In this document: positions 1-49,914 of the stretch, in pieces | Layout: each line of letters opens with the position of its first letter | How positions within the stretch are numbered: position 1 is the stretch's first letter | Source of the DNA: a virus | Taxonomy: Duplodnaviria; Heunggongvirae; Uroviricota; Caudoviricetes | DNA length: 49,914 nucleotides | Strand: one strand, 5' to 3' | IMG/VR virus record: IMGVR_UViG_2802429222_000003 | The notes under the pieces: model-generated | Told to the model about the DNA's origin: nothing | The model's input: the letters and a program-made list of their open reading frames with translations, nothing else | The model's database searches: none | Made by a program: the position numbers and the translations under genes

Positions 1-263
1 ATGGCACCGGACATTATCCTGCTGCGTACCGGGATCGACGTGAGGGCTGTCAAACAGGGAGATAATGCGTGGCACAAATTACGGCTCAGCGTCATTACCG
101 CTTCTGAAATTCACAACGTGATAGCAAAACCCCGTTCAGGAAATAAGTAGCCTGACATGAGAAGTACATGCCGAGTTTTGACGAGATGGTGCCGGAGTTC
201 ATCGAAAAAATGGACGAGACATTGGCTGAAATTGGTTTTGTATTTGGGGAGCAATGGCGATGA
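1..263 (+). pseudogene. lambda-type exonuclease remnant: first 49 codons ending in a premature TAG, joined by an internal ~420-bp deletion to the last ~100 bp of exo
   Basis: 1..160 matches 46222..46381 and 161..263 matches 46801..46902 of the intact exo in this window (about 11 mismatches in the first 120 nt by eye); TAG at 148..150 where the intact copy has TGG. Confidence 0.7.
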
Positions 264-537
264 AGCATACTCACGATAATATCCGCGTAGGCGCGATCAC
301 TTTCGTCAAACCGATCGTTATCATGATAATTGAGGTAAAGAATGGCGCAAAGTAGCGTTGTGAAAATTTAAACGTCTCAACGCCTCCTTGAATTTCTCAC
401 CCCACATGAAAAAGAACCAAACAGCCCGCTTTGAGCGAAAAACGAACTATGATATTAGCAAGAAAGCATCACTGTTAATATTCGAACAATTAATGCTCAG
501 CTATTTCTCTATTATTTACAATCAGAAAGGACGTGTA

Positions 538-948
538 ATGGGTAAGGTTGATGAACTAAAGATGAAATATCCGGACGCGAATGCCTGGCAAATGGGCGAC
601 AGCCCTGAACTGGCTAACGAGCTTGCAGCACTTATAGAAAAAGGGATTAAAACGGCCTCCTGTGGCTCTTATGCCTCTTATCAGAAGGAAGAATTTGCCC
701 CAAGGATTGGGAGCTATAACATCATCCTTGACGGCCAGGATGTACCGGTATGCGTGACCAGGCTGGTGTCGATGCAACTGGTGTGTTTTTGTGATGTTAC
801 TGCCGAGTTAGCTCGCAAGGAAGGTGAAGGCGATTTGAGCCTTGAATATTGGCAGAGAGAGCATCAACGATTTTTCACCCAGGAAGGTCATTTTTCTGAA
901 GATATGGAGTTGATTATGGAAGAGTTTGAAGTTGTTGAGGTTCTGTAA
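538..948 (+). CDS. ASCH-domain-like small protein (137 aa)
   Basis: ATG at 538 preceded by AAAGGA; GxKT-type motif (EKGIKTASCGS); the 388 start in the ORF track gives a low-complexity extension with no ribosome-binding site. Confidence 0.45.
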   Translation: MGKVDELKMKYPDANAWQMGDSPELANELAALIEKGIKTASCGSYASYQKEEFAPRIGSYNIILDGQDVPVCVTRLVSMQLVCFCDVTAELARKEGEGDLSLEYWQREHQRFFTQEGHFSEDMELIMEEFEVVEVL

Positions 949-1211
949 GATGAGATAAACGAGCTGACGTTATATCAATTGGCATTTATAACAATGTCCG
1001 CACCTGACACATAGCGGATCTAAATATTAACGAGCGTCCACCAAATAGAGGAATGTCTAATAGGAACCTGGCAGTAGAACTGTCATCTGACTGACCAACC
1101 GACCCCAAACAACTAAGAGGTTTTGATAACTTATTTTGATAACCGTTAGCAAACTAACATAAAACAACGGGCGTGTTATACGCCCGTTACAATATTTAAC
1201 ACATGTAGTAA

Positions 1212-1376
1212 TTACATGTTCTTGATGATCGCATCACCAAACTCTGAACATTTCAGCAGCTTAGCGCCTTCCATCAGACGTTCGAAGTCATAGGTTACGG
1301 TCTTAGCGTTAATTGCGCCTTCCATACCTTTAACAATCAGGTCTGCGGCTTCAGTCCAGCCCATATGGCGCAGCAG
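1212..1376 (-). pseudogene. icd: isocitrate dehydrogenase 3' fragment (54 codons + stop), icdC-like att-site duplication
   Basis: minus-strand translation [54 protein letters not shown] matches the recalled Icd C-terminus; similarity stops abruptly at about 1376, upstream is AT-rich non-icd sequence. Confidence 0.75.
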
Positions 1377-1914
1377 TATATAAAAACATTAAGTTCAATT
1401 CATTGATATTTAATGATAAAAATTATTTTATTGTCTTTTTATTAGCCAAAATCAACTTTATTCAACCGTTTGATTTCATTGACGTTCGTTTTTATTTTGG
1501 GGAAAGGTTTTATCTACCATTTATATCAAAATTACAAGCCTACATTTTATTAACATCTCAATACATGTGAGGCCTTGCAGACCTTTGTGAGGCCTTATGT
1601 GTCTCAGTTTTGTCCCTCTTTTTTGTACTAAAAAACATAGTAATTGAGGATAAACCTCATGCTATTTTCGCTTATATGCCTCTAAAGGCATGGCACTTAA
1701 ATAGATAAAAGCACCACAAAATCATAAAAAAACCACACAGTAAAACCGCAATATGAAACAATAACAGATAATTAAACCAAAAACAGATAGCGCATTGTGA
1801 TAATCATTCAATACTAAACAAAATATAAACAGTGGAGCAATATGTAATTGACTCATTAAGTTAGATATAAAAAATACATATTCAATCATTAAAACGATTG
1901 AATGGAGAACTTTT

Positions 1915-2868
1915 ATGCGGGCGAAACTTCTGGGAATAGTCCTGACAACCCCTATTGCGATCAACTCTTTTGCTTCTACCGAGACTTTATCGTTTACTCC
2001 TGACAACATAAATGCGGACATTAGTCTTGGAACTCTGAGCGGAAAAACAAAAGAGCGTGTTTATCTAGCCGAAGAAGGAAGCCGAAAAGTCAGTCAACTT
2101 GACTGGAAATTCAATAACGCTGCAATTATTAAAGGTGCAATTAATTGGGATTTGATGCCTCAGATATCTATCGGGGCTGCTGGTTGGACAACACTCGGCA
2201 GCCGAGGTGGCAATATGGTCGATCAGGACTGGATGGATTCCAGTAACCCCGGAACCTGGACGGATGAAAGTAGACATCCTGATACACAACTCAATTATGC
2301 CAACGAATTTGATCTGAATATCAAAGGCTGGCTCCTCAACGAACCCAATTACCGCCTGGGACTCATGGCCGGATATCAGGAAAGCCGTTATAGCTTTACA
2401 GCCAGAGGTGGTTCCTATATCTACAGTTCTGAGGAGGGATTCAGAGATGATATCGGCTCCTTCCCGAATGGAGAAAGAGCAATCGGCTACAAACAACGTT
2501 TTAAAATGCCCTACATTGGCTTGACTGGAAGTTATCGTTATGAAGATTTTGAGCTAGGTGGCACATTTAAATACAGCGGCTGGGTGGAATCATCTGATAA
2601 CGATGAACACTATGACCCGGGAAAAAGAATCACTTATCGCAGTAAGGTCAAAGACCAAAATTACTATTCTGTTGCAGTCAATGCAGGTTATTACGTCACA
2701 CCTAACGCAAAAGTTTATGTTGAAGGCGCATGGAATCGGGTTACGAATAAAAAAGGTAATACTTCACTTTATGATCACAATAATAACACTTCAGACTACA
2801 GCAAAAATGGAGCAGGCATAGAAAACTATAACTTCATCACTACTGCTGGTCTTAAGTACACATTTTAA
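1915..2868 (+). CDS. ompT: outer membrane protease OmpT (omptin), 317 aa
   Basis: full-length match to recalled E. coli OmpT sequence (MRAKLLGIVLTTPIAI...AGLKYTF). Confidence 0.95.
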   Translation: MRAKLLGIVLTTPIAINSFASTETLSFTPDNINADISLGTLSGKTKERVYLAEEGSRKVSQLDWKFNNAAIIKGAINWDLMPQISIGAAGWTTLGSRGGNMVDQDWMDSSNPGTWTDESRHPDTQLNYANEFDLNIKGWLLNEPNYRLGLMAGYQESRYSFTARGGSYIYSSEEGFRDDIGSFPNGERAIGYKQRFKMPYIGLTGSYRYEDFELGGTFKYSGWVESSDNDEHYDPGKRITYRSKVKDQNYYSVAVNAGYYVTPNAKVYVEGAWNRVTNKKGNTSLYDHNNNTSDYSKNGAGIENYNFITTAGLKYTF

Positions 2869-3117
2869 GAACGCCAACTAAAATTTCCCCGAGGTGAAAA
2901 TCGCCCCGGGGAATAACTAGCCATTTCAATGTAACAATTAACCCTTAAAATAAACCCAGAAGGTTATTAACTAAATCACATAGAAAACCATCAATTATAG
3001 TGTGTATAAAATAGGCGACAGCAACCCAATTACAAATTAATGGTTCCAGAATATCACATCAAAAAACACGCTATATAATATTATAATTAACATGTAGACA
3101 ACTTGTAATAAATATTA

Positions 3118-3867
3118 TCAGTCAATTGTTTTGTTTATTCCATCTGTGACGCCGATTATTTTCTCAAAATAATGAGATGGCGTGACACCATAATAATCTT
3201 TAAATGCACATATGAAATATGAAGTACTGTTATAGCCACATTTCTGGGCTACGACATTGATAGAATAAGAGTTTGAAGTTATGAGTTTTTTTGCATACCT
3301 CATCCTAGTATCTCTCAATATTTCAGTAAATGACGTTCCTTCATCCCTTAATCTTTTTTTTATTAAACTTTCACTCGTATAAATCAATTCCGCAATATCT
3401 TTTAAATGCCATTGCCGCTCAATATTAAAACTGATTATTCCAGTAATTTTACAGGTAAATGTATTTATATTTGTTAGTATAAATGAATTTACACTTTCGC
3501 GTTTTTTGAACATGGCAAGTAAGGATATACATAGTCTTTCTTTTAACCAAAGGGAGTGTGAGTCTGCTATTTTAATCCCTTCAAACAGAGAAAAAACAAG
3601 CGATAATGGAGGTTCCTCTTCAGCAATATAGCCATTCTTATCAAGAGTAAATTTGCCAGGCAACTCATTATTCACGTCGATAAAAAAGGATAAACATGTT
3701 TTCTTATCTATATCAACAATTCTTAGTTTAGAGGGGCATACTGGTAACTCTCTTCTAATTTTGTCGCTTACAATAAACAATGAATTTTTTTTGAACGAGA
3801 TAACTCTCCTGTTTATAATTAAATCAAATGATTGACAGATGAAAACTACGGAGCAAACATAATCCAT
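3118..3867 (-). CDS. appY: AraC-family transcriptional activator AppY, 249 aa
   Basis: matches recalled AppY sequence and length; adjacent to ompT as in the K-12 DLP12 region; C-terminal AraC HTH. Confidence 0.9.
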
Positions 3868-4543
3868 CTTGCACCTATCATAAAATTAAAACAAGTTGAT
3901 AGTAGTCAAATAACAACCAATTAAATACACAATCATAATCAGGATGATGTGCATTTATATTTTTATACACAAAATTATAGTTTGCAAATTTTAATAAATT
4001 TCATTTAAGATTAAATTATTATATGTATATTGTTTTTTATTCTAACGTATTTCAAAGTTACATTTTTTCAACGATTACTATGCTTTTTATTAACATAAAC
4101 TCACTACAACGCACCTGAAACCTCTTGCTATATATATGTCAACCGTTTGAATTTAAAATAAAAAGAGTATCATTTTTACTTGCATTTCTTATCAAGTCAC
4201 ATTCAACAACAGTAAAAAAACATTATTAGAACCATTCAATTAACAAAAAACCAACATTCAGCTTGCTTAATTTTTCTTTATTAAACGATATTGAAAATCA
4301 ATTGATAAAATACATCTAAACAACCTTTTGGGGCGCAAAAGCATAACATCAAACAAACAAATAACACACCGAAAAAACTCACAATTAATAACCTATGATA
4401 TACATACTGTTTATTATGGTTGAATAAGCCACTCGATATCTGGTGCTACGGAAGTGTCCACACGGTTTAGCAACACCCGATACTTTTTCCTGGCTTCCAG
4501 CAACGGGGTTTCTTCCTCCGTTGCATATACAGCTCACCTTTTT

Positions 4544-4837
4544 TCACCCACGATTAACCAACAGCCAGACCAGCAGACACGCCACCACCGGCACAGCAAA
4601 ATCCATCAGGCTTGCCACATCCCAAGCTCGCGGATCAAAACCGCCCCACCACGGCATATTCATACGCTTGCCATGTCCGAACATTTCAATCCAGCGATAT
4701 TCTGCCTGGGTGTGTTCACGCGCAATGAAGAACGTACAACCAGCTATCGCTCCGTAAGCCCAGTTTCCGGTAAAAAGACCAACCAGTATCTGCGCAGCCA
4801 CAGCACAAAGTGCATGAAGTAAGGGGCTTATATCCAT
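4544..4837 (-). CDS. small membrane protein with two predicted transmembrane helices (97 aa)
   Basis: AGGAGG 7 nt upstream of ATG; hydrophobic N- and C-terminal segments; 12 nt after the preceding gene. Confidence 0.55.
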   Translation of the reverse strand: MDISPLLHALCAVAAQILVGLFTGNWAYGAIAGCTFFIAREHTQAEYRWIEMFGHGKRMNMPWWGGFDPRAWDVASLMDFAVPVVACLLVWLLVNRG

Positions 4838-4849
4838 TATTTCCTCCTT

Positions 4850-5128
4850 TCAGCTCCATTCCCGAAGCGGTGTTTCCAGCTCCACGACATAATCAGAGAA
4901 TACAGAAACATCAAACAAGTCATCAAGAATGCGAATGTTGACAAAATAACCGTCATTCCGGATACAGACAGGTTCTCCCTCTTCAGTTACCCCTGTTTCT
5001 GTGTAGGTGAAACCAATTTCATCGACTAACAGTTTATTCTGGAGGTCTTCATCTTCCTCCCAGTCAAGAGATGACAGGAAGGATTTAAACTCTCTGTTTC
5101 CAGGAAATTTCAAAGTTAAATCTTTCAT
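4850..5128 (-). CDS. small acidic protein coupled to the side tail fibre (92 aa); possible fibre assembly factor
   Basis: ATGA start/stop overlap with stf, GGAGG ribosome-binding site; no resemblance to classical Tfa. Confidence 0.5.
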   Translation of the reverse strand: MKDLTLKFPGNREFKSFLSSLDWEEDEDLQNKLLVDEIGFTYTETGVTEEGEPVCIRNDGYFVNIRILDDLFDVSVFSDYVVELETPLREWS

Positions 5129-7146
5129 ACTGCCTCCTTGATTTGCCTGTCATTTAATTCTTTAAACCAGACTCTGAAATTTCTGATGTGTCCAAACAAA
5201 TGACGCGTTCCTGCTGCGGTCTGCCCACCAAACCGGTACGATGTTGCTGTAACTCCAAATATTTTACCATTAAGGTTTGTTGTATAATTACCATTGCATA
5301 TTGCATTTACTGATAAATCAGATTTAGCTCTCACACCCACAATGAACCTTTCTCCATCTGAGGCAATTTGTGGCTGAACCATTCCTACGTTGGCGCTTAT
5401 CTTTCCTGTTGAAACAAACCCCAGCGATAAATAATTATCATCAATACTGTGCCCTCCAACATCAAATATCCTTGGCGCAACATTGGGCGGTGTACTCCAG
5501 TTCCTGCTTACTTCGCACAATACCGTAAAAGGCCGTGTTGACAGGTTATTCTGCGATGGGATAGTAACCACATCACTTGCGCGTGTTGTTGGCATTGTAG
5601 TTACAATAAATGACGATGCCGTATTGCCCAGTTCAATTTGCGGCGTCGTCATGGTTAATGTTGAGTCATCATAGAATGGCTCATTACTTATTTTATTTGT
5701 CATATAAAAAGCACAGTTAACGGTATCAATGTCCGTATTAGCTGTATAAGTGGCCTCATAGTAGGTCCACTCGCCCTGTTGTTCAGCTTTGGCTGTTATA
5801 AGGGATGTATTACCGCTTACTGTTGCGATCCGGGTATCCAGATCAAGATAAGAGTCAGCAGAGAAGGTATCTGTTCCACCAATAATAACTGAAACTCTTA
5901 ACCTGCATCGTGCTTTAGCGCCTTTAACCCGGCACGAAAAAGTGAAACATTCACCACTTGCCAGCGGGAATCTGTCTGCTGCAACCACACCATGCACAGT
6001 ATAGCCACCTGTTGTTCCCACTATACTTTCCGTGGGTGTCACCGTGGCATAATTGAACCCCTGTTTATCAGTGCCAAATGTTTTATTCAGTGCGGAATGA
6101 ACAGTCCATGAGTCTGGTTTATTTGAGTTCCTCAGATAATTTGTCCTCTGTCCTTCAATCAATAAGCCATCGCGCTCAAATCGCGGTTCATCAACTTCAG
6201 CAAGCTTGAGTTGGCCGGACTTATTAATATACGTTGCTGTTGAAGCACGTTTAAACTTAACAATCTTGTCGCCTGGCATTGTTATTTCATCGTCACCAAT
6301 AACAATCTTTTTATATGATGGCGAAAACCCCGTAATCATATCCAGTGTATCGTTAAACGGTATCCATACATCAGGCAGCGGCGGCACTATATTCGCATAG
6401 GGCTCTGCAGTCACTTCCGCTGCGGCTTCTGCGCGGTCTGCCGCCTTTTCTGCTCGTGTCGCTGCCGACAGAGCCTCATCCTTTTTCTGCCCGGCCTTTG
6501 TTGCGTCTGCTGCGGCCTCCCGCGCTTTTGTGGTGGCGATTCCGGCATTTTCAGCGGCTGACTCTGCATTACGGCGGGAAGCCTCTTCACTGTCTGCGGA
6601 GGCTTCCTCTGACGCACGGGCATTTGTCTCTGAATGTTCTGCCGCTGTTGCTGCATTTTGTGCGGCTGTTTTTGAAGAAGCTGCCGCTTTCGCGCTGTTA
6701 CCTGCATTCGTCTCTGATGTTTTCGCCGCGTTCCTGGACGATGCCGCTGCTGTTTCTGATTTCTTTGCTGCCGCTGCGCTCTGAGAGGCGGCTTCAGCGT
6801 TGCGTGCCGCCTCTTCCACCATCTTTTCAAAACGATACAGTGCCTCCGGACGAACATCATCTTCTGTTGCAGCGCCCAGAAAATCATTCAATGTCCCCGG
6901 CTTAGAATCCTCATACACGGTGATGGTCCCGGCATGTGAAGGCGGAAAACCTTCAACCAGCAGGGCGACGCTGTACTGGCCATACTCAACATCCATGCTG
7001 TAACGTCCGGCTTCATCCGGATTTTCTGAGGCCACCGTGTTCACCACAACTGTGGTGCTGTTACGTTTTGCTTTGAGCTGAATGGTGCAGTTCTGTATCG
7101 GTTTTCCTGCACCGTCTTTCAGCACACCTGAAATCTGTACTGCCAT
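5125..7146 (-). CDS. stf: side tail fibre protein, lambda Stf-like N-terminus with divergent distal domain
   Basis: N-terminus MAVQISGVLKDGAGKPIQNCTIQLKA... resembles lambda Stf; Ala/Ser/Glu-rich repeat region; ATG at 7146 with GGAG 6 nt upstream (track start 7152 is GTG). Confidence 0.8.
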   Translation of the reverse strand: MAVQISGVLKDGAGKPIQNCTIQLKAKRNSTTVVVNTVASENPDEAGRYSMDVEYGQYSVALLVEGFPPSHAGTITVYEDSKPGTLNDFLGAATEDDVRPEALYRFEKMVEEAARNAEAASQSAAAAKKSETAAASSRNAAKTSETNAGNSAKAAASSKTAAQNAATAAEHSETNARASEEASADSEEASRRNAESAAENAGIATTKAREAAADATKAGQKKDEALSAATRAEKAADRAEAAAEVTAEPYANIVPPLPDVWIPFNDTLDMITGFSPSYKKIVIGDDEITMPGDKIVKFKRASTATYINKSGQLKLAEVDEPRFERDGLLIEGQRTNYLRNSNKPDSWTVHSALNKTFGTDKQGFNYATVTPTESIVGTTGGYTVHGVVAADRFPLASGECFTFSCRVKGAKARCRLRVSVIIGGTDTFSADSYLDLDTRIATVSGNTSLITAKAEQQGEWTYYEATYTANTDIDTVNCAFYMTNKISNEPFYDDSTLTMTTPQIELGNTASSFIVTTMPTTRASDVVTIPSQNNLSTRPFTVLCEVSRNWSTPPNVAPRIFDVGGHSIDDNYLSLGFVSTGKISANVGMVQPQIASDGERFIVGVRAKSDLSVNAICNGNYTTNLNGKIFGVTATSYRFGGQTAAGTRHLFGHIRNFRVWFKELNDRQIKEAV

Positions 7147-7204
7147 ATTCACTCCACAAATAAAAAAGGCACCATTTCTGGTGCCCGAATTTGGGTTTTA
7201 AAAT

Positions 7205-10200
7205 TCAACTGATACTGATGCCGGCTGTTGATTTCTTCATCACGACAACAAGAAGGTCGCTGATACTGGTCGTTGGCGTCCAGTTATTTGCACCATATGA
7301 AGAAACATTGAAAGTCAGGGTGACATGGCCGTGTCCGGCAGGCATATCAATGACTGATGAAAATACCCTGCTGACATCCGTCGCGGGTTGCTGAAAGATT
7401 TCCTGTCCGTTCTTCAGCACCTGCAGCTTACAGGTTGAATACCAGTATGACTGTTGGTTGTTGCTGTTGAAGTTTTCATGCTTACCACCGCGAAACAGAA
7501 CGGGGGGGATTACTATCTGACGGTCAAAAGCCTGGTCATCGTACACCGTGACCGTTATTGTACCGCTGGCATAACTGCTATTTCTCGGAAAGGCTTTTCC
7601 CACCGTTTTAACAATATCGCCTTCAATCTGGTTGGCTGACAGTTTTCCCAGAATCCGGCAGTTCTGATTAATCGTGACATTGTTGAGCGTCCCGGAGTTC
7701 GCGTTCACGTTACCGCTGATATCCGCATTTTTCGCCGTCAGCCGCCCGTCCGGTGTCAGGGAAAATGCCGGAGGATTACCGCCGCTGGTAATGGTGGGAG
7801 CCGTCAGATATTTCAGGAACACTTCATTCATAAATATCTGATCGCCCTGACCAACAAACATCGGCTTTGTATTGCCATTCGCAGGATTAATCATCGCAAT
7901 CCTGTCCGCCGCCAGCAGCACCTGACTCTGCATACCGTCAGGGGTATTCTCAATACCGGCACCAATACCCGCGATATAAAGGCGTCCGTCCTGCATCTGC
8001 TGCAGCTTCACAGCCCACATGCTGTTCAGGTTATTATTTGTATCAACCTGAACCTTCTGTATCTGCTGGATCGCTGCACTCTGGTCTTCCAGTTTCTTAT
8101 TGACGGTCTGCGTGATTTCATTGCTGACATCCGTAATGGACGTCCTGATTTCAGCCAGGTCAGGCGCAAGCTGACCGTTATCAATCTGCGTCCACAACTC
8201 CTGAGCCAGATGGGTTTTCCCTATCTCTCCTTTGAAAAAATCCAGATAGCCGGATGCATCATCACTCGGCTGGCCAACAGCCTCCACAAATGCCGATTTG
8301 CCAACGGTGTTCACACTGCGAATGTAAAAATAATAATCATGGCCCGGTTTGATATTGATACTAGCGGCTATCCAGTACAGCGCCGTACCAAGATAACGCG
8401 CGCTGGCTTCAACCTGCCTGATATCCGCAATCCGCTTTTCCGAGAACCAGAACTCAAACTGTACCGTCGGATCATAAACGGCAAGATGCGGCGTTGCGGT
8501 TATCTGAAAATAGCCCGGCGTCAGCTCAATCCGCGATGGCGCTGCCGGTGCGGCAATCCGGAACGATACCGACGCCGGATCCCCCTGCTGCCCCCACGCA
8601 TTTACCGCCCGGACTGTCAGCCTGTAGTTCCCCAGCGCCAGTTGCCTGAAGCGGTATGTGGTTTCCGTCGTCCTGGCCGTGCTGACCAGCCGCTCACTGC
8701 CGTCATCCGCTGCCACGGTCAGGCGAAGCATAAAGCTCCCCCCCTTCACCACCTTCGGCGTGTCCCAGCGCGCCAGCACCTGGTATTCCCCGCTGTCTGC
8801 GGTGACTTCTGCAGTCAGGTGCTGCACCGCGGGCGGCGTGACACCGTTCACCGTTCCGCTCTGGTCGCCGTCAAAGTACGCCCCGTTATCCACGATGGCT
8901 TCTTTCTCCGGTACATGCTGCACGGCAGTGATGGCATACGTGCCGTCATCGTTCTCACGGATACTCACACAGCGGAACAGGCGCTGGCGCAGCATCGGCA
9001 GCTTCAGCCCCCACACGCTGTATCCGGCAACGCCGTCAGGAACACGGCTCACTTTCACCTTCACACCGTCGGTGACGGACTGGACCTCCACGCTGACCGG
9101 ATTCCCCTGCCCGTCAACCAGGCTTATCAGCGTGGTGCCGGAGGATGGCAGCGTGATTTCACGGTCGAGCGTCAGCGTCCGGGTCTGGCTGTTCACCGCC
9201 AGCACACGCCCACCGATGCTGATACCGGCATAGTCATCATCGCAGATTTCAATGACATCCCCCGGTACATGGCGAAGCCCTTCAGCACCCACGCTGAAGT
9301 CCACGGTCTGCGTTTCCAGCAGCTCCGTTTTAATCAGCCACAGCCCGGCGCGGTGTGCCTGCCCCCGACTGGTACAGCCAAAGGCATCCATCTTCGTGAC
9401 GTTACGGCCGTAACGGGCAATGGCCTGCGTATCCTCCACGAGCTCTGTCGCCGTCTCCCAGCCGTTGTTCGGGTCAATCCAGTTCACCTCAACGGCATTA
9501 TGGCGGTCCTTCAGGGCGCTGAAGCTGTAGCGGAACGGCGCGCCATCATCCGGCATCACCACATTACTGCGGTTATAGGTCCACACCTTATCTGATGGTC
9601 GGTCCTGCACGAACGTCAGCGTCTGCCCGTTCCATACCGGCATACAGCGCATCGCCGAGCAGAAATCACTGAGCACATCCCACGCCTTGCGCTGTGTGGT
9701 CAGGTACGCATTACAGGTGATGCGCGGCTCCGTGCCGCCAAAGCCGTCCGGCACTGACTGGTCGCAGTACTGGCCGATGACATACAGCGCCCATTTATCC
9801 ACATCCGCCGCACCAAGACGTTTCCCCATGCCGTAGCGCGGATGGGTCAGCATATCCCACAGACACCAGGCCATGTTGTTGCTGTATGCCGGTTTAAACG
9901 TTCCGTCCCAGATACCGCTGTATTGCCGCGTCTGCGGGTTATAATTCGACGGCACCTGCAGAATACGCCCGCGCAGATGATAATTACGGCTCACCTGCTG
10001 ACTGCCGAACTGCTCCGAGTCCACCTGCACGCCGACCAGTGCCGTGTTCGGGTAGCACTGTTTCACATCGATAATTTCGGTGTATGACGACCAGAGCGTT
10101 TTGTTCTGCAGCTGGTCTGTGGTGCTGTCCGGCGTCATCCTGCGCATCCGGATACTGAACGGGCGCGGCGGCAGGTTATCCACCACCACCGAGGCCAGAT

Positions 10201-10687
10201 ACTGTGAAGTGGTTTTACCCTTAATGGTGATGTCTTTTTCCGTCACCCAGCCACCGTTACGTTGTATCTGAACCAGCAGGCGGACTTCCGATGGATTCCT
10301 GTCCCCCTTTGAGGTGGTTTCCACCAGTGCCTGCACGCCGAAAGTAAAACGCAGACGGTCAATGTTTGCCGACGTGATGGTCCGGGTGATCGGCGTGTCA
10401 TATTTCACTTCTGTACCGAGCACCGTCTCGGAGCCGGAGGATTCAAATCCCTCCGGCGGTGTCTGCTCCTGCTCACCGGCCCGGAACACCACCGTGACGC
10501 CGGATATATTGGTATTCCCCTCACTGTCCAGCACCGGCGTACTGTTCAGCAGCACGCTTTTTAATCCATCCACCGGACCTTCAACCGGCCCTTCGCTGAT
10601 GGCATCGATCACACTCAGCAGCTGCGTGGACTTCAGGTTGTCCTTCGCTTCGCGCGGGATATGCCCCTTACTGCTGCCTTTACCCAT
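7205..10687 (-). CDS. J: tail tip / host specificity protein J (1160 aa)
   Basis: lambda J-like over most of its length; last ~150 residues divergent from recalled lambda J. Confidence 0.93.
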
Positions 10688-10747
10688 TCGTCATGCTCCA
10701 TAAACGATAAAACCGCCCGGAGGCGGTTTCACATAAAACATTTTGCA

Positions 10748-11419
10748 TCAGCGACCAATCACCACAATCTGACCACCATCCCCTTCGTCTGCCGTGCTGA
10801 TCTCCTGAGAAACCACGCGTGACCCCACGCTCATTTCACCGTACAGAACCGGCAGAACATTGCCCAGGGCAACCATGTTATCCAGTGAGGAGAAATAGGT
10901 GTTCTGTTTGCCGTTATCCGTTGTCTGTGTACGGGGAGTTCTGGCTTTCGGTGCCAGCATCTGCGCCACACCACCGAGCACCATACTGGCACCGAGAGAA
11001 AACAAGATGCCGGTCATACCACCGGCCCCAATGGCTGCCCCCCATGCTGCAAGGGTGGCTCCGGCGGTAAAGAATGATCCGGCAATGGCGGCAGCCCCCA
11101 GGACAATCTGGAATACGCCACCTGACTTGGCCCCTGCGACTCTGGGAACAATATGAATCACAGCGCCATCAGGCAGAGTCTCATGTAACTGCGCCGTTAA
11201 CCCGGACGTGCTGACGTCCCGCCCGGCAATCCGTACCTGATACCAGCCGTCGCTCAGTTTCTGACGAAACACCGGGAGCTGTGTGGCCAGTGCGCGGATG
11301 GCTTCAGCCCCCGTTTTCACACGAAGGTCGATGCGGCGGCCAAATCGTTGTAAATCCCCGTAAAGGCAGATGCGTGCCATGCCCGGTGACGCCAGAGGGA
11401 GTGTGTGCGTCGCTGCCAT
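10748..11419 (-). CDS. I: tail tip assembly protein I
   Basis: 223 aa, lambda gene order and similarity. Confidence 0.9.
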   Translation of the reverse strand: MAATHTLPLASPGMARICLYGDLQRFGRRIDLRVKTGAEAIRALATQLPVFRQKLSDGWYQVRIAGRDVSTSGLTAQLHETLPDGAVIHIVPRVAGAKSGGVFQIVLGAAAIAGSFFTAGATLAAWGAAIGAGGMTGILFSLGASMVLGGVAQMLAPKARTPRTQTTDNGKQNTYFSSLDNMVALGNVLPVLYGEMSVGSRVVSQEISTADEGDGGQIVVIGR

Positions 11420-12060
11420 TTGTCGGTATACCTCTCTCGTTTGCTCAGTTGTTCAGGAATATGGTGCAACAGCTCGCCGTCGCCGCAGTAAATGGCGGCA
11501 TGATTCGGCACCGATGAACCAAAACAGCACAGCAGCACATCGCCCGGCTGCGCCGCTGACAACGGCACCTGATACAGCCCTGTGGCCTCCAGATTATCCA
11601 GATAGAGATTCTGACCGTTACGCCACCAGTCATCCTCGCGGTGAAAATCCGGCATCTCAATCCCCGCCAGATGGTAAGCGTCCCGGAACAGCGTGTAACA
11701 GTCCGTCACCCCGTGCTCAAAGCGCCGCCCGATGAGATACGGCACACAGCGGAATTTATGAATCTCCCCGCGGCAGACCAGCCACCACGGTAAATCACTC
11801 TGCACCTGCAGCCGCCGGTCGGCTTCACTCAGCCAGGGCAGACCACCGGGATGGCTGTGGACCAGCGCCACAATCTCACCCTGCATCTCTGCCTGCAGCC
11901 AGTCCTCCGGCGACATCCGGAAATACTCCTCCGGCTCACCGGAGATATTCACGCAGGGAAAATATCTTTCCCCCTCCGGCGTTCTCACCACGAAGCCGCA
12001 CGACTCCGCTGGCGCACATCGTCGGGCGTGCGCCAGAATCGCTGATTCTGTCTCTGTCAT
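11317..12060 (-). CDS. K: tail tip assembly protein K (MPN/JAMM + NlpC/P60 domains)
   Basis: lambda K-like N-terminus MTETESAILAHARR; Cys/His NlpC-type residues; overlaps I by ~100 nt; exact stop relative to lambda K not verified. Confidence 0.85.
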   Translation of the reverse strand: MTETESAILAHARRCAPAESCGFVVRTPEGERYFPCVNISGEPEEYFRMSPEDWLQAEMQGEIVALVHSHPGGLPWLSEADRRLQVQSDLPWWLVCRGEIHKFRCVPYLIGRRFEHGVTDCYTLFRDAYHLAGIEMPDFHREDDWWRNGQNLYLDNLEATGLYQVPLSAAQPGDVLLCCFGSSVPNHAAIYCGDGELLHHIPEQLSKRERYTDKWQRRTHSLWRHRAWHASAFTGIYNDLAAASTFV

Positions 12061-12065
12061 GGGAT

Positions 12066-12764
12066 TTACTGCGAAAGTTTGTTAATGGAAAGGAAGCCGC
12101 CAAAGTTGCCGACGTTATTGCGAAACTTACAGCCACTCAGGCATTTGCTGCATTTATCCTTCGTGATATCGGACGTCGGCTGGTCATATTCATCCGCGAC
12201 AGCCGGACCGTGATAACCGCACTCATCACCGCGATAGGTCCAGGTGCAGGTATTAGCCAGCATGATGCGCCCCGGAAAAACAGCACCATCCGTTTCAGTC
12301 GGCGTGGACAGTACAAAAGAGGCACTCACCGCGCTCAGTTCGCTGCACTGTTCGATGCGCCAGCGGCTGATCACCTCCTGCTCCGGATCGGCGTCGCTGT
12401 TTCCGTTAACGAAGTTCACCGCATCCAGAAAACGGGCGTAAACCTTACGCCGGACCACCGTTCCGCCGACCAGACTCTGCAGGTCTTCCGCCATACCGGT
12501 GACCATGCCGTGCAGGTTAGAGACCGTCAGCGTGGGGCGCGTACTGGTGCCTTTGCCATTCAGTTCAAAACCGCTCCCCTGAATGGGATACGGCTGATAC
12601 TGTCGCCCCTGCCAGGTGACCGGCTCACCTTTTTCGTTCTGCTCATTACAGAAAAAATAACGTTCTCCACCGACCTCTGTCAGATCGATTTCCCAGAGCA
12701 CCACGCTGGCCGACTGCTCCGCACGGGTGCATTCATTCAGTGTTTCCTGCCGGATATCCTGCAT
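12066..12764 (-). CDS. L: tail tip protein L
   Basis: 232 aa, lambda L similarity and position. Confidence 0.9.
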   Translation of the reverse strand: MQDIRQETLNECTRAEQSASVVLWEIDLTEVGGERYFFCNEQNEKGEPVTWQGRQYQPYPIQGSGFELNGKGTSTRPTLTVSNLHGMVTGMAEDLQSLVGGTVVRRKVYARFLDAVNFVNGNSDADPEQEVISRWRIEQCSELSAVSASFVLSTPTETDGAVFPGRIMLANTCTWTYRGDECGYHGPAVADEYDQPTSDITKDKCSKCLSGCKFRNNVGNFGGFLSINKLSQ

Positions 12765-13093
12765 CAGTTCACCACCTGTTCAAACTCTGCGCTGAACTCA
12801 ACACGCAGCATACTGACCCGCGACGACCATTTTGCGCAGGTCACCTTTATCTGCCGCCACTCATAAGGCGGCGTCCACAGAAAGGATTTCCAGCCCCCGT
12901 GCTCAGCCAGAAACGACTCAAGCGCCGTGGCCTCCCAACGGGGAACAGAAAGCGTCACGCTGTACGTTTTCAGGTCGGCATTCAGCCCGGCAGGCGCTCG
13001 CTGAGAATAGCCATCACCAAAGCGCACCTTTCTTACGGAAGGGGCCGAAGCCACATCCATACCGGGTTTCACTTTCCAGCGGAAGGTTTTCAT
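12764..13093 (-). CDS. M: tail tip protein M
   Basis: 109 aa, lambda M similarity and position. Confidence 0.9.
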   Translation of the reverse strand: MKTFRWKVKPGMDVASAPSVRKVRFGDGYSQRAPAGLNADLKTYSVTLSVPRWEATALESFLAEHGGWKSFLWTPPYEWRQIKVTCAKWSSRVSMLRVEFSAEFEQVVN

Positions 13094-15651
13094 CGTCCAC
13101 CTCCGGAGAACAGACCACCATCGCGCATCTGCCCGGTCACAACATCCATTGCCGCCTTACGGGCTACGTCATAAACCGCCTTCAGCGCCTGTGGCCCTAT
13201 CTGACCGTTCGTGCCGTCGTTGTTAATCACCACATGGTTATTCTGCTCAAACTTCCCGGACGCCTGCGAGCGGCTGTCCGCCATGCTGCCCGGTGTACCG
13301 ACATAACCGCCGGTGGCATAGCCGCGCATCAGCCGGTAGAGATTCCCCACGCCAATCCGGCTGGTTGCCTCCTTAGTGAAGACAAATTCACCACGGTGAA
13401 CAATCCCCGCTGGCTCATATTTGCCGCCGGTTCCCGTAAATCCTCCGGTCGCAAAATGGAATTTCGCCGCAGCTGCCTGAATGGCTGTACCGCCTGACGC
13501 TGATGCGCCGCCACCAACAGCCCCGCCAATGGCGCTGCCGATACTCCCGACAATCCCCACCATTGCCTGCTTAAGCAGAATTTCTGTCATCATGGACAGC
13601 ACGGAGCGGGTGAAGCTGCGCCAGTTCTGTTCACTGCCGGTCAGCATCGCCGCCATATTCTGCGCAATACCATCAAAGGTCTGCGTGGCTGCACTTTTAA
13701 CCTGCGACATACTGTCCGTGGCGCTCTCTTCCCACTCACTCCAGCCGGACTTGAGGCCTGCCATCCAGCTCCCGCGAAGCTGGTCTTCAGCCGCCCAGGT
13801 CTTTTTCTGCTCTGACATGACGTTATTCAGCGCCAGCGAATTATCGCCATACTGTTCCTTCAGGCGCTGTTCTGTGGCTTCCCGCGCTGCCTGCCGGTCA
13901 GTAAGCCCCCGGTTTTTCGCCTCAATGGCTGCCCGTTTTGCCCGTTGTTGCTGTGCGAACTTATCCGCCTGCTGCGCCAGCGCATTCAGGTGCTCCTGAT
14001 ACGTGACCTTATCGCCAAGTACAGCCAGCTGGCGTTTGTACTCCAGCGTCTCATCTTTATGCGCCAGCAGGGATTTCTCCTGTGCGGATAGCTGGCGACG
14101 TTGTGCCGCCTCCTCCAGTACCGCGAACTGATTTTCCGCCTTCCACAAATCCCGGCGCTGCTGGCTGATTTTCTCATTCGCTCCGGCATGCTTCTCCAGC
14201 GTCCGGAGTTCTGCCTGAAGCGTCAGCAGGGCAGCATGAGCACTGTCTTCCTGACGATCGCCCGCAGACACCTTCACGCCGGACTGTTTCGGCTTTTTCA
14301 GCGTCGCTTCATAATCCTTTTTCGCCGCCGCCATCAGCGTGTTGTAATCTGCCTGCAGGATTTTCCCGTCTTTCAGTGCCTTGTTCAGTTCTTCCTGACG
14401 GGCGGTATATTTCTCCAGCGGTGTCTGCAGCCGTTCGTAAGCCTTCTGCGCCTCTTCGGTATATTTCAGCCGTGACGCTTCGGTATCGCTCTGCTGCTGC
14501 GCATTTTTGTCCTGTTGACTCTGCTGTTCAGCCTTCTTTCGGGCGGCTTTAAGCGCAAGACGGGCCTTTTCACGGTCATCCCAGTAACGCGCCCGCGCTT
14601 CATCGTTAACAAAATAATCATCCTTGCGCAGATTCCAGATGTCGTCCGCTTTCTTAAACGCAGCCTCTGCCTTAATCAGCATCTCCTGAGCGGTATCAGG
14701 ACGACCAATATCCAGCACCGCATCCCACATGGATTTGAATGCCCGTGCTGTCCTGTCTGCCCAGGTTTCCAGCGTGCCCATGTTCTCTTTCAGGCGTCGG
14801 GTCTGGTCATCAAACCCTTTCGTTGCGGCCTCGTTCGCCGCCTGCAATGCCCCGGCTTCATCGCCGGAACGCTGCAACTGAGCAACATACGCAATCTGTT
14901 CCGCCGTCACGTTATGGAACTGGCGTGCCATCGCCGTCAACCCCGACGTCGGGTCTGTGGTCAGCTTCCCGAAGGCTTCAGCGACCTTGTCCACCTCCAC
15001 ACCGGATGCAGAGGAGAAACGCGCCACACTCTGGCTGATGGACGCAATCTGAGCCTCACCGCTTACCCCCGCCTTAACCAGTGCGCTGAGTGACTCGCTG
15101 GTCTGGTTAAACGTCAGCCCTGCCGCCTGCCCGGCTCTGGACAGGACCAGAATACGATCTGCCGTCAGTCCCGCCTGATTGCCGGAAAGGACCAGCGTTT
15201 TGTTGAAATCGGACAGGGTTGAGTTGCCCTGATACCAGGCATACGCCAGCGCACCGGTCGCCACCGCCAGCGAGGTGGCCCCGACCATCGGCAGGGTGAT
15301 CGCACCGGCAAGCCCCCTGAACATGGGGATCATCCCGCCGAAGGAGTCCTTAACCTGACCACCCTGTTGCAGCAGGATCAGCCACGGACTTTGCCCGCCT
15401 GCAAGCTGCGTGGCCACGTCGGTGAACTGTGCAGGAAGCATACGCATGGCGGCTTTATACTGTCCGACGGAAATCCCCGCTTTCTGTGCAGCCAGCGCCT
15501 GTCGGCTCAGCGACTGTTCAACGACTGCCGCTGTTTTTTTCGCATCAGTTTCCGTACCGGAAAAATGACGCCTGACTCTGGCCATCTGCTCGTCAAATCT
15601 GGCCGCATCCAGACTTAAATCAACGACCAGATCGCCTACCGGTTCAGCCAT
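13090..15651 (-). CDS. H: tail tape measure protein H (853 aa)
   Basis: near-identical to recalled lambda H, same length. Confidence 0.95.
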   Translation of the reverse strand: MAEPVGDLVVDLSLDAARFDEQMARVRRHFSGTETDAKKTAAVVEQSLSRQALAAQKAGISVGQYKAAMRMLPAQFTDVATQLAGGQSPWLILLQQGGQVKDSFGGMIPMFRGLAGAITLPMVGATSLAVATGALAYAWYQGNSTLSDFNKTLVLSGNQAGLTADRILVLSRAGQAAGLTFNQTSESLSALVKAGVSGEAQIASISQSVARFSSASGVEVDKVAEAFGKLTTDPTSGLTAMARQFHNVTAEQIAYVAQLQRSGDEAGALQAANEAATKGFDDQTRRLKENMGTLETWADRTARAFKSMWDAVLDIGRPDTAQEMLIKAEAAFKKADDIWNLRKDDYFVNDEARARYWDDREKARLALKAARKKAEQQSQQDKNAQQQSDTEASRLKYTEEAQKAYERLQTPLEKYTARQEELNKALKDGKILQADYNTLMAAAKKDYEATLKKPKQSGVKVSAGDRQEDSAHAALLTLQAELRTLEKHAGANEKISQQRRDLWKAENQFAVLEEAAQRRQLSAQEKSLLAHKDETLEYKRQLAVLGDKVTYQEHLNALAQQADKFAQQQRAKRAAIEAKNRGLTDRQAAREATEQRLKEQYGDNSLALNNVMSEQKKTWAAEDQLRGSWMAGLKSGWSEWEESATDSMSQVKSAATQTFDGIAQNMAAMLTGSEQNWRSFTRSVLSMMTEILLKQAMVGIVGSIGSAIGGAVGGGASASGGTAIQAAAAKFHFATGGFTGTGGKYEPAGIVHRGEFVFTKEATSRIGVGNLYRLMRGYATGGYVGTPGSMADSRSQASGKFEQNNHVVINNDGTNGQIGPQALKAVYDVARKAAMDVVTGQMRDGGLFSGGGR

Positions 15652-16482
15652 ACCGGACTCCTCCTGCGATCCCTTCTGATACTGTCATCAGCATTACGTC
15701 ATCCTCCGTCATGTCCGCCACATCCGGGGAAGCGGGGATAACTTCATTCCCGTCCGGGCCAAAACGAACGCCTCCGGCAAGCCCTGCCGCTTTCTGCATC
15801 AGCACATCATCTTCAGGCTCTTCGTCAGCCTCGCGCCGGTTCAGCAGACTGAAATCCAGCGGATGCATATCCGGATCGCTGAAAAACAGGCTGAGCACGG
15901 TGTACGTCAGCCCGGAAAAGTGCATATCCAGCAGAACATCATGAAAATAATGGGTACTGTAAAAGCGGTGCCAGTCGGCATACTCCGTGGATGACATCCC
16001 GGCAAGCATGGCACGCCAGTCGGGTCGCCCCATCTCACGCGCCAGTTTCAGGGCAAAACTCAGCTCACCGTCGAACACTTTCCCGCAGAAACAGGCTCTG
16101 CAGGCCCGGCGTCCTCTGTCTGTTCAGGGGTATTATTCACAACAAACTCATACATACCAGACAGCCGGTACACCACGTTTTCAGCATGAGAAATTGCCTC
16201 CGTGGGCCAGGTGGTAAGCACTTCCTGCTCAATCTGTTTAACGGCTTCATTCATGGACGGCATCTGCGTCTTCTGCGGATGGTTATGCCACAGGGACATC
16301 GCCACCAGAAACGCGCCGGTTCTGATGGCGTCTTCCACAGTAAACTTCCGGTTGCTGTCTGACTCCGCCTGTTCTGCCTGCCGTTTCATCAGGGCGAGAT
16401 GCTCAATACGCTGCAGGGCTGACAGTTCAGAAAGCGTGACGGTCACACCGTTATGTTCAAATGATTCGGTTTTCAGGAACAT
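15644..16482 (-). CDS. G-T: tail assembly chaperone G-T fusion made by programmed -1 frameshift (T-frame ORF 15644..16078)
   Basis: G and T ORFs overlap in the -1 relationship around the heptamer GGGAAAG at 16078..16084, as in lambda. Confidence 0.85.
16060..16482 (-). CDS. G: tail assembly chaperone G (140 aa)
   Basis: lambda G similarity; C-terminus ...SAGKCSTVS. Confidence 0.93.
   Translation of the reverse strand: MFLKTESFEHNGVTVTLSELSALQRIEHLALMKRQAEQAESDSNRKFTVEDAIRTGAFLVAMSLWHNHPQKTQMPSMNEAVKQIEQEVLTTWPTEAISHAENVVYRLSGMYEFVVNNTPEQTEDAGPAEPVSAGKCSTVS
16078..16084 (-). other. slippery heptanucleotide G GGA AAG for the G-T -1 frameshift
   Basis: plus-strand CTTTCCC at 16078..16084 is the reverse complement of GGGAAAG, in X XXY YYZ register with the G frame. 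Confidence 0.85.
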
Positions 16483-16497
16483 CTCTGACTCTCCGGA

Positions 16498-17238
16498 TTA
16501 ACTGGCGGTGACGGTGATTTCTGCAACCGCAGCAAACTCACCATTACCGGATACGACCGGAATGTTGACCTTACCTGCAGCAACGCCATTCACGGTGATG
16601 GTCATACCACTGACCGACACGGTGGCTTTTGTTTTATCCGCTGACACCGCACGGAAGCTCTTGTCGGTTGCGCCTTCCGGCTGGAATGCCACGGTCAGCG
16701 TGGTGCTCTTCCCTTTCACTACGGAAGCGCTGGCTGGCGTCACGGTCATACCGGTTGCCGCTGTTACCGTGCTGCGATCTTCTGCCATCGACGGACGTCC
16801 CACATTGGTGACTTTCACCGTACGGGTGATCACTTCCTTCGCCGTCACCGCCTTACCGATACTGCTGACCCAGCCACGGAACACATCGACCGTGCCGTTC
16901 GGGAAGCGGATTTTATAGGCACGGGTATCGCCTTCATTAAACCACGCCAGCAGCGCCTGCTGCCCCTGCTCTCCGGGCATCCACGCCAGCGTGAAGCTGG
17001 TATCTCCGGCAGATTTCTGCCCCTGCCCGGTCGCGGTCCAGTCTGCATCTTCATCATCGAGATAGCTGTCGTCATAGGACTCAGCGGTCAGTTCGCCGGG
17101 CGTCAGGTCTTTAACTTTAGCCAGACGCGACCAGTCAACGTCTGAAAGCGGGTTCGCATAAGGGTCACCGTTCCCCTTATAAACCCACAGGGTGGTCCCG
17201 GCCCCTTTCACCGGTATTGCTGGATTTGGTACAGGCAT
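16498..17238 (-). CDS. V: major tail tube protein V (246 aa)
   Basis: starts MPVPNP as in lambda V; track ORF has a 10-codon upstream extension. Confidence 0.93.
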
Positions 17239-17245
17239 ATCGTCC

Positions 17246-17641
17246 TCACATTTCATAGGTAATGACATAAGTCATATCGGCTGAACTCCACAGGCCCGCA
17301 TCATCGTCGCGCCGGTAGTCATAGCCGCTGGCCACCATACTGGTGATCAAATCTGACAGTGCCGGGATATCACTCATCACCGGATAAATCCGGGACTCCA
17401 TCCACGCATCCAGCTCTGAATCCGGCACCTGAGCAGGCAGGAAAACTTCGATATGCAGCTCCGCCTGCCAGGTATCGCTGTCCAGCTCTTCGCCCGTGTA
17501 TTCAGCGCCGGTGAGATAAACGGCAACTGCCGGAAAATCCGCCTCATCAAAAACAGCGGGGCGACCATCAAAAAACGTCGCCCCGGTGTCATGCTTCTCC
17601 AGTGCATCCAGTACGGCTGCACGGAGTTCAGTATGTTTCAT
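17246..17641 (-). CDS. U: tail terminator protein U
   Basis: 131 aa, lambda U similarity. Confidence 0.93.
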
Positions 17642-18216
17642 CGCTTTATTACCATTCTCAGTTGATGCTGCAGCGCATAGCCCAGCTCTTTCGGAAGACG
17701 TTCACGCCGTATCCGTTCAATATTCTGTTTAAACGCCGTGGTCAGCGGCACCGCCATCGGGATTTTCACTACATCAATGGGGTAACGGTTTTTCCCGGCC
17801 ACACGCTGCATAACATGCCACCGGCCGTTTTTCAGTTGCTGAATAAACGCGCCGGGAATACGACGGTTTCCCACCACAAGCACGCTGCCGCCACCTTTCA
17901 GGGCTGAACGCTGCCCCTTTTTACGACGCCTGCGTCGGGACAGGACAACCCGCGCGTTACCCAGCTTGATTACGGGCAAATCCCCCCGGTTAACTTTGAT
18001 TCTGGCCTGCGGATTTTTGACCGTGGCCCTTTTCAGCCTGGCCCTTTCCTTTACCAGTTTCCGGCGCACCTTTGTCTCACGGGCAACCTGTGACGCCGAC
18101 TGCGATATCGCGGATGAAGCAACGCGGTTAATGGCCATTGCGGCGGCACCAGGCACCGCCGTTTTGCTGATACGGCTGAGGTTTTCAACGGCCTGCTCAA
18201 GACCTTTTATGGCCAT
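17638..18216 (-). CDS. Z: tail completion protein Z
   Basis: 192 aa, lambda Z similarity. Confidence 0.93.
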   Translation of the reverse strand: MAIKGLEQAVENLSRISKTAVPGAAAMAINRVASSAISQSASQVARETKVRRKLVKERARLKRATVKNPQARIKVNRGDLPVIKLGNARVVLSRRRRRKKGQRSALKGGGSVLVVGNRRIPGAFIQQLKNGRWHVMQRVAGKNRYPIDVVKIPMAVPLTTAFKQNIERIRRERLPKELGYALQHQLRMVIKR

Positions 18217-18227
18217 ACATCCCCCTT

Positions 18228-18581
18228 TCAGCGGCGACGGTTAACGGCAGGCGGTACCCCCCGCCCAAGCCAGAGATGACAGCTTCCGCCATCATCCGGC
18301 GTAACCCGATCTACCCAGAAGTTTTCCTCACCGATGGTCAGCGTGTCTCCACGCCGCAGTTGCCGCACATCATCAGTCCGGACAAACAGGGACGGGCTGG
18401 AGCCTTCAACGCGCACGCCCTGTCCGGCATAGCTGATATTTTCAGGGTCATCAAAAACACCACGTATTACTGCGCCGGACTGCTCACCGGATGTCATGGT
18501 GGCTGACGTTCCCATGTACCCGCGTATCGTTTCATCGGCGCGGGCAATGGCAGCATCGAACAGGTTATCGAAATCAGCCAC
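18228..18581 (-). CDS. FII: head-tail connector protein FII
   Basis: 117 aa, lambda FII similarity. Confidence 0.93.
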   Translation of the reverse strand: MADFDNLFDAAIARADETIRGYMGTSATMTSGEQSGAVIRGVFDDPENISYAGQGVRVEGSSPSLFVRTDDVRQLRRGDTLTIGEENFWVDRVTPDDGGSCHLWLGRGVPPAVNRRR

Positions 18582-18592
18582 AGCGCCTCCCG

Positions 18593-18988
18593 TTATTGCA
18601 TTCTGGCCAGGCCACGTTCTGTCATTTCGGCTGCCACAACGACAGAGACACGAAACGCCGTTCCCGGCAGCACAAATGCCACAGCCTCATCCCGCGTGGC
18701 GTGAAGTGCATCAGTATGCAGCGTCACCAGTGCCACAACCGTGACCAGATCAGCCGTATCAGTCACGGTATCCGGCTGCGCTGATACAACCTCATTTTCA
18801 TGTCCGGTCAGCACATTTTCCGGGCTGAGAGGGGTATCCTGACCGGCAGTGTCGCCCGTGTCATCAAGCTCTTCTTCCAGCTCTGCCACACGGAGCGCCA
18901 GTTCTTCTTTCGTCCCCGTCAGGCTGACATCACGGTTCAGTTGCTCACCCAGCGACCGGAGACGGGCAATCAGTTCATCTTTCGTCAT
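18593..18988 (-). CDS. FI: DNA packaging protein FI
   Basis: starts MTKDELIARL as in lambda FI; GGAGG upstream; track ORF has a 13-codon extension. Confidence 0.9.
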   Translation of the reverse strand: MTKDELIARLRSLGEQLNRDVSLTGTKEELALRVAELEEELDDTGDTAGQDTPLSPENVLTGHENEVVSAQPDTVTDTADLVTVVALVTLHTDALHATRDEAVAFVLPGTAFRVSVVVAAEMTERGLARMQ

Positions 18989-19029
18989 GGACTCCTCCAC
19001 AGAGAGAAAATGGCCCCGAAGGGCCATGA

Positions 19030-20055
19030 TTACGCCAGTTGTACGGACACGAACGCATCAGGGTCAGCCAGCAGCATCAGCGGTGCTGACTGAATCATGG
19101 TGAACTCACGCGCCGGATCGCCGGTGGTCACCCAGTTTTTCGGGTAGCGGGCAGAGGCGTTAATACCTTCGCGCTGTGCGTCCGCATCCTGAATGCAGCC
19201 ATAGGTGCGCAGACCGCGTGCCTGAGTGTTCCCCAGCACCATCGTGTTGTCCGGAAGGAAGTTCTTTTTGACGTCGTTTTCCACGTACTGTCCGGAATAC
19301 ACGACGATCGCCGTATCGCCATACATCCCCTTATAGGACACCGCTTCGCCCAGGTCTTTTACCGCTGTCTCCAGCTCGGAATTAGAGCCGCGACGGGTAT
19401 CCAGCTTCTCCTTGACGGCTTTGAAGGAACGGAACAGCGCCCAGCCTTTCGGATCAAACACGATGATATTCACCACACCGCTGGCGTTCAGCGCGTAGGC
19501 TTCGATATCGTCGGTCGGGTCATACGTGGACTTGTCACGCTTGCTCCACTCCGTACCGCCGGACTGCGTGATGTTATTTGCCTCACTGCGCCCCATATCC
19601 ACTTCAACCGGATCGAAGGCTTCACCGGTCATGGTGTATTTGCCCTTAAGCACGGCAGAAACTGCCTGCATCTCTTCGACCTGAGCAATGGCCAGCTCTT
19701 CGTCTCGCATGTTCTGCAGGATGATGCGACGGCGGCGGTAAGCCGGGTCCGCCAGATTCTGTGGATCTTCATCCGGCAGGCGACGCAGGGTCATCTGCGG
19801 ATTCACCTCATGCTTGGGCTTGACATATCCCGGTGTAAATTCAGAGGTGGAGCCGCCACGGGAGCGGATAACCTCACCGGAAACAATCGGCGAAACGTAC
19901 AGCGCCATGTTTACCAGTCCCGGAATTTGTGAGAGATAGACTTTCTCCGTGGTGAAGGGATAGCTCTCACGGAAAAAGAGACGCAGAAACAGCGGATCAA
20001 ACTTAAATTTCTTCTCATTTGCCGCCAGCAGCTGGGCGGTTGTGTACATCGACAT
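19030..20055 (-). CDS. E: major capsid protein E (341 aa)
   Basis: starts MSMYTTAQLL as in lambda E. Confidence 0.95.
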   Translation of the reverse strand: MSMYTTAQLLAANEKKFKFDPLFLRLFFRESYPFTTEKVYLSQIPGLVNMALYVSPIVSGEVIRSRGGSTSEFTPGYVKPKHEVNPQMTLRRLPDEDPQNLADPAYRRRRIILQNMRDEELAIAQVEEMQAVSAVLKGKYTMTGEAFDPVEVDMGRSEANNITQSGGTEWSKRDKSTYDPTDDIEAYALNASGVVNIIVFDPKGWALFRSFKAVKEKLDTRRGSNSELETAVKDLGEAVSYKGMYGDTAIVVYSGQYVENDVKKNFLPDNTMVLGNTQARGLRTYGCIQDADAQREGINASARYPKNWVTTGDPAREFTMIQSAPLMLLADPDAFVSVQLA

Positions 20056-20110
20056 AAAAAAATCCCGTAAAAAAAGCCGCACAGGCGGCCTTTAGTGATG
20101 AAGGGTAAGG

Positions 20111-20443
20111 TTAAACGATGCTGATTGCCGTTCCGGCAAACGCGGTCCGTTTTTTCGTCTCGTCGCTGGCAGCCTCCGGCCAGAGCACATCCTCATAACG
20201 GAACGTGCCGGACTTGTAGAACGTCAGTGTGGTGCTGGTCTGGTCAGCAGCAACTGCAAGAATGCCAACGGCAGCACCGTCGGTGGTGCCATCCCACGCA
20301 ACCAGCTTACGGGTGGAGGTGTCCAGCATCAGCGGGGTCATTGCAGGCGCTTTCGCACTCAATCCGCCGGGCGCGGTTGCGGTATGAGCCGGGTCACTGT
20401 TGCCCAGCGGCTGGTAATGGGTAAAGGTTTCTTTGCTCGTCAT
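20111..20443 (-). CDS. D: capsid decoration protein D (110 aa)
   Basis: starts [12 protein letters not shown] as in lambda D. Confidence 0.95.
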
Positions 20444-20452
20444 AAACATCCC

Positions 20453-21058
20453 TTACACTGGTGTGTTCAGCAAATCGTTAACGGCATCAGATGCCGGGTT
20501 ACCTGCAGCCAGCGGTGCCGGTGCCCCCTGCATCAGACGATCCAGCGCAGTGTCACTGCGCGCCTGTGCACTCTGTGGTGCTGCGGCCAGAATGCGGCGG
20601 GCCGTTTCCACGGTCATACCGGGGGTTTCTGCCAGCACGCGGGCCTGTTCTTCGCGTCCGTGAGCCTCCTCACAGTTGAGGATCCCCATAATGCGGCTGT
20701 TTTCTGCCGCAACCGCAGCGGTGATCTGCGCGTTCACGTCCGGCTGCGCCGCGCTGGCGTTTTCGCCCTCCGTCGCTGGCACCACGTCAGTAACGTCAGC
20801 CTGCGAAGCAGTGGCTGAAACAGTTGTTGATTGAGTCTCTTTGGTCATTCGCCCTCCTGAGAGACGGGATTTACGCGCATCCAGTGCATCACGCATGACG
20901 GTGATCGCATCGGTGCTGTTAACAAGTTCATCAGCCAGTCCGGCATCAATGGCCTCCTGACCGCTGTACACTGCAGCCTCGGTATCCAGCACAGCCTGCA
21001 CAGACAGGCCGGTATATGCCGACACCTTCTGCGCAAACATCTGGCGGGTTGCGTCCAT
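20453..21058 (-). CDS. Nu3: capsid scaffolding protein Nu3 (in-frame C-terminal 201 codons of C)
   Basis: internal Met (MDATRQMFAQ...) 201 codons before the shared stop; based on lambda's nested C/Nu3 arrangement. Confidence 0.6.
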   Translation of the reverse strand: MDATRQMFAQKVSAYTGLSVQAVLDTEAAVYSGQEAIDAGLADELVNSTDAITVMRDALDARKSRLSGGRMTKETQSTTVSATASQADVTDVVPATEGENASAAQPDVNAQITAAVAAENSRIMGILNCEEAHGREEQARVLAETPGMTVETARRILAAAPQSAQARSDTALDRLMQGAPAPLAAGNPASDAVNDLLNTPV

Positions 21059-21752
21059 CCGGGACTGCAGTGTCTCCCGGACGTCATCCGGAAGATGGCT
21101 GTAGGGATTGCCATCCACCTTATGGCTGCCGCTGTAAATCAGCGTGATTTCCACACCCTGTTTCTCCAGGGCAGCACCGTAATTACTGTGAGCCATCATG
21201 ACGCCGATGGAGCCTGTCCGGGCGGTCTGCGTGACCAGACGCCGGGAGGCGGCGCTGGCAAGCAGCTGACCTGCACTGCAGTTCATGTCGTTGGCAAGCG
21301 CCCATACCGGTTTTATGTCACGCACACGGGCGATGATGTCAGCGCAGTCAAATGCCCCCGCCACCATTCCGCCTGGCGTGTCCATATCGAGCAGAATGCC
21401 GTCCACCATCGGGTCGCTGGCAGCCTGTTGCAGACGGGCGATAATGCCGTTGTAACCGGTCATCCCCGAGTACGGCTGCAGCGCCCGCGTCCGGCTGACC
21501 AGCGTGCCGGACACCGGCAGCACGGCGATGCCGTTCATGACCTGATAACTGCGGGCCTGTCGTGGTCCGTCATCATCACCGGATAATGCCAGCGTCGCGA
21601 GTGCCTCCTGGGCAGTCAGGCTGTCGCCGGACACCGCATCCGTCAGGCGGCTGATCCCAAGCTGGCCTGCAAGCGCACAAAAGAAAACCCGCGCATAGGC
21701 GGGTTCAAGCATCAGCGGCTCATTAAAGGCCATGCTGGCAATATGCGGGAGA

Positions 21753-21772
<20 letters not shown>
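20453..21772 (-). CDS. C: capsid assembly protease C (439 aa, GTG start)
   Basis: from GTG at 21772 the product reads (M)TAELRNLPHIASMAF... as recalled for lambda C; track ORF is extended upstream into B. Confidence 0.9.
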
Positions 21773-25453
<3,681 letters not shown>

Positions 25454-25479
<26 letters not shown>

Positions 25480-25999
25480 TCAGCAACCCCGGTATCAGTT
25501 CATCCAGCGCGGCTGCTTTGTTCATGGCTTTGATGATATCCCGTTTCAGGAAATCAACATGTCGGTTTTCCAGTTCCGGAAAACGCCGCTGCACCGACAG
25601 GGGGATCCCGTCGAGAATACTGGCAATTTCACCTGCGATCCGCGACAGCACGAAAGTACAGAATGCGGTTTCCACCACTTCAGCGGAGTCTCTGGCATTT
25701 TTCAGCTCCTGTGCGTCGGCCTGCGCACGCGTAAGTCGATGGCGTTCGTACTCAATAGTCCCTGGCTGCAGATCTGTCTCGCTGGCCTGCCGCAGTTCTT
25801 CAACCTCCCGGCGCAGCTTTTCGTTCTCAATTTCAGCATCCCTTTCGGCATACCATTTTATGACGGCGGCAGAGTCATAAAGCACCTCATTACCCTTCCC
25901 GCCACCTCGCAGAACGGGCATTCCCTGCTCCTGCCAGTTCTGAATGGTACGGATGCTCGCACCGAAAATGTCAGCCAGCTGCTTTTTGTTGACTTCCAT
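25454..25999 (-). CDS. Nu1: terminase small subunit Nu1 (181 aa)
   Basis: MEVNKKQLADIFGASIRTIQNWQEQGMPV... essentially identical to recalled lambda Nu1. Confidence 0.95.
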
Positions 26000-26260
26000 T
26001 GTTCATTCCACGGACAAAAACAGAGAAAGGAAACGACAGAGGCCCAAAAGTTCGTTTTCAGCACCTGTCGTTTCCTTTCTTTTCAGGGGGTATTTTAAAT
26101 AAAAACATTAAGTTACGACGAAGAAGAACGGAAACGCCTTAAACCGGAAAATTTTCATAAATAGCGAAAACCCGCGAGGTCGCCGCCCCGTAACCTGTCG
26201 GATCGCCGGAAAGGACCCGCAAAATGATAATAATTATCATCTACATGTCACAACGTGCAT
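26000..26260 (-). other. cos packaging site: cosN 12-nt cohesive-end sequence at 26177..26188 with cosB to the left and cosQ side to the right
   Basis: plus strand AGGTCGCCGCCC is the reverse complement of lambda GGGCGGCGACCT; flanks match recalled lambda left- and right-end sequences. Confidence 0.9.
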
Positions 26261-26387
26261 CTACGCCATCAAACCACGTCAAATAATCAATTATGACGCA
26301 GGTATCGTATTAATTGATCTGCATCAACTTAACGTAAAAACAACTTCAGACAATACAAATCAGCGACACTGAATACAGGGCAACCTC

Positions 26388-26621
26388 ATGTCAACGAAGA
26401 ACAGAACCCGCAGAACAACAACCCGCAACATCCGCTTTCCTAACCAAATGATTGAACAAATTAACATCGCTCTTGTTCAAAAAGGGTCCGGGAATTTCTC
26501 AGCCTGGGTCATTGAAGCCTGCCGCCGGAGACTGTGCTCAGAAAAAAGAGTTTCGCCTGAAGCAAACAAAGAAAAGAGTGACATTACTGAATTGCTCAGA
26601 AAACAGGTCAGACCAGATTGA
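26388..26621 (+). CDS. small basic protein with ribbon-helix-helix-like core (77 aa)
   Basis: RNIRFPNQMIEQINIALVQKGSGNFSAWVIEACRRRL resembles the RHH (CopG/Arc) pattern. Confidence 0.5.
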   Translation: MSTKNRTRRTTTRNIRFPNQMIEQINIALVQKGSGNFSAWVIEACRRRLCSEKRVSPEANKEKSDITELLRKQVRPD

Positions 26622-26663
26622 AGCAATTTAGATAATCGTGCAGACTACGCCCCATCATATCAC

Positions 26664-27089
26664 ATGGAAGGTACTACAATGGCTCAGGTTGCCATTTTTA
26701 AACAAATATTCGATAAAGTGCGAAATAATTTAAACTATCACTGGTTTTATTCTGAACTAAAACGTCACAATGTCTCACATTACATTTACTATTTAGCCAC
26801 AGAGAATATTCATCTTGTTCTTGAAAACGATAATACGGTTTTAATAAAAGGACAGGGTAAGGTTGTAAATGTAAGATTTTCAAAAAATAAATGCCTTATA
26901 GAAGCCACCTTAAAAGGATTCAAATCAGGAGAGTTATCATTTTACGAATACAGGAAAAATCTTGCTACAGCAGGGGTTTTCAGATGGATTACAAATATCC
27001 ACGAAAACAAAAGGTATTACTATACCTTTGATAATTCATTACTATTTACTGAGAACATTCAGAACACTACACAAATATTTCCGCACTAA
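26664..27089 (+). CDS. DUF1398-type protein, YbcV-like (141 aa)
   Basis: resembles recalled DLP12 YbcV ([12 protein letters not shown]...[10 protein letters not shown]...[13 protein letters not shown]); true start may be the internal Met at 26679. Confidence 0.6.
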
Positions 27090-27677
27090 ATCATAACGTC
27101 CGGTTTCTTCCGCGCCAGAACCGGACTCGCTGGCATGATGAAATATGTGTACCCGGTAACCCCGGTGTGCATCGTTTTTGATTATTCCCGCACACTCACG
27201 CAGAAGGAATTCCCCGTCGGGCTACGGTCTCTGTTAATACGGGAATACGGCGACGATACAGCGCATGATGTGTCAGGCTTGAATACCTTTATCCTTTAAA
27301 AGGGATATCAGTTAAGTTATCCCGTGTAGGGTATAAGCCATTATCAAAGCCACTCTGTAGGGAATGGCTTTTGTGATGGCATCACTTACTCTTTACGCTG
27401 CTATCCCACTCATCCCGGAATTTTGATGGGTTATTGAAACCTTCTGCTGACATAACAACTCCTTCAATGTTTGGCTGAAATTAGGATGTCTTTCCATCAG
27501 TCCGCCACCACAAAGAATCTTTTTTGCCATAAGGCAGGAGGTTCATCTTTCAGTGGCTGCCGGTGTTATTTCTCCACTTACTGGCTTGGGTTGTTTCGTG
27601 GTACTGCCGTTAACTGGTGGCCCAGAATAAATTCCGGTTTCATTATCAAGCCCACCCGTAAATGGGCTTTGTAATGG

Positions 27678-27953
27678 CTACTTCACTTTTGCTTTTGCTT
27701 TTGCTTTTGCTTCCGCTCGCTTACGCCGGCGCTCTTCTTTCCTCTCGGCTTTTGCCATGTCCATGAATGCCTGCATGATCGAGTTCCGCATCATGTAGCT
27801 AACAAAGTGATGATTGACACAGCCGTTGAGGCGCAGCTGCTCGCCAAACTCATCCACCGAGGCCAATGCTTCCATCATGCCCTTCTCGCCTTTCATGAAC
27901 TCTGAGAAGTCGCGCCCCGCTCTGGAGGCGCATTCAATAACCCGATCACTCAT
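27678..27953 (-). CDS. hypothetical protein with basic (AK)n C-terminal tail (91 aa)
   Basis: ATGA overlap with the upstream KilA-N gene; tail encoded by a perfect hexamer repeat. Confidence 0.5.
   Translation of the reverse strand: MSDRVIECASRAGRDFSEFMKGEKGMMEALASVDEFGEQLRLNGCVNHHFVSYMMRNSIMQAFMDMAKAERKEERRRKRAEAKAKAKAKVK
27686..27709. repeat. perfect tandem hexanucleotide repeat CTTTTG x4 (CAAAAG on the coding strand)
   Basis: read directly at 27686..27709. Confidence 0.9.
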
Positions 27954-28447
27954 CCCGGAAGCCCGGGGATCGTAATCTGCAGCTGGTTAGCCAGGGAGTT
28001 AATCTCAGCGACCAACACTGGCTTCGTATAGCGCCATGCTGCCAGCCCTTGTCCGCAGAAGCTCGCCATGTCTTTCTTCTGGTCAAACTCATGACATTTC
28101 ATGTTGAGCTGCGCACTTAAGCTGTTGCGATGCTGAAGTTCTCCGGTGAAGTAGTCATCGAGGACTTTATAGGCCGCGTACTTGAACCCGGGGTTTAACC
28201 AAGCCGCATAATCGTAAGCAACAAACTTCCCGCCATATGTTCCACCGTGTACACCGCGCTCAGTAAAAACCACAGATTCGTGGTTTTTCTCCAGCTCGGC
28301 TAAGAACTCTTTGGTCTGCTTGTTTCGCAGGTAGTGGTAAGGCGATTCAGATTCACTTTTACCACTGGCTTTCCACATATCAGTGAGGCAGATCATGCCA
28401 TCTTCACCGATACGAATTGGTTGATTGAAGAGGGTTAATGATTTCAT
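27950..28447 (-). CDS. KilA-N domain protein (165 aa)
   Basis: N-terminal pattern IRIGEDGMICLTDMWKASG....YHYLRNKQTKEFLAEL typical of KilA-N/antirepressor N-domains. Confidence 0.6.
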   Translation of the reverse strand: MKSLTLFNQPIRIGEDGMICLTDMWKASGKSESESPYHYLRNKQTKEFLAELEKNHESVVFTERGVHGGTYGGKFVAYDYAAWLNPGFKYAAYKVLDDYFTGELQHRNSLSAQLNMKCHEFDQKKDMASFCGQGLAAWRYTKPVLVAEINSLANQLQITIPGLPG

Positions 28448-28562
28448 AGCGTGTACCTACTCTTTGAAATGAACCTTTGCCGCACAGGAAACCAGCCCAC
28501 CGAGGCTCGCCAGCACTAACTGGTATCCTCAAAGGCCCATTCCAAAGGGGCAGGTTCGGTGT

Positions 28563-28619
28563 AAAAAACATGCGTTGCGGTACGCATTTATTGCAAAAAG
28601 CCCCGCATCGCGAGGCTCA
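28563..28619 (-). terminator. two candidate intrinsic terminators after Rz (hairpin 28570..28587 with T-tract; hairpin 28601..28619 with T-tract)
   Basis: minus-strand ATGCGT-ACCGCA-ACGCAT followed by GTTTTTT; GCCTCGCGATGCGGGGC followed by TTTTT. Confidence 0.5.
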
Positions 28620-28648
28620 TTAAATGGACTTTGTGATTTGCAAAAAAA

Positions 28649-29107
28649 TTATTTCAGGCATTGCGTCCTGATGTATTCCTGCAGGTAGTTAACCTGCGCG
28701 GTTATCTTGTCGATTCCACTTCGGAGACGGTAATAATTGAGTTCAGCATCTGCTGTAAGTCCTGGGCTTTCTCCATCGCCCATGCCGCTGGCTCCGGTCG
28801 TTGACTTTGCACAGGTGGCGGCGACTTGCAGGCGCTTACGCCCAGCAGAAACATCAGCACGGAGACTTTCGATAGTCGCGTTAGCATCAGCAAGCTCCTT
28901 TGTGTATCTTGCGTCGAGTTCTGCTACATCACGTTGACGCTTCCGCATGTCAGCGATGGTGGCGTTCGCCTTCTCCAGTTCACTGGCCTTGTTATCGCGC
29001 TGCTCTTTGTAGGCGATTGCGTTATCACGGTAATGATTAACAGCCAATGACAGGCAGACGATGATGCAGATAACCAGAGCGGAGATAATCGCGGTTACTC
29101 TGTTCAT
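28649..29107 (-). CDS. Rz: spanin inner-membrane subunit Rz (152 aa)
   Basis: ATGA overlap with endolysin stop; N-terminal transmembrane segment, coiled-coil-like remainder; Rz1 embedded in +1 frame. Confidence 0.85.
28702..28893 (-). CDS. Rz1: spanin outer-membrane lipoprotein Rz1 (embedded in Rz)
   Basis: signal peptide with lipobox-like VSAC followed by a Pro-rich stretch, entirely inside Rz in another frame. Confidence 0.75.
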
Positions 29108-29601
29108 TGCTGACCCCACAAACAGATTTCACGCTCAATCTCACGACGAGTCATGAGACCTTTCCATTGCTTACCGCCAGCATATGTCCAGCGACGTAGC
29201 TGATCACATGTGCCTTTGATATCGCCCTGGTTTATTTTGCGAAGAAGCGTCGATGTTCTGAAATTGCCAGCGCCCACGTTGTAAACGAACGAGTAAAGAG
29301 CGCCGCGCATTGTTTCCGGTATATCAACTTTTATGTACGGGTTAATTTGTCTGGCGACCGTGGCAAGGTCTTTATTCAGGAGGGCTTTGCATTCTGCTTT
29401 GGTATACGTTTTACCGAGCATGATGTCTTTTCCTGTATGCCCGTGACATACAGTCCATACACCAACAATATCTTTGTATGGTATGTAGCTGACACCTTCC
29501 AGACCATCGTTACCACTTGGGCCAGTGATTAACACTGATGCTATAGCAATTGCTCCGCCACCAATAGCAGCAGCAACGACTTTTCGTAATGATGGAGGCA
29601 T
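29104..29601 (-). CDS. R: SAR endolysin (phage 21 R-type lysozyme, 165 aa)
   Basis: Gly/Ala-rich N-terminal signal-anchor-release segment followed by a T4-lysozyme-like catalytic region; resembles recalled R21 / DLP12 RrrD. Confidence 0.9.
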
Positions 29602-29816
29602 TATTCACCTCTCGCAGCCTTGCGCTTATCTTCTTTAATCTTGAAATAAAGGTTTGTCAGGTACGTCAGCAGGCCAAATACCAGGCTACCCAGCACACCT
29701 ATTGCTGCCCACTGTGAGGGCGTGACTTTATCGAGCAGCTGTAAAAACCAGTAGCCAGCACTGCCTGCGGAGGTGCCGTAGGCAATGCCCGTTGTTAACT
29801 TATCCATGGATTTCAT
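29601..29816 (-). CDS. S: pinholin (phage 21 S-type class II holin, 71 aa, dual start MKSM)
   Basis: matches recalled S21 (...[17 protein letters not shown]...[11 protein letters not shown]...[13 protein letters not shown]). Confidence 0.9.
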
Positions 29817-30004
29817 AGCCTCACCTCCGCAAATAACGGATGGTGTACACGGTTCGGAACGAAGAGGAAAGGTATAGAAGTTACATTAGCGTAAGGCTTG
29901 AACATCTATTCAAAAAGAAAAACGCCAGCGATTATTCTGGCGTAGCTGAAAGCATCATACAATTATCAAATACGAAAATTACAAAATCATTAAAACGCAT
30001 CACG

Positions 30005-30745
30005 TTACATCATGTCTTTTTCTAAAAAAAATCTTGATGAATATTGATGGGGAGGAACACCAAAATATCTTCTGAAAACACTTACAAAATATGACGTGTT
30101 TTCATAACCGCATATCTCAGCAACTTTTCCAACAGAATATAAATTGTAGCTTAATAACCTTTCCGCCATCACCATTCGCTCTTCAAGAATTAATTTACTA
30201 AATGATAAGCCTTCGTGCTTTAATTTTCTTTTTAACAGACTTTCACTCAGATACAGTCTTGAAGATATATCACAAAGTCTCCATGTTGCAGATATATCCG
30301 TGTGAATAATAGCCTTAACTTTACTTCCTAAACTATTAAGACATCCAAATAAAAAACTTTGCACTATTTTCTCTGAAGATAAGATAGCAAGACATGCAAG
30401 TGATATTTGATTTCTAACAAAATCCACAGTTCTGCCATCACAATTCAAGCATGCAATCAAGTTCTTTAACAATGAAAAATCTTCACATTCCACCATCAAG
30501 TATGCCGGATAAAACCTTCTTACAGAAAAAGGTGAGAGTGTGTTGCTTTTAAAGAAATCATTAACTGTTTTCTCTTCAACATCTACGATCATTACATGAT
30601 CTATATTTGATGAAAAAAAATCTTTTAAATTGTAATCAATGAGAACAGCACTTCCTTTTTTAAACAAAATATCTTCTTTACCAATTCGGACATCAAACGA
30701 GTTCAACACCAAAATGATAGAACATATGTATGGCATATTATCCAC
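30005..30745 (-). CDS. AraC-family regulator, AppY/EnvY-like paralog (246 aa)
   Basis: about 40-45% identity by eye to AppY at 3118..3867 across both the N-terminal and HTH regions. Confidence 0.8.
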   Translation of the reverse strand: MDNMPYICSIILVLNSFDVRIGKEDILFKKGSAVLIDYNLKDFFSSNIDHVMIVDVEEKTVNDFFKSNTLSPFSVRRFYPAYLMVECEDFSLLKNLIACLNCDGRTVDFVRNQISLACLAILSSEKIVQSFLFGCLNSLGSKVKAIIHTDISATWRLCDISSRLYLSESLLKRKLKHEGLSFSKLILEERMVMAERLLSYNLYSVGKVAEICGYENTSYFVSVFRRYFGVPPHQYSSRFFLEKDMM

Positions 30746-31087
30746 CTGATATCATTGGGGTTACACCAGGTAAGTATAGGTGGAAAATCAATATTCGCCA
30801 GTTCAACAATAAGGAAAATCTCATTGCATCACAAGTATAAAATTATGTATTTAACTCACAAAGACAAATTATTAAACCAATCTGTTATATTATATATAGC
30901 TGCGTGGAATCATAATATCATATATTTTGACTGGCATGTTTACCAAATTTAAGTTGCATCTCAATGGTTTCTTCAGCGTAAACAGAGTTTTTATACAAAC
31001 TGACACTCTGGGTATCATAGTGTAGTTTTTACGATTGTAAATATCCTGTATGCAGGAACTCATCCTTTTGGATGATATCGCATACAA

Positions 31088-32047
31088 TTAATTTACCATC
31101 AGTCTTAGAGCCAGTTCGTCCGGATAGGGATCGAAGTAATTCTGTGTAAGCAAGTAATCATTAGGATACTCACCCAGATAATGCTTCAGCAGAGTCAACG
31201 GCGCAAGAAGAGGTAATGTGCCAGAACGATAGTTAAGTATAACCTCGCTCAACTCTTTACGCTGGCGTGTACTTAAGTAGTTACTAAAATACCCCTGTAT
31301 ATGCATCAGCACATTCGTGTGATTTTTACGTGATGCAGGTTTTCTGAGAATCGCCATCAGCTTATCACGATACACCTCAAAGTATGATTCAAGATCCGCC
31401 CACTCGTGTATTGCAGCCACAAATGGTCCCATATCTTTATAGCCTGTCTGACTATGCGCCAACAACTGAAGCTTATAACGACTATGAAAAGCCAATAACT
31501 CTCTTCTTGATAATTTCTCCTTGTAAAGGTGATTGAGCTCATGCAAAGCAAAAACTCTTTCAACAAAATTCTCACGAAGCACTGGATCATGTAATCGCCC
31601 ATCCTCTTCAACCGGTAGCCAGGAAAACTTTTCCATCAAAGTGCTCGTAAATAGTCCCACTCCATCTTTACGACCTCGATTACCATTTTCATCATAGACA
31701 CGCACGCGCTCCATGCCACAGCTGGGAGATTTAGCACAAACCACAAACCCCGATACATCCTTTAATTTGTCCATATAAGAACGACTAAACTCTGTCATTC
31801 TCTCTGTCACATCCTCATTCTGGTCGTGGCTGAAACACATCCGTATATTTCCTTGCGTCGAGCGCACAAGACGTAGAGCAGGACGCGGAACTGGCAGCCC
31901 TATAGCCATTTCCGGACATACTGGTCTGAATGTTACCCATTCCACTAATTTGTCCATTAAAAAGTCAGCTCTTTTGTGACCACCATCAAAACGAACAGCA
32001 GAACCGGCCAAACAACCGCTGATTCCAATCACAGGTTTTTTTATCAT
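31088..32047 (-). CDS. DUF523 (TudS-like) / DUF1722 (YbgA-like) fusion protein (319 aa)
   Basis: motifs GISGCLAG..VRFDGGHK, VCPEMAIGLPVPR, KSPSCG consistent with the Cys-containing DUF523 core; C-terminal half resembles YbgA-type domain. Confidence 0.6.
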   Translation of the reverse strand: MIKKPVIGISGCLAGSAVRFDGGHKRADFLMDKLVEWVTFRPVCPEMAIGLPVPRPALRLVRSTQGNIRMCFSHDQNEDVTERMTEFSRSYMDKLKDVSGFVVCAKSPSCGMERVRVYDENGNRGRKDGVGLFTSTLMEKFSWLPVEEDGRLHDPVLRENFVERVFALHELNHLYKEKLSRRELLAFHSRYKLQLLAHSQTGYKDMGPFVAAIHEWADLESYFEVYRDKLMAILRKPASRKNHTNVLMHIQGYFSNYLSTRQRKELSEVILNYRSGTLPLLAPLTLLKHYLGEYPNDYLLTQNYFDPYPDELALRLMVN

Positions 32048-32239
32048 ATCCTCCCCCTTGACTAATTCATTAACACATAAACTGTGTAGTGCACGGAATA
32101 AATTGCCTTTCTGGCGTCATCACTGACAATTTTTCTGTTATGGACTATTCCTAATATAGTATGAAAGTTCTTTAAGTGATCGGTCGTAATCATCTATCTT
32201 TCATACTTACTCTCAACTATCAAAAGTACAGGATTTATT

Positions 32240-32764
32240 ATGAAGTTATGGCCTGTGTTGACTGGCATTGCGCTCTCTTTCACTCTTATAGCATGTAAGG
32301 CCCCGACACCACCTAAAGGTGTGCAGCCGATTACAAATTTTGACGCCAACCGCTACCTCGGAAAATGGTATGAAATAGCTCGCCTCGAGAACCGGTTCGA
32401 ACGTGGTCTGGAACAGGTCAGCGCTACTTATGGAAAACGGAACGACGGAGGGATTCGTGTACTTAACCGTGGATACGATCCAACGAAAAATAAATGGAGC
32501 GAGAGCGAAGGTAAAGCATACTTTACTGGAGATACTAAAACTGCAGCGTTGAAGGTTTCGTTTTTTGGCCCCTTCTATGGTGGCTATAATGTAATCAAAC
32601 TGGATGATGAGTATAAGTATGCTCTTGTCAGTGGTCCGAACAGAGAATACCTATGGATTCTGGCAAGGACCTCAACTATTCCAGATAAAGTAAAAGCAGA
32701 CTATGTGCGAACCGCTCAAAAGTTGGGATTCAATGTCAATGAATTATTATGGGTTAAACAATAA
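32240..32764 (+). CDS. bacterial lipocalin (Blc-like) lipoprotein (174 aa)
   Basis: signal peptide with lipobox LIAC; roughly 60% identity by eye to recalled E. coli Blc (NFDANRYLGKWYEIARLENRFERGLE...KVSFFGPFYGGYNVI...YLWILARTSTI). Confidence 0.85.
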   Translation: MKLWPVLTGIALSFTLIACKAPTPPKGVQPITNFDANRYLGKWYEIARLENRFERGLEQVSATYGKRNDGGIRVLNRGYDPTKNKWSESEGKAYFTGDTKTAALKVSFFGPFYGGYNVIKLDDEYKYALVSGPNREYLWILARTSTIPDKVKADYVRTAQKLGFNVNELLWVKQ

Positions 32765-32792
32765 AATCCCTACCCGAAATGATACTTATTAG

Positions 32793-32819
32793 AAAAAAAC
32801 CAGCCTTTGGGGAGGCTGG
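32793..32819 (-). terminator. intrinsic terminator downstream of Q (candidate tR' of the late operon)
   Basis: minus-strand hairpin CCAGCCTCCCCAAAGGCTGG followed by TTTTTTT. Confidence 0.7.
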
Positions 32820-32919
32820 CTAAATCAGGAAACAAGCTGTTATATGATAATAACTACGTTGCGATTCCAACATTTAAAATGTTAGACTAATGACAATCAG
32901 ACAGCAACTTTTCCTTTAA

Positions 32920-33312
32920 TTATTTCGAACAATCAGCATCCATCTCCAATCGGAGATCCAACACCATCAGCATACCCTCCACTACGCCCTCAGCTTTCTG
33001 GAGCATCCTGCCAACCCAACAATCAGATCGCCCATGCTTACGTGCAAGCGCCATAAAAGTCATGCCGCCGACATAATAGTCCACCAATAAATCATGCAAA
33101 TCGCTGTTGTTCTTTTTCAGACGGGCCATGCACCCGCAAATGATCATCGCGTCATCGTCACAACATTGCGGGCGAGATTTTACTTTTGAAGGAATTAATC
33201 CCTTAAAACCGGCGGCAATGGACGACCAGGTCACATCTTCATGATTATTAGCCGCCCACGCTCCCCAACGCTCAAGAACCATCTGAATATCACGCATCAA
33301 CTTACTCCACAA
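32920..33312 (-). CDS. Q: late antiterminator Q (phage 82 / DLP12 QuuD-like)
   Basis: resembles recalled QuuD ([22 protein letters not shown]...[16 protein letters not shown]); position upstream of tR' and lysis genes; start may be an internal Met. Confidence 0.75.
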
Positions 33313-33519
33313 AACTCAGACCAGAACGCCAATTACAAGCAAAAATCAACAAAACAGTATTAGTTGATTGTTATCTCTGACTTCATACTCCTGCTCCTGT
33401 CAGTGTTTTGGCGTAATTCTTCAGTATTCGGTAATCGGTCAAAACAGAGCCGGGGAAACGATATAAGCGCAGACGCCCCCAGCGGTGGCGAAGAAGTTCT
33501 GCCATATTAAACTCAAACA

Positions 33520-33882
33520 TCATTCATTCCCCATTTCGGTGATGGTCAGTTCCAGCCTCCCACCTTTGGTAACAGGCATCTTCACAACGCGGTAATCAAC
33601 GACCTGAGCATCATCCAGCCAGAAACCTGCTTTAGTGAGTGCGTCAAAAGCGGCTTTTTGCAGATTATCCAGGTCACGGCTACGGCGATCCGGCATGTGG
33701 CACTCAATGCGGATTTTCACAGGCATAGCCAGGCCGATATCCAGCATTGCGTTTTTAATGATTCGGGCGACGTTATCGCGGTATGCCTGCCCCTCTGCAC
33801 TGACGTGCGTGCGCCCGCGATTATGGCGGTAATAGCGATTATTGCTCGGAGGCCAGGGTAATGTGATACTGTAGGTATTCAC
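33520..33882 (-). CDS. rusA: Holliday junction resolvase RusA (120 aa)
   Basis: matches recalled RusA ([23 protein letters not shown]...TITEMGNE). Confidence 0.93.
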
Positions 33883-34169
33883 GCCTTAATAACCCCCTCT
33901 TTCAGCCAGATAACCTGTGTTCTCGCCATACCTTCCAGCGCGCATTCTTTTGCATATGCAGCATCGACAAAATGTGTGCGGCGGTCGATTTCGTCGTGGC
34001 AGGCAGAACATGCAATGGTGGCAATCAGGTCTGGCGGTTTGATACCGGTACCGCACAATCCAGCCAGCCGGATATGTGCCAGTACAGACGTTTCAGAATT
34101 GCCATTACATACGCCAGGGATTCTTACCTGGCATTCCCGACCACGCGCTGCTTTTCTCAAATCAGCCAT
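33879..34169 (-). CDS. DUF1364 Cys-rich nin-region protein (YbcO-like, 96 aa from the internal Met)
   Basis: CxxxxxxC...CSACH pattern; ATGA-type overlap with rusA; DLP12-like gene order. Confidence 0.6.
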
Positions 34170-34331
34170 GATTCCTCCTTGCTGCCAGTCGCAACCATTT
34201 TTTATCAACCAGGCTAGCGGTATATCCGAGCAGTGTTGGTATTTCGGATGGCTTCAGCTCAGGCTTACGCTTACGACGATTTGATACTCTGTAGATGTGT
34301 CCGTTCATGACACGAATAAGCGGTGTAGCCA

Positions 34332-34787
34332 TTACGCCTCCTGCTTGTCGCGGAGCTGCTGGAACTCGCAGCTCTGCGGAATAGTCAGGTGGCAGCCAAT
34401 ATTCACCGCCCAGGCTTCAACCTTACACAGGAAGACATACATCTCTCCGGTATCAAGATCGGAGGTATGGCGTAACGACTGGATAGTGGTGATATCACCG
34501 GTTACGACATCAACCAGGTCTTTGGTTTCATAACCGAGATATGTGTGTTTGAGAGCATCTTTTACCCAAGCTGGAGTGGCGAACGTTTTACCCCTGCTGA
34601 TGAGGTGTTCACTGATTTCGCTGTACCACATGTGGCTGAGTGCATTCTGGGAAAGACTGCGTTTCTCACGCCACGGTTTAAGCACCATGCGAAAGCATTT
34701 GCCCTCCTCCAGATAAGGCTGGATCTGCCGACCGATAGCGGTGAAGTTGCCGCGATGTAATTTGATGCCGTCTTGTGAGAGGTTCAC
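34332..34787 (-). CDS. nin-region protein, YbcN-like (151 aa)
   Basis: length and position match DLP12 ybcN; no motif recognised. Confidence 0.55.
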
Positions 34788-35001
34788 GCTTCACCTCCGC
34801 AGAGGTCAAACGCTAGATGCAAAGAATTGCAGGTGCATTTCTGCATCTGTGAAGGGAGAAGAGAGTTTGGATTGTATGTGCGCATAAACGTCCCCGTTTA
34901 GCGCAGAAGTCACCGGAGTTGTTCAGGCTCCGGTGACATAATTATGCCGTGTTGATTTCCCAAAATCAAAATCGATAGAATTGCTCCTTCTTAAAACACT
35001 T

Positions 35002-35799
35002 TTACTCTCTGGAAGCTTTTCTTATCTCTCTTGGTGTTATATTAAAACGATTATGAAATCTTTCAGTAAAACGAGAAGGACACTTATAACCATTTTCTCT
35101 GGCAATCTCGCTTATAGGTTTTACCGTCGTTTGTATAGCAGACAACGCATTATTTAACCTCACATCGTCCAGTATACTTTGGAAACTTACCCCCTCGCTT
35201 GCTAGACGGCGATGTAATGTAGAAACAGAAATGTAGAGATATCGAGCAACCTTGTTTGCTGTCCATTTTGTGCCGGGTTCGGATAGCAGCAGGTTATAAC
35301 AACGACTTATCAATGATTGTTTACTATATGATAAAAGTAAATGATTAACATGATTCACTCCTAACGAAAGTAGAACGCCCATTGCTAAGTGCTCCTGAAT
35401 TTTAGTTGAGAAGCCTCGGGAAACAGATGTTTTTAGTTGCTCCCAACAATATATTAACTCAGGATTCTGAGGTAAAAAGAAACTTGTTTTGTTACGTATT
35501 TGATCAGTTACCGTATAAAGTTTTTGGAAACTCTCAATTAAATCAATGGGTAAGTAAAGCATTTCTGCAAGATAAAGCCCTGCTTCAGGATAATTCTCAA
35601 TATAAAATTCATAACCACAAGGAAATAATATTATTTGATTATTATCAACAGTTAAAGTATGCGTCTCCCAATTGATAACTTTCTTTCCCTGACGGATACG
35701 ACACAAAGCTGGCATAAGAGGCTTAACCCTATGAATCTCATGATGTTTATGCATCCGTATTTCTTCGATCTTTAAGTTAGTCTTACCTCTTGCCAGCAT
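35002..35799 (-). CDS. AraC-family regulator, YbcM-like (265 aa)
   Basis: C-terminal AraC HTH; AT-rich cargo block. Confidence 0.8.
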
Positions 35800-35808
35800 A
35801 CTCTCACC

Positions 35809-36360
35809 CTACTTTATCTCATAAACTGGTGTTATCTCAGCGGTTGCGATTTTATTAGCATTAAGCATATAACCAACTAACGCTCCGCTGGAGTTAGAAT
35901 CTACAGGAATCTTTTCAGTTTTTAGAGCCCATACTTTAAACTGGTAATGATGTGGTTTATCTCCTTTAGGAGGACATGCGCCACCAAACCCAGCATAGCC
36001 AAAATCATTTCGGCCTTGAACAGCACCAGTCGGCAGTTTTGTTCCATCACGTCTCCCTGCATCAACGGGCAAATATGTTATTGTTGCTGGAATATTAACA
36101 ACAGTCCAATGCCACCAACCACTGCCTGTAGGTGCATCTGGATCATATACAGTTACGGCAAAGCTTTTGGTACCTTCAGGAACACCAGACCAGGTTAATG
36201 AGGGCGATGTATTACCACCTTCACACCCAAATCCAGAAAAGACATGAGACGTTGTAAGTTGCTCTCCTGTTTTTATTTCATTACTAGTGACCTGAAATGC
36301 TGCAGCCTGCGCAGAAAATGTTATGAATGCCAATACAGTTGAAACGATAAGTGTTTTCAT
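35809..36360 (-). CDS. PEBP-family periplasmic protein, YbcL-like (183 aa)
   Basis: signal peptide; PEBP signatures DPDAP and HHY. Confidence 0.85.
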   Translation of the reverse strand: MKTLIVSTVLAFITFSAQAAAFQVTSNEIKTGEQLTTSHVFSGFGCEGGNTSPSLTWSGVPEGTKSFAVTVYDPDAPTGSGWWHWTVVNIPATITYLPVDAGRRDGTKLPTGAVQGRNDFGYAGFGGACPPKGDKPHHYQFKVWALKTEKIPVDSNSSGALVGYMLNANKIATAEITPVYEIK

Positions 36361-36577
36361 AAAAACCTCTTTGTTATGACCTATCGTTATTTTATTTGAT
36401 ATTCCTTTATCTCATTATGCATAAAGGCGCAATGTTTATGCAAAAGCAATCACAATTGTACCCCCAACCCAATTATTTGCCACAATATACACAAAGCACA
36501 TTGATACTATCTAAAAACTCTGCTTTATTATTAGTAATACCTACGAAAGTCGGTGTTATTTTTTAACCTACCATTCA

Positions 36578-36625
36578 AAATACGTGACATACACCATTTT
36601 GCTCATAATAATTTGTCACGTATTT
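36578..36625. repeat. perfect 12-bp inverted repeat AAATACGTGACA / TGTCACGTATTT with 24-bp spacer
   Basis: read directly at 36578..36589 and 36614..36625, between the recombinase and PEBP genes. Confidence 0.85.
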
Positions 36626-36824
36626 TCAGTATTTGAATCTGCGACCAAGAGTTCTCACCTAACAAATGATTAAGATTGTATAGCTCATTTACTACCCCAA
36701 TACAGCCGTACAAAACTCGCTTGTGGGAGCAAACAAAGTAATTACCCATTAAGTTTCGTCAAAGATAATTAATTCTGTCTTGCACTTTATCACCATAGCA
36801 TAACTTAAAATCCGAGATCATTAT

Positions 36825-38351
36825 TTAGAAATAAATCTCACCATCAACCATATATTTGAGAGCACTTATCGCCTGCTGGGCGGATATTACTTTCATTAAA
36901 GGATAGTGTTTAAAAACAATGCCATTCATAAAATAGATATCACAGGTTTTATTATCCGTATTAATTATGATTTTTTCGAATGTTTTATAGGCAAGTGTAC
37001 GGCATAACTCTCGTCCATTTTTACTGGTTAAGTCAATAGCATAAAAATCACTGAATGAATTTACACCTTTACTCTTCAAAGTTTTCAATGATACCGAAGC
37101 CCTTCGTAATTCCTTATCTAATAGTCTTATTTTCTCTGCTATAGCGGTAACTTCAGGCGCGACAGACAATGCAACGATTAAATTATTAATTTTCATCTGA
37201 AGCTCAATAATTTTTAACTCTAAAGTTTCATTAGCATCTTTCTTGTTTTCAACTGGTTGAATTTTGCTACAATTAAAAAGCAATTCATTAATGATATTAT
37301 AATCAACCAAATCTCTTTTTATTGATGGCCTGTCACATCGATGTAATCTTCTCATCGGACAAACATAATAGCCATGCAAACTTCCAGATACCGCATGAAC
37401 AATCATGGTATTACCACAAGCCTCACACTTCATAACTGTTCGAAGTAGATTTATTAGCATAGGATTCTTGCTACTATTGCTAATACCAAAAGGTGCCAAC
37501 CGAATTTCCTGTACAGCGTAAAACAAATCATCTGATATGACTCTGGGATAATAGCCAGCGATTTCACTTATCCCTTTCCCTCTTGCACGATATGAAGGTA
37601 CGCATATACCTATCAGAGCTTTATTCGCTAATAATTTTTCAATTACAGAAGGTCCCCATGCACTTTCTTTTCCTGAGAAATTCTTTACAGCATGATCATT
37701 TAAATACTTGGCTATTGCATTCAATGAGCGCCTTTCCATCCTGAGTTTAAAAATTAGCTCAATAGTTTTCACCCTGTCGGGGTCTGGAACAAAAGCCGTT
37801 CTTTTGTCATCTAAGGAGAGCCATCTCGGACAAGACGCCGTCATAATCGTACCTGATTCCAGTGCATCCTGCCGTTTTTTCTTCCATGATAATTTAACCC
37901 GACTTGACTTTATCTCGCTTTCTTCATTTGCCCTTTGTGCTATAAGTATGGCTTTTATTAATGAATATGGCTCATTCAAAGAGTCAATATTATAGACTGT
38001 ATTGTCGCAAAGAGTTATAACATCAATACCGTGATTCAAAATCAATTTCAGACGTTCAATCGCTTCACCGACTTTTTCTCTTGAAAGTCTGTCCAGACTT
38101 TCAACTAACAATGTAGTTCCTGGCAATATATAACCATGCTCTATAGCATCTAAAAATTCCGAAAAAGCTCCTGATTGTGCATGCTTTCCTTTGAATGCAC
38201 TTAATCCTAAATCTTCATATGTTATGGTATCAAGATAATAATCACTATTTACCTTTAACCATTCAGCAATAAGTCTTCTCTGTCGGTTTAATGAGTCACC
38301 AGACATCTGACCTGGTGATGAAAATCGCATATATGCTATGGCTTTTTTCAT
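36825..38351 (-). CDS. large serine recombinase, YbcK-like (508 aa)
   Basis: N-terminal resolvase-type domain (YMRFSSPGQ), C-terminal Cys cluster CEACGN...YYVCPMRRLHRC. Confidence 0.8.
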   Translation of the reverse strand: MKKAIAYMRFSSPGQMSGDSLNRQRRLIAEWLKVNSDYYLDTITYEDLGLSAFKGKHAQSGAFSEFLDAIEHGYILPGTTLLVESLDRLSREKVGEAIERLKLILNHGIDVITLCDNTVYNIDSLNEPYSLIKAILIAQRANEESEIKSSRVKLSWKKKRQDALESGTIMTASCPRWLSLDDKRTAFVPDPDRVKTIELIFKLRMERRSLNAIAKYLNDHAVKNFSGKESAWGPSVIEKLLANKALIGICVPSYRARGKGISEIAGYYPRVISDDLFYAVQEIRLAPFGISNSSKNPMLINLLRTVMKCEACGNTMIVHAVSGSLHGYYVCPMRRLHRCDRPSIKRDLVDYNIINELLFNCSKIQPVENKKDANETLELKIIELQMKINNLIVALSVAPEVTAIAEKIRLLDKELRRASVSLKTLKSKGVNSFSDFYAIDLTSKNGRELCRTLAYKTFEKIIINTDNKTCDIYFMNGIVFKHYPLMKVISAQQAISALKYMVDGEIYF

Positions 38352-38605
38352 GGTGACACCTGCTAACGTATGCTTTTATAAACCTTAGTGGTGGGATATA
38401 ATTTTTGTTTAATTTTTATTTAAAAAGACAATTAAGGTCACATTATCTTGAATATACAACAATAATCGTATTGCAATTTTCTTACGCCATAATCTTGAAA
38501 GCACAAAAGAATACATAAAAAATAAAGACATTAACAAAAAGCATAAAACGAGGCTCATATAAATATAAGAGCCTCCATATTTTAGTCGTTTAGAAACAAA
38601 TTATT

Positions 38606-38938
38606 TTAATGTGGTGTGCTTCGTGACAATAAATTAATAACCAACACACCGGCACAAATCAACATCATGCCTATAATGGCTGGCAGGTCCAGCCGTTGGC
38701 CGAAAAGTCCCCATGACAGTAAGCTAATCAGGACAATACCGACTCCTGACCAGATAGCATAAGCAATCCCTGTAGGAATATAAGCCAGCGTCTGAGCTAA
38801 TAACCAGAATGATGCACAATAACAAATAATTGTACCAACAGATGGCCATAACCGTGTAAAACCTTCTGAAAACTTCATTAAGGTTGTACCAATGACCTCT
38901 GCAAGTATTGCACCACCAAGATAAATATAAGGGTTCAT
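38606..38938 (-). CDS. emrE: small multidrug resistance efflux transporter EmrE (110 aa)
   Basis: from the internal Met the product MNPYIYLGGAILAEVIGTTLMKFSEGF... matches recalled EmrE; track ORF has an 18-codon extension. Confidence 0.9.
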   Translation of the reverse strand: MNPYIYLGGAILAEVIGTTLMKFSEGFTRLWPSVGTIICYCASFWLLAQTLAYIPTGIAYAIWSGVGIVLISLLSWGLFGQRLDLPAIIGMMLICAGVLVINLLSRSTPH

Positions 38939-39005
38939 AGCATATTCTTTCCTGTTCAAACTGGAGAGAATTGTACTACAGTTTGAACTCAACTCACCTG
39001 TTTCA

Positions 39006-39308
39006 TCATTGTGTACCCATTGATGTTCTTTTATATACCCTCAATACCCGTTTCATCGCGGCACTCTGGCGACACTCCTTAAAAATCAGATTCGTGCTCA
39101 CCTTTCCTTCCCGTTCTTCTCTGGTAGCGAACCGGTAATACACCGTTCGCCAGACCTTACCATCAACGACCAGGATTCCTGCCCGCGCCATTTTAGCCGC
39201 AGCCTGATTTATGCTGGTTACGGTTGCGCCTGTTACCGCGGCAACGTCCTGTGCACAGAAGCTCTTATGCGTCCCCAGGTAATGAATAATTGCCTCTTTG
39301 CCCGTCAT
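39006..39308 (-). CDS. ren: Ren exclusion protein
   Basis: MTGKEAIIHYLGTH... similar to recalled lambda Ren. Confidence 0.85.
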   Translation of the reverse strand: MTGKEAIIHYLGTHKSFCAQDVAAVTGATVTSINQAAAKMARAGILVVDGKVWRTVYYRFATREEREGKVSTNLIFKECRQSAAMKRVLRVYKRTSMGTQ

Positions 39309-40006
39309 ACACTTGCTCCTTTCAGCCCAAACTTAGCTTTGATTTCTGCGATCTTCGCCAGAGCCTGTGCACGATTTAGAGGTCTACCGCCCATGACAGG
39401 AAGTTGTTTTACTGGTTCAGGTATCGCCTCATCACGGTTAATTCGCGCTGTCATACAGGCCAGTTCATCGGCAGCCTTGCGCCGTAATTCCGCATCAGTC
39501 AGCGCATTGGCCCGCATGTTCTGATACAGGTTGGTAACCAGCCAGTAGTGCGCGTTTGATTTCCACGGATAAGACTCTGCATCCGGATACAGGCCACGTT
39601 TCCGGCAATACTCGTAAACCATATCAACCAGCTCGCTGGCGTTTGGCAGCCCGGCGGTAACGGATGCTTCTTCCCGGCACCAGGCAACAAACTGCCCGGG
39701 TGATGGCAGGAATGGTCGATTCTGCCGACGGGCTACGCGCATTCCTGCGTTAACCTGTTCCATCGTGGTGATCCCGTTTTCCCGGAAAGCCAGAACCCAC
39801 TGGCGGCGGATTTCGTTCAGTTCGTTCTGGTCCCGGTTAGCCAGGCTCGCCGGGAAAGTTGCCAGTAACTGGCTGAACACACCGTTGATGATCTGCGCTA
39901 CCTGTTGTACCTGCGGCTTTTCGTCGTACTGTTCCGGCATGTTGTTGGCGATCCGGCGCATCTGCTCACGGTCAAAGTTAACCATCTGTGCGGCGATGTT
40001 TTTCAT
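39305..40006 (-). CDS. P: replication protein P (233 aa)
   Basis: near-identical to recalled lambda P. Confidence 0.93.
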   Translation of the reverse strand: MKNIAAQMVNFDREQMRRIANNMPEQYDEKPQVQQVAQIINGVFSQLLATFPASLANRDQNELNEIRRQWVLAFRENGITTMEQVNAGMRVARRQNRPFLPSPGQFVAWCREEASVTAGLPNASELVDMVYEYCRKRGLYPDAESYPWKSNAHYWLVTNLYQNMRANALTDAELRRKAADELACMTARINRDEAIPEPVKQLPVMGGRPLNRAQALAKIAEIKAKFGLKGASV

Positions 40007-41022
40007 AAATCCACCCCGTAAATCCAGTCAGTGTTTGTCAGGTCGAGTTTTGATTTTCCGGCTGTCACGCCAGCCTGTTGCTTGTTACGGTTGATTTCGA
40101 GTTGGGTCCACTTGTCGCGGAGTTTGGCCGGACTTAGCACGTTACCGGACCAGAAGTTGTCCTGGCATGCCCAGCGGAACAGCACGCACATGTCGCGGTG
40201 GTTACGGCCGTCACGTTCACGCATCAGACGGATATCGTTAGCCCACCCTGCAAAATTCGGTTTTCTGGCTGATGGCGCGATGGTCTTCACCATGTCAAAC
40301 ATCCACTCTGCGGCGGTCAGGTCTTCTGCTGTCCCCCACTTGCTGCCGCTCTGAATCGCAGCATCCGCTTTCACCACAGGAAGGTCGTTTTCTGGCAGGT
40401 CAGAGGATTCGCCAGAATTCTCGGACGAATAAGGTTTTATATTGTCTTTTGTTAGTTTGTCTTTTGTGTTTACCTGATTCGGGTAAGTGCCTTTACCTGA
40501 TTTGGGTAAACTTTTCTTACCTGATTCAGGTAAATTTACCTCTTTCAGGTAAACTTTATTTTTCTTACCTGATTCGGGTAATGTTGACCATTCACTGACC
40601 ACATTATTAATGCCTATATTCCGCCCGCTCTGAATAAAAATCCCACGCTTTACCAGAGCACTTTTTGCAGCAGAACACTTGTGCGGCAATATCCCGGTTA
40701 ATTCGGAAAGTTGCTCGTTGCTAACCCAATCCAGTTTTTTATTAAAGCCATATGTTTTGCGCATGACAGCCAGAAAGACCAGAAGCTGGTGCTGTGTTAA
40801 TCCGGCCAGCATCACAGCTTCCAGCAACTCATTTGCAATGCGCGTATAACCATCATCGAGATCTGCCACGCGCGGCTCCTTTTGTGCCGCATCCGGCACT
40901 GGAAAATTGAATATCTCAGCAGTGTTTGCCATAATTCCTCCCGCAATGAGTGTGTTACGATTTGCACCTGAAAGTCGGTTCTGTTCCAGCAGACCGGCTT
41001 TCGCCATTTCTGAACCTGTCAT
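40003..41022 (-). CDS. O: replication initiator O (lambda-like C-terminal domain, non-lambda N-terminal domain)
   Basis: C-terminal ~150 aa match recalled lambda O; N-terminus differs; ATGA overlap with upstream gene; alternative start at Met31 (40932). Confidence 0.85.
   Translation of the reverse strand: MTGSEMAKAGLLEQNRLSGANRNTLIAGGIMANTAEIFNFPVPDAAQKEPRVADLDDGYTRIANELLEAVMLAGLTQHQLLVFLAVMRKTYGFNKKLDWVSNEQLSELTGILPHKCSAAKSALVKRGIFIQSGRNIGINNVVSEWSTLPESGKKNKVYLKEVNLPESGKKSLPKSGKGTYPNQVNTKDKLTKDNIKPYSSENSGESSDLPENDLPVVKADAAIQSGSKWGTAEDLTAAEWMFDMVKTIAPSARKPNFAGWANDIRLMRERDGRNHRDMCVLFRWACQDNFWSGNVLSPAKLRDKWTQLEINRNKQQAGVTAGKSKLDLTNTDWIYGVDL
40470..40581. repeat. replication origin iterons: five 17-bp TTACCTNNTTCNGGTAA repeats inside O
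   Basis: units at 40470..40486, 40493..40509, 40517..40533, 40536..40552, 40565..40581; AT-rich tract on the O-downstream side. Confidence 0.8.
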
Positions 41023-41564
41023 ATCGCCCCCAGCATGGTAGTAACCATCGCCATCAATGGACCAGCCAGATCTGGGTCCACACGAAACATCGACACAATA
41101 CCTTCACTAATTTCCTTCAGTTTCTGGTGGCGTGGTGCGTTGAGAATGACAGCCTGTTTTGCCTCACTGAGTTCCTTTTCCATTTCAGCCAACCTAACCA
41201 TGAAGCTATCCTGCTCAACCAGGTAACCGCGATATTCCAGCGGTAGTACCGCCAGAATTGCCGGGGTCAGTTCACGCACGTTATTTCGGTATTTTTCAGA
41301 ATCGAATTTGTTATCGAGGAAGCGGAACAGCTTCTGGCGTGCACGGCTGACATCATCAGGGAAATCGATGGTGCCGCCGCCCTGCTCCCGATACTCATTC
41401 ACAATGAGTGTGGCAACGACATCCTGATTATCTACAGCCGACCAGGCGCGGACGGCATCACGGATTTTTTCGTGGCCTGGCACCTGTTTTGTTTGAGAAC
41501 GATTTATCACCGCAGTCGGGCTAAATCCGCTAGTCTGTTGGTATGTAAGTGGTTGCATAGTCAT
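41019..41564 (-). CDS. hypothetical protein at the cII position (181 aa)
   Basis: lies between cro-like gene and O, coupled to O by ATGA overlap; not lambda CII-like. Confidence 0.5.
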   Translation of the reverse strand: MTMQPLTYQQTSGFSPTAVINRSQTKQVPGHEKIRDAVRAWSAVDNQDVVATLIVNEYREQGGGTIDFPDDVSRARQKLFRFLDNKFDSEKYRNNVRELTPAILAVLPLEYRGYLVEQDSFMVRLAEMEKELSEAKQAVILNAPRHQKLKEISEGIVSMFRVDPDLAGPLMAMVTTMLGAI

Positions 41565-41588
41565 TGCCTTATCAGTTCACGCCGCAGA

Positions 41589-41822
41589 TTAGGCGGCAGA
41601 ATTACTCGCGTTAAACAATGGTGCGAGGTCGGGACGAATATCTGCTGGTTTAATCTTTCCACCAGTGGCTGAGACAATTTTCATTACATAGCGGGCATCA
41701 ATTCCGCCACCGTGTAGCCAACGCCAAACAGTGGGTTGGGCTACACCGCATAGATCTGCCAGTCGTTTTTGACTACCTGTAATACTGATTGCGAGTTGAA
41801 TGGTTTTATTTGTCATTATCAA
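41589..41822 (-). CDS. Cro-like HTH regulator (77 aa)
   Basis: HTH pattern QKRLADLCGVAQPTVWRW; divergent from the repressor gene. Confidence 0.7.
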   Translation of the reverse strand: MIMTNKTIQLAISITGSQKRLADLCGVAQPTVWRWLHGGGIDARYVMKIVSATGGKIKPADIRPDLAPLFNASNSAA

Positions 41823-41927
41823 TTCCTATTGGTATTGAAATGAATGAATAATAGCAATGCGTATTAACCAAAATCAATAGCAAAACGTGTTTTGACCATC
41901 AATACGCAAGCGTATAAATTAAAACTT
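41823..41927. promoter_or_regulatory. immunity-region operator/promoter: dyads ATAGCAATGCGTAT (41851..41864), CAAAACGTGTTTTG (41881..41894), ATACGCAAGCGTAT (41902..41915); candidate divergent promoters
   Basis: plus strand TTGACC (41891..41896) and TATAAA (41912..41917) before the cI ATG; minus strand TTGATT-18-TATTAT toward cro. Confidence 0.55.
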
Positions 41928-42620
41928 ATGAAAAAAGAAACTCTTGCTGATCGCTTAAACCTAGCGATGGAACAATCTGGAATGTCTCAAGGCGCTCTTG
42001 CAAAGGCGTCTGGCGTAGCTCAACCCACTATCTGGAGACTGACAAGCGGCAACGCGCGCGGCTCAACAAAAATTGTTGAAATAGCTAATGCATTGGGTGT
42101 TCGAACAGAGTGGCTTTCATCAGGCATAGGCCCGATGAGAAATGACGGTCAACAATCAGGAAAGCCTGCTGTCAACCACTCCAAATACTTCAAGATTGAC
42201 GTTCTTGATATAGAAGTCAGTGCCGGGCCGGGAGTCATCAACCGTGAGTTTGTAGAAGTTCTACGCTCGGTTGAGTACTCGTTTGACGATGCTCGTCACA
42301 TGTTCGATGGTAGGAAGGCAGAAAATATCCGCATCATTAACGTACGCGGTGACAGCATGTCAGGAACGATTGAACCTGGTGATCTTCTATTCGTTGATAT
42401 CACGGTTAAATCTTTCGACGGTGATGGTATCTATGCGTTTCTGTACGACGACACAGCCCATGTAAAGCGCCTGCAAATGATGAAGGATAAGCTGCTGGTT
42501 ATCTCTGATAACAAAAGCTACTCACCGTGGGACCCGATCGAGAAAGATGAGATGAACCGGGTATTCATATTCGGTAAGGTTATTGGGAGCATGCCGCAGA
42601 CATACAGAAAGCATGGATGA
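41928..42620 (+). CDS. cI: CI-type prophage repressor (HTH + S24 LexA-like peptidase domain, 230 aa)
   Basis: N-terminal HTH (QGALAKASGVAQPTIWRL), C-terminal GDSM and KR motifs; ATG 41928 preferred over TTG 41892. Confidence 0.85.
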   Translation: MKKETLADRLNLAMEQSGMSQGALAKASGVAQPTIWRLTSGNARGSTKIVEIANALGVRTEWLSSGIGPMRNDGQQSGKPAVNHSKYFKIDVLDIEVSAGPGVINREFVEVLRSVEYSFDDARHMFDGRKAENIRIINVRGDSMSGTIEPGDLLFVDITVKSFDGDGIYAFLYDDTAHVKRLQMMKDKLLVISDNKSYSPWDPIEKDEMNRVFIFGKVIGSMPQTYRKHG

Positions 42621-42740
42621 AAATGTAATTCGCGATGGCTTAATTGAGCATGGACTGATAGATAGTTTTTTGAAAGCCCATAAAGGCAATGTTACAGAAT
42701 TTTTTGATACATTACGATAGATTGAGTTGAGGTAATATCC

Positions 42741-43505
42741 GTGATTAGAGTAGGAAGACTGCTTCCTGGCGGAATTGTTATTGAAGAAGGACACCATCGC
42801 CCAATTAAAGGTGCTGCAATTCTTCAGTCTGAGTCTGGAGATGTAGAAGAAGTCATTGTTTTTGCGAAGCAACTTTCAAACAGAGGTATCGCCACCGAAA
42901 TTACTTGTGCTGCACTTGGTAGGTTGCTCTCTCTTCCGATTCCAGAACCAGTATTACTATTTGATAATAACAACCAACCTTTTTTTGGGAGTATTGATAC
43001 CGCTTACCCCAGCTTTACGCAGTTCATCAGCAATTCATCTGATTCTGGAGTTCTTAAGGCACTGGAATCATGGCCTCTATTGCAAAAAGCAGCCTATTTT
43101 GATGAATGGATTGCAATGGATGATCGTCATAATGGAAATTTACTATTTAATGGTGACGACTTTATTCTGATTGATCACGAAACTGCAATCCCTCCTGGAT
43201 TATCTCCAGACCAAACTGGTATAGATTACTATTCAAATCAACTGCTTCAACTTGCAAATGACTTAATAGATCGCAACAATGAAATTGCTATCCAAATGGC
43301 AGCAAATGATGCTCGAGCATGGGCATCATCTTGTAAACAAGATTCTATCGAAAAATTAGATGAAGAGATTTATGCCAGTGTTCACACTAAACCCAAGAAC
43401 CAGATGTTATCATTCCTTTCTGCTAGAATAGAGGTACTTGGTGACATACTATATGAGCAGATAAAACCGAAACAGACACAGATAAATTACAATGCTAAAC
43501 CTTGA
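42741..43505 (+). CDS. protein-kinase-like protein (254 aa), candidate exclusion/abortive-infection kinase
   Basis: GTG start with GAGG ribosome-binding site; motifs VFAK, FDEWIAMDDRHNGNLLF and DDFILIDHE with 18-residue Asp-to-Asp spacing; AT-rich. Confidence 0.6.
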   Translation: MIRVGRLLPGGIVIEEGHHRPIKGAAILQSESGDVEEVIVFAKQLSNRGIATEITCAALGRLLSLPIPEPVLLFDNNNQPFFGSIDTAYPSFTQFISNSSDSGVLKALESWPLLQKAAYFDEWIAMDDRHNGNLLFNGDDFILIDHETAIPPGLSPDQTGIDYYSNQLLQLANDLIDRNNEIAIQMAANDARAWASSCKQDSIEKLDEEIYASVHTKPKNQMLSFLSARIEVLGDILYEQIKPKQTQINYNAKP

Positions 43506-44373
43506 TCAACTCTTGAAATCAGCACCAGCGATGCCAACCTCAACAGGTAGCTGGGCGTCTGTATATCTTGAGCCAATGGTAGGTTCGGGTGAAAGACTGA
43601 CTGTCATAGTCGCTGTGGTAACGTCCAACGGAGATGTTCTCGTAAAGCCAGCAATAAGGAAAGAAGTTATCGAAGCCATGTACGGATTCAGAGCGTCTTC
43701 TTTCAATCGCATGATTGAGGTTATTTCAAACAGCCTTCAATATCACCTTGAAAATAATAAAAATTTTTCCGGATGGGTTCCTCCTATCTCAGGCATTACA
43801 TTGAGCACTCCTCGACAAGCCGTGTCTGCTAGTGTTACAGGTATATTGCGACAGGCGGTTGCTCTATCATCTAGCTTATCCTCGCTTCTAGAAATTGAAA
43901 ATAATCATGTAAAAAAACGCTCTAGTAATTCGAGGGAAAAAGATCGATGGTCAACGCAACTACTCGATGCTGTCATAAATAAAGATAACAGAAGAAATAT
44001 ATTCTTCAATCGACAATTTAGTTTTAGCGATGGGCATCGACCTGCAAAGATATTTTATCTGAGCGACCATGCGGCCATCAACACTGGAAAATTACTTCCG
44101 CATAACTTAACCGAACAAGTAAAAGATGGAAAGGCAAAAATCTCTGATTTATCAATGATAAAAAAACATGGCGATATATTCCCTCGCGATACTCATAAAC
44201 TTATAATCTATAAACCTGAGGATGATAACCCTGCTTATACTGATAAAAACATTGCATCCATTAAGAGTGCTTTCTTAGCACTTCAAGATCTTGCTTATAC
44301 TTACGATATATCTATTACAGCTGTAAACTCTGTAGAACAAGCTGCAAGTATTATTTTAAACACAGCAGCCTAA
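43492..44373 (+). CDS. hypothetical partner protein of the kinase-like gene (293 aa)
   Basis: overlaps upstream gene by 14 nt; followed by a strong terminator; no recognisable domain. Confidence 0.55.
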   Translation: MLNLDQLLKSAPAMPTSTGSWASVYLEPMVGSGERLTVIVAVVTSNGDVLVKPAIRKEVIEAMYGFRASSFNRMIEVISNSLQYHLENNKNFSGWVPPISGITLSTPRQAVSASVTGILRQAVALSSSLSSLLEIENNHVKKRSSNSREKDRWSTQLLDAVINKDNRRNIFFNRQFSFSDGHRPAKIFYLSDHAAINTGKLLPHNLTEQVKDGKAKISDLSMIKKHGDIFPRDTHKLIIYKPEDDNPAYTDKNIASIKSAFLALQDLAYTYDISITAVNSVEQAASIILNTAA

Positions 44374-44386
44374 TGCTCACAACTAA

Positions 44387-44412
44387 CCCGGCCACCGTGC
44401 CGGGTTTTTTTT
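44387..44412 (+). terminator. intrinsic terminator ending the cI-linked operon
   Basis: CCCGGCCACCGTGCCGGG hairpin followed by TTTTTTTT. Confidence 0.85.
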
Positions 44413-44540
44413 GCCTCCCCTCATCACACACCGTTCAAAAAACCACCACAACCTCGCTTCAGTTATCGCTATGCGATGCAAGTCACAAAATAAATTCTTT
44501 TTGCTATCAAACATTTGATATCAAAACACATTAATTAATA

Positions 44541-44579
44541 GCAATAAGTATTGATGTCACCAATAGCAATAGCTATTAT
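44541..44579 (+). promoter_or_regulatory. candidate pL promoter with operator-like ATAGCAAT repeats
   Basis: TTGATG (44551..44556), 17-nt spacer, TATTAT (44574..44579); flanking ATAGCAAT-type half-sites like those in the cI-cro region. Confidence 0.6.
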
Positions 44580-44685
44580 TACCATATCGCAACAACACAA
44601 CGATACGGCAACCACCTGATTCACTGTTGCGATGACCGCTTAGATCCGCAGCTTGAATTTCAGCAGGCTCCGGGGAGTGCGAGGG

Positions 44686-45063
44686 GTGAAGCGGACGCGT
44701 GAACGTCGGTGTGACCAGCTGAAATCAACTCAACACTTTATACCTCAGTCGCTTCAACGAGGCGGCTTAGTTATGACAACCGGCGGCCATCCACCGCCTG
44801 AATACGCGCAGAAGTCTCTATATGTTCAGCAGCCCAGCTTACGGGCAGGAGTTTTTATGGTTCATCAACATTACGGAACGCAGACCGTTAATCGCGGTGC
44901 GGTCATGCCAGGCATGCTGGTCAAACACAAAGATGGTACCTGGACTGCATCAGCTAATTTACGCGGACGGCTTTATCTGCATCGCGGCATCGAGCGCACT
45001 TATACCCGTGATTTGCTCGTGGAAGTTTTTCTCGACGGACGCGGTAACGGCCTCAATCACTAA
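44686..45063 (+). CDS. first pL-operon ORF with arginine-rich N-terminus (candidate N-like antiterminator); alternative start ATG 44770
   Basis: GTG 44686 with GGGGAG 8 nt upstream; N-terminus (M)KRTRERR; ATG 44770 has a GAGG site. Confidence 0.4.
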
Positions 45064-45137
45064 TCCCCTTTCCTGTTTTCCTAATCAGCCTGGCATTTCG
45101 CGGGCGATATTTTCACAGCTATTTCAGGAGTTCAGCC

Positions 45138-45434
45138 ATGAACGCTTATTACATTCAGGATCGTCTTGAGGCTCAGAGCTGGGCGCGTCACTACCAGCAG
45201 ATCGCCCGAGAAGAGAAAGAGGCAGAACTGGCAGACGACATGGAAAAAGGCCTGCCCCAGCACCTATTTGAATCGCTATGCATCGATCATTTGCAACGCC
45301 ACGGGGCCAGCAAAAAAGCCATTACCCGTGCGTTTGATGACGATGTTGAGTTTCAGGAGCGCATGGCAGAACACATCCGGTACATGGTTGAAACCATTGC
45401 TCACCACCAGGTTGATATTGATTCAGAGGTATAA
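45138..45434 (+). CDS. gam: Gam host-nuclease inhibitor (short form, 98 aa)
   Basis: [21 protein letters not shown]... matches recalled lambda Gam. Confidence 0.93.
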
Positions 45435-45439
45435 AACGG

Positions 45440-46225
45440 ATGAGTACAGCACTCGCAACGCTGGCTGGGAAGCTGGCTGAACGAGTCGGCATGGATTCTG
45501 TCGACCCACAGGAACTGATCACCACTCTTCGCCAGACGGCATTTAAAGGTGATGCCAGCGATGCGCAGTTCATCGCATTGCTGATCGTCGCCAACCAGTA
45601 CGGTCTTAATCCGTGGACGAAAGAAATTTACGCCTTCCCTGATAAGCAGAACGGCATCGTTCCGGTGGTGGGCGTTGATGGCTGGTCCCGCATCATCAAC
45701 GAAAACCAGCAGTTTGACGGCATGGACTTTGAACAGGACAACGAATCCTGCACATGCCGGATTTACAGCAAAGACCGCAATCATCCGATCTGCGTTACCG
45801 AGTGGATGGATGAATGCCGCCGCGAACCATTCAAAACCCGCGAAGGCAGAGAAATCACCGGACCGTGGCAGTCGCATCCCAAACGGATGTTACGGCATAA
45901 AGCCATGATTCAGTGTGCCCGTCTGGCCTTCGGATTTGCTGGTATCTATGACAAGGATGAAGCCGAGCGCATTGTCGAAAATACTGCATACACTGCAGAA
46001 CGTCAGCCGGAACGCGACATCACTCCGGTTAACGATGAAACCATGCAGGAGATTAACACTCTGCTGATCGCCCTGGATAAAACATGGGATGACGACTTAT
46101 TGCCGCTCTGTTCCCAGATATTTCGCCGCGACATTCGCGCATCGTCAGAACTGACACAGGCCGAAGCAGTGAAAGCTCTTGGATTCCTGAAACAGAAAGC
46201 CACTGAGCAGAAGGTGGCAGCATGA
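45440..46225 (+). CDS. bet: Bet single-strand annealing protein (261 aa)
   Basis: matches recalled lambda Bet. Confidence 0.95.
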
Positions 46226-46902
46226 CACCGGACATTATCCTGCAGCGTACCGGGATCGACGTGAGAGCTGTCGAACAGGGGGATGATGCATGGCACAAAT
46301 TACGGCTCGGCGTCATCACCGCTTCAGAAGTTCACAACGTGATAGCAAAGCCCCGATCAGGAAAGAAATGGCCTGACATGAAAATGTCCTACTTCCACAC
46401 TCTGCTTGCTGAGGTTTGCACCGGTGTGGCTCCGGAAGTTAACGCTAAGGCGCTGGCCTGGGGAAAACAGTACGAGAACGACGCCAGAGCCCTGTTTGAG
46501 TTTACTTCCGGCGTGAATGTTACTGAATCCCCGATCATCTATCGCGACGAAAGTATGCGCACCGCCTGCTCTCCCGATGGTTTATGCAGTGACGGCAACG
46601 GCCTTGAGCTGAAATGCCCGTTTACCTCCCGGGATTTCATGAAGTTCCGGCTCGGTGGTTTCGAGGCCATAAAATCGGCTTACATGGCCCAGGTGCAGTA
46701 CAGCATGTGGGTGACGCGAAAAGATGCCTGGTACTTTGCCAACTATGACCCGCGTATGAAGCGTGAAGGACTGCATTATGTCGTGGTTGAGCGGGATGAA
46801 AAGTACATGGCGAGTTTTGACGAGATGGTGCCGGAGTTCATCGAAAAAATGGACGAGGCACTGGCTGAAATTGGTTTTGTATTTGGGGAGCAATGGCGAT
46901 GA
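46222..46902 (+). CDS. exo: lambda exonuclease Exo (226 aa)
   Basis: matches recalled lambda Exo. Confidence 0.95.
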
Positions 46903-47081
46903 CGCATCCTCACGATAATATCCGGGTAGGCGCGATCACTTTCGTCTACTCCGTTACAAAGCGAGGCTGGGTATTTCCCGGCCTTTCTGTTATCCAAAAT
47001 CCACTGAAAGCCCAGCGGCTGGCTGAGGAGATAAATAATAAACGAGGGGCTGTATGCACAAAGCATCTCCCGTTGAGTTAA
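46893..47081 (+). CDS. lambda orf60a-like small protein
   Basis: [24 protein letters not shown]... resembles recalled lambda orf60a. Confidence 0.6.
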
Positions 47082-47245
47082 GAACGAGTATCGAGATGGC
47101 ACATAGCCTCGCTCAAATTGGAGTCAGGTTTGTGCCAATACCAGTAGAAACAGACGAAGAATTTCATACGTTAGCCACATCCCTTTCACAAAAGCTGGAA
47201 ATGATGGTGGCGAAAGCAGAAGCAGATGAGAGAGACCAGGTATAA
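47054..47245 (+). CDS. lambda orf63-like small protein
   Basis: position and recalled similarity. Confidence 0.55.
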   Translation: MHKASPVELRTSIEMAHSLAQIGVRFVPIPVETDEEFHTLATSLSQKLEMMVAKAEADERDQV

Positions 47246-47255
47246 CAACCACTGA

Positions 47256-47537
47256 ATGCATTTTTCTGGCAGCGGGCTTCATATTCTGTGTGCTTATGCT
47301 TGCCGACATGGGACTTGTTCAATGACACCTCAGCAAGAAAACGCCCTTCGCAGTATTGCCCGTCAGGCTAACTATGAAATCAAAAAAGCCAGACAGCAGT
47401 TTCCGGATAAAAACGTCGATGACATTTGCCGTAGCGTACTGAAGAAGCACCGCGAAACGGTAACGCTGATGGGATTCACACCGACTCATTTAAGCCTGGC
47501 GATCGGCATGTTAAACGGCGTCTTTAAGGAACGGTGA
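47256..47537 (+). CDS. lambda orf61-like small protein (likely start at the internal Met, 47322)
   Basis: position in the exo-xis interval. Confidence 0.5.
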   Translation: MHFSGSGLHILCAYACRHGTCSMTPQQENALRSIARQANYEIKKARQQFPDKNVDDICRSVLKKHRETVTLMGFTPTHLSLAIGMLNGVFKER

Positions 47538-47635
47538 ACATGAAAAACAAAATCATCACGGAGCTACAGGCTCCTTTTTTATTATTCGCATTCGCCCTCA
47601 AGCGTATTAACCAACAGTTCAGGGATTAATGAAAG

Positions 47636-47857
47636 ATGGCAGACATCATTGATTCAGCATCAGAAATAGAAGAATTACAGCGCAACACAGCAATAAAAAT
47701 GCGCCGCCTGAACTACCTGGCTGTATCTGCCACTCATTGTTGTGAGTGTGGCGATCCGATAGATGAACGAAGACGACTGGCCGTTCAGGGTTGTCGTACT
47801 TGCGCCAGTTGCCAGCAAGATCTGGAGCTTATCCGCAAACAAAGGGGGATTAAGTGA
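47636..47857 (+). CDS. TraR/DksA-family C4 zinc-finger protein (73 aa, lambda Orf73-like)
   Basis: CxxC...CxxC pattern (CCECGDPIDERRRLAVQGCRTCASCQ). Confidence 0.7.
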   Translation: MADIIDSASEIEELQRNTAIKMRRLNYLAVSATHCCECGDPIDERRRLAVQGCRTCASCQQDLELIRKQRGIK

Positions 47858-48189
47858 TGGCTAACCTGCAACTTGCTGTTAAAAGTGAATACTTCGATGC
47901 CATGATTCGCGGAGAGAAAACAGAAGAGTATCGCTTGTGTAATGACTACTGGAATAAGCGAATTATGTTCCGGGAATATGACCGCCTGATTATCACAAAG
48001 GGATATCCGAAGCGCGACGATTCCAGTCGCAGAATTGATGTTCCGTATGACGGATATGAAGTGAAGACAATCACACATCCGCACTTTGGCGATAAACCGG
48101 TAAAGGTGTTCGCTATAAAGGTGAATATCAGCACTGAATATCAATCCGCACAACACAAGGTCAAGAATGTTCAGAGTGATTTACCCTAA
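47854..48189 (+). CDS. ASCH-domain protein (111 aa)
   Basis: GEKTEEYR motif typical of ASCH. Confidence 0.55.
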   Translation: MMANLQLAVKSEYFDAMIRGEKTEEYRLCNDYWNKRIMFREYDRLIITKGYPKRDDSSRRIDVPYDGYEVKTITHPHFGDKPVKVFAIKVNISTEYQSAQHKVKNVQSDLP

Positions 48190-48406
48190 CACCTGGTACG
48201 TCGACCACCACGGCACTCCCTGCAAAATCCTGCGTTCTACCCACAACAAAGTTCACTACATCCGAAAAGGCAGAACATGTATCGCCAGCATGTTCCGCTT
48301 TAATCATGACTTTGAACCTGTGAGTAAAGTGGAATCAGAGCGGATAGCCGAAGAGATCGATACAGCAGAACACATTAAGAAGTTACGTGCCATACGCAGG
48401 AAATAG
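48167..48406 (+). CDS. hypothetical early protein (79 aa)
   Basis: ORF in the exo-xis interval. Confidence 0.4.
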   Translation: MFRVIYPNTWYVDHHGTPCKILRSTHNKVHYIRKGRTCIASMFRFNHDFEPVSKVESERIAEEIDTAEHIKKLRAIRRK

Positions 48407-48545
48407 AAAAATTGATAAATTCAATACTGCATTTCTCAGCATTAAATTTATCTCTATGACCAGTCAAGAGATGTACCTGCCATGAGCTTAATATCATGTC
48501 AGATATATCGGTCACAAACTCCCTCAGCAGCTAAGAGGAGGACAA

Positions 48546-48782
48546 ATGTCTCGACTAATCACTTTACAGGACTGGGCTAAAGAAGAATTTGGGGACTTAG
48601 CACCAAGTGAGCGAGTTCTGAAAAAATACGCGCAAGGGAAAATGATGGCCCCACCCGCTATAAAAGTTGGTCGCTACTGGATGATTGACCGAAATTCCCG
48701 TTTTGTAGGAACGCTTGCAGAACCGCAACTCCCAATAAACGCAAACCCAAAACTCCAACGGATAATCGCTGATGGCTGCTAG
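48546..48782 (+). CDS. xis: excisionase Xis
   Basis: strong ribosome-binding site AAGAGGAGG; small basic protein immediately upstream of and overlapping int. Confidence 0.8.
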   Translation: MSRLITLQDWAKEEFGDLAPSERVLKKYAQGKMMAPPAIKVGRYWMIDRNSRFVGTLAEPQLPINANPKLQRIIADGC

Positions 48783-49914
48783 ACCCCGATCTCACAAAAT
48801 CTCTATACCCAATTTATATTGCAAATTAGATAAGCGAACCGGAAAGGTATATTGGCAATACAAACATCCACTATCCGGTCGTTTTCATAGCTTAGGAACT
48901 GATGAGAATGAAGCAAAACAAGTTGCTACTGAAGCAAATACCATTATTGCTGAACAACGTACCCGACAAATATTAAGCGTCAATGAGCGTCTGGAAAGAA
49001 TGAAAGGCAGGCGCTCAGACATTACGGTGACAGAATGGCTTGATAAATATATTTCTATCCAGGAGGACAGGCTGCAACATAATGAACTAAGACCCAACTC
49101 CTATCGGCAAAAAGGCAAACCCATTCGTCTTTTCCGTGAGCATTGTGGAATGCAACACCTCAAGGATATTACCGCACTTGATATTGCCGAAATAATTGAT
49201 GCTGTAAAGGCTGAAGGTCATAACAGGATGGCGCAAGTCGTGAGAATGGTGTTGATCGACGTCTTCAAAGAAGCACAACACGCAGGACATGTTCCGCCAG
49301 GATTTAACCCAGCGCAGGCAACAAAACAACCGCGAAATCGAGTAAACCGCCAAAGATTGTCACTGCCCGAATGGCAGGCAATATTTGAAAGCGTAAGCAG
49401 ACGGCAGCCCTATTTAAAATGCGGCATGCTACTTGCTCTTGTTACTGGACAACGTTTAGGCGATATCTGCAATTTGAAATTCTCTGATATATGGGACGAC
49501 ATGTTGCACATTACTCAGGAAAAAACCGGTTCAAAACTTGCTATTCCGCTTAACCTGAAATGCGATGCTCTGAATATTACCCTTCGTGAAGTTATATCTC
49601 AGTGCAGGGATGCTGTTGTTAGTAAATATCTGGTCCATTACCGTCACACTACCTCTCAAGCAAACAGAGGAGACCAGGTTTCTGCAAATACTCTGACAAC
49701 GGCTTTTAAAAAGGCCCGGGAAAAATGTGGCATAAAATGGGAGCAAGGAACTGCGCCCACATTTCATGAGCAGCGATCTCTGTCAGAACGGTTATATCGG
49801 GAACAGGGTCTGGATACGCAAAAGTTGTTAGGTCATAAATCCAGAAAAATGACCGACCGATACAATGATGATCGTGGTAAAGACTGGGTTATCGTAGATA
49901 TTAAAACAGCATAG
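48772..49914 (+). CDS. int: tyrosine integrase (lambda Int family, e14/phage 21-like, 380 aa)
   Basis: C-terminal catalytic region with R...HxxR...Y pattern (HEQRSLSERLY, LLGHKSRKMTDRY); N-terminus MAARPRSHKISIPNLY. Confidence 0.93.
   Translation: MAARPRSHKISIPNLYCKLDKRTGKVYWQYKHPLSGRFHSLGTDENEAKQVATEANTIIAEQRTRQILSVNERLERMKGRRSDITVTEWLDKYISIQEDRLQHNELRPNSYRQKGKPIRLFREHCGMQHLKDITALDIAEIIDAVKAEGHNRMAQVVRMVLIDVFKEAQHAGHVPPGFNPAQATKQPRNRVNRQRLSLPEWQAIFESVSRRQPYLKCGMLLALVTGQRLGDICNLKFSDIWDDMLHITQEKTGSKLAIPLNLKCDALNITLREVISQCRDAVVSKYLVHYRHTTSQANRGDQVSANTLTTAFKKAREKCGIKWEQGTAPTFHEQRSLSERLYREQGLDTQKLLGHKSRKMTDRYNDDRGKDWVIVDIKTA

Follow-up and report, generated by a model that had tools for sequence, protein, structure and literature searches.

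The window analysed here, a stretch of 49,914 nucleotides, contains a 46-kb prophage that encodes Gam, Bet and Exo and, at the 5′ end of the window, a damaged second copy of the junction between exo and orf60a. The exo gene of the resident prophage (46222..46902, + strand) is a full open reading frame (ORF) of 226 aa that matches the Pfam YqaJ profile over positions 2–149 of 150 (E = 2.3e-30), and it is followed by an intact orf60a-like DUF1317 gene (46893..47081, + strand; 62 aa; Pfam DUF1317, E = 2.8e-39). The remnant, also on the + strand, consists of a 5′ fragment of exo (exo′; 1..160, codons 1–53 of a lambda-type exonuclease), a 7-bp junction (157..163), a 3′ fragment of exo (161..259, the last ∼33 codons and the stop codon, with a frame-3 translation of 34 letters that is out of frame with the 5′ fragment), and the first 16 codons of orf60a (orf60a′; 260..307), which match the DUF1317 profile at positions 1–16 only (E = 2.5e-6).

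Alignment of the two copies, by an ungapped repeat search and by local alignment, gave a 5′ repeat between positions 1–163 and 46222–46384 (146 of 163 bases identical, 89.6%) and a 3′ repeat between positions 157–307 and 46796–46946 (144 of 151, 95.4%). The corresponding BLAST E-values (2e-72 for the 5′ block and 3e-64 for the 3′ block) are far beyond chance, and self-comparison of the window revealed no long direct repeats other than these two. The first-pass annotation had described a degraded second exo/orf60a copy in direct orientation ∼46 kb from the intact one, to be abandoned if a proper alignment gave far lower or only short-range identity; the description held under alignment, except that the match had been drawn to position 327. 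It ends at 307 (46946 in the intact copy), since positions 308–327 share only 4 of 20 bases with 46947–46966 and belong to another gene, the 3′ end of an integrase. To the left of the window, as read in the near-identical genome CP099351.1 (L008), the homology begins 38 bp earlier, at the 3′ end of bet.

The remnant carries several kinds of damage. Codon 50 is an in-frame TAG (148–150) where the intact copy has TGG, changing KKW to NK*, and the mismatches with the intact gene include first and second codon positions. The stretch of exo that is absent, earlier put at about 420 bp, is exactly 418 bp, corresponding approximately to codons 53–192, and shifts the reading frame, as it is not a multiple of 3. 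No continuous ORF thus spans the YqaJ domain (PF09588), whose catalytic core lies in the middle of the protein, and neither of the two translated exo′ pieces had a Pfam match. As judged from its sequence, the remnant is a pseudogene derived from the YqaJ/lambda exonuclease family and not a functional member of it.

In the intact copy, the points that correspond to the ends of the deletion each carry the heptamer ATGAAAA, at 46378–46384 and 46796–46802 on the + strand; the presence of both heptamers had been noted previously, although at 46377 and 46793, positions that are off by 1 and 3. The remnant retains a single copy at its junction, in the form ATGAGAA, in which the junction base G161 deviates from the heptamer. 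The pair lies 418 bp apart in five independent exo alleles (offsets 156/574 in four of them and 162/580 in the fifth), and because a 7-bp repeat conserved at this spacing occurs at both ends, the loss fits an event between short direct repeats. Microhomology between the heptamers, as was proposed at the outset, or slippage would therefore be a fitting cause.

The remnant is approximately equidistant from all intact exo alleles examined (89–91% identity in the 5′ block and 94–95% in the 3′ block), and with both halves combined it is 93–94% identical to the exo genes of Stx phages and O157 strains. This equidistance argues that it is no copy of the resident exo gene. Gene conversion was considered as the cause of the higher identity of the 3′ block (95% versus 90%) and was discarded, because exo alleles in general resemble one another more closely in the 3′ block (97–100% versus 92–99%) and the remnant is equidistant from them; it shows no trace of conversion by the resident allele.

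Directly joined to orf60a′ are the last 19 codons and the stop codon of an e14-type integrase (int′; 307..363, + strand). Positions 307–438 match the 3′ end of intE of the K-12 prophage e14 and the 74 bp downstream of it (L034 4936–4806) at 86.4% identity, with E-values of 2e-31 in a search of E. coli genomes and 8e-40 in a local comparison. Translated, the fragment reads QTDRYHDN*GKEW and is similar to the C-terminal end of the resident prophage integrase as well (MTDRYNDDRGKDW). The fusion falls at codon 16 of orf60a′ with at most 1 nt of microhomology at the junction, and the in-frame premature TGA (331–333) stands where intE has CGA. We conclude that a single deletion at the orf60a′/int′ junction took away the ea region and xis together with almost the whole of int. 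The 19 codons that are left read towards icd, are 86% identical to intE and contain an internal TGA; they make the type of integrase recognisable, but the gene itself is gone.

Beyond int′ lies a cargo cassette (424..948, + strand) with an intact ORF (538–948, 136 aa) that encodes an ASCH-domain protein (Pfam ASCH, E = 2.5e-21). At 92% identity, the cassette matches cargo carried by a P2-like prophage of E. coli 2547 (L003 6001–6524), where the ASCH gene has a restriction endonuclease gene and a retron Ec67-type reverse transcriptase gene as neighbours. Its occurrence in both a P2-like prophage and this relic suggests that the ASCH gene is a moron common to unrelated phage types. In the relic it fills the slot between int and att that is held by lit-ymfE-ymfD in e14 of K-12. 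The flanking stretches 364–423 and 949–1020 are intergenic or have no assigned match.

The next segment (1021..1158, no strand assigned) is an e14-type attL arm, the int-proximal, P′-side arm of the relic, with repeats of the TTTTGATAA type. It is followed by a displaced 3′ end of icd on the − strand (1159..1375), which comprises the terminator (1159–1211) and the last 164 bp of the gene (icd′, 1212–1375) and is 93% identical to K-12 icdC. Positions 1021–1375 together are 79% identical to the e14 side of K-12 icd (L034 1790–1411), which has the same type of repeats. The e14 match of 1021–1158 came only from this comparison with K-12 e14: a short-query BLAST of 949–1165 against int regions gave no match, and the native iraM-side flank of E. 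coli 582 holds no counterpart of 1021–1158. A repeat of this type at positions ∼1117–1145 (∼10640–10680 in L004), next to the icd terminator on its outer side, differs in copy number between Escherichia marmotae genomes through an 11-bp indel. The repeats may be arm-type integrase binding sites, a putative assignment.

The order exo′, orf60a′, int′, cargo, att arm and icd 3′ end mirrors that of the intact prophage, in which exo (46222) and orf60a are followed in turn by xis, int and icd. The resident integrase gene (48772..49914, + strand) encodes 380 aa with Pfam Arm-DNA-bind_1 and Phage_integrase domains, and icd lies 114 bp downstream of it in every genome with this exact integrase (10 loci). 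The two ends thus stand in tandem, exo′→int′→icd′ and exo→int→icd, both on the + strand and with the att-derived fragment between them. Identical Int at icd is very common (6124 blocks of the collection). Among prophages of E. coli and Shigella-like genomes with the same integrase (L014–L021), the exo-int end has decayed independently, through IS1 insertions, loss of exo in L017 and a split exo in L020, and McrBC genes adjoin O′/YdaT remnants. The resident prophage carries ompT (1915–2868, + strand) and appY (3118–3867, − strand) in the stretch that leads from the att crossover at 1375 to the tail-fibre genes, an arrangement at icd that is also found in E. coli 582 and O157 strains. The outer-membrane protease OmpT is here phage cargo at icd and not at DLP12/argU as in K-12.

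The remnant and its surroundings recur in other genomes. In a public collection, the exact ASCH protein is present in 177 blocks and the exact 49-aa ORF of exo′ in more than 160. We fetched 10 loci through the ASCH protein (all NCBI assemblies, three of them traced to E. marmotae) and 10 through the 49-aa ORF, and all 20 agreed in the 418-bp deletion and in the TAG, differing by 0–3 SNPs per 540 bp. The genomes CP025979 (PMC6650469), CP099351.1 (L008; PMC12299893) and CP188181 (PMC12211086) are E. marmotae; the window differs from CP099351.1 by a single mismatch in its first 10,948 bases. At 8 of the 10 loci in the ASCH set and 5 of the 10 in the 49-aa ORF set, the relic and the ASCH gene lie beside an intact icd without the prophage, and homology to the window stops at position 1375, at ...GCGCAGCA, inside icd. 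The match of these empty-site genomes up to 1375, followed by intact icd, places the att crossover of the 46-kb prophage at that base. The remaining loci carry an ompT-appY-tail fibre prophage exactly like that of the window. Because the same relic lies beside an intact icd in genomes that lack the prophage, it is older than the prophage and independent of it.

Searches of complete E. coli genomes with a junction-spanning 80-mer, with positions 1–1200 and with positions 1–3000 found no genome that holds exo′ and the ASCH gene together. Among the matches listed for complete E. coli genomes and phage records, the exo′ deletion was absent, all of them being two-piece matches to intact exo that span 725 bp, and an exact 26-mer over the deletion junction had no match in a collection of species-representative genomes. 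E. coli 582 has a similar ompT/appY prophage at icd, but iraM lies beyond its icd′ and there is no relic. The relic is apparently specific to E. marmotae.

Only the part of the relic from exo′ rightwards lies in the window, and we read the remainder from CP099351.1 (L008), in which positions 1–9463 are the left flank. Over ∼6 kb, this flank contains relic blocks that are colinear and co-oriented with positions 25467–46946 of the window, at 78–95% identity and mostly at 84–90%. In order, they are a nohD′/cos region (L008 3513–4062, window 25467–26225, 87–89%), lysis fragments (L008 4157–4338, window 29563–29825, 78–84%), nin fragments (L008 5897–5993, window 34208–34823, 88–91%), ybcM-ybcL (L008 5996–7651, window 34871–36538, 89.6% over 1671 bp), emrE (L008 8905–9379, window 38576–39049, 89.5%), renD′ (L008 9366–9429, window 39158–39221, 84%), and the last 38 bp of bet with the 5′ part of exo′ (L008 9426–9626, window 46184–46384, 89.6%). 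The exo repeat (90–95%) is therefore one of approximately 10 colinear blocks of homology between relic and prophage. Positions 3513–9770 of L008 also match DLP12 of K-12 block by block and in order, at identities similar to those with the window. These upstream blocks, together with the e14-type int′/attL arm and the shared orientation, bear out the earlier suggestion that a decayed lambdoid element lies beyond the att fragment in tandem with the prophage.

The relic in L008 further contains ynfU, a csp gene and an esterase insertion. Its renD′ and bet′ blocks overlap by 4 nt (L008 9426–9429) at a second deletion junction, from which P, O, the immunity region, N, gam and most of bet are gone; the junction parallels that of exoD and peaD in K-12 DLP12, with other endpoints. 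The structure also varies by strain: the emrE gene of the relic is interrupted by an IS66-family element in CP025979.1 (L004 5300–8000), and in AEME01000001.1 (L031 3400–3600) the relic is cut inside ybcL, with kdp/ybfA genes upstream. Homologous recombination between relic and prophage was considered for this last break and is unsupported, as ybcL of the window has no relationship to the sequence that precedes the break. Altogether, the relic no longer has a replication and immunity region, an ea-xis-int region or a functional cosN, and most of its exo is missing as well. The prophage has the lambda cosN AGGTCGCCGCCC at 26177, and we considered in-situ cos-to-cos packaging between the two elements, which is ruled out because the cosN 12-mer of the relic is destroyed, though its cos region is recognisable. 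The 9.4 kb that precede the remnant in L008 contain no second icd fragment that could be the far att site (attR) of the relic, and the far end has presumably been lost; the original integration of the relic at icd is consequently read from its int′/attL end only.

One explanation for the second copy is that it arose recently by partial duplication of the resident exo-orf60a region, through aberrant excision and reintegration or as an assembly artefact, and its position just outside the att junction of the prophage, in the same orientation as the intact copy, would agree with this. Yet at 90–95% identity the remnant is as far from the resident copy as from unrelated exo alleles, it occurs in several independent complete genomes, which excludes an assembly artefact, and the empty-site genomes, in which the deletion and the TAG are identical although icd is intact and the prophage absent, refute a duplication, so that we give this explanation practically no credence. 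Movement of a DLP12 (argU-type) cryptic prophage to a place beside icd by chromosomal rearrangement was considered as well, since DLP12 of K-12 also has an exo pseudogene, followed by emrE-ybcK-ybcL-ybcM, and the relic blocks are 84–90% identical to it. However, exoD of K-12 is truncated at its 5′ end and has a contiguous 3′ part, and so the exo′ deletion was a different event; moreover, the integrase fragment and att arm of the relic are of the e14 (icd) type and not of the intD/argU type, and a prophage integrated at icd would show precisely this order, exo′→int′→attL arm→icd. We therefore regard relocation from DLP12 as very improbable.

The most satisfactory account, which we consider very probably correct, is that positions 1–307 are the exo-orf60a piece of an ancient and heavily deleted lambdoid prophage that had integrated at icd, with an integrase and att site of the e14 type and early and late genes of the DLP12 type, and that was later joined by a complete prophage. 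Under this account, a lambdoid phage with such a combination of genes would have inserted itself at the icd 3′ end of an E. marmotae ancestor, leaving an element that now reads nohD′/cos′, lysis′, nin′, ybcM, ybcL, (esterase), emrE, renD′, bet′, exo′, orf60a′, int′, ASCH, attL arm and icd. It would have decayed through separate deletions, one from P through bet, one of 418 bp within exo and one from orf60a through almost all of int, with point nonsense mutations on top of them; the order of these events is what we infer. Later, a complete DLP12-like lambdoid phage with ompT/appY and an icd-specific integrase would have entered the same icd core by site-specific recombination, and its integration would have shifted the old icd 3′ end (1212–1375) and the relic to its far side, resulting in the arrangement relic, icd′, prophage and icd. 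The e14-like int/att and DLP12-like remainder of the relic could reflect a mosaic phage or more than one element.

The remnant has no plausible function of its own; at most it might recombine, as a weak substrate, with homologous DNA of the prophage, for which Red would be a likelier agent than RecA. A crossover between exo′ and exo would excise the DNA from ∼160/307 to ∼46380/46946, with predicted loss of ASCH, icd′, ompT, appY and all late, lysis, replication and immunity genes, and would leave the relic, a hybrid exo with the 3′ end of the prophage gene, orf60a, xis, int and icd. Because this product keeps the int end of the prophage, it would be a new relic rather than a clean loss of the prophage. 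For RecA-dependent exchange, E. coli needs perfectly matched stretches of at least ∼25 bp, and the rate drops sharply as sequences diverge. Exact runs do not exceed 21 bp in the 5′ block (163 nt, 90%) and reach 47 and 41 bp in the 3′ block (151 nt, 95%). De Paepe et al. (2014; PMC3945230) quote a ∼10,000-fold drop in RecA/host recombination at 4% divergence, and report that Red-type phage recombinases, in crosses of phage with defective prophage during the lytic cycle, lose only ∼100-fold at 12% divergence. Since Gam, Bet and Exo are supplied by the prophage, its induction could conceivably lead to rare exchange.

Whether the repeat goes further and acts as a substrate that regularly deletes or amplifies the prophage, as the first-pass annotation implied in calling it able to delete or duplicate the whole intervening element, can be judged from the same features. 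The direct orientation, the longer exact runs of the 3′ block and a recombination system tolerant of 12% divergence would all permit it. Set against them are the shortness of the blocks (∼150 nt each) and their divergence of 5–10%, at which the RecA route would be severely depressed, and the retention of the int end, which excludes a clean deletion. Larger substrates are also at hand: the ybcM-ybcL block outside the window (1671 bp, 89.6%, with 13 exact runs of at least 25 bp) and the icd′/icd att duplication (217 bp, 93–95% in relatives with identical Int) would compete as better ones, and the normal Int/Xis route is available. Furthermore, none of the 24 contigs with the 49-aa ORF was an exo′-orf60a-xis-int-icd recombinant, all being either empty-site or full tandem, in a search that would miss crossovers upstream of codon 50. 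We conclude that the direct repeats are real and may exchange on rare occasions, but that regular deletion or amplification through them is unlikely.

A more speculative reading concerns the far junction of the prophage (∼1021–1500). Because the new prophage adjoins a relic that still bears an e14-type int-proximal att arm, this junction might be a hybrid attP-like site, composed of the P arm of the new phage, the core and a P′-type arm from the relic, instead of an ordinary attR. If the resident integrase recognised the repeats of the relic arm, the directionality or efficiency of excision could change, or a secondary integration target could arise. The relic would then be an active modulator of prophage stability and mosaic evolution rather than inert debris, a role in which the hybrid site would combine with the ∼10 diverged homology blocks; we consider this reading quite improbable.

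The closest parallels are two cryptic prophages of K-12. The last ∼165 bp of icd are duplicated by e14 (Hill et al. 1989, cited in PMC13626634 and PMC6379469), and the relic shares with e14 the attachment site, the int 3′ end and downstream sequence (86%), the attL-side arm with TTTTGATAA repeats (79%) and a cargo slot between int and att. In the empty-site genomes it abuts the intact icd, with phage-derived sequence next to the icd stop codon and terminator, as in an e14-type prophage. In e14, intE and xisE are complete and lit-ymfE-ymfD form the cargo, whereas the relic has 19 int codons and ASCH, and its other genes are DLP12-like rather than e14-like. With DLP12 the relic has in common an exo pseudogene beside renD-emrE-ybcL-ybcM-nin-lysis-nohD, the loss of the immunity and replication region and block identities of 84–90%. 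In contrast to the relic, DLP12 lies at argU with intD, and its exoD is a 5′-truncated exo joined to a P fragment, with no internal 418-bp deletion; a common origin of exoD and the exo′ deletion in one event was accordingly rejected.

The pairing of an incoming lambdoid phage with a resident defective prophage that shares diverged blocks of homology resembles the situation described by De Paepe et al. (2014; PMC3945230), in which such blocks are documented substrates of Red-mediated mosaicism; here, by contrast, the remnant bears no mark of conversion by the resident allele. There is good documentation (PMC13626634, PMC6379469, PMC3945230) of the integration of e14 at icd, the DLP12 exo pseudogene, the stepwise “grounding” of prophages, and DNA exchange of lambdoid phages with defective prophages. 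The locus, of which a limited literature search found no description, is thus a new example of known processes, namely prophage decay and re-use of an att site, and leaves current understanding unchallenged.

These results are chiefly of use in annotation, as they separate the 5′ end of the window from the 46-kb prophage, assign it to a distinct, older relic that is present in every E. marmotae locus examined, and show ompT/appY to be prophage cargo here. The locus also provides a natural case of stepwise decay, with three independent deletions and nonsense mutations, in which the relic and the newcomer could exchange DNA, and it shows that icd has served repeatedly as an attachment site in the genus Escherichia outside E. 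coli as well.

Follow-up and report, generated by a model that had tools for sequence, protein, structure and literature searches.

Probable phage 21-type integration into icd of a lambda-like prophage carrying ompT and appY, beside a putative older e14-type remnant

The icd gene is used for integration by phage 21 and by the element e14 of E. coli K-12, each of which supplies a 3' end of its own to the gene and leaves the displaced 3' end as a fragment at the far junction (PMC6379469, PMC12803456; K-12 annotation; M61865.1, OL657228.1). The phage 21 record describes three arm subsites with the consensus YYTTCCCCAAAA next to int, followed by a terminator and an icd pseudogene. The prophage NC-SV of E. 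coli NC101 is likewise lambdoid and is located at the phage 21 site in icd (PMC12803456). The genes ompT and appY are carried by most E. coli genomes in the defective prophage DLP12 at argU. OmpT is an outer-membrane protease linked to antimicrobial-peptide resistance.

The DNA analysed here was a stretch of 49,914 nucleotides (the window). A first-pass annotation of it had proposed that a fragment of the icd 3' end marks an attachment junction and that ompT and appY are the terminal cargo of an icd-integrated prophage. The results indicate with high confidence that the window contains an almost complete lambda-like prophage which entered icd by phage 21-type integration with ompT and appY aboard, and that what is probably an older e14-type remnant lies at its left. 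The features of the locus are summarized in Table 1.

Table 1. Coordinates of the features in the window, with strand and the evidence for each
Feature	Position	Strand	Evidence or remark
Older lambdoid remnant: exo with internal deletion and DUF1317 fragment	1-307	+	93.9% in two pieces
ASCH-domain gene, probably carried by the old remnant; no further gene between it and the resident icd 3' end	538-948	+	Pfam ASCH
Putative e14-type attachment arm of the older element	1004-1163		Two TTTTGATAAC repeats, 1121-1130 and 1134-1143
icd intrinsic terminator hairpin, in the segment common to attP and attB	1164-1190	-	11-pair stem, then T run
7-nt inverted repeat	1201-1219		Straddles the icd stop; probably incidental
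Displaced resident icd 3' end, outer prophage junction	1212-1375	-	Alignment, variable-site table, translation
Probable crossover (core) interval CCAGCCCATATGGCGCAGCA	1356-1375		Resident alleles to 1355, homology end at 1375, single lysogen
Phage-21-type attP arm, cargo side	1376-1616		One arm-type site TTTTGGGGAA at 1495-1504
Prophage as a whole	1376-49914		Continues 277 nt past the window with arm sites, a terminator and the icd 3' end brought by the phage
ompT-appY cargo block, lambda b-region position	1557-4524		98.8% over 2968 nt to the K-12 DLP12 end
18-pair hairpin with T tail, at the joint of phage-21 att and DLP12-type cargo	1563-1602	+	-24.4 kcal/mol, z = -5.0
ompT	1915-2868	+	Pfam Omptin; OmpT 315/317 identical to K-12
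appY	3118-3867	-	AppY 249/249 identical to K-12
Lambda-type late region: tail fibre, J, tape measure, capsid, portal, terminase, lysis	4544-29601	-	Pfam
AraC-family regulator	30005-30745		
2-thiouracil desulfurase/DUF1722 protein	31088-32047		
Lipocalin (Blc-like)	32240-32764		
DLP12-like early-right block: Q, rusA, ybcN/O, ybcM, ybcL, ybcK recombinase, emrE, ren	32938-39616	-	
Excisionase gene overlapping the int start	48546-48782	+	Gene call in a 99.98%-identical relative; Pfam Exc (weak)
Tyrosine integrase, phage 21 type	48772-49914	+	Stop codon ends on the final base of the window

The left junction was analysed by translation and by alignment with icd copies from several genomes. Translation of the minus strand at 1212-1376 gave the C-terminus of Icd, in which the first codon alone differs from the Icd of a near-identical genome. 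The alignment revealed that the icd homology breaks at 1375/1376, in agreement with the abrupt end at about 1376 that had been noticed in the first-pass annotation. At the break point the window reads GGCGCAGCA joined to GTATATAAAA, as against GGCGCAGCA joined to TCATCTC in intact icd. The homology starts in the terminator region 3' of the stop codon and ends with CATATGGCGCAGCA at 1375, and icdC of K-12 is cut at the identical base. The homologous segment is 164 nt long, corresponding to 53 codons, the stop and 2 nt; the fragment of 54 codons described earlier is therefore real as a fragment, while its codon count has to be lowered to 53 and the stop, its first codon being a hybrid. The fragment is identical at 217 of 219 nt to the 3' end of icd in a relative without the insert (E ~1e-109), which excludes chance. 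The identity of the fragment is 99.1-96.3% to the icd 3' ends of insert-free relatives and 94.5% to the phage-supplied 3' end. The reading of 1212-1375 as the scar left by a lambda-like virus with a phage 21 integrase inserting into icd is supported by these results. An 11-nt direct repeat, GCGCCTTCCAT, is also present in the coding sequence of the icd fragment, its copies at 1264-1274 and 1315-1325 being 51 nt apart, and has probably arisen by chance.

The integrase at the opposite end begins with MAARPR and had been likened to the e14/21 type. This assignment was borne out and narrowed, as the full 380-residue protein has 99.2% identity to Int of phage 21 (M61865.1, OL657228.1) and 60% identity to e14 IntE. 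A protein identical to it carries the Pfam domains Arm-DNA-bind_1 and Phage_integrase. The identical 380-residue integrase occurs elsewhere with icd as the next gene in all 10 places shown, and the same is seen in E. coli 317. The gene corresponding to the overlapping reading frame before int is annotated as an excisionase both in E. coli 317 and in phage 21. The earlier placing of int beyond the right edge was mistaken, since the reading frame lies inside the window and ends exactly at the edge.

The sequence past 49914 was taken from near-identical relatives, namely CP099351.1 and one metagenome (ENA) scaffold. In both of them 113 nt separate the int stop from an intact and convergent icd of 416 codons, beyond which lie rluE-nudJ-mnmA. 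The 113-nt spacer contains three copies of TTTTGGGGAA and a terminator hairpin, and the icd surrogate past the window edge measures 164 nt. The junction sequences of CP099351.1 and the scaffold are identical and their host flanks differ at 1 of 3591 positions; the host flank of this inner junction is 99.4-99.5% identical to insert-free genomes and about 94% identical to E. coli. Extension past the right edge, as had been suggested beforehand, therefore led directly from int into an intact icd with a phage-supplied 3' end. A tRNA-linked locus, the alternative considered at that stage, was excluded, because no tRNA gene was found in a search across the window; icd adjoins int in the relatives.

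The attP was reconstructed by joining the inner-junction sequence to the window from 1376 onward. It is continuously collinear with the attP of phage 21 over 641 nt at 93.8%, ending at window position 1616. The arm-type motif TTTTGGGGAA is present in the 49.9-kb window in a single copy, against 0.17 expected, and in three copies beside int at the other junction. Taken with the genomes described next, the locus shows the integrase, the overlapping excisionase, the attP layout, an icd kept intact, a displaced fragment and an unoccupied attB, which are the features of the phage-21-type module.

Related genomes with and without the insert were collected by a look-up of the ASCH protein (538-948), which returned eight related chromosomal loci, six of them insert-free and two with the insert. 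In the six insert-free loci the same left flank, consisting of the truncated exo, DUF1317, the ASCH gene, the arm and the terminator, runs into an intact icd of 416 codons, so that the ASCH gene stands directly upstream of it; beyond icd follow rluE, nudJ, mnmA, hflD, purB and phoPQ. In the two loci with the insert icd is cut at the same base as in the window, and ompT, appY and the tail genes come next. The genes ompT and appY and all the phage genes are jointly absent at this site from the insert-free genomes. This comparison with prophage-free strains, which the first-pass annotation had called for, supports the reading of the icd fragment as an att junction. The icd-fragment arrangement recurs in independent assemblies (CP099351.1, JAEHKN010000002.1, the ENA scaffold and E. 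coli 582). No match was obtained when a collection of species-representative genomes was scanned for the exact pattern of 40 nt from the left flank.

The relation of the window to its nearest relatives is very close. Over window 1-10948 CP099351.1 shows a single mismatch; in the remainder of the overlaps compared it has two more mismatches, an IS3 insertion and a 78-nt deletion. The metagenome scaffold matches window 32741-49914 without indels and with three mismatches. According to PMC12299893, CP099351.1 belongs to E. marmotae, and so does CP025979 among the insert-free genomes. Judged by these matches, the window is part of an Escherichia marmotae chromosome, very closely related to CP099351.1 and the scaffold. 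The IS3-family insertion of CP099351.1 lies in the ybcK-like serine recombinase gene, which is uninterrupted in the window at 38259-38266, and its O gene is without 78 nt that are complete in the window version (40487-40564); some copies of the prophage are therefore decaying.

The crossover interval was derived from the polymorphisms between the resident and the phage copies of icd. The variable-site table showed that the window fragment has the resident alleles A at 1233, C at 1260 and A at 1305 along with the resident arm, whereas all the inner junctions and the attP of phage 21 have G, T and G at these positions, plus the phage arm. The last informative site in the window fragment itself is 1305. 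In one lysogen among the related genomes the fragment retains the resident-only TAACAC (1338-1355) up to 1355. As resident alleles reach 1355 and the homology on the phage side stops at 1375, the exchange most probably occurred between 1356 and 1375. The alignment with the phage-supplied 3' end that had been recommended earlier thereby defined the shared segment and also placed the crossover within it. The phage-supplied and the displaced icd 3' ends have 12 nucleotide differences in 218 nt and encode the same residues, so that integration is silent for the enzyme.

A palindrome had been reported just past the icd stop codon. It does exist as an inverted repeat with perfect arms of 7 nt (1201-1207 and 1213-1219) and a 5-nt spacer; its position needs correction, as it straddles the stop codon (1212-1214), and it does not appear to be a functional part of att. 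About six of its positions are variable among the icd copies (1205-1210 and 1218 are listed in the variable-site table), and inverted repeats of 7 nt abound in this AT-rich region (11 pairs in 600 nt). The repeat was rejected as an att or terminator element because it spans the stop, one half is constrained by coding and the other half is variable, and the real terminator is situated at 1164-1190; by its sequence it is probably incidental. The hairpin at 1164-1190 has perfect arms of 9 nt and is conserved in the resident, e14-type and phage-21-type copies, and its counterpart is annotated as "terminator" in the phage 21 record. The hairpin, which has the anatomy of a terminator, and not the 1201-1219 repeat is taken to be the icd terminator.

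The DNA to the left of the fragment is the remnant of an older prophage and not host DNA, which refines the earlier interpretation. The reading frame at 1-150 matches the N-terminus of a lambda-type Exo, and 1-307 as a whole matches regions named lambda exonuclease / DUF1317 / bet. This remnant is found in all eight related genomes, whether the prophage is present or not. The stretch 1004-1211 shows about 75% identity to the arm 3' of icd in E. coli with e14-like elements and aligns with the e14 arm of K-12. The TTTTGATAAC repeats occupy the place of the P1-P3 arm sites of phage 21 and are confined to the flank outside the prophage (1121-1143). No integrase was found in the older remnant, and no far icd fragment of the older element was found within 9.4 kb to the left in the sequence of a relative. 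The arm sequence, and that only, suggests an e14-type origin of the remnant. The simplest reading would be that an older e14-type element, surviving as the remnant at 1-1211, provided the 3' end seen in the fragment, so that the displaced 3' end would itself be of e14-type phage origin. The icd site was then probably used at least twice in this lineage, by an e14-type element and afterwards by the phage-21-type prophage; the order of these events is deduced from the arrangement of the sequences. The best E. coli match of the ASCH gene belongs to a P2-like prophage at an unrelated locus and is uninformative on this junction, and the gene gave no match in PADLOC, nor did the recombinase gene. 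Further left, a relative carries about 6 kb of decayed DLP12-like sequence with ybcL- and emrE-like pieces of ~90% identity, and the host genes beyond the decayed stretch are not the neighbours of icd in E. coli; the difference from the E. coli order suggests a past rearrangement.

The cargo genes ompT and appY sit between the tail-fibre genes and the attP arm, inside both icd junctions, and are missing together with the whole insert in the insert-free genomes, so their description as terminal cargo of an icd-integrated prophage can be retained. Of 5426 complete E. coli genomes, 1465 (about 27%) have the junction of icd fragment and arm. The two E. coli examples inspected have sitABCD next to it, as has phage 21. 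The arm is joined directly to ompT in strain 582 only, strain 7CC having an insertion there; in E. coli 582 iraM is followed by the icd fragment, ompT, appY and the tail genes. Arm and ompT are contiguous in none of the records of the phage collection. The ompT-appY block is carried by the isolated phages Kati (PP925833.1) and PhiR68_2 (PV340576.1), and ompT without appY by 2G7b, ev243, PhiR49_1 and others. Phage carriage of ompT is hence already on record, and what is rare is its pairing with the icd module. The presence of sitABCD or ompT-appY at one position points to cargo swapping. As the cargo has 99-100% protein identity while the host flank has ~94% DNA identity, the comparison also points to a recent phage-borne transfer of ompT and appY between Escherichia species.

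The body of the prophage follows the lambda plan. From core to core it measures about 48,816 bp, compared with 48,502 bp for the lambda genome. The lambda gene order was recovered as Nu1/A, portal, protease, capsid, tape measure, J, Q, O/P, a CI-type repressor, Gam/Bet/Exo and Xis/Int, the gene calls being taken in part from near-identical relatives (one of them 99.98% identical). Full-length Pfam matches were obtained for the tail-fibre N-terminal domain, GpJ, TMP_2, capsid E, the S49 protease, the lambda portal, GpA and Nu1, and for Q too. Isolated phages with the same integrase, such as PhiR47_2 and 1H12, match 86-88% of the late region at 96-97% identity. The early-right block matches DLP12 of K-12 over 6282 nt at 98.7% and 399 nt at 96.2%, with Pfam matches to Q and a serine recombinase; the collinearity with DLP12 comprises eight blocks of 83-99% identity, about 11 kb of which is at 96-99%. 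The prophage may still be able to excise and form particles.

Two further regions of the body deserve description. Between Q and the lysis genes, at the place of nmpC in DLP12, 30005-32764 holds genes that are not phage-like (Table 1). Between the CI-type repressor gene and kil, in a rexAB-like position, two overlapping genes are found on the plus strand at 42741-44373. One encodes a HipA_2-like kinase of 254 residues (Pfam 29.7 bits) with a weak PADLOC match to PDC-M66A (E = 2e-6), and the other a protein of 293 residues without a family match. The pair is also present in lambdoid prophages at other integration sites and may be a defence or exclusion pair.

The integration module and the cargo meet at a mosaic joint. 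The homology to phage 21 stops at 1616 and that to DLP12 starts at 1557, and a hairpin stretch of ~55-60 nt is common to phage 21, the sit-carrying prophages, DLP12 and the window with few positions differing, its flanks switching partner on either side. On this pattern the stretch around 1563-1602 looks like a module-boundary sequence. The hairpin is terminator-like and is on the int-sense strand, about 190-225 nt across the attP core from int. Such a placement across attP from int recalls sib/tI of lambda. The hairpin could act in a similar way, lowering the expression of int from the excised and not from the integrated genome; in the att region of lambda, no hairpin was picked up by a simple scan for terminators. 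A more tentative proposal, possible and on balance doubtful, is that the prophage represents a still-viable, complete relative of DLP12 in which the argU module was swapped for the icd module at 1563-1602. If true, a viable DLP12 relative would be ferrying E. coli-type ompT and appY into Escherichia marmotae.

The mechanism that would account for the locus is as follows. The attP would bear about 164 nt of surrogate icd 3' coding sequence along with the icd terminator, and Int would mediate a crossover at the promoter-proximal edge of the shared segment, presumably within the interval given above. The phage copy would thus be fused to the body of icd, leaving the enzyme intact with no amino-acid change, and the resident 3' end would be moved to the far junction, which accounts for the fragment 1212-1375. 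Everything between the junctions, ompT and appY included, would form one unit of packageable size. The displaced 3' end would have come earlier from an e14-type element that has since decayed, leaving exo, DUF1317, the ASCH gene and the arm. The prophage itself would be a mosaic of a phage-21 int/xis/att module and a DLP12-like body and cargo, with one joint at 1563-1602.

Other explanations of the same arrangement were weighed against this mechanism. The fragment could be the native chromosomal icd 3' end lying beside host DNA, a single integration event being then sufficient, and in E. coli 582 and K-12 the fragment does adjoin iraM. The flank in the window, however, is made up of the truncated exo, DUF1317, the ASCH gene and a TTTTGATAAC arm matching e14-type arms, and not of the iraM side, and 14 of 218 positions differ from the iraM-side fragment of E. 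coli 582; a native end is very improbable. A misassembly, or else homologous recombination or rearrangement between prophages, could also have produced the duplication of the icd 3' end without an integrase. In favour of such an origin are the history of prophage decay at the locus and the left synteny, which differs from E. coli and suggests past rearrangements, but the break point is identical to the base with 1465 E. coli phage-21-type junctions and with the attP of phage 21, and the recurrence of the arrangement across independent assemblies speaks against it too. This origin is the least credible of those considered.

The extent of the unit bears on a further possibility, that ompT and appY form a separate older island beside the prophage and outside the att-bounded unit. 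The usual residence of ompT-appY in the defective DLP12 at argU in E. coli would fit such an island, as would the start of the cargo block at the mosaic joint (1557-1616). The insert-free genomes, on the other side, are without ompT/appY and the phage genes together, the phage-21 arm is unbroken from the crossover into the upstream region of ompT, the block lies within both icd junctions, and the same block is carried by Kati and PhiR68_2. A separate island is accordingly extremely improbable, slightly more so than a native icd end and slightly less so than a rearrangement. The preferred reading, in which ompT and appY lie inside a unit of ~48.8 kb, follows from the six relatives that are without the whole insert and have an intact icd at the site.

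The boundaries of the 48.8-kb prophage are settled by this analysis, and ompT and the regulator appY are recognised as mobile phage cargo in this genome. The locus would provide a natural example of the serial use of one attachment site, in which the displaced icd 3' end is itself phage-derived. Phage-derived 3' ends of icd matter for sequence typing and phylogeny based on this gene. A specific mosaic joint is also documented at which integration and cargo modules (sitABCD as against ompT-appY) were exchanged. Of interest are the rarity of the module combination, the successive use of one site and the passage of cargo between species; the accepted mechanism is unchanged and, apart from the rare module combination, this is well-understood biology.

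Compared with the known systems, the prophage combines features of several of them. With e14 of K-12 it shares the identical icd site, at which e14 leaves icdC, and the older remnant here has an e14-type arm. It differs from e14, a defective element of 15 kb with other cargo, in the integrase, which is not of the IntE type (60% identity), and in the arm repeats, TTTTGGGGAA in place of the e14-type TTTTGATAAC. The sit-carrying icd prophages of E. coli are lambdoid, occupy the phage 21 site in icd and share the junction; unlike the present prophage, both inspected examples have sitABCD beside it. The closest likeness in the integration module is to phage 21 (M61865.1, OL657228.1), with which the prophage has in common Int (99.2%), xis overlapping int, an attP with three arm-type sites by int, the icd terminator and an icd surrogate of ~165 nt, the displaced icd fragment after integration, and a cargo placed between attP and the tail genes. 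Phage 21, in contrast, carries sitABCD where ompT-appY is found here, the homology on the cargo side ending at 1616, and the early-right and Q regions here are DLP12-like. DLP12 shares blocks of 96-99% identity that include the exo fragment, ren, emrE-ybcK-ybcL-ybcM-ybcN-ninE-ybcO-rusA-Q, nohD and the distal tfaX-appY-ompT. It is however integrated at argU with IntD, contains IS elements and is without head and tail genes, whereas a full late region and the phage-21 int/att are present here; the homology stops 65 nt before the end of DLP12, the att arms differ, and the argU/IntD mode of integration does not apply to this prophage. Kati, PhiR68_2 and other ompT phages have the ompT(-appY) block at 97-98.7% identity at the att-proximal end, and differ in that the match starts at window 1557 and does not take in the phage-21-type arm. 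As these isolated phages carry the same block, the ompT(-appY) cargo is one that travels in viable phages.

Follow-up and report, generated by a model that had tools for sequence, protein, structure and literature searches.

Phage lambda encodes, after J, a side tail fibre with an Ala/Ser-rich shaft and a T4-gp37-like tip, together with the protein Tfa (orf-194). In the record of phage 21 (OL657228), a side tail fiber (CPT_21_22) is followed by a hypothetical protein (CPT_21_23) and a putative membrane protein (CPT_21_24). Comparable proximal lateral fibre loci are those of IrisVonRoten (Gp22-Gp23-Gp24; Tequintavirus), JenP1 (gp23-gp24-gp25; Nonagvirus) and Dhillonvirus phages. The C-terminal domain of the IrisVonRoten proximal fibre Gp22, which is homologous to the fibre described here, has been termed 'galectin-like' (PMC11990801), and siphovirus lateral fibres of such kind are regarded as O-antigen binders (PMC8594841). 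A further relative, the RcGTA head spike fibre Rcc01080 (GhsB), mediates particle attachment to capsule polysaccharide (PMC7296036). Literature searches found no paper on the side tail fiber of phage 21, nor on the two small proteins that accompany it (WP_000355360, WP_000654172, UMO75438, UMO75439 or the matching FIG and PHROG identifiers).

The window, a stretch of 49,914 nucleotides from virus record IMGVR_UViG_2802429222_000003 (Caudoviricetes), contains a locus of this type on its minus strand. Three open reading frames were confirmed where an earlier sequence-only reading had placed them, together with the overlap and ribosome-binding motifs that it had listed: stf (5125-7146), encoding a side tail fibre of 673 aa, p92 (4850-5128), encoding an acidic protein of 92 aa, and p97 (4544-4837), encoding a membrane protein of 97 aa. 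The stf frame extends to an in-frame GTG at 7152 (span 5125-7152); the start was assigned to the ATG at 7146, as the resulting MAVQISG... agrees with lambda and phage 21. The start of p92 overlaps the stf stop as ATGA with GGAGG 7 nt 5' of it, while p97 is preceded by AGGAGG and begins 12 nt past the p92 stop. Upstream lies J (7205-10687), 83% identical to lambda J, and the gap between J and stf holds a terminator-like hairpin (7167..7186, minus strand) with an 8-bp stem (5 GC) followed by a T-run, at a place equivalent to an annotated terminator of phage 21. Crude consensus scans found no promoter-like site from stf to p97 and no terminator after p97. p97 is apparently co-transcribed with the late fibre genes and not expressed from a moron-type promoter, and the late (tail) operon of a lambdoid prophage of the phage 21 type would have this locus as its right-hand end. 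The best overall explanation, to which a probability of about 0.6 is assigned, is a lateral fibre with an accessory protein, p92, and an envelope protein, p97.

The stf product matched phrog_1419 with an E-value of 8.4e-294. Its first 130 residues (6757..7146, minus strand) correspond to a lambda-type tail-docking domain, matched by PF08400 with an E-value of 2.3e-68 (228.8 bits against a cut-off of 26.6). Residues 3-96 matched the lambda tail fibre protein in PDB 9e7m, chain Ta (E 1.6e-49), and lambda orf-401 is 85% identical to the Stf N-terminus over 110 aa; DNA homology to lambda on this side covers 7163-6797 (blastn). The Ala-rich repeat shaft (residues 111-255; 6382..6816, minus strand) contains 37% Ala and 11% Ser and is 53% identical to residues 239-345 of lambda orf-401; it is probably a trimeric coiled coil. 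Lambda and this module thus share the docking domain, an Ala/Ser-rich shaft and the position after J, and the lambda-like N-terminus and shaft proposed from the letters alone were upheld.

The remaining ∼420 aa of Stf (residues ∼255-673) are unrelated to the lambda tip, the best match to the orf-314 tip having an E-value of 0.23. The sequence-only reading had described a different distal domain of ∼300 aa; the difference stands, but the non-lambda part is ∼420 aa, and the smaller figure fits the core that varies relative to phage 21. It had also stated that no Tfa gene is present. A full tfa (PF02413) is indeed missing, yet its 36-codon 3' end is kept next to p97 on the downstream side (4417-4524, minus strand). 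This remnant is 80.6% identical to residues 156-191 of lambda Tfa (tblastn, E 1.4e-12), the region 4525-4428 is 85.7% identical to lambda (blastn), and the annotation of E. coli C lists it as 'tail fiber assembly protein', partial. It is the right-hand scar of module replacement. Unlike in lambda, lom was not found at the locus.

Two domains were assigned within the distal module. Residues ∼329-523 (5578..6162, minus strand) correspond to an RcGTA head-spike-fibre-type domain (jelly-roll/CBM-like): NF048003 (GTA_spike_fiber) matched residues 331-525 with 66.8 bits (cut-off 36), a sequence profile (A4) matched the Rcc01080 sequence of PDB 6tb9 with an E-value of 2.8e-25, and a weak match to CBM_4_9 was also obtained. 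The homologous part of Rcc01080 (PDB 6tb9, 6tba, 6tsu, 6tui) comprises residues 45-281; since Rcc01080 is resolved at residues 2-10 only, it offers no structural template for Stf. The GTA protein differs in being a single-subunit head decoration that is anchored by an N-terminal (I/L)-G repeat and has no LamG domain. The following residues, ∼524-670 (5137..5577, minus strand), resemble a ConA/LamG-like lectin domain. Laminin_G_3 (PF13385) matched here with 21.6 bits, under the gathering score of 27.6, and covered profile positions 4-151 of 151; the same profile matched 7 of 8 Stf homologues, and a Chelativorans homologue scored above the cut-off with 39.2 bits. The lectin domain ends in a conserved motif, RHLFGHIRNFRxW..KELxDxQ. 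The C-terminal chaperone domain Peptidase_S74 (PF13884) was absent from Stf in the Pfam search.

The fibre consists of three parts, a lambda docking N-terminus, an Ala-rich shaft and a distal module that probably binds glycans. Its N-terminus would be docked on the tail tip as in lambda, and the shaft would project the spike-fibre-type domain and then the lectin domain. The most likely ligand of the distal module is a polysaccharide of the cell surface, be it O-antigen, LPS core or capsule, and such binding would lead to reversible primary adsorption.

The fibre tip had been proposed as new. It is not: 12 cultured phages have the module with 99% identity, 513 of 5426 complete E. coli genomes carry it, and classical phage 21 has a homologue. 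Among the 2494 hits of a homologue search the best 120 are all 99-100% identical. The module is the usual side-tail-fibre cassette, widely distributed, of lambdoid phages that resemble phage 21; as a sequence feature it matters little. Phages 21, 1H12, Lambda_ev* and PhiR47_2 have the gene order seen here (J, terminator, stf, an overlapping 92-aa ORF and a 97-aa ORF), and in PhiR47_2, 1H12 and Lambda_ev* the DNA of the module, Stf included, is 99% identical. These four differ in their downstream cargo, which is sitDCBA in place of the appY-ompT of this prophage. The AraC-type gene at 3118-3867 was considered as envY; this was rejected, RefSeq annotation of matching genomes giving appY.

Comparison with phage 21 located the mosaic joints. 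The p97 products are 100% identical, the p92 products 92% and the N-terminal 130 aa of Stf 98%, whereas the C-terminal 420 aa of phage 21 Stf are 42% identical to the tip here. By blastn, divergence is confined to 5236-6137 (minus strand), an allele-variable tip core of ∼300 aa also seen in the protein identities, and the flanks are 93-94% identical. The fibre is therefore a mosaic with a horizontally swapped, non-lambda tip, as had been suggested. Host specificity would be set by the tip core, exchanged among alleles through the conserved flanking joints.

Both small ORFs are of modest length, have no match in Pfam or NCBIfam and adjoin the tfa scar, and could on these grounds be taken for chance frames or decayed remnants of tfa. 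The PHROG families phrog_1361 and phrog_1443 match them over practically their full length (p92 residues 1-91 of 92, E 1.4e-39; p97 residues 1-96 of 97, E 2.4e-58; both families labelled 'unknown function'), and hundreds of homologues have equal length. AlphaFold2 (AF2) gave confident folds, and neither protein is Tfa-like. In distant pairs pN is far below pS for both, and dN/dS is 0.35-0.53 for p92 and 0-0.27 for p97, which indicates purifying selection. Conservation in relatives and at the codon level had been set by the sequence-only reading as the test of its proposal, and both were found. On these conservation data the chance-frame or tfa-remnant explanation is refuted and its probability is negligible.

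The p92 product is acidic, as first noted (pI 4.05; 22 D/E against 8 K/R), and predicted to be cytoplasmic; the AF2 model is alpha+beta with a pLDDT of 90.4. phmmer against PDB sequences returned nothing, and no similarity to Tfa or any known fibre chaperone was detectable in sequence, profile or fold comparisons. In about 145 phage records p92 lies directly after, and overlapping, a fibre gene with the distal module, among them virulent T5-like, Nonagvirus and Dhillonvirus phages (JenP1, T5_ev219, IrisVonRoten). In the virulent siphovirus loci the distal module of the first fibre, lectin-like C-terminus included, is 42-46% identical to Stf here, and the overlapping 92-aa homologue after it is 47-57% identical to p92; these fibres have N-terminal anchors suited to their own tails, as opposed to the lambda-type anchor of Stf. 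In Comamonas kerstersii (L016) the gene for the Stf distal module, a p92-like ORF (phrog_18574) and p97 are all ATGA-coupled, and the same order, with adjacent or overlapping coordinates, was found in two further Comamonas loci (L029 and L036) and one of Pantoea (L025). These Comamonas and Pantoea ORFs are linked to p92 transitively, through phrog_18574 (E 2.5e-5 and 2.4e-11), with position and size in agreement; direct hhalign comparisons are weak (E 0.011-0.56). The synteny is consistent with an assembly or accessory role.

The sequence-only reading had proposed p92 as a dedicated small chaperone. Its coupling to the fibre type is borne out by the synteny, but a dedication to the tip is not, since relative to phage 21 p92 is 92% identical where the tips are 42% identical. 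The p92 gene lies outside the swapped segment, in its conserved flank; to judge from these identities p92 is not tip-specific and goes with the fibre type, whichever tip allele is present. In the preferred explanation ATGA coupling would match the synthesis of p92 to that of the fibre. The most likely target of p92 is the conserved lectin end at the fibre C-terminus, where it would serve as a folding or assembly factor or as a small subunit that remains bound.

A different function is suggested by the second fibre that the virulent siphoviruses encode downstream of p92 and that has an S74 intramolecular chaperone in those checked; no second fibre is encoded here. p92 is positioned exactly between the proximal and second fibre genes in six loci (JenP1, T5_ev219, IrisVonRoten, two Escherichia prophages, L010 and L012, and E. 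coli C). The second fibres share an N-terminus, MVTKTVIPTDITxLK, and a Peptidase_S74 domain in JenP1, T5_ev219 and L010, the three loci checked for both; in L012 the shared N-terminus alone was seen. The distal T-shaped fibre has been described as attaching to the proximal fibre with the mode of attachment left unstated (PMC11990801). p92 could be an adaptor, and not a chaperone, docking the N-terminus of a branch fibre, which has its own S74 domain, onto the end of the proximal fibre; it would be a leftover here, the branch fibre having been lost. Against this, p92 is intact and under purifying selection in alleles that have no second fibre (phages 21, 1H12 and PhiR47_2, and the 513 genomes), and the residues invariant in alignment A2 (MKD..LKF, GY.VN, PLREW) appear unchanged in p92 of JenP1 and T5_ev219. 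The adaptor function is considered unlikely. LtfA/LtfB of DT57C were also tried as a precedent; these fibres rely on S74 chaperone domains, are anchored differently (by LtfC) and provide only a loose analogy.

The lectin-tipped proximal fibre is always accompanied by a conserved 92-aa partner that published fibre descriptions have passed over, IrisVonRoten Gp23 and phage 21 gp23 being examples. Engineering or modelling of such fibres for host range probably needs p92 to be included.

The p97 product had been described as a membrane protein with two helices. The membrane assignment holds, while the AF2 model (pLDDT 89.8) has three helices, 4-23, 26-52 and 74-96, formed from two hydrophobic stretches; the predicted membrane topology is ambiguous. 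The loop REHTQAEYRWI...MPWWGGFD is invariant (alignment A1) and aromatic-rich, 7 of 35 residues being W, F or Y. The E. coli and Comamonas proteins are 60% identical, with 27 invariant residues. The family comprises 577 clusters at 90% identity and 427 at 50% identity; the best 150 representatives are stand-alone proteins of 58-146 aa with no fusion to a known domain, and two apparent long ORFs in GC-rich genomes contained no relevant domain. No match to p97 was obtained among PDB sequences (phmmer) or, at E <= 0.001, in a BFVD fold search with the model. PADLOC, run on Stf, p92 and p97, returned nothing.

p97 occurs in lambdoid, HP1-like, tailspike-phage and Comamonas prophage loci, where it follows an HP1/P2-type fibre, a giant J protein or LamG-type fibres or is flanked by tailspikes. 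In Aeromonas and alphaproteobacteria it also occurs as an ordinary gene of the chromosome, in Aeromonas in a pirin/RIO1 neighbourhood. As the upstream neighbours are phage tail genes in some genomes and ordinary chromosomal genes in others, the association with receptor-binding genes is a tendency and not a rule. The preferred explanation takes p97 to be a small protein of the inner membrane, with family members on the chromosomes of some Proteobacteria, which several kinds of phage repeatedly carry right after glycan-targeting receptor-binding genes; its most likely site of action is the cell envelope, during infection or lysogeny, and not the virion. The family is broad and uncharacterised, and a candidate for an envelope-level phage-host function that is cheap to test.

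Host-derived cargo is one possible, if somewhat doubtful, origin of p97, which would then have a housekeeping-type envelope function unrelated to infection and ride in the recombination-prone region after the fibre. This agrees with the small, stand-alone nature of the family among the best 150 representatives, with the chromosomal contexts (ligA three times, pirin three times, DAHP synthase twice and others once each, for example a PNPase-type gene) and with the obvious cargo in the equivalent region, sitDCBA in phage 21 and appY-ompT here. In distant phages, however, p97 directly adjoins the fibre or p92-like gene on its downstream side, in many cases with an overlap, and precedes cargo or lysis genes, a tighter placement than random cargo would give.

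Exclusion proteins encoded near receptor genes of siphoviruses include Cor and T5 Llp, and inner-membrane ones include T4 Imm, P22 SieA and HK97 gp15. p97 is like these a small envelope protein encoded beside receptor-binding genes. It has no similarity to them in Pfam, NCBIfam or PADLOC and is not a lipoprotein, and exclusion proteins are usually less conserved and taxonomically narrower. The sequence-only reading had proposed p97 as a possible exclusion protein. In a role of this kind, superinfection exclusion or receptor masking, p97 would be produced in lysogens or late during infection and would change or block a conserved step at the envelope. Adsorption or injection by phages with glycan-binding fibres would then fail, or progeny would escape being trapped on cell debris. 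In its favour, p97 adjoins receptor-binding genes in at least four phage architectures, all with glycan-targeting proteins (lectin-type Stf, S74-type fibre, pectate-lyase tailspikes and giant J protein). Unlike here, the fibre loci of JenP1 and T5_ev219, the two virulent phages checked, showed no p97, and the decayed E. coli C prophage of DLP12 type still has it beside appY-ompT; the conserved aromatic-rich loop would also suit this role. The very high conservation across Proteobacteria, whatever the host and receptor-binding protein, the lack of a PADLOC or Pfam match, the partial copies that some virulent phages carry (one Salmonella phage of Kuttervirus size and Aeromonas jumbo phages) and the lack of a detected promoter of its own, with ATGA coupling to late genes in Comamonas, count against it. 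As p97 is also found outside phages (pirin, ligA or other housekeeping genes upstream), the exclusion proposal rests on gene position, and it is considered improbable.

Still less probable is a more specific proposal, in which p97 represents an inner-membrane family of cellular origin, without a Pfam, NCBIfam or PADLOC model, that acts through its invariant aromatic-rich loop on a conserved step in the assembly or display of envelope glycans and serves unrelated phages as a generic exclusion or receptor-masking device. It would then shield lysogens from related phages, or progeny from trapping on debris, independent of the type of receptor-binding protein, and p97 and p92-like genes, which are frequently paired, would together form an accessory unit of two genes for lectin-tipped fibres.

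Downstream of the homologue of lambda J, the central fibre gene (7205-10687, 83% identity to lambda J), three co-oriented minus-strand ORFs were located: stf (5125-7146), encoding the 673-residue side tail fibre Stf; p92 (4850-5128), encoding a 92-residue acidic protein; and p97 (4544-4837), encoding a 97-residue membrane protein. stf starts with the ATG at 7146 (MAVQISG...), the same start as in lambda and phage 21, and an in-frame GTG lies at 7152. The ATG of p92 overlaps the stf stop (ATGA) with GGAGG 7 nt upstream, and p97 starts 12 nt past the p92 stop, preceded by AGGAGG. A terminator-like hairpin lies between J and stf (7167-7186), and the phage 21 terminator is annotated at the equivalent place. 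With no promoter-like site found by a consensus scan of the minus strand between stf and p97, the three genes look like the distal end of the late operon. The ORF and sequence check upheld the layout described in the sequence-only reading, namely the three ORFs, the ATGA overlap, the GGAGG and AGGAGG motifs and the lambda-like N-terminus. The size given there for the non-lambda part of Stf (~300 residues) and the two helices counted in p97 had to be revised, and a tfa scar had been overlooked. The observation made in that reading was confirmed and its interpretation partly supported.

Compared with phage 21, the DNA is 93% identical from J to Stf codon ~337, has no detectable identity across 6137-5236 and is again 94% identical over the stretch that starts with the last ~37 Stf codons and continues over p92 and p97 into the tfa scar. 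At the protein level the C-terminal 420 residues of Stf are 42% identical, p92 92% and p97 100%. Specificity alleles are now swapped via conserved joints within stf. Relative to lambda, homology ends after the first ~120 stf codons (7163-6797) and returns only at 4525-4428, in the last 36 codons of the tail fibre assembly gene tfa. This tfa 3′ remnant (4417-4524, minus strand, 36 codons, 81% identity to lambda Tfa 156-191, E = 1.4e-12) directly follows p97 and marks the right-hand joint of a module replacement. From the gap in lambda homology between the start of stf and the end of tfa, it follows that a cassette of distal stf, p92 and p97 has replaced the distal stf and most of the tfa of a lambda-like ancestor. 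E. coli C has the same remnant, under the annotation of a partial tail fibre assembly protein, and in phage ev243 it is located further downstream.

Residues 1-130 of Stf were assigned to the lambda docking domain (PF08400, 2.3e-68; lambda tail fibre fragment, PDB 9e7m, 1.6e-49). Residues 111-255 contain 37% Ala and share 53% identity with the lambda repeat shaft, and the remaining ~420 residues are without relation to the lambda tip. This distal part matched NCBIfam NF048003 ('GTA_spike_fiber') above the cut-off, and with a profile made from eight diverged homologues of the distal module, the head-spike fibre Rcc01080 of the Rhodobacter capsulatus GTA was matched at the sequence level (2.8e-25). 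Rcc01080 is a flexible single-subunit fibre attaching particles to the polysaccharide capsule, with only its first ten residues resolved in the structure (Bárdy et al., PMC7296036). The last ~150 residues of Stf gave a whole-profile match to Laminin_G_3 (ConA-like lectin) of 21.6 bits, below the Pfam cut-off of 27.6 for the window allele; 7 of the 8 homologues matched the same profile, that of Chelativorans above the cut-off. The Stf homologue of phage IrisVonRoten, the proximal fibre Gp22, was described by the BASEL authors as having a protruding 'galectin-like' end domain, maybe an extra receptor-binding domain (PMC11990801), and the lateral fibres of these siphoviruses are regarded by them as O-antigen binders (PMC8594841). 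From these homologies and published fibre descriptions we infer that the Stf distal module is probably a glycan-binding tip.

The fibre tip had been put forward as new. The 2.8-kb region is present at 99.1-99.2% identity over 97-98% of its length in 12 isolated phages (Lambda_ev*, 1H12, PhiR47_2), is homologous to classical phage 21 (93% identity, in two blocks) and is found, over at least 80% of its extent, in 513 of 5426 complete E. coli genomes. It is the already known phage-21-type side-tail-fibre module. The three genes are annotated in phage 21 as 'side tail fiber', 'hypothetical protein' and 'putative membrane protein', and were assigned to PHROGs 1419 (Stf, tail protein), 1361 (p92) and 1443 (p97), the latter two labelled 'unknown function'.

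Searches of Pfam, NCBIfam, PADLOC and PDB sequences with p92 yielded no match, and the protein shows no similarity with lambda Tfa. Only 45 clusters were found in a collection of 5.8 billion proteins, essentially all from Escherichia or Shigella. By tblastn it was located in 145 phage records, and almost all of the matches inspected overlap the end of a gene whose annotation is tail fibre or tail protein. Virulent phages carrying it include Nonagvirus JenP1, Seuratvirus, Dhillonvirus and T5-like phages, among them T5_ev219 and IrisVonRoten (Gp23). On the whole of the evidence, p92 belongs to the fibre type and is made with the fibre. Codon-level comparison identified both small ORFs as genuine conserved genes, with dN/dS of 0.35-0.53 for close pairs of p92 and 0-0.27 for p97; distant p92 pairs gave pN of 0.25-0.33 against pS of 0.70-0.94.

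p92 had been proposed as a dedicated chaperone, but it is not matched to the tip allele, being 92% identical to its phage 21 counterpart while the tips are 42% identical. The main rival is that p92 serves as an adaptor for a second fibre. Such a gene follows p92 in JenP1, T5_ev219 and an Escherichia prophage (L010), with an N-terminus in common and a Peptidase_S74 chaperone domain; the second fibre of another Escherichia prophage (L012) has the common N-terminus, and IrisVonRoten and E. coli C likewise carry a second fibre gene after p92. A second fibre is absent from the window module, as from that of phage 21, and the same p92 residues appear conserved with or without it. On the best reading, p92 would serve as a folding factor or a bound subunit at the fibre's conserved lectin end.

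In IrisVonRoten (MZ501075, 4001-4279) the 92-residue homologue Gp23 is annotated 'tail fiber protein'. The BASEL paper uses the name Gp22 for the proximal fibre in one figure legend and Gp23 in its text, and does not discuss the role of Gp23 (PMC11990801). Homologues of p92 also occur in records named Listeria phage or Campylobacter phage, some of just 1.8-7.5 kb, at 52-78% identity to the T5-like coliphage copies; such records are probably T5-like phage contigs that are mislabelled or contaminants.

A distant version of the arrangement is seen in a Comamonas kerstersii locus (locus positions 5551-8620), where a ~390-residue homologue of the whole Stf distal module is followed by a 95-residue p92-like ORF and then p97, each neighbouring pair being joined by an ATGA overlap. 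This gene order is shared by two more Comamonas loci and one Pantoea locus, in which an ORF of 171-188 residues takes the place of p92. The Comamonas and Pantoea ORF in this place, or its N-terminal domain, matched phrog_18574 at about 1e-11 and p92 matched it at 2.5e-5; direct profile comparison of p92 with these ORFs was weak. After p97 in C. kerstersii, translations read by inspection only resemble a holin-like membrane protein, an M15-peptidase-type endolysin and nested Rz/Rz1-like spanins, with a serine recombinase gene beyond. If this reading is right, p97 is not the holin.

The p97 family is much broader than that of p92 (577 clusters at 90% identity, 427 at 50%), and among the best 150 representatives members have 58-146 residues, none fused to another domain. 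A GTDB species scan located it in Escherichia, Aeromonas, Comamonas, Leclercia, Pantoea, Sphingomonadales, Halomonas and Desulfovibrio. Across 26 diverse members 27 positions are invariant, concentrated in REHTQAEYRWI and MPWWGGFD. Two hydrophobic stretches (residues 4-38 and 74-96) flank a polar, aromatic-rich loop, the AF2 model has three helices (pLDDT 89.8), and the charge distribution points to no single topology.

The contexts of p97 homologues are mixed, phage and non-phage. In Leclercia the homologue directly follows an HP1/P2-type fibre carrying an S74 domain, and on a Salmonella contig it is flanked by two pectate-lyase tailspikes. In Comamonas it comes after a giant J protein, in Chelativorans it is the next gene behind a lectin-type fibre, and in both Comamonas and Pantoea p92-like ORFs precede it. 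p97 was not found in the fibre loci of JenP1 and T5_ev219, the two virulent phages checked; some large virulent phages carry partial copies. Homologues in Aeromonas (loci L005 and L013-L020) are 56-63% identical. That of Aeromonas rivipollensis (L005) has an ordinary chromosomal setting, flanked by genes for a pirin and a RIO1 kinase; elsewhere the upstream neighbours include pirin (3 loci), ligA (3 loci), DAHP synthase (2 loci) and further housekeeping genes. The non-phage setting of L005 and the three more pirin neighbours suggest that the Aeromonas homologue is a vertically inherited cellular gene. Neither PADLOC nor a BFVD fold search linked p97 to a defence or exclusion family. The exclusion role proposed for p97 is a possibility argued only from gene position. 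Its strong conservation, chromosomal copies and late-operon coupling fit a conserved envelope target or mere cargo of cellular origin. A literature search found no functional test of p92 or p97. Two points remain: lectin-tipped proximal fibres have a consistent 92-residue partner, and the membrane-protein family of p97, which is unannotated, tends to accompany receptor-binding genes.

The prophage resembles phage 21: it has an icd 3′ fragment at 1212-1364 (minus strand), and the far end of the window carries an integrase gene. appY (3118-3867, minus strand) and ompT (1915-2868, plus strand) separate the fibre module from the icd fragment, at the site where phage 21 has sitDCBA, and constitute right-arm cargo of a lambdoid prophage integrated at icd. 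E. coli C also has the order p97, tfa remnant, appY, ompT, at its DLP12 site, and the icd junction was matched, at 96% or 91% query coverage, in only two complete genomes. The E. coli C element (NZ_CP029371, locus positions 9856-13627) is a decayed DLP12-type prophage with a truncated J beside the terminase small subunit gene, and retains intact Stf (781 residues), p92 (93 residues), second fibre (234 residues) and p97. Inside the window prophage, at ~26000-27000, 30000-31000 and 35000-39000, the GC content drops to 31-39%, compared with ~55-60% in the structural genes; these low-GC islands are possibly cargo or defence genes.

Follow-up and report, generated by a model that had tools for sequence, protein, structure and literature searches.

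Two small genes of a lambda-type prophage are encoded on the strand opposite to the late operon, and an earlier note, made from the DNA sequence alone, had described them as a basic ribbon-helix-helix (RHH)-like protein followed by a larger YbcV-like protein, reminiscent of an antitoxin-toxin or regulator-effector pair. This arrangement raises the question of whether the two genes belong together. Here, we analyzed the window, which denotes the whole stretch of 49,914 nucleotides (IMG/VR record IMGVR_UViG_2802429222_000003). The answer that we consider fairly probable is that the locus carries two separate, individually mobile accessory genes (“morons”) at the lambda-type lysis/packaging junction and no two-component system. 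The genes themselves are already known and very common: they are the long-catalogued ynfO/ylcI and ydfO/ybcV, widespread in lambda and most E. coli prophages, and variants of the locus are found in about nine of ten complete E. coli genomes as well as in phage lambda itself. Setting aside the toxin-antitoxin interpretation keeps a mis-annotation from spreading.

Locus architecture and gene identity

The window represents a lambda-type prophage in reverse orientation. Nu1 and terminase A are located on the minus strand to the left of the two genes, and a 91-aa gene, a KilA-N/ORF11CD3 gene, Rz, lysozyme and holin follow on the same strand to their right, which places the gene pair between the lysis genes and cos, opposing the late operon. 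The cohesive-end sequence AGGTCGCCGCCC at 26177-26188 is the reverse complement of lambda GGGCGGCGACCT, and the DNA flanking cosN aligns to the lambda-type phage HK629, to Qin and to DLP12. cosN gives the right end of the virion DNA, and the ynfO-like start codon follows 200 nt downstream. Together with the ORF list, which contains two plus-strand ORFs at 26388-26621 (77 aa) and 26664-27089 (141 aa), the cosN match confirms the position beside cos and the orientation against the late operon that had been described earlier. None of the RNA families in Rfam was detected in the window. The main features of this part of the locus are:

23554-25479, minus strand: terminase A, left of the two genes
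25454-25999, minus strand: Nu1, left of the two genes
26177-26188: cosN cohesive-end sequence, the only exact occurrence in the window (chance expectation 0.01)
26388-26621, plus strand: ynfO/ylcI-type gene, 77 aa, DUF3950 (Pfam, NCBIfam, RefSeq name ynfO, dN/dS)
26666-26671, plus strand: Shine-Dalgarno sequence GGAAGG of the ATG at 26679, at a distance of 7 nt (read from the sequence)
26679-27089, plus strand: ydfO/ybcV-type gene, DUF1398, 136 aa, or 141 aa if the start is at 26664 (Pfam, 3.3e-43; PDB 2HH8)

The 77-aa protein matches Pfam DUF3950 (PF13132) with 72.8 bits (cut-off 25) and NCBIfam YlcI_YnfO_N (NF041551) with 35.2 bits, above the curated cut-off of 30, and shares 96 % identity with proteins called YlcI/YnfO. 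As had been noted, it is small and basic (pI 10.9, 17 K+R vs 8 D+E). The YbcV-like character ascribed to the second protein was likewise confirmed, since it matches DUF1398 (PF07166) with 147 bits (cut-off 22, E 3.3e-43) over model positions 1-119 of 119 and the NMR structure of YdfO (2HH8) over residues 1-135 with an E-value of 2.9e-67. Both ORFs are under purifying selection, with dN/dS values of 0.03-0.12 for ynfO codons 1-50 (dS 0.7-2.0) and of 0.18-0.39 for DUF1398 (pairs with dS of at least 0.3), and thus represent genes rather than chance ORFs. While both genes are real, the 42-nt gap given in the earlier note is probably too short. No Shine-Dalgarno sequence precedes the ATG at 26664, and in E. 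coli DNA of 99.5 % identity the RefSeq start of the DUF1398 gene is the second ATG, at window position 26679. With GGAAGG in front of this start codon, the intergenic gap is probably 57 nt and the protein 136 aa long.

The DUF1398 protein is soluble by its hydropathy profile (maximum over 19 residues, 0.39) and has no signal peptide or membrane segment; labels such as “envelope protein” or “head protein” are therefore unsupported and are regarded here as propagated annotation. Its AlphaFold model, built from a shallow alignment, reached a pLDDT of 53, too poor for a fold comparison, and a profile search of PDB sequences with DUF1398 found only 2HH8. In a full-text literature search, no paper was found that gives either DUF3950 or DUF1398 a function. 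One article states that over-expression of YdfO protects against oxidative stress (PMC4077768), but this is a mix-up of names: the source cited there (Wang 2010) deals with YfdO of prophage CPS-53 and never with ydfO, and the claim was consequently not used as evidence.

Relatives in lambda, DLP12, Qin and E. coli genomes

In a megablast search, DNA related to the locus was found in 4931 of 5426 complete E. coli genomes, at a median of two places per genome. A scan of IMG/VR for diversity returned only copies of 99-100 % identity. As a side observation, a scan of species representatives yielded mostly lambda contamination of non-enterobacterial assemblies.

The closest described counterpart is found in the Qin prophage of K-12 (ynfO, b4533; ydfO, b1549). 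Its order is that of the window, with nohA (the Nu1 homologue), a spacer of about 390 bp, the 234-nt ynfO, a gap of 57 nt and the 411-nt ydfO, likewise opposed to the lysis genes. Qin YnfO differs from the window protein at only 2 of 77 residues, whereas the DUF1398 proteins are only 75 % identical, and dS between the two loci amounts to 0.015 for ynfO but 0.64 for DUF1398. The mosaic joint between window and Qin is located at the DUF1398 ribosome-binding site. Further downstream the loci also differ, with gnsB, ynfN and cspI in Qin vs the 91-aa gene and the KilA-N gene in the window.

At the right end of lambda and in DLP12, both families occur in the same orientation beside cos, yet in the order ylcI-ybcW-ybcV-bor. 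Here, the DNA is near-identical to the window from cos to ylcI codon 50, and the final 17 nt of the compact ynfO (GGTCAGACCAGATTGAA) as well as the DUF1398 leader are kept. In place of the 3′ part of ynfO there is a segment of approximately 600 bp that encodes ybcW on the opposite strand, so that YlcI has 64 aa and a different tail and the two genes lie about 650 bp apart. This split arrangement was found in the lambda-type phage HK629 and in DLP12. Lambda contains both reading frames, neither of which is annotated in J02459; elsewhere, lambda DUF1398 is annotated as an N-terminally extended ORF of 177 aa and called “putative envelope protein” or “head protein.”

The small protein and its place beside the packaging genes

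DUF3950 is a small family, comprising 108 clusters (50 % identity) among 1.84 billion representative proteins. Its conserved core reads K-N-I-R-F-P-x-x-h-I-E-x-I-...-N-F-S-A-W-V-I-E-A-C; in the 77-aa protein, this core is preceded by a basic N-terminal arm and followed by a variable C-terminal tail (about residues 51-77). According to the model, residues 14-50 probably form an Arc/Mnt-like strand-helix-helix core. The AlphaFold monomer shows coil at 14-18 and helices at 19-32 and 37-54 (core pLDDT 75-83), and nearly all of its 25 Foldseek neighbours in the PDB are RHH proteins, such as NikR, ParD, Arc, VapB, KacA and YiiF (best E 3.3). A comparison with BFVD gave a similar picture, as almost all neighbours were RHH proteins (best E 0.39). 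In hhalign, residues 12-33 were aligned to Arc 9-30 with a probability of 1 %, and neither Pfam (E up to 10) nor the PDB profile search linked DUF3950 to RHH families. The RHH-like core proposed earlier hence agrees with the predicted structure and its neighbours, but none of the scores is statistically significant, and we regard the fold as plausible though unproven.

With Arc and Mnt of phage P22, the 77-aa protein has in common its small size, an N-terminal arm, a strand motif and the succession of helix, turn and helix. The strand motif is NIRFP, compared with NLRWP in Arc and NFRMP in Mnt, and a G-x-S/N turn connects the helices as in these repressors. A difference is that no divergent antirepressor promoter adjoins the 77-aa gene, in addition to the lack of a significant sequence or structure score.

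The position of the gene is conserved. When lambda-type phages are compared with Stx-type phages, the homologous DNA starts precisely with the DUF3950 ATG, which indicates that the ORF itself is the unit kept at this position. Moreover, the gene always diverges from the first packaging gene, both in the system of Nu1/A and lambda cos and in the unrelated one of HNH/TerS/TerL. In Stx-type phages such as YYZ-2008 and JLK-2012, DUF3950 occurs alone, on the opposite strand between the lysis genes and HNH/TerS/TerL.

This constant divergence, together with fusions to a terminase domain, forms the basis of an alternative in which DUF3950 is tied to DNA packaging. By attaching to DNA close to cos or to the promoter region of the first packaging gene, the protein would adjust, prevent or divert terminase expression or packaging, e.g., when helper phages compete with satellites, and DUF1398 would be an unrelated passenger. 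The fusions are the satellite proteins P0332 and P0299, in which DUF3950 is joined to the N-terminal DNA-binding part of the Terminase_2 small subunit; the satellites in question also have an integrase and a primase. YlcI/YnfO proteins are also listed in capsid-forming PICIs (PMC13612085). Still, distant DUF3950 genes are found in non-packaging settings as well (a TonB-receptor/CopC operon and an integrative element), and the site may be just a permissive module boundary, as bor and other morons are located there, too. The only palindromes upstream of the ynfO-like gene are the Fur-type and FNR-type boxes described below, and no shared operator was found. Furthermore, minimal cos fragments are packaged without the ynfO-type gene. 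Altogether, we consider a tie to packaging unlikely. The joint proposal that DUF3950 is a conserved DNA-binding factor of the packaging module, which, in conflicts between prophage, superinfecting phage and satellite, could regulate or disturb the expression of terminase or the recognition of cos, with DUF1398 as a passenger, appears rather improbable.

Separate inheritance of the two genes

A type II toxin-antitoxin or abortive-infection pair, with the RHH protein as antitoxin and autorepressor and DUF1398 as toxin, would match the layout of a small RHH-like gene before a larger gene on the same strand at a distance of 57 nt. RHH antitoxins (ParD, RHH-type MazE, VapB, KacA) are indeed among the Foldseek neighbours of the small protein, and DUF3950 lies upstream of nearly all phage-type DUF1398 genes examined. 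Six lines of sequence-based evidence nevertheless indicate that the two genes are not an obligate pair, and this explanation is very unlikely.

First of all, the genes are found apart in both directions. By tblastn, DUF3950 was detected in 155 phage records and DUF1398 in 43, and more than 110 phage records as well as the satellites feature DUF3950 without DUF1398. Conversely, the K-12 chromosome carries a DUF1398 gene by itself, ycgX, located beside bluR. Sensitive blastn of complete E. coli genomes found DUF1398 DNA in 5376 and the ynfO core in 4184, leaving at least 1192 genomes with a DUF1398 gene (ycgX) and no detectable DUF3950. Distant DUF3950 genes, be it in the integrase/primase satellites, the TonB-receptor/CopC operon or the integrative element, are never accompanied by DUF1398.

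Conserved adjacent inheritance, as expected for a type II toxin-antitoxin system, was thus not found: in addition to the separate distributions, the genes are split by ybcW in lambda and DLP12, and dS is discordant, with near-identical YnfO proteins standing next to DUF1398 partners that differ by 25 %. The same applies to a conserved toxin-binding C-terminal region in the antitoxin. Conservation of the 77-aa protein stops near residue 50; its tail is replaced in lambda and DLP12, where DUF1398 is still 76-77 % identical, and is different again in Stx phages. PADLOC-DB 2.0 gave no match for the 77-aa protein and only a chance-level Csx23 match (E 0.023) for DUF1398. The antitoxin-toxin or obligate regulator-effector relationship suggested for this locus was therefore not borne out, given the occurrence of each gene without the other, the discordant dS and the missing PADLOC match.

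Previous reports also speak, indirectly, against toxicity. An ASKA clone over-expressing ybcV tolerates this and reaches stationary phase (PMC2853380), although its K-12 host has ylcI and ynfO in trans. YdfO was moreover produced for the NMR structure 2HH8, presumably by over-expression in E. coli.

A looser connection could nonetheless exist. Among the phage-type DUF1398 loci with retrievable upstream DNA, all but one (L124) have a same-strand DUF3950 gene upstream, so phage-type DUF1398 may depend on ynfO in a one-way manner.

Boundaries of the DUF1398 cassette

The history of the second gene can be read from loci that lack it. In L010 and JLK-2012, both without DUF1398, the DNA after the DUF3950 stop codon aligns to the window DNA after the DUF1398 stop codon. 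The right junction, ACGTyCGGTTTCTTCC (from 27096 on), is common to loci with and without DUF1398. It opens a non-coding backbone that is conserved at a BLAST identity of 80-94 % over lambda-type, DLP12 and Stx-type loci and shows folding z-scores of -3.76 on the minus and -2.38 on the plus strand:

27096-27380: conserved non-coding backbone (alignment to L010 and JLK-2012; BLAST; folding)
27098-27126: hairpin inside the backbone
27337-27380: hairpin inside the backbone (-27.9 kcal/mol), followed by TTTTG on the plus strand

Judged from its sequence, the hairpin at 27337-27380 may end the plus-strand transcription unit. An ORF of 54 aa within the backbone (27135-27299) was considered as a third gene and is treated as non-coding, because, despite the conserved DNA, its frame does not stay open in DLP12 and JLK-2012, owing to stop codons or frameshifts.

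The DUF1398 gene is hence an inserted AT-rich cassette with a history unlike that of ynfO. It is present or absent between conserved flanks and has a deviant composition (31 % GC vs 48 % for the window), two of the properties by which a moron is recognized. The lambda genes bor and lom, described as morons by Hendrix and colleagues, are likewise encoded on the opposite strand between modules of the late operon; they are expressed from the prophage, as is probable for the cassette, and they also resemble the cassette in their deviant composition and in their presence or absence between relatives. In lambda and DLP12, ybcV is followed by bor. However, Bor is a lipoprotein with a serum-resistance phenotype, while both genes described here encode proteins without signal peptide or membrane segment.

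Expression and host-factor sites

The earlier note had assumed expression independent of late transcription, possibly in the lysogen. This is in agreement with transcription data from K-12 and with the mapped sites of host regulators: the K-12 homologues reside in cryptic prophages without late transcripts and are nonetheless transcribed and regulated. By analogy, both genes of the window are probably expressed outside lytic growth, in the lysogen. For instance, ybcW and ylcI were described as a convergent excludon in at least 50 % of the RNA-seq samples analyzed (PMC12288877), ydfO was upregulated 116-fold upon ionic-liquid shock (PMC4077768), and a pdhR mutant had 10-fold less ybcV mRNA (PMC7660256).

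The Fur, FNR and PdhR sites of K-12 can be mapped onto the window by position and sequence, at the same offsets from the Nu1/nohA start, and these offsets are equal in Qin and the window:

26225-26239: candidate Fur box TGATAATAATTATCA, a perfect 7-1-7 palindrome (one match in the window, 0.02 expected)
26251-26224, minus strand: promoter-like site GTGACA N16 TATCAT, overlapping the Fur box and pointing to cos and Nu1
26314-26327: candidate FNR/CRP-type box TTGATctgcATCAA, a pattern match about 67 bp upstream of the ynfO-like ATG
26606-26614: GGTCAGACC, core of a PdhR-box-like sequence (AAcaGGTcagACCAgaT) in the last ynfO codons

The candidate Fur box lies 233 bp upstream of the Nu1 start, and the Fur site of K-12 nohA, at the same -233 position, was confirmed by gel shift (PMC2189734). 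The FNR/CRP-type box is identical to the target TTAAGTTGATGCAGATCAATTAAT of K-12 nohA/ydfO and nohB, which was defined by ChIP-chip and EMSA, although the cloned nohA promoter responded only marginally to FNR (PMC1802558). Binding of PdhR was located by genomic SELEX at ynfO>ydfO and in the ybcV/ybcW spacer (PMC7660256). In the window, the PdhR-box-like core is found 65-73 nt upstream of the DUF1398 start, and a PdhR-type box is also kept upstream of ybcV in HK629 and DLP12, where ybcW lies in between. Its retention before DUF1398 in the compact as well as the split architecture suggests that the DUF1398 gene has a control region of its own. A sigma-70 consensus promoter on the plus strand was not found upstream of either gene (26189-26680). 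In the compact arrangement, the two genes may also be co-transcribed.

The proximity to cos invites a further explanation, since the right end of lambda DNA is the first to enter the cell. The two genes lie 200-900 nt from the right cohesive end, read inward and are seemingly independent of phage promoters, and could then serve in early counter-defence or take-over while the remaining genome has yet to be expressed. We consider this most improbable: neither protein resembles known anti-defence proteins, the genes are expressed and regulated in cryptic prophages, from which no injection ever takes place, an HNH gene lies between DUF3950 and the terminase genes in Stx-type phages, and the fast injection of lambda would leave only a small head start.

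Two probable accessory genes at the lysis/packaging junction

The gene identities, purifying selection, independent distribution and cassette boundaries, as well as the mosaic descent of the genes and the matching sequences of the host-factor sites, are shown by the present data. On this basis, we return to the reading of two separate morons and suggest the following scenario. The ynfO/ylcI-type gene would be the conserved resident of the site, and its product most likely dimerizes into an Arc/Mnt-like RHH DNA-binding protein. The gene is read away from the first packaging gene, in antisense to the late transcript, and would supply a transcriptional regulator in the lysogen, probably acting on its own promoter or on the cos-proximal region. 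The ydfO/ybcV-type gene, in turn, would be an AT-rich cassette that was placed just downstream of this resident in a subset of phages. It is probably driven by host-recognized signals just upstream and controlled by PdhR, FNR and Fur, i.e., in response to pyruvate, oxygen and iron, and probably provides the lysogen with a conditional benefit in fitness.

Two modest leads emerge for uncharacterized genes of lambda and K-12, neither of which is expected to surprise specialists. On the one hand, in phages with different terminase types it is the small gene that is conserved where the lysis and packaging modules meet, and it appears again in satellites. On the other hand, the DUF1398 gene forms an AT-rich cassette of its own, surrounded by mapped Fur, FNR and PdhR sites.

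A minor observation concerns the spacer between the genes. The two ORFs share a reading frame, with one TGA and 19 sense codons between them, and a protein cluster of 233 aa (P0134) resembles a fusion of the two. A read-through fusion was rejected: the DNA behind this cluster keeps the TGA, which the gene caller took as Trp, and the spacer of many related loci contains a 1-nt indel or an additional stop codon.

Putative regulatory and non-coding elements around cos

Apart from the ynfO/ylcI-type DUF3950 and ydfO/ybcV-type DUF1398 genes, the region between cos and the lysis genes, together with its flanks, carries the following features:

26224-26251, promoter-like site on the - strand, overlapped by a perfect Fur box TGATAATAATTATCA
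27135-27299, 54-aa ORF, which the annotation of phage ev099 lists as a hypothetical protein
27337-27380 and 27641-27676, two copies of the hairpin motif CATTATCAA(A)GCC...GGCTTTGTAATG
27678-28447, late strand, antirepressor-like KilA-N/ORF11CD3 gene that overlaps with a 91-aa gene (PHROG 875)

The promoter-like site (GTGACA N16 TATCAT, 10/12 matches) is directed through cos, toward Nu1 and terminase. Since the overlapping Fur box is the counterpart of the site bound by Fur at K-12 nohA/nohB, packaging genes in a lambda-type phage may be preceded by an iron-regulated promoter.

On the other side of the gene pair, about 230 nt of non-coding DNA (within 27140-27385) is 80-94 % identical among lambda-type, DLP12 and Stx-type loci, and is kept both with and without DUF1398. 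Compared with shuffled controls, this DNA folds better on both strands (z-scores of -3.76 for the - strand and -2.38 for the + strand), and the two hairpin copies flank about 300 nt which are absent from L010. A search of the whole window against Rfam returned zero family matches. The 54-aa ORF is probably not a gene: in DLP12 and the Stx-type phage JLK-2012, stop codons or frameshifts disrupt it even though the underlying DNA is conserved.

Downstream of Rz, where lambda carries bor, the window has the KilA-N/ORF11CD3 gene and the 91-aa gene; this pair is also found in L010, and JLK-2012 has a KilA-N gene.

Relatives in satellites and misleading records

Satellites with integrase, AlpA and primase (L010, 4590-5363; L013, 4714-5103) also have one or two DUF3950 genes each, running opposite to the main operon strand. 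Among these is a fusion with the N-terminal domain of a Terminase_2 small subunit (P0332, 120 aa; P0299, 129 aa). The L010 satellite adjoins a prophage terminase region which itself has a separate DUF3950 gene.

Increased oxidative-stress resistance upon over-expression of YdfO was stated with reference to an earlier study (PMC4077768, citing PMC3105296). The latter, however, dealt with YfdO, YfdK and YfdS of prophage CPS-53, and the statement is a gene-name mix-up.

Lambda right-end DNA was further found in many assemblies labelled as non-enterobacterial (L103-L123, L134 and L135, all matches in genome contigs), e.g., Pedobacter, Kitasatospora, Cohnella and an Arcanobacterium "plasmid"; the contigs in question are often about 3.5 kb long. 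Its likely source is lambda control or spike-in DNA, presumably the roughly 3.6-kb nanopore control strand, and this explains why protein databases contain "YlcI/YnfO" entries under Staphylococcus, Bacillus or spider. The "DUF3950-DUF1398 fusion" cluster (P0134, P0130; L006-L009), with 761 member sequences of 233 aa, is an artefact of gene calling: a TGA is kept between both ORFs in the DNA and was rendered as Trp on short contigs.

Follow-up and report, generated by a model that had tools for sequence, protein, structure and literature searches.

The window, a 49,914-nt stretch of phage DNA, contains a pair of genes best explained as part of a mobile accessory cassette of the late operon, placed in the "rha slot" of lambdoid phages, i.e., the interval between the spanin and packaging genes. 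Taken as a whole and with the proposed mechanism included, this explanation is held with slightly more confidence than doubt. The leader upstream of the pair is conserved and shows covariation, and the same leader serves unrelated Bro-network genes. The cassette would comprise four parts: the conserved leader, a Bro-network gene (here encoding a KilA-N + ORF11CD3 protein), a coupled gene for a small protein, and a conserved non-coding tail. Judging from its domains and position, the KilA-N protein is most likely a late-expressed, translation-gated regulator of the Bro family, predicted to bind DNA. The gene pair itself is not new, being an already annotated and common accessory cassette of lambda-like phages.

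The pair and its neighborhood are organized as follows:

33312-32920, minus strand: late antiterminator Q (Pfam Phage_antitermQ, E 2.5e-51), about 4.5 kb upstream of the cassette
29816-29601: holin, upstream of the pair
29601-29104: lysozyme, upstream of the pair
29119-28649, minus strand: Rz (Pfam Phage_lysis, E 2.1e-39), the last lysis gene before the cassette
28893-28702, minus strand: Rz1, lying within Rz
28447-27950, minus strand: KilA-N + ORF11CD3 gene, start codon ATG, 165 aa, HK620 hkbK type
27953-27678, minus strand: gene for the small helical basic-tailed protein, start codon ATG, 91 aa, HK620 hkbL type, phrog_875
27670-27648, minus strand: hairpin AAGCCCAUU-UACG-GGUGGGCUU, 9 bp, just past the stop codon of the small gene (RNAfold)
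27623-27485, minus strand: conserved non-coding stretch 3' of the small gene, the counterpart of P22G
26664-27089, strand opposite to the pair: DUF1398 gene, between the pair and cosN
26388-26621, strand opposite to the pair: DUF3950/ynfO gene, between the pair and cosN
26188-26177, minus strand: cosN cohesive-end sequence GGGCGGCGACCT, an exact match to lambda

The stop codon of the KilA-N gene and the start codon of the small gene overlap as ATGA (junction sequence GGGATGAGTGA), in agreement with the first-pass annotation, which had described two coupled ORFs here. The pair, Q, the lysis genes, and the terminase genes are all co-oriented, running from Q to the terminase on one strand; downstream of cosN, Nu1 is followed by the large terminase subunit. 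The pair had also been described as an accessory module inserted between Rz/Rz1 and cos. A non-structural accessory module was indeed found between Rz and cos, a region in which lambdoid phages carry variable cargo, but the pair does not adjoin cos, since about 1.5 kb with two opposite-strand genes intervenes. The hairpin at 27670-27648 is strong and has no U-run (pattern scan and RNAfold). The non-coding stretch at 27623-27485 matches part of P22G with 91.5% identity over 142 nt, and the stretch after the small gene is also conserved in HK97 and HK620, behind their own small genes. A remnant of an HNH endonuclease 3' of the small gene, as in HK97-like phages, was considered and rejected, as tblastn with gp74 returned nothing.

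The same gene pair was found in HK620 (hkbK/hkbL), Stx phages 1717 and 2851, ECP1, and PhiR49_1, as well as in 1951 of the 5426 complete E. coli genomes. In HK620, Stx phage 2851 (where the gene is named "kilA"), Stx2 phage 1717, ECP1, and PhiR49_1, both the gene order and the ATGA-type coupling are as in the window. These HK620-type pairs are located after Rz and before the packaging genes and share 95-99.8% DNA identity with the window. In APEC IMT5155 the locus is 99.8% identical, and the PGAP name there is "KilA-N domain-containing protein". Neither a published function for HK620 hkbK or hkbL nor functional studies on ORF11CD3, hkbK, or PhiR49 were found in the literature.

HK97 gp73 (KilA-N + P63C) shares the slot and the leader family with the window, whereas identity between the KilA-N domains is only 23% and P63C replaces ORF11CD3. 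The small protein of HK97-like phages is the same as that of the window (95-97% identical), and in HK97 itself the small gene carries a frameshift after residue 54. The rha genes of phi80 and P22 (orf201) are located directly after Rz/Rz1 in the late operon, as is the window pair. In contrast to the KilA-N domain of the window protein, the N-terminal DNA-binding domain of phi80 Rha is Phage_pRha (PF09669, E 7.7e-31), which was not found by Pfam in the window protein. No coupled phrog_875 small gene was found behind the sampled Rha or ANT genes.

The first-pass annotation had compared this location with the bor position of lambda. The comparison holds for the presence of variable cargo between Rz and cos. 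It does not hold for the strand: in lambda, the bor lipoprotein gene lies on the opposite strand and has its own promoter, active in the lysogen, whereas the KilA-N pair has the orientation of the late operon. A better match to bor is provided by the opposite-strand DUF1398 and DUF3950 genes of the window.

The KilA-N assignment, which had been made from the translation, was supported by an HMM profile search: Pfam KilA-N (PF04383) matches residues 9-101 of the 165-aa protein (profile positions 8-106 of 107) with E 1.3e-15 and 57.6 bits, above the gathering score of 23.8. The C-terminal residues 109-161 match ORF11CD3 (PF10549), a C-terminal module of the Bro network, with E 2.4e-13 and 50.5 bits (cut-off 25). 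The whole protein matches phrog_129, "transcriptional regulator", and the ORF11CD3 region matches phrog_518, "Rha-like transcriptional regulator"; tblastn with this region finds some Rha-family proteins. The AF2 model (pLDDT 84.5) consists of an alpha/beta domain at residues 1-85, with a topology beginning beta-beta-alpha and pLDDT of about 85, followed by a helical hairpin at residues 86-156, as which ORF11CD3 is modelled. In Foldseek searches against PDB, no match at E <= 0.001 was found for the models of either protein of the pair; for the KilA-N model, Mbp1 (APSES) ranked second with a non-significant E of 0.79. Sequence searches of both proteins against PDB chains gave nothing meaningful, and the NCBIfam search gave no real match. 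P1 KilA, BstA, and the APSES protein Mbp1 have the Pfam KilA-N domain in common with the window protein, but differ from it in C-terminal domains, sizes, and genomic contexts.

No Pfam match was found for the 91-aa protein, which matches phrog_875 with E 3.9e-54. It had been called a small basic protein, correctly so: its pI is 9.6 overall, owing to a basic (AK)n tail, the last 23 aa having pI 11.1 and the rest 5.5. The tail is encoded by a tandem repeat detected with TRF:

27686-27712: hexanucleotide tandem repeat CTTTTG, 4.5 copies, encoding the (AK)n tail

The number of CTTTTG copies varies among the aligned homologues, giving proteins of 85, 87, or 91 aa. The AF2 model contains three helices (pLDDT 91.3) and, in Foldseek, resembles only generic or designed helical bundles. 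The family is narrow, with 21 representatives among 1.84e9 proteins, and its remote relatives are fusions to T5orf172/MUG113. Residues C8, C45, H48, and H49 are near-invariant in the alignment and form a candidate zinc site.

The gap between Rz and the KilA-N gene is 201 nt long. The first-pass annotation reported two hairpins with T-tracts in it, and both were located. Their elements and those of the leader that follows are:

28671-28654, minus strand: weak hairpin at the Rz stop codon, followed by AAAUAAUUUUUUU (pattern scan, RNAfold)
28618-28595, minus strand: hairpin T1, GAGCCUCGCGAUGCGGGGC followed by UUUUU, the first element of the conserved leader (RNAfold)
28587-28563, minus strand: hairpin H2, AUGCGUACCGCAACGCAU followed by GUUUUUU (pattern scan, RNAfold)
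28562-28448, minus strand: structured leader after H2
28561-28556, minus strand: a, CACCGA
28554-28550, minus strand: anti-SD, CCUGC
28543-28530, minus strand: 5' arm, GGAAUGGGCCUUUG
28524-28520, minus strand: X, ACCAG
28513-28510, minus strand: Y, CUGG
28503-28498, minus strand: a', UCGGUG
28495-28491, minus strand: Y', CUGGU
28479-28466, minus strand: 3' arm, CAAAGGUUCAUUUC
28460-28456, minus strand: SD, GUAGG

Both T1 and H2 show the GC-rich hairpin and U-run expected of putative intrinsic terminators. Terminator-like sites are frequent in this region (5 in 2.2 kb by the pattern scan, compared with 2.2 +/- 1.2 in shuffles), although the scan missed the hairpin at 28618, which RNAfold forms. 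The core of T1 (GCCUCG, CGGGGCUUUUU) is invariant in all six aligned leaders, and T1 is annotated as "terminator" in the records of phi80, mEpX1, HK75, and HK106. In most relatives H2 has the form GCGCA..UGCGC without a U-run; in the window version, both sides of the helix have changed and the pairing is preserved. These hairpins are not simple insulators; they make up the 5' portion of a structured leader that is conserved.

The leader is about 170 nt long and consists, according to the fold predictions, of a terminator, a second hairpin, and a long hairpin of about 100 nt with a probable pseudoknot that buries the ribosome-binding site. In the MFE fold of the window leader (z -2.99, RNAfold), GUAGG is buried. 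A covariance model built without the window, from the leaders of other phages, matches 28589-28445 over positions 1-138 of 138 with 23.7 bits and E 2.7e-4, the next best match having 12.6 bits. Covariation in the aligned leader sequences is strong: 92.7% of the cells are paired, compared with 32-49% when the partners are slid, and double-change cells number 42, compared with 15.7 in shuffles (reached in 0 of 500), in alignments that were partly fitted to the structure and represent only about six leader types. In the 28-sequence model alignment, 94.9% of the cells are paired, compensatory changes occur in 20 of the 31 pairs, and further pair types number 38, compared with 31.3 in shuffles (0 of 500). 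X pairs with either Y or Y', with covariation in both pairings, while the a-a' pseudoknot is not singled out by per-sequence shuffles. In the window, the helices GGAAUGGGCCUUUG/CAAAGGUUCAUUUC, ACCAG/CUGGU, and CACCGA/UCGGUG were checked by hand. No Rfam match at E <= 1 was found by cmscan for the leaders of the window, HK97, HK620, SPN3UB, Pocitis76, or Midgardsormr38. As to a possible riboswitch, only the alternative X:Y and X:Y' pairings and conserved unpaired nucleotides were seen.

One and the same leader precedes genes for KilA-N + ORF11CD3 proteins, KilA-N + P63C proteins (HK97 gp73, SPN3UB, Oslo, KP12), Rha, and ANT, in phages of Escherichia, Salmonella, Klebsiella, Erwinia, and Hafnia. 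In RAH1 and SPN3UB it travels with the gene into the tail clusters. The window leader is of the P22-rha type, near-identical over the hairpin. The HK620 leader is of the phi80 type, being the same as that of phi80 over the roughly 80 nt read before the ATG, though the genes are KilA-N and Rha, respectively; its similarity to the window ends 5 nt before the ATG. In a 14-mer scan of IMG/VR, 80 of 120 matches were due to chance, and BLAST filtering was therefore applied.

Module junctions are located exactly at the start codon, which would fit an upstream conservation acting at the DNA level, as a recombination "linker" or a protein-binding palindrome (a site for IHF or a regulator). The IHF dependence of the phi80 Rha phenotype and the ATCAA-like motifs between H2 and the hairpin point in the same direction. 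Still, such a reading is scarcely credible in view of the RNA features: the many G-U pairs of the leader occur on the sense strand only and would turn into A-C mismatches in the complementary strand, the helices are kept by compensatory changes while the sequence varies among the six leader types, and an RNA of exactly such extent was detected (PMC13397905). As for an IHF site proper, the ATCAA matches in the leader are partial and non-conserved, and by inspection no full consensus (WATCAANNNNTTR) is conserved.

This RNA is P22F, an 89-nt species of P22-infected cells and their vesicles confirmed by RT-PCR (PMC13397905). Positions 28541-28461 of the window are identical to P22F in 81 of 81 nt, while the last 8 or so nt of P22F, in the SD region, differ. 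The description of P22F and P22G is limited to read clusters of "no known function", and the family-wide fold, covariation, and Bro-network link of P22F are absent from that paper (PMC13397905). The 3' end of P22F lies 6 nt before the ATG, as could result from a cut separating the SD from the ATG, or simply from decay to a stable product. The papers on the EHEC prophage sRNAs AsxR/AgvB and Pas contain no phage late-gene terms.

In lambdoid phages, RNase III classically acts on long imperfect hairpins (e.g., the lambda N leader and sib). The upstream element might be mainly a trans-acting, P22F-like sRNA, or an RNase-processing or stability element, its position before Bro-network genes being incidental to regulation. 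Beside the hairpin type, the RT-PCR-confirmed 89-nt species speaks for this possibility (PMC13397905), as does P22G, a second stable species, which maps to the conserved region 3' of the cassette. It is nevertheless improbable as the main role, as the element is always fused directly to a Bro-network SD and ATG, the start codon marking the recombination junction, lacks a 3'-terminal terminator of its own, and has a 3' arm and an anti-SD predicted to pair with the ribosome-binding region. This reading and the late-operon cassette explanation are partly compatible.

Regarding transcription, the first-pass annotation had proposed a separate promoter for the pair. No sigma-70-like site was found on the minus strand of 27000-29200 by a simple consensus scan, which could miss a promoter that is weak or requires an activator in the stretch from T1 to the hairpin. 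Since no such site is present on this strand and the slot lies in the Q-dependent late operon, with the genes co-oriented with Q, the lysis genes, and the terminase, a promoter of its own is not supported. The phi80 rha and P22 rha/orf201 genes sit in this slot too, each preceded by a leader of this family. P22 rha has been described as belonging to the late operon (PMC4936722), and a single promoter is given for that operon of P22 (PMC8022706).

Anti-repressor activity had likewise been suggested. In its full form, this reading describes an anti-repressor module with its own promoter, insulated by the two terminators and inactivating resident or heterologous CI-type repressors. KilA-N and Bro-network proteins are often so annotated (RAH1 ORF56 as "antirepressor"; P22 rha as "anti-repressor" in NC_002371), and in SPN3UB and Oslo the leader and KilA-N gene adjoin an arc/ant immI-like region. 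The cassette also moves with its upstream terminator, in a moron-like manner, and a plausible TTCACA-16-TATTAA is present, by eye, between T1 and the hairpin in the HK620 and phi80 leaders. On balance the reading is unlikely. The antirepressor-specific domains ANT/KilAC (PF03374), P22_AR_N/C, and AntA are absent from the KilA-N protein (Pfam, E <= 0.01), and the PHROG "anti-repressor" families match it weakly (E 6e-4 and 2.4e-3). The consensus scan of the minus strand and the conserved leader before the gene, predicted to sequester the SD, also argue against this reading. Late expression would be of no use for induction of the phage's own prophage. Finally, phi80 Rha, the only characterized occupant of the slot, carries the record note "DNA synthesis inhibition in IHF- hosts"; Rha reportedly inhibits growth in such hosts.

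A lysogen defense or superinfection exclusion of the BstA kind, in which the KilA-N protein would bind incoming replicating DNA and abort infection with the small protein as a modulator, was also considered. BstA is about 300 aa long, whereas the window protein has 165 aa and another C-terminal domain, ORF11CD3. The N-terminal KilA-N domain of BstA (PMC8585504), the location at a known cargo spot, and the block of phage DNA synthesis by phi80 Rha under some conditions are consistent with such a role. PADLOC gave a weak match to the candidate system PDC-S22 via the KilA-N core (E 1.2e-8), but this match covers only about 30 residues, and no BstA model was matched; a QatB match in the same search was rejected as spurious. 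The genes are located in the late operon behind terminators with no promoter detected by the consensus scan, and P22F in P22-infected cells places the cassette in transcripts of the virulent cycle (PMC13397905), which makes this defense role very unlikely.

Under the preferred explanation, the late-operon cassette would have no promoter of its own and would be transcribed only when Q-modified RNA polymerase passes the upstream terminators during lytic growth; in the lysogen, these terminators would keep it silent. Translation of the KilA-N gene would be low or conditional because the ribosome-binding region is predicted to be taken up in pairing with the 3' arm and the anti-SD; via the ATGA overlap, the same gating would extend to the small protein. 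Instead of repressing, the hairpin may activate expression, for instance following RNase processing, or act only by stabilizing the mRNA. A switch could proceed through the X:Y pairing in place of X:Y', together with the a-a' pseudoknot. The hairpin may accumulate as a stable RNA of about 89 nt, as P22F does in P22. The KilA-N protein would be a DNA-binding regulator whose C-terminal helical hairpin possibly serves to oligomerize or to bind a partner. If phi80 Rha is a guide, this regulator may act at a late stage, its targets being DNA transactions of the phage itself, of the host, or of co-resident elements, and its over-expression may be harmful.

A bolder proposal is that the leader is a true regulatory switch, riboswitch-like or responsive to a factor or RNase, which gates potentially toxic KilA-N, Rha, and ANT proteins in late operons of temperate enterobacterial phages and represents the missing cis element of the 40-year-old phi80/P22 Rha/IHF phenotype. 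We regard it as possible rather than probable.

The gene pair is ordinary: hundreds of records from phages and E. coli already annotate it, and the window adds one more copy. The interest lies in the overlooked leader, which is conserved, covarying, absent from Rfam, and common to unrelated "antirepressor-like" genes (KilA-N, Rha, and ANT). Since the proteins are encoded in Shiga-toxin phages and in about one third of the sequenced E. coli, a small contribution to lytic development or to cross-talk between prophages would already be of broad relevance. Should the leader prove to be a switch, it would define a novel family of cis-regulatory RNAs for many functionally uncharacterized phage proteins, the start codons now annotated for the classical rha genes of P22 and phi80 would be corrected, and there would be a concrete handle on why Rha-type proteins turn inhibitory in IHF-deficient hosts.

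In the window, phage genes are carried by the minus strand, and the cassette of two open reading frames is located past the lysis genes.

Genes and cos site around the cassette
33312-32920, minus strand: Q
29816-29601, minus strand: holin, with the expected Pfam domain
29601-29104, minus strand: lysozyme, with the expected Pfam domain
29119-28649, minus strand: Rz, with the expected Pfam domain
28893-28702, minus strand: Rz1, embedded in Rz, with the expected Pfam domain
28447-27950, minus strand: KilA-N ORF, 165 aa
27953-27678, minus strand: small ORF, 91 aa
26188-26177, minus strand: cosN, an exact match to the lambda sequence GGGCGGCGACCT

The first-pass annotation had described two coupled ORFs downstream of the lysis genes, and this pair was recovered: the start of the small ORF overlaps the stop of the KilA-N ORF (ATGA), and a 201-nt gap separates Rz from the KilA-N ORF. 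Its placement between Rz and cos also holds, though cosN, followed by Nu1 and then the large terminase subunit, is ~1.5 kb away. This interval contains conserved non-coding DNA and two opposite-strand genes, encoding DUF1398 (ybcV-like, 26664-27089, plus strand) and DUF3950 (ynfO-like, 26388-26621, plus strand) proteins. The orientation of lambda bor is resembled by these two genes but not by the KilA-N pair. The PHROGs label for DUF1398, 'head protein', looks like an annotation artefact. The cargo found between Q and the holin gene includes an AraC-type regulator (30005-30745, minus strand), a 2-thiouracil desulfurase + DUF1722 protein (31088-32047, minus strand), and a lipocalin (32240-32764, plus strand). 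Another AraC-type regulator, whose N-domain is ExsA-like, lies in the nin region (35002-35799, minus strand).

The pair's DNA is 95-99.8% identical to HK620 hkbK/hkbL, Stx phages 1717 and 2851, ECP1, and PhiR49_1, and was matched in 1951 of 5426 complete E. coli genomes. The APEC IMT5155 prophage shows 99.8% identity along the whole query. Existing labels include 'kilA' (Stx phage 2851), 'KilA-N-ORF11CD3' (PhiR49_1), and the PGAP names 'KilA-N domain-containing protein' and 'hypothetical protein' (APEC IMT5155); the literature search turned up no functional work on either of the two. The gene pair is of a routine, widely annotated, and already known kind.

The KilA-N call made from the sequence proved right in a Pfam profile search of the 165-aa ORF (E 1.3e-15, 57.6 bits vs. 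a cut-off of 23.8), which also detected an ORF11CD3 domain (E 2.4e-13). In the AF2 model (pLDDT 84.5), residues 1-85 form an alpha/beta domain and residues 86-156 a long helical hairpin, the ORF11CD3 part. No significant structural match was found in the PDB; Mbp1, an APSES relative of KilA-N, ranked second at E 0.79. The KilA-N domains of ORF11CD3-type and P63C-type (HK97 gp73) proteins share only 23% identity. Decayed copies were found in cdtI and phi458 (2378-2740 in loci L008 and L009, respectively), where only an N-terminally truncated ORF11CD3 remnant is left directly past Rz and both the leader and the small gene are absent.

Over its full length, the small ORF belongs to phrog_875 (E 3.9e-54), a family labelled 'unknown function'; a Pfam search of the ORF found no domain. 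Its product is basic overall (pI 9.6) because of the last 23 residues (...KEERRRKRAEAKAKAKAKVK, pI 11.1), the remainder being acidic (pI 5.5). An in-frame CTTTTG tandem repeat of 4.5 copies (27686-27712) codes for the (AK)n tail, whose length varies, homologues having 85, 87, or 91 aa, which suggests slippage polymorphism. The AF2 model (pLDDT 91.3) contains three helices, the long final one bearing the basic tail, and had no match in the PDB. The family is highly restricted, with 138 clusters at 90% identity, Enterobacterales throughout; a set of 1.84 billion proteins held just 21 representatives. The motifs GRDFSxFxxGEK and FxxQLxxxGCxN are invariant and C8, H48, and H49 nearly so; C45 is likewise invariant or close to it, and a metal site at these four residues is conceivable.

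Two remote relatives (P0190 and P0192; E 8e-5 and 8e-4) keep the family motifs in their N-terminal ~70 residues, fused to a C-terminal T5orf172/MUG113 (GIY-YIG-like) domain. Since T5orf172 is reportedly a partner of Bro-N and KilA-N, we infer that the small protein, too, belongs to the Bro network of shuffled domains. The small gene was found downstream of most KilA-N+ORF11CD3 genes and many KilA-N+P63C genes (e.g., HK97 gp73), yet is missing in phiEt88, and is thus a frequent but non-obligatory companion of KilA-N genes. None of the sampled Rha or ANT genes had it downstream. The HK97 copy (L004 2001-2234) has decayed through a frameshift past residue 54.

Alignment of the Rz-to-ATG gap of the window, HK97, mEp234, HK620, phiEt88, and RAH1 showed that the entire upstream region is conserved while the downstream genes differ. 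The two hairpins near Rz are part of a conserved leader of ~170 nt, which is the main result of this follow-up. With the HK97 leader as BLAST query, the leader was found 5' of KilA-N+P63C genes (HK97-like phages, SPN3UB, Oslo, KP12), KilA-N+ORF11CD3 genes (RAH1, phiEt88), an ANT/KilAC 'antirepressor' gene (Hafnia phage Pocitis76), and a Rha-family gene (Erwinia phage Midgardsormr38). True leaders made up 40 of the 120 IMG/VR matches to a leader 14-mer; the ORFs following them were KilA-N+P63C (17), KilA-N+ORF11CD3 (17, sharing about 96% identity with the window protein), Rha-like (3), ANT (1), and other KilA-N (2). The leaders of phi80 rha and HK620 hkbK are identical across ~80 nt read 5' of the ATG; by this comparison, the start codon is the junction between a common leader and a variable gene.

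In all lineages examined except two groups, the KilA-N gene was found directly behind the spanin genes and ahead of the packaging genes. In the exceptions (Klebsiella RAH1; Salmonella phages SPN3UB and Oslo), the leader-plus-KilA-N unit lies within the tail-gene cluster; among these three, the coupled small gene is annotated only in RAH1. In the ES18-like phages SPN3UB (L011 2176-4178) and Oslo (L012 1665-3167), the leader and KilA-N+P63C gene adjoin an immI-like arc/ant region, which in SPN3UB has a sar RNA (Rfam match, E 3.5e-7). In phi80 and P22, the same post-spanin, pre-packaging place is occupied by rha.

From 5' to 3', the leader comprises a terminator hairpin T1 (GCCUCGC..GCGGGGC UUUUU), a hairpin H2 (GCGCA..UGCGC), segment a, an anti-SD run (CUUUU or CCUUU), the 5' arm of a long hairpin, segments X, Y, a', and Y', the 3' arm, and the SD, followed after 6-8 nt by the ATG. 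X can pair with Y', which completes the long hairpin; its other possible partner, the closer Y, gives a short hairpin, P3. Pairing of a with a' in the apical region makes a probable pseudoknot with the long hairpin. In the 21 distinct leaders from which the structure itself was derived, 92.7% of cells are paired for the long hairpin plus pseudoknot (32-49% with partners slid by 1-3 columns), and both-side changes were found in 42 cells of this fold vs. 15.7 +/- 3.8 in shuffles (0/500). For the a-a' plus P3 alternative, 93.1% of cells are paired (23-50%). Column 69, in X, covaries with both partners (G-C/A-U with Y, G-U/A-U with Y').

When the window was left out of the sequences used to build a covariance model, the top, full-length match of the model was still the window leader (28589-28445, 23.7 bits, E 2.7e-4; next best 12.6 bits). 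Matches were also found 5' of P22 rha (26.7 bits), at phi80 rha (88 bits), and, as a second, shorter phi80 copy, 5' of gp49 (41.9 bits, L017 4139-4254). The gp49 ORF is 729 nt, equal in length to HK97 gp73, and lies just before cos. Among 28 distinct sequences aligned by fitting to the model, 94.9% of cells pair and compensatory change is present in 20 of the 31 pairs. Further pair types, which relatedness inflates least among these measures, numbered 38 vs. 31.3 +/- 1.8 (0/500); all covariation figures come from no more than about six leader types. The sense strand holds many G-U pairs, which favours a structure in the RNA over a palindrome in the DNA. In the second, shorter phi80 copy, the P3/Y segment is missing and a-a' is retained (AGAAAG/CUUUC), and all types keep this complementarity with their own sequences (CCAAGAG/CUCUUGG, CGAGAG/CUCUCG, CACCGA/UCGGUG). 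On this basis, the long hairpin together with its pseudoknot is treated here as the core of the fold, to which P3 would be an optional alternative. A search of Rfam 15 gave no match, and assignment of the leader to an undescribed cis-RNA family is well supported by these comparisons.

Leader elements in the window
28618-28595, minus strand: T1 hairpin and U-run
28587-28563, minus strand: H2 hairpin and U-run
28561-28556 with 28503-28498, minus strand: a-a' pairing, CACCGA with UCGGUG
28554-28550 with 28460-28456, minus strand: anti-SD:SD pairing, CCUGC with GUAGG
28543-28530 with 28479-28466, minus strand: long-hairpin arms, GGAAUGGGCCUUUG with CAAAGGUUCAUUUC
28524-28520 with 28495-28491 or 28513-28510, minus strand: X pairing, ACCAG with CUGGU or CUGG

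The two terminator-like hairpins noticed earlier behind Rz are real features, and two were seen because H2 of the window carries a U-run, whereas H2 of most relatives does not. A weaker hairpin is present at the Rz stop. The long hairpin of the window is the MFE structure (RNAfold, z -2.99). The window leader is of the P22-rha type, near-identical to the P22 leader from ACCGAACC through CAUUUCAAAGA.

An 89-nt RNA, 'P22F', gave no reads in uninfected samples and was abundant in P22-infected cells and vesicles (2026, PMC13397905). It was checked by RT-PCR, its function was given as unknown, and its 3' end is 6 nt 5' of the rha start codon (PMC13397905). Window positions 28541-28461 are identical to P22F (81/81); judged by this identity, P22, a close relative, contains the leader hairpin as a stable RNA. 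In GenBank, rha of P22 starts at 39575 and rha of phi80 at locus position 2639, both inside the leaders (P22 L138 39506-39646; phi80 L017 2545-2677). The covariance model and SD place the rha ATG at P22 39644 and phi80 L017:2675; the start codon used for rha in the P22 study (PMC13397905) agrees with the model. If these starts hold, P22 'orf201' would be ~178 aa and phi80 Rha ~172 aa.

Past the small gene, 27623-27485 (minus strand) matches another RNA, 'P22G' (PMC13397905), with 91.5% identity over 142 nt; HK97 and HK620 conserve this non-coding stretch as well. Further conserved non-coding DNA was found at 27288-27355, and 27356-27484 is a ~129-nt insertion relative to HK97/HK620. A 45-codon ORF (27530-27393, MAKKILCGGGLMERH...) begins within the P22G-like block and may be the counterpart of P22 orf25.

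The first-pass annotation had also proposed a promoter for the pair itself, which is unsupported, none being found by consensus scan. Q, three cargo genes, the lysis genes, the cassette, and terminase lie on one strand. A model of expression can be set beside the demonstrated anatomy, distribution, and fold conservation of the leader-cassette unit and the RNA species demonstrated in P22. In this model, the cassette would have no promoter of its own and would be reached only by Q-modified polymerase, being otherwise silenced by T1, plus H2 in the window. The leader would limit or condition translation of the KilA-N protein, a putative late-acting DNA-binding Bro-family regulator, and the small protein would be gated likewise through the ATGA coupling. 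The products might also have the anti-repressor activity proposed in the first-pass annotation, or a role in defence; the hairpin RNA might act in trans, and some signal might flip the choice between X:Y and X:Y'. The sole functional clue for this slot is the phi80 rha annotation 'DNA synthesis inhibition in IHF- hosts' (for phi80/P22 rha, see also PMC4936722). This annotation suggests that slot products are harmful if mis-expressed, and the elaborate gating would then be explained. The gene pair alone would be routine; the conserved leader lifts the interest of this locus to moderate.

Follow-up and report, generated by a model that had tools for sequence, protein, structure and literature searches.

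Introduction

The closest described counterpart of the locus reported here encodes RudS_vir (Escherichia phage 1H12 gp66, H3V29_gp66), one of six RudS enzymes that were assayed in E. coli, all of which decreased the 4-thiouridine (s4U) in tRNA (Jamontas et al., NAR 2024, PMC11417400). In that work, three conserved cysteines bind the [4Fe-4S] cluster of RudS, mutation of E51, R60, S111 or S113 abolished the activity of RudS_KT, and the fused DUF1722 domain mediated tRNA binding in this enzyme. RudS_vir gave weaker tRNA desulfidation than the other RudS enzymes although it was well expressed, and it had the shortest lag among them on free 4-thiouracil; no RudS matched TudS for growth on thiouracils (PMC11417400). 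The RudS_vir gene was taken in isolation, and its genomic context, regulation and prevalence in E. coli were not discussed, the species being stated to lack RudS both there and in a 2026 review.

Mathieu et al. (2020), for their part, listed the lipocalin gene blc as a moron of gut lambda phages, carried by over 50% of them. Lambdoid elements also share a cargo slot downstream of pR'/tR', between the late antiterminator gene Q and the holin gene S, which holds nmpC in DLP12 and stx in Stx phages and follows the same logic of Q-dependent read-through. The cassette described here is accordingly already known, with a near-identical phage counterpart published and tested in 2024 and blc presented as a moron in 2020. 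Our literature searches on the gene combination (prophage with lipocalin and YbgA; DUF1722 with prophage) and on IdasGreatGrand returned nothing relevant. What is added here is the prevalence of rudS in E. coli, the match to a chromosomal blc-merR-transthyretin-rudS locus, and the recognition of an AraC-family gene as a separate moron. The window, i.e., the whole stretch of 49,914 nucleotides that was analyzed (IMG/VR record IMGVR_UViG_2802429222_000003), contains an intact E. coli prophage of the lambdoid, DLP12 type, and the block studied lies between its Q and S genes.

Results

A discrete cargo block between Q and the holin gene

An earlier note on this DNA, made from the sequence alone, described three AT-rich genes between a Q-proximal terminator and the holin gene, two of them on the strand of the late transcript. 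We found the three open reading frames there, in a block (29817-32919) with a GC content of 38%, compared with 48% for the window. They encode a Blc-family lipocalin (174 aa, 32240-32764, plus strand), a TudS-DUF1722 fusion (rudS, 319 aa, 31088-32047, minus strand) and an AraC-family regulator (243 aa, 30005-30736, minus strand). The flanking genes for Q, the P21-type holin, lysozyme and Rz are all on the minus strand, so that rudS and the regulator gene indeed share the strand of the late transcript, and blc is convergent with it.

The upstream boundary is the Q gene, a quuD allele (32920-33297, minus strand; PF06530, 173 bits), whose product is distantly related to Q21 (PDB 6p18), and the downstream boundary is the holin gene S, of the essD, P21 type (29601-29816, minus strand; PF04971, 120.9 bits). 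When aligned with the DLP12 prophage of K-12, Q showed 89% nucleotide identity to quuD as far as position 32938, where the homology ended, to restart at 29827, 11 bp upstream of the start codon of S. The block thus replaces the nmpC interval as a discrete unit. Its placement between Q/tR' and S, its deviant base composition and its replaceability (nmpC in K-12) are those of a moron, and the presence of nmpC in K-12 bears out the reading of this interval as a cargo position. Like blc here, nmpC is antisense to the late transcript; unlike the porin or toxin encoded by nmpC or stx, the cargo is a tRNA de-modification enzyme, a lipocalin and a regulator. An Rfam scan of 29400-33500 gave sub-threshold matches only, the best overlapping the tR' hairpin, and no known RNA family; none of the three block proteins matched a known defence system in PADLOC, and all three fell in PHROGs families of 'unknown function'.

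Transcription signals and the late transcript

The leader next to Q (32822-32919, minus strand) is the presumed location of both pR' and the Q-utilisation site; four prophages and phages that were compared show 97% conservation over this segment. A pR' candidate read from its sequence, TTGCTG-17-TAACAT at about 32906-32878, scored below the threshold of the promoter scan. The leader is followed by the tR'-type intrinsic terminator noticed earlier (32791-32821, minus strand), with a 9-bp GC-rich stem at 32821-32798 and a T7 run (U7 in the RNA); the tR' leader fold reached -24 kcal/mol (z = -3.8), and the hairpin was unchanged in 4 of 4 aligned relatives. Similarity to the K-12 quuD-nmpC spacer was only patchy, as in the common ATATAACAG.

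Presumed divergent promoters of blc and rudS would lie in the 192-bp region between these genes (32048-32239), where only a weak sigma-70-like site was detected (32216-32189), and this spacer measured 192 bp in 79 of 79 IMG/VR loci. Upstream of the regulator gene there is an AT-rich intergenic region (30737-31087, 32% GC), with TTTACA-16-TATGAT at 31041-31014 as its best promoter-like site; this rudS-regulator gap varies between alleles (352, 354 or 409 bp). Across the block, however, sigma-70-like sites were no commoner than in shuffled sequences (12 versus 12.2). A second intrinsic terminator (29913-29943, minus strand) lies between the regulator gene and S, some 100 bp from the latter, with a 7-bp stem (29943-29922) containing five GC pairs, a T-rich tail and a weak fold (z = -1.55).

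The S gene lacks its own conserved promoter, and transcription that starts at pR' can reach the lysis genes only by way of the block, so Q-modified RNA polymerase would have to read through both tR' and the second terminator. The order Q-blc-rudS-araC-holin was found in isolated plaque-forming phages (the 1H12 family and IdasGreatGrand) and in 71 of 80 IMG/VR contigs, which means that the late transcript must cross the block in viable phages. From this architecture we infer expression of the cargo by Q antitermination: the modified polymerase would transcribe blc in antisense and then rudS and the regulator gene in sense, so that these two would be co-transcribed with the late operon on induction. 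Being opposite to late transcription, blc must have its own promoter.

The same layout could mean that rudS is chiefly an auxiliary gene of the lytic cycle, lacking a working promoter and expressed solely through late transcription under Q antitermination, with lysogenic conversion playing no part; RudS would then strip s4U from host tRNA, or salvage thiolated uracil compounds, and so keep late protein synthesis going once UV/SOS induction has occurred. We consider this unlikely, although rudS has the orientation of the late genes and follows pR'/tR' directly, no terminator being predicted in between, its 192-bp upstream region is without a convincing sigma-70 promoter, the MerR/MlrA-type regulator of the chromosomal loci described below has been lost beside the phage gene, and lambdoid induction follows UV damage, s4U being the near-UV chromophore (PMC11417400). 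Against it, the strict conservation of the divergent region shared with blc suggests that promoters have been retained, late expression would leave a short time for remodelling the tRNA pool, and the block is dispensable, other cargo being carried here by plaque-forming lambdoids (nmpC in K-12). Moreover, to our knowledge RudS is unable to repair s4U8-C13 crosslinks once they have formed, and a purely late-expressed enzyme would for that reason give limited UVA protection.

The blc-rudS pair and the regulator gene as probable separate acquisitions

The assignment of the plus-strand gene to the lipocalins was confirmed by Pfam (PF08212 Lipocalin_2, 146.5 bits, well above the curated cut-off), by the NCBIfam Blc subfamily NF007786 (313.5 bits versus a cut-off of 267) and by a PDB match to Blc (3mbt, E = 5e-68). 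The product is a predicted outer-membrane lipoprotein with the lipobox L-I-A-C at residues 16-19 (MKLWPVLTGIALSFTLIAC), read by eye, which aligns with that of K-12 Blc. It shares family, size and lipoprotein signal with the ampC-adjacent E. coli Blc (b4149; PDB 1qwd, 2aco, 3mbt), yet it is only 59% identical to this protein, compared with 81% to the Blc that is encoded next to rudS in E. cloacae. This difference, together with the different context, rules out orthology to the ampC-linked blc, and the phage gene is a second, horizontally acquired paralogue, closer to the rudS-linked Blc of Enterobacter.

Chromosomal RudS proteins of Enterobacteriaceae have the same domain fusion and length and are 66-76% identical to the phage protein, the closest reaching 75-76%; examples are Salmonella ORF319/STM1389, which is RudS_ST, and the product of E. 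cloacae rudS, which adjoins a MerR regulator gene. A blc paralogue lay divergently upstream of rudS at 41 of 64 chromosomal loci of other Enterobacteriaceae. Between the two genes there is a MerR/MlrA-like regulator gene, usually with a transthyretin-like gene: 36 of the 41 loci read blc-merR/mlrA-transthyretin-rudS, and two showed a direct blc-rudS arrangement. Other chromosomal rudS loci sit in a CMAS-DUF3833 cluster. This linkage suggests that the Blc paralogue and RudS take part in one stress response. The phage pair differs in having neither merR nor the transthyretin-like gene and in lying within a Q-controlled late operon, beside an AraC-type regulator gene. These comparisons place the origin of the blc-rudS pair in an enterobacterial chromosome. 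Its intergenic region gave no alignment with the counterpart in Citrobacter sedlakii, where blc and rudS are likewise direct neighbours.

The regulator begins at the ATG at 30736; the mechanical list of open reading frames runs on to a GTG at 30745. Its C-terminal double-HTH AraC domain (PF12833/PF00165) scored well above the curated cut-offs, it belongs to phrog_1450, and its best PDB match was the DNA-binding domain of GadX. The term AppY-like, used for it at first, was loose: the protein does belong to the YdeO/AppY/GadX group, but AppY and YdeO alike share 32% identity with it, in alignments that begin at residue 1, and its top NCBIfam match, YdeO, stayed at 127 bits, under the cut-off of 348. 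These identities and scores, below every equivalog cut-off, exclude an orthologue of AppY, YdeO or GadX; a true appY, 100% identical to that of K-12, is present at 3118-3867 of the window. With these xenogeneic stress regulators it shares collinear full-length homology, similar size and an AT-rich gene. AppY is encoded by DLP12, and the regulator is likewise prophage-borne, but it occupies the Q-S slot instead of the tail-fibre/att slot of AppY. Homologues with 52% identity occupy the tail-fibre/att slot of other coliphages. As for the EHEC regulators PatE, PsrA and PsrB, the only match from a phage record of O157:H7 (ATCC 43895) was a partial one (41% identity, residues 136-235).

A single regulated unit, in which the AraC-like protein controls blc and rudS locally in place of the lost MerR, would fit the co-linearity of the three genes in the 71 viral contigs as well as in no fewer than 992 genomes of E. 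coli, and the fact that chromosomal rudS also adjoins a regulator gene, though a different one. This arrangement appears to us less likely still than a purely lytic role, because the regulator gene was absent at 64 of 64 chromosomal rudS loci, blc-rudS exists without it (5 of 80 IMG/VR contigs, and also strain EC361), its homologues occur in phages that have neither blc nor rudS, and its GC content is sharply different (0.31, versus 0.43-0.44 for both rudS and blc). In a search for a shared operator, the upstream regions of rudS/blc and of the regulator gene had only short two-copy matches in common; for the best repeat (17 of 20 nt, 30875-30894 versus 32830-32849), a hand estimate gives about one match of this kind at random in a 3.1-kb stretch of AT-rich sequence. 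In addition, its closest characterised relatives, YdeO, AppY and GadX, target host acid and stress regulons. Given its absence from the 64 chromosomal loci, its homologues elsewhere and its base composition, we class the regulator gene as a separate moron. By analogy with AppY and YdeO, its product most likely feeds into stress regulons of the host.

RudS and its substrate

The DUF523/DUF1722 assignment also held, with PF04463 (2-thiouracil desulfurase) at residues 7-149 (137.9 bits versus a cut-off of 34.7) and PF08349 (DUF1722) at residues 192-309 (138 bits versus 22.5). The protein shares its length and 93% identity with RudS_vir and carries Cys12, Cys44 and Cys110 at the same positions as RudS_vir and RudS_ST (PMC11417400, Table 1). 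The residues corresponding to E51, R60, S111 and S113 of RudS_KT are Glu46, Arg55, Ser107 and Ser109, as read off the translation (C44-P-E46; K106-S107-P-S109-C110) and mapped by offset from the cysteines. We identify the fusion on these sequence grounds as RudS, a predicted [4Fe-4S] tRNA 4-thiouridine desulfidase, and the removal of s4U from tRNA is established for the 93%-identical RudS_vir expressed in E. coli (PMC11417400). This bears out the suggestion of the earlier note that the enzyme could act on thiolated nucleotides or tRNA. The two genes stand in the same Q-blc-rudS-AraC-like-holin cassette, in 1H12 within a lambda-like phage and here within a prophage backbone of the DLP12 site, as different alleles (8% nucleotide divergence, dS 0.30).

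The TudS domain is complete and aligns to the TudS structure 6z92. RudS_vir combines the shortest lag on 4-thiouracil with rather low tRNA activity, so tRNA may not be the sole substrate of RudS_vir. An enzyme whose main substrates are free thiolated bases or nucleotides, used in TudS-like salvage of 4-thiouracil or 4-thio-UMP, is nevertheless improbable, since every RudS tested decreased tRNA s4U and none equalled TudS on thiouracils, and DUF1722 serves tRNA binding in RudS_KT (PMC11417400).

Distribution and decay of the cassette

The fusion had been called an unusual cargo, which holds for phages, with full-length rudS in 12 of 50,697 records, but not for E. coli, where a near-full-length gene was detected in 1064 of 5426 complete genomes (about 20%), strain HS included. 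Order and spacing of the cassette are kept in hundreds of genomes, in DLP12-like and Qin-like prophage backbones. The block is often interrupted by IS1, IS2, IS3 or IS200, or truncated, including in BL21, whose derivatives retain a 147-nt rudS remnant; it is therefore dispensable and able to decay. Compared with the 1H12 alleles, dN/dS was 0.07 for blc, 0.11 for rudS and 0.28 for the regulator gene, at dS 0.2-0.34, indicating purifying selection. Selectively neutral hitch-hiking of the block, without function for phage or host, could explain the frequent insertions and truncations and a slot that accepts unrelated cargo, but it is highly improbable in view of these dN/dS values, the conserved gene order and spacing in both backbones and the intact catalytic residues.

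Discussion

Collectively, the block is probably a composite moron cassette in the Q-S slot, made of two independently acquired units, crossed by late read-through and lowering s4U. The first unit would be the divergent blc-rudS pair, captured from an enterobacterial chromosome, and the second the very AT-rich gene of a YdeO/AppY-type regulator, which has its own upstream region and terminator. In the enzyme, the TudS domain would turn s4U8 of tRNA back into uridine while the DUF1722 domain holds the tRNA. The expected outcome is less s4U in host tRNA, and with it a reduced growth delay under near-UV (UVA) light and a reduced stringent response; a fitness benefit is presumed. These effects are expected in late lytic growth regardless; in the lysogen they would depend on an additional promoter belonging to rudS.

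A bolder version, which we regard as speculative and rather unlikely, is that blc-merR-transthyretin-rudS is a conserved enterobacterial module for near-UV and envelope stress, whose blc-rudS pair lambdoid phages captured without MerR and rewired to Q-dependent late transcription. If true, about one fifth of E. coli strains would carry a prophage-controlled eraser of tRNA s4U, fired by SOS/UV induction, which would strip the near-UV chromophore from host tRNA, dampen the stringent response that s4U triggers and shield the late translation of the phage. The UVA physiology of E. coli and its tRNA modification levels would then depend on prophage content.

Because 1064 of 5426 E. coli genomes carry rudS despite statements that the species lacks it, studies of s4U, of UVA growth delay or of tRNA modification need to take the strain into account. 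A tRNA de-modification enzyme placed in a phage late operon would, moreover, offer a simple case of a virus editing the epitranscriptome of its host.

A Three-Gene Cassette between Q and the Holin Gene

The three-gene block that the earlier note had placed between the Q terminator and the holin gene was confirmed at 29817-32919. Q (32920-33297; PF06530) borders the block on its upstream side and is followed by a strong minus-strand intrinsic terminator, tR' (stem 32821-32798, seven U next); the leader with this hairpin folds at -24 kcal/mol (z = -3.8). The block itself contains a blc paralogue on the plus strand (32240-32764; 174 aa; Lipocalin_2, 146.5 bits), rudS on the minus strand (31088-32047; 319 aa), with a 2-thiouracil desulfurase domain (PF04463) at residues 7-149 and DUF1722 (PF08349) at residues 192-309, and a minus-strand gene for an AraC-family regulator (30005-30736), of 243 aa from an ATG that is the same in RefSeq. 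The matches to PF04463, PF08349, and Lipocalin_2 bear out the DUF523/DUF1722 and lipocalin assignments proposed before. A second, weaker minus-strand terminator (29943-29922) was found 3' of the regulator gene, with roughly 100 bp between it and the P21-type holin gene S (29601-29816; PF04971). The GC content was 38% in the block, 48% in the window, and 31% in the regulator gene. Homology to K-12 DLP12 stops at 32938 and restarts at 29827, 11 bp ahead of the S start codon; therefore, the whole interval is a cassette replacing nmpC. None of the three block proteins matched a defence-system model in PADLOC, and no Rfam family was present in a scan of 29400-33500.

The window is a lambdoid prophage of E. 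coli, apparently intact, that sits at the DLP12 site and has its late genes on the minus strand. Over its flanks and most of the early genes it matches K-12 DLP12 at 98-99% identity, with 98.8% on the ompT/appY side (1557-4524) and 98.7% across the early-right region (32938-39219), from renD fragment 2, which in K-12 DLP12 is immediately right of IS3C, to quuD. The K-12 annotation of this region comprises emrE, ybcK, ybcL, ybcM, ybcN, ninE, ybcO, rusA, and ylcG. Given this near-identity across 32938-39219, the prophage appears to be a DLP12 relative that has escaped decay; its head, tail, and lysis gene sets are complete, whereas DLP12 of K-12 is without the full set. At the far end of the prophage, appY (3118-3867, minus strand; 100% identical to K-12 AppY) adjoins a 317-aa ORF (1915-2868, plus strand) that occupies the ompT position. 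The prophage carries several further morons, encoding an efflux pump (EmrE), a PEBP-family protein (YbcL), and a regulator (YbcM), and three AraC-family regulators, namely appY, ybcM (35002-35799), and the one in the Q-S slot.

Identity of the Block Proteins

The fusion protein is, judged by its sequence, RudS, being 93% identical and 97% similar across all 319 residues to gp66 of phage 1H12 (NC_049947), which has the same order of Q, blc, gp66, AraC-like gene, and holin. This gp66 is the RudS_vir of Jamontas et al. 2024 (PMC11417400), who give the name RudS to TudS-DUF1722 fusions that take 4-thiouridine (s4U) out of tRNA and attribute this desulfurisation to a [4Fe-4S] cluster. The same paper describes s4U8 as the near-UV chromophore whose crosslink to C13 leads to growth delay and ppGpp accumulation, and reports that overexpression of RudS_KT diminished the UVA-induced growth delay. 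The [4Fe-4S] ligands Cys12, Cys44, and Cys110 are kept in the window protein, at positions as in RudS_vir and RudS_ST. In addition, Glu46, Arg55, Ser107, and Ser109 are the counterparts of RudS_KT E51, R60, S111, and S113, and mutating these abolished RudS_KT activity in that report (PMC11417400). The guess that the DUF523 protein could act on thiolated nucleotides or tRNA was right, given the 93% identity to RudS_vir, and was already in print. A less likely alternative is that RudS performs a TudS-like salvage of free thiouracil compounds, and the paper bears on both readings: all six RudS enzymes assayed, RudS_vir among them, lowered tRNA s4U in E. coli, and RudS_vir gave the shortest lag on 4-thiouracil together with a comparatively low tRNA activity (PMC11417400).

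The lipocalin scored 313.5 bits on the NCBIfam Blc subfamily profile, passing its cut-off of 267, matched E. coli Blc crystal structures with E = 5e-68, and carries the lipobox L-I-A-C (residues 16-19), which makes it a Blc-family lipoprotein. Its identity to K-12 Blc is only 59%, so it is a paralogue and no copy of the host blc. The regulator shares 32% identity with each of AppY and YdeO, collinear from residue 1, and missed every equivalog cut-off by far, placing it by sequence resemblance in the YdeO/AppY/GadX subgroup of AraC proteins. The label 'AppY-like' therefore holds only as a family resemblance; that the gene is appY was ruled out by the 32% identity and by the genuine appY at 3118-3867. 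By analogy with AppY and YdeO, its targets are probably host stress regulons rather than blc or rudS. In phages ev099 and PhiR70_1, homologues with 52% identity occupy the tail-fibre/att slot.

Transcription across the Block

The layout implies that late transcription crosses the block, since homology to K-12 starts again a mere 11 bp ahead of S and isolated phages are arranged in the same way. From a Q-proximal promoter, the transcript would pass tR', run antisense over blc and sense over rudS and the regulator gene, and then pass the second terminator into S, R, and Rz. With such an architecture, induction should therefore raise both the rudS and the regulator mRNA, and this orientation would also suit the less likely alternative that rudS is a purely lytic auxiliary gene. 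The neighbouring blc would be expressible solely from its own promoter and thus appears to be a classical lysogen-expressed moron; Mathieu et al. 2020 had listed blc as a moron of gut lambda phages, with more than half of the 19 carrying it.

A weak candidate for pR', TTGCTG-17-TAACAT, was found at about 32906-32878, and the Q-proximal leader is 97% conserved. Promoter-like sites were no commoner in the block than in shuffles. Two copies of a 20-nt element (17/20 identical; minus-strand sequences TATAATATAACAGATTGGTT and TATCATATAACAGCTTGTTT) were found, one at 30875-30894, some 140 bp ahead of the AraC-like gene, and the other at 32830-32849, shortly before the tR' hairpin; the core of the element, ATATAACAG, is also present downstream of quuD in K-12. 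This match is around chance level, but it is notable that the element lies in the Q-proximal leader; no repeats beyond chance level were found in the block.

Chromosomal Relatives and Origin

Chromosomal RudS homologues, 66-76% identical, were found in Citrobacter, Enterobacter, Leclercia, Kluyvera, Klebsiella oxytoca, Pectobacterium, and others. Gene context was counted at 64 chromosomal rudS loci. A blc paralogue was divergently upstream of rudS at 41 of them, and 36, in Enterobacter, Leclercia, and relatives, had the order blc(-), MerR/MlrA-like regulator(+), transthyretin/HIUase-family gene(+), and rudS(+), as at L013 (4018-6960) and 35 similar loci, e.g., L016-L018 and L028. Direct, phage-like adjacency of blc and rudS was observed at two loci (C. 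sedlakii and Citrobacter sp. JGM124); three had either the regulator or the transthyretin-family gene alone in between, and at another 14 rudS followed a cyclopropane-fatty-acid-synthase-like gene and DUF3833. In the parts of the RudS paper (PMC11417400) that were consulted, neither the Blc paralogue nor the transthyretin-like gene was found mentioned; these chromosomal genes may share a light or stress response with rudS.

The AraC-like gene was found at none of the 64 chromosomal rudS loci, the blc-linked ones included, and the block is therefore composite. The AraC-like gene is also missing from some phage variants, and both observations speak against the alternative that the AraC protein is a local controller of blc and rudS. 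The phage Blc shares 81% identity with the rudS-linked Blc of E. cloacae. The blc-rudS pair was taken from an enterobacterial chromosome, with the MerR regulator left behind, and the AraC-type regulator moron was acquired separately and inserted beside it. The phage intergenic DNA gave no alignment with that of C. sedlakii.

Distribution and Selection

Among 5426 complete E. coli genomes, matches to the 3.1-kb block were found in 1156 and covered at least 80% of its length in 992; near-full-length rudS was present in 1064, strain HS included. The gene was also found in 12 phage records (the 1H12 group and IdasGreatGrand) and in 127 IMG/VR contigs. Among the best 80 of these contigs, 71 had the order Q, blc(-), rudS(+), araC(+), and holin, five were missing the regulator gene, and the blc-rudS spacer was 192 bp in all 79 measurable loci. 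The block stands behind the same Q allele in DLP12-like and Qin-like backbones. Two short contigs (L056 and L061) of a 'Candidatus Nanosynbacter sp.' MAG, D148_maxbin.008, carry Q, blc, rudS, araC, and holin with 93-100% protein identity, almost certainly as a result of binning contamination.

Compared with the 1H12 allele, dN/dS was lowest in blc (0.07), followed by rudS (0.11) and the regulator gene (0.28), with dS of 0.20-0.34. Purifying selection acts on all three genes, and these values contradict the idea that the block is neutral hitch-hiking DNA. Insertions of IS1, IS2, IS3, and IS200 and truncations are common in the block, and elements of IS1, IS2, IS3, and IS200/IS605 frequently land in the AT-rich cassette (genome matches H4, H5, H11, H12, H20, H102, H104, H110, H115, and H120). 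In strain EC361, IS1 replaces the AraC-like gene. In the BL21 lineage, IS3 cuts rudS to its first 147 nt, and the neighbouring blc is intact, with Q, in a Qin-like prophage (T7Express/BL21, NZ_CP053597.1, L070 5001-5864; BL21, NZ_CP053601.1, H165); common expression hosts therefore carry a remnant of the cassette.

Significance

A phage-borne RudS is already published and assayed, and hence is no longer new. We regard as rather unlikely the broader proposal of a prophage-timed eraser of tRNA s4U that would shape the UVA and stringent physiology of the lysogen or protect late translation. What is added here is a composite, terminator-bounded cassette within the late operon, the conservation of a blc-(merR-transthyretin)-rudS gene order on chromosomes, with the MerR regulator lost in the phage, and the prevalence of rudS in E. 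coli, a species said to lack RudS both in the RudS paper (PMC11417400) and in a 2026 review.

Follow-up and report, generated by a model that had tools for sequence, protein, structure and literature searches.

The AT-rich block between ren and ybcN in the 49,914-nucleotide window analysed here (the whole stretch of IMG/VR record IMGVR_UViG_2802429222_000003, from a Caudoviricetes virus) is probably the known DLP12-type emrE–ybcK–ybcL–ybcM cargo in the ren–ybcN variable slot, a mosaic in which a perfect inverted repeat is likely to form an RNA hairpin. The block consists of three separately promoted units, emrE, ylcJ–ybcK and ybcL–ybcM, and phage recombination at shared boundary sequences, together with a few illegitimate joints, may have brought these units together. 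A first-pass annotation had pointed to foreign-looking cargo in the ren–nin region with a genuine large serine recombinase, and both parts of that description are borne out below.

Anatomy of the block and of the slot that holds it

The GC content is 0.363 across positions 34971–39041, as compared with 0.497 and 0.512 in the flanks (composition scan), in agreement with the initial view of a compositionally distinct, AT-rich block (36% versus about 50% GC) between ren and ybcN, a NinB-family gene that is the first nin-region gene here. The genes expected within it, encoding EmrE, a serine recombinase, a phosphatidylethanolamine-binding protein (PEBP)-family protein and an AraC regulator, are all present on the minus strand according to Pfam and the RefSeq annotation (Table 1). 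An additional small gene, ylcJ, lies between emrE and ybcK; it is always linked to ybcK in E. coli, and its product has no match in PHROG or PADLOC. The presence of a multidrug efflux gene on a phage is likewise confirmed, as emrE encodes a small multidrug resistance (SMR) transporter (Pfam Multi_Drug_Res); the end previously given for the block, 38992, is that of a longer, TTG-started open reading frame. The same gene set had been noted for the K-12 prophage DLP12, and the arrangement, including the patch that bears the repeat, does occur in K-12 strains at 99.6% identity.

Table 1 Features of the block and its boundaries
Feature	Position	Strand	Basis or remark
GC-rich hairpin TCACCGGAG...CTCCGGTGA	34909..34937	-	Directly upstream of ylcH; belongs to the conserved left slot boundary
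Short motif TTGATTT..AAATCAA	34952..34970		Ends at the left breakpoint (34970) common to all cargo variants
ybcM, AraC-family regulator	35002..35799	-	Pfam HTH_18/HTH_AraC; RefSeq annotation of a 100% identical record
ybcL, PEBP/Raf-kinase-inhibitor-like protein	35809..36360	-	Pfam PBP 7e-42; annotation
Sigma-70 promoter of ybcLM, GTGGCA-17-TACAAT	36455..36483	-	Consensus scan
Junction patch, 268 bp, specific to this arrangement	36516..36783		Breakpoint comparison
Perfect inverted repeat	36577..36626		Arms AAAATACGTGACA (36577-36589) and TGTCACGTATTTT (36614-36626); 13/13 complementary; 24-bp spacer
Short stretch 3′ of ybcK	36784..36824		Common to all ybcK-bearing variants, diverged (~70%); weak similarity to ~36745
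ybcK, intact large serine recombinase, 508 aa	36825..38351	-	Pfam, PHROG, homologue alignment, model
ylcJ, 49-aa hydrophobic small protein	38409..38558	-	RefSeq annotation; translation
Terminator-like hairpin after emrE, GAGGCUC..GAGCCUC then GUUUUAUGCUUUUU	38530..38575	-	Sequence; RNA fold -14.6 kcal/mol, z -3.7
emrE, SMR multidrug efflux transporter	38606..38938	-	Pfam Multi_Drug_Res; annotation
ren	39006..39308	-	Annotation; right slot boundary (~39042) inside the ren 3′ end

The interval 34971–39041 is a variable slot of lambdoid phages, and unrelated cargo occupies it in other phages, with an identical left boundary. The left breakpoint at 34970 is the same in seven independent variants (L003–L006, L087, L088 and L089); on the right, phages without emrE and ybcK, which carry PD-lambda-1/Rha or other cargo in place of the block, become homologous again at about 39042. 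At least six alternative contents of the slot were counted. The GC-rich hairpin at the left boundary (RNA fold −25.9 kcal/mol, z −3.3) is conserved in slot variants A–D, and no U-tract follows it in the sequence. The slot of phage PhiR26_1 contains a further copy of the 155-bp boundary, with 80% identity.

The block is mosaic. The emrE–ylcJ–ybcK segment is found with four different downstream arrangements, namely ybcLM, an alpha/beta hydrolase gene, a truncated rha with a hypothetical gene, or only about 280 bp, and emrE–ybcL–ybcM without ybcK adjoins fliE in 2,627 E. coli genomes at 88–94% identity. The proposal that the block is a single integrated element is contradicted by its borders (34970 and about 39042), which are the shared borders of the slot, and by the separate occurrence of its parts. 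An element mobilized by the serine recombinase was also considered and rejected: ybcK is internal to the block and not at an end, and the prophage has its own integrase. The block or its variants occur in viable phages (PhiR34_1, PhiR68_2, PhiR70_1, Turner, Perceval, 4A7 and others), of which Turner, like the window, also has a tyrosine integrase. Separately, in strain HH45, gene alleles of the prophage type surround a spacer of the chromosomal type, a pattern that suggests gene conversion between the prophage and chromosomal copies.

YbcK, its family and the ylcJ–ybcK segment

Judged from its sequence, ybcK is an intact large serine recombinase gene under purifying selection. Its product matches the Pfam families Resolvase (5.5e-19), Recombinase (2.3e-14) and Zn_ribbon_recom (7.9e-08), as well as PHROG 95 'integrase' (4e-120). 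The catalytic residues R9, S11, D87, R88 and R91 and the zinc-ribbon cysteines C309, C312, C331 and C339 are invariant across 17 homologues; the length of 508 residues and the cysteine cluster noted earlier are both real, but the cysteines lie mid-protein in the zinc ribbon and are not strictly C-terminal. The overall fold is that of the large serine recombinases, with the coiled-coil arm included: an AlphaFold model (mean pLDDT 79) contains long helices at residues 346–427, and Foldseek matched it with a probability of 1.0 to full-length serine integrase complexes (9dxd and 9dxh), phiC31, Bxb1 and 4kis, with the low TM-scores (0.3–0.4) that are expected for flexible multi-domain proteins. The pN/pS ratio of ybcK is about 0.08, even between two lineages that lack the repeat.

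In Yersinia, Ewingella and Erwinia, members of the YbcK family are encoded at the ends of prophages, next to tail-fibre genes and chromosomal genes. The same position is apparently taken in Citrobacter, where purB and the recombinase gene are separated by an SRAP gene whose origin is uncertain; in Atlantibacter and Pantoea dispersa, the family members are in the nin region. The family probably supplies the integrase of other enterobacterial prophages. YbcK is not the integrase of the present prophage, which is annotated as a tyrosine integrase at icd. Comparison of the variants and homologues identified no att sites for YbcK.

Such a recombinase raises the question of whether it inserted the ylcJ–ybcK segment (36516–38598, 2,083 bp), as a small mobile element, into the emrE–ybcL spacer. 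Relative to the chromosomal emrE–ybcLM locus, the segment is a clean 2,083-bp presence/absence difference that starts 7–12 bp past the emrE stop codon, and truncated phage genes are recurrent neighbours of the recombinase genes in this family, namely rha in variant C of E. coli, P in Pantoea alvi and, in L146, DUF1367, of which a diverged full copy lies 3 kb away. In a broader form of this idea, recombinases of the YbcK family may transfer cassettes into the genomes of lambdoid phages that are already resident. However, with an identity of only about 90%, the forms with and without ybcK do not show whether the segment was inserted or deleted. The segment ends share only a 6-bp AATAAT direct repeat and have no terminal inverted repeats, which suggests microhomology-mediated joining rather than serine recombination. 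Moreover, ybcK never occurred without emrE and ren in 30 records sampled evenly from 4,530 matching records, contiguous emrE–ybcL is found only at 94% identity or less, which indicates no recent excision, and the upstream module boundaries are staggered, not discrete, among the homologues. We accordingly regard a self-inserting ylcJ–ybcK element as quite improbable.

The inverted repeat between ybcK and ybcL

The repeat had been described as two 12-bp arms around a 24-bp spacer; it is indeed perfect with this spacer, but its arms are 13 bp long. It is located about 200 nt past the ybcK stop codon and about 95 nt before the −35 element of the ybcLM promoter; by our own conversion of coordinates, this corresponds to about 569,900 in K-12. 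Dinucleotide shuffles of the 4-kb block produced a perfect repeat of at least 13 bp with a spacer of 3–60 bp in 2 of 300 cases, and the whole 50-kb window contains only one other perfect repeat of at least 11 bp. By our own scaling of the shuffle result, which is not a computed test, several repeats of this kind are expected per whole genome.

The repeat lies within a 268-bp junction patch whose only matches were in 3 phages and in 675 E. coli genomes, each of which has a single copy with at least 98.9% identity; a PLSDB record that also holds the patch is listed as a plasmid, yet is 4.9 Mb long. The search found no distant relatives of the patch, and neither the chromosomal emrE–ybcLM locus nor any other ybcK-bearing variant contains it. 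None of the 675 genomes has the patch split or incomplete, and in 671 of them the block is at one co-linear place, counting matches that cover at least 80% of the query. The patch contains no conserved open reading frame, and a 48-residue frame that ends in the repeat loop belongs to no family.

On the sense (minus) strand, the repeat folds into a long hairpin (−18.7 kcal/mol, z −4.4), preceded by an A-tract (AAAA) and followed by a U-tract (UAUUUU). The hexamers of the promoter downstream of it are those reported for the constitutive ybcLM promoter (PMC3946193), and a ybcK promoter has also been reported; both are described with H-NS binding, which is reported at two spacers of the block. Rho-dependent termination takes place upstream of and inside ybcK in K-12. 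A terminator-like hairpin follows emrE as well; it is absent from the list of the consensus terminator scan, and its loop exceeds the 8-nt limit of the scan. In the homologues L149 and L150, a canonical terminator hairpin directly follows the recombinase gene. We tentatively read the repeat as an RNA hairpin that may serve as a weak, possibly bidirectional intrinsic terminator or as an insulator, and that would end transcription of the ybcK unit some 95 bp short of the ybcLM promoter. Compared with typical intrinsic terminators, whose loops are far smaller, this hairpin has a 24-nt loop, four G–C pairs in the stem and four U residues. The consensus scan did not call it, and no 3′ end is listed at the repeat in the one E. 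coli 3′-end data set searched, in which ybcK is poorly expressed. A perfect 13-bp repeat with symmetry in the outer arms only also fits a protein-binding site.

Alternatively, the repeat may have no function and be a chance feature or a relic of the source of the patch. The number of such repeats expected per genome and a patch with neither relatives outside this arrangement nor a conserved reading frame are consistent with this reading, and the near identity of all the patch copies makes the intactness of the repeat uninformative about selection. Nevertheless, few shuffles of the block reached 13 bp, and the hairpin, with an A-tract on one side and a U-tract on the other, falls precisely at the junction of two transcription units; we consider a functionless repeat rather unlikely, and less so than the readings that follow.

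The repeat had also been put forward as a site for the recombinase, and the 50-bp dyad (13 + 24 + 13 bp) could in principle be an intact attP-like YbcK recombination site, either active, as a second integration route, or a relic. Its length and imperfect symmetry, confined to the outer arms, fit the attP layout of the large serine recombinases phiC31, Bxb1 and A118, whose sites are dyads of about 40–50 bp. Furthermore, no more than about 250 bp separate the dyad from the 3′ end of an intact recombinase gene, the dyad is improbable by chance inside the block, YbcK retains every catalytic residue with its gene under selection, and YbcK relatives occupy the integrase position in other prophages. 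By contrast, variants B, C and D lack the patch, as does Turner, and their YbcK proteins are 97.6–99.8% identical (97.6% in the variant B phages, and one to a few amino acid differences in Turner and variant D). Turner contains no copy of an arm beyond chance, and no equivalent dyad is present near the 17 homologues, including those of 40–60% identity. The window itself contains no second dyad, and its four half-site matches, as compared with 1.44 expected, are not significant (7 of 100 shuffles reached four). The inner 24 bp, in which 3 of 12 positions match, are not symmetric, and the dinucleotide at the centre (36601–36602) is a palindromic GC, with which the polarity of the site would be lost, although this test is weak, as the register could be off by one base. 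The unbroken state of the patch in all 675 genomes also counts against such a site. As an att site, the dyad falls short in its palindromic centre, in its lack of co-occurrence with the recombinase gene and in the lack of a partner site in the window, and we consider it improbable that YbcK recombines at this dyad.

An invertible segment, the other possibility raised at first, is effectively refuted at the level of assemblies. A phase-variable switch run by YbcK would accord with a recombinase gene that adjoins an inverted repeat upstream of a promoter, but the arms are 24 bp apart, too close for two recombination sites that bracket a segment, given the site geometry of serine invertases and integrases. 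In addition, an inverted orientation or a split match was found in 0 of 675 genomes, and the ybcLM promoter is outside the repeat. The search for inversion and excision junctions proposed by the first-pass annotation, run here on assemblies, yielded no inversion, no recent excision and no partner site.

Implications and relation to known systems

As a well-known K-12 prophage block is re-described here, the value of the description is modest. It nonetheless presents the block as independent cargo units stacked in a slot that holds a defence gene in other phages, with emrE and ybcLM carried by inducible, viable phages and also fixed in the chromosome beside fliE. It also presents ybcK, an uncharacterized K-12 gene, as a conserved recombinase gene under selection with relatives that resemble prophage integrases. 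A far bolder reading, to which we give very little credence, is that the YbcK family is active inside lambdoid phages as a second integration or cassette-capture route, with the dyad as an intact attP-type site and the truncated rha, P and DUF1367 genes as insertion scars. Were YbcK to act on the dyad, a second, unrecognized recombination route would be open to temperate phages with a drug-efflux gene.

The closest known counterpart is the defective prophage DLP12, in which the genes, their order and their strand are the same (renD–emrE–ylcJ–ybcK–ybcL–ybcM–ylcH–ybcN), whereas the block here belongs to a different lambdoid prophage, located at icd and equipped with a tyrosine integrase. Compared with the large serine integrases of phiC31, Bxb1 and Listeria A118/LI, YbcK shares the catalytic, recombinase and zinc-ribbon domains and a long helical region, and the overall length of the dyad is attP-like; unlike in the phiC31, Bxb1 and A118 systems, no cognate site pair, directionality factor or integration junction was identified for YbcK, and the dyad departs from known attP sites in its palindromic centre and in its lack of co-occurrence with the recombinase gene. 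The repeat resembles bidirectional intrinsic terminators in that a stable hairpin, with AAAA ahead of the stem and UUUU behind it, separates two units of the same direction, and differs from intrinsic terminators in its 24-nt loop, partly closed by a second small helix, its AT-rich stem and its short U-tract.

Morons are cargo genes that have inserted between conserved phage genes and bring their own promoter and terminator. With its GC content of 0.36 versus 0.50, at least six alternative slot contents, promoters and hairpins, the block would qualify as a phage moron block: lambdoid morons are likewise AT-rich, lie between conserved genes, vary among relatives and have their own promoters and terminator-like hairpins, and the same slot in another phage holds the known defence gene PD-lambda-1. 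Unlike usual morons, the block, known here from sequence, stacks three units in one slot, one of them a recombinase.

The cargo block between ren and ybcN

The AT-rich block at 34971–39041 has a GC content of 0.363, compared with 0.497 and 0.512 in its flanks. Pfam domains bear out the recombinase, emrE, phosphatidylethanolamine-binding protein (PEBP)-family and AraC-type genes that the first-pass annotation had described here, and all of the cargo genes share the orientation of O, P, ren and Q. These are the already known cargo genes of DLP12. The region is 100% identical to a lambdoid prophage at icd in Escherichia coli GmM066, in which the prophage's own excisionase and tyrosine integrase adjoin icd. 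A PADLOC search of all five block proteins gave no match to a defence system, and no Rfam RNA family was found within 34000–39500. The annotated start codon of ylcJ (38556–38558) lies inside one arm of a terminator-like hairpin 3′ of emrE (38530–38575).

Features of the cargo block and its borders
Feature	Coordinates	Strand	Assignment
ren	39006–39308	minus	
emrE	38606–38938	minus	Pfam: small multidrug resistance (SMR) transporter
ylcJ	38409–38558	minus	small gene
ybcK	36825–38351	minus	Pfam: Resolvase, Recombinase and zinc-ribbon
ybcLM promoter	36483–36455	minus	GTGGCA-17-TACAAT, promoter scan
ybcL	35809–36360	minus	Pfam: PEBP family
ybcM	35002–35799	minus	Pfam: AraC-type regulator
ylcH	34784–34885	minus	tiny gene
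ybcN	34332–34787	minus	

The complete arrangement (emrE–ylcJ–ybcK–ybcL–ybcM) is present in 671–675 of 5,426 complete E. coli genomes, K-12 and B strains among them, in agreement with the earlier statement that K-12 DLP12 holds the same gene set. The DLP12 block is also carried by live phages: three phages with deposited genomes (PhiR34_1, PhiR68_2 and PhiR70_1) have the complete arrangement, and emrE–ylcJ–ybcK occurs with other neighbours in the deposited phages Turner, Perceval, 4A7, Lambda_4C10, 1W, 3W and D2. In every one of 30 records sampled evenly from 4,530 matching E. coli records, ybcK is linked to emrE and ren.

A comparison of the window with seven other versions of the ren–ybcN interval placed the left breakpoint at 34970 in every version, immediately after a conserved hairpin and a TTGAT..ATCAA motif. 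In phages with neither emrE nor ybcK, homology restarts at 39042, within the 3′ end of ren, and the slot has other cargo, for example PD-lambda-1 with an rha of full length, or a pair of hypothetical genes. Downstream of emrE–ylcJ–ybcK (36784–39041) lie ybcLM, as in the window, an alpha/beta hydrolase gene, a truncated rha with a hypothetical gene, or only ~280 bp. In phage PhiR26_1, a second copy of the 155-bp left boundary (window 34817–34970; 80% identical, positions 3552–3706 of the compared locus) lies between two cargo units inside the slot, which also holds the defence gene PD-lambda-1. This duplication fits a reusable linker that would allow cassettes to be swapped by homologous recombination. 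These alignments show the block to be a mosaic filling a variable slot common to lambdoid phages. The proposal that it is a single integrated element found no support among the thousands of genomes compared, given the mosaic cargo and the common slot borders.

A second AT-rich stretch lies at ~29800–32800, between the Q antiterminator and lysis genes, with a GC content of 0.30–0.35 at ~29800–31200. It encodes a helix-turn-helix (HTH)-domain protein, a YbgA-family protein and a lipocalin, which resemble further cargo genes.

The inverted repeat and its surrounding patch

The inverted repeat noted between ybcK and ybcL is real, with the 24-bp spacer originally reported, but its perfectly matching arms (36577–36589 and 36614–36626) are 13 bp long, not 12. 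Only 2 of 300 dinucleotide shuffles of the block yielded a perfect repeat of at least this length with a spacer of 3–60 bp, and the 50-kb window contains only one other perfect repeat of at least 11 bp. That repeat (26024–26080) has 16-bp arms (AGAAAGGAAACGACAG and CTGTCGTTTCCTTTCT) and a 25-bp spacer, lies near a truncated portal gene, and is presumably similar to the hairpin close to the cos/Nu1 end of phage lambda.

The repeat lies in a 268-bp patch (36516–36783) that is absent from the chromosomal emrE–ybcLM form and from all other ybcK-bearing variants. Among the E. coli genomes, the patch is confined to the 675 that have the complete arrangement, each with a single copy at ≥98.9% identity. 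It is also present in the three phages and in a 4.9-Mb PLSDB record catalogued as a plasmid; no distant relatives were found in phage or plasmid collections. Its few substitutions all fall outside the arms, at a divergence too low to infer selection. When IMG/VR was scanned for the same arms with spacers of 6 to 34, the 44-nt matches shared the spacing of the known repeat, and the one inspected was identical in sequence; five further matches were simple hairpins unrelated to it, and a rough estimate of chance matches gives about that number.

On the coding strand, the repeat lies ~200 nt past the ybcK stop codon and ~95 nt ahead of the −35 element of the ybcLM promoter. Shimada et al. (PMC3946193) described the ybcLM promoter, H-NS binding and a separate ybcK promoter. 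A role for the repeat as a YbcM operator was rejected, as the chromosomal ybcLM locus retains the promoter without the repeat. A 48-amino-acid open reading frame (ORF; 36603–36749, minus strand) has its stop codon within the repeat's loop. It belongs to no family, and a search of 5.8 billion proteins matched nothing but another copy of this ORF at 98% identity; it is therefore probably not a gene.

Recombination site or transcript hairpin

The first-pass annotation had linked the repeat to the recombinase. The repeat lies near an intact recombinase gene, and in total length (50 bp) and in the symmetry of its outer arms it is like the attP sites of serine integrases, as their layout is generally known. 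However, the symmetry does not extend into the inner 24 bp, which have the palindrome GC at their centre. The ybcK genes of phage Turner and of variant D, another ybcK-bearing form, differ from the window copy by only 5 and 8 nucleotides, respectively, yet both lack the patch, and the 48-kb Turner genome has no more matches to the arms than expected by chance. Nor does any equivalent dyad or conserved flanking non-coding sequence accompany 17 homologues with 37–61% identity. The window lacks a second dyad, and its four half-site matches, against 1.44 expected, are not a significant enrichment (7 of 100 shuffles reach four). The patch is whole and unbroken in 675 of 675 copies, and the block occupies one co-linear place (at least 80% of the query) in 671 genomes. 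Finally, pN/pS for ybcK is ~0.08 in all pairwise comparisons, even between two repeat-less lineages, and selection on ybcK therefore needs no repeat in cis. We thus find the proposed link unsupported and consider it very unlikely that the repeat is the site of YbcK. An invertible switch, also proposed, is excluded at the level of assemblies by the geometry of the 24-bp spacer and by the lack of any inverted copy.

In the sense-strand RNA, the repeat forms a long hairpin with a 13-bp stem and a 6-bp inner helix (−18.7 kcal/mol, z = −4.4), bounded by AAAA before it and UAUUUU at its end. Under the moron model, each unit is expected to bring its own promoter and terminator; the most economical reading, which we put forward tentatively, is therefore that the hairpin closes the ybcK unit as a terminator or insulator. 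A canonical terminator lies directly 3′ of the recombinase gene in two homologues, and the hairpin-plus-U-run 3′ of emrE is more canonical than the one formed by the repeat. Against a terminator stand the large loop, AT-rich stem and short U-tract, and a consensus terminator scan made no call at the repeat. In one E. coli 3′-end data set, the sole end listed here is Rho-dependent and lies inside ybcK, with none at the repeat, in agreement with the Rho-dependent termination reported upstream of ybcK. That the repeat has no function seems to us rather unlikely.

Chromosomal counterparts and the YbcK family

A form without ybcK, emrE–ybcL–ybcM, adjoins fliE in 2,627 E. coli genomes at 88–94% identity. 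In E. coli EC958, for example, this locus (6001–8154 of the compared sequence) also includes ylcH and is a lambdoid nin-region fragment ~90% identical to the prophage copy. As the genes are fixed beside fliE in ~2,600 genomes, most E. coli hold emrE outside any intact prophage. Relative to this form, the window is longer by a 2,083-bp segment (36516–38598) that begins a few bases past the emrE stop codon. Read by eye, a 6-bp direct repeat (AATAAT) is all that the ends of this segment share, and neither the segment nor the 268-bp patch has convincing terminal inverted repeats. The two forms are ~10% diverged, and their difference may stem from either an insertion or a deletion. A synthetic junction query for recent precise excision of ybcK found no match above 94.4% identity. 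This best contiguous emrE–ybcL match, at the fliE locus of E. coli HH45 (3569–5723 of the compared sequence), combines prophage-type emrE, ybcL and ybcM alleles with a chromosomal-type intergenic spacer, a pattern that suggests gene conversion between prophage and chromosomal copies. A prophage-like porin gene adjoins this locus.

Truncated phage genes lie beside several YbcK-family recombinase genes. In variant C from E. coli, rha is truncated and lies 110 bp past ybcK (3527–3850 of locus L004); in Pantoea alvi, a P fragment accompanies a full P gene (5256–5693 and 8152–8859 of locus L024); and in a metagenomic contig, the first 60 codons of a DUF1367 gene precede by 3 kb a diverged full copy with 82.5% nucleotide and 97% protein identity (5623–5851 and 8609–8831 of contig L146). 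These fragments could be scars of recombinase-mediated insertion into phage genomes. They could also be ordinary illegitimate joints, noticed only through inspection beside a recombinase; among close homologues, the upstream edges of the modules are staggered and not discrete, which favours such ordinary joints.

The catalytic Arg, Ser, Asp and Arg residues and the four zinc-ribbon cysteines are invariant across YbcK homologues. In Atlantibacter and Pantoea dispersa, homologues with 42–60% identity lie between the replication genes and Q, as in the window. Those with 50–56% identity in Yersinia enterocolitica, Ewingella and Erwinia rhapontici lie at the extreme prophage end, by tail-fibre genes, adjoining chromosomal genes or another prophage; the homologue of Citrobacter pasteurii is apparently also at a prophage end, where purB is separated from the recombinase gene by an SRAP gene whose origin is uncertain. 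From gene order, this location would be the position of an integrase. YbcK, an uncharacterised serine recombinase under selection and open to direct test, itself matches PHROG 95 'integrase' (4e-120), and its AlphaFold model (pLDDT 79) matches full-length serine integrase–DNA complexes with a probability of 1.0.
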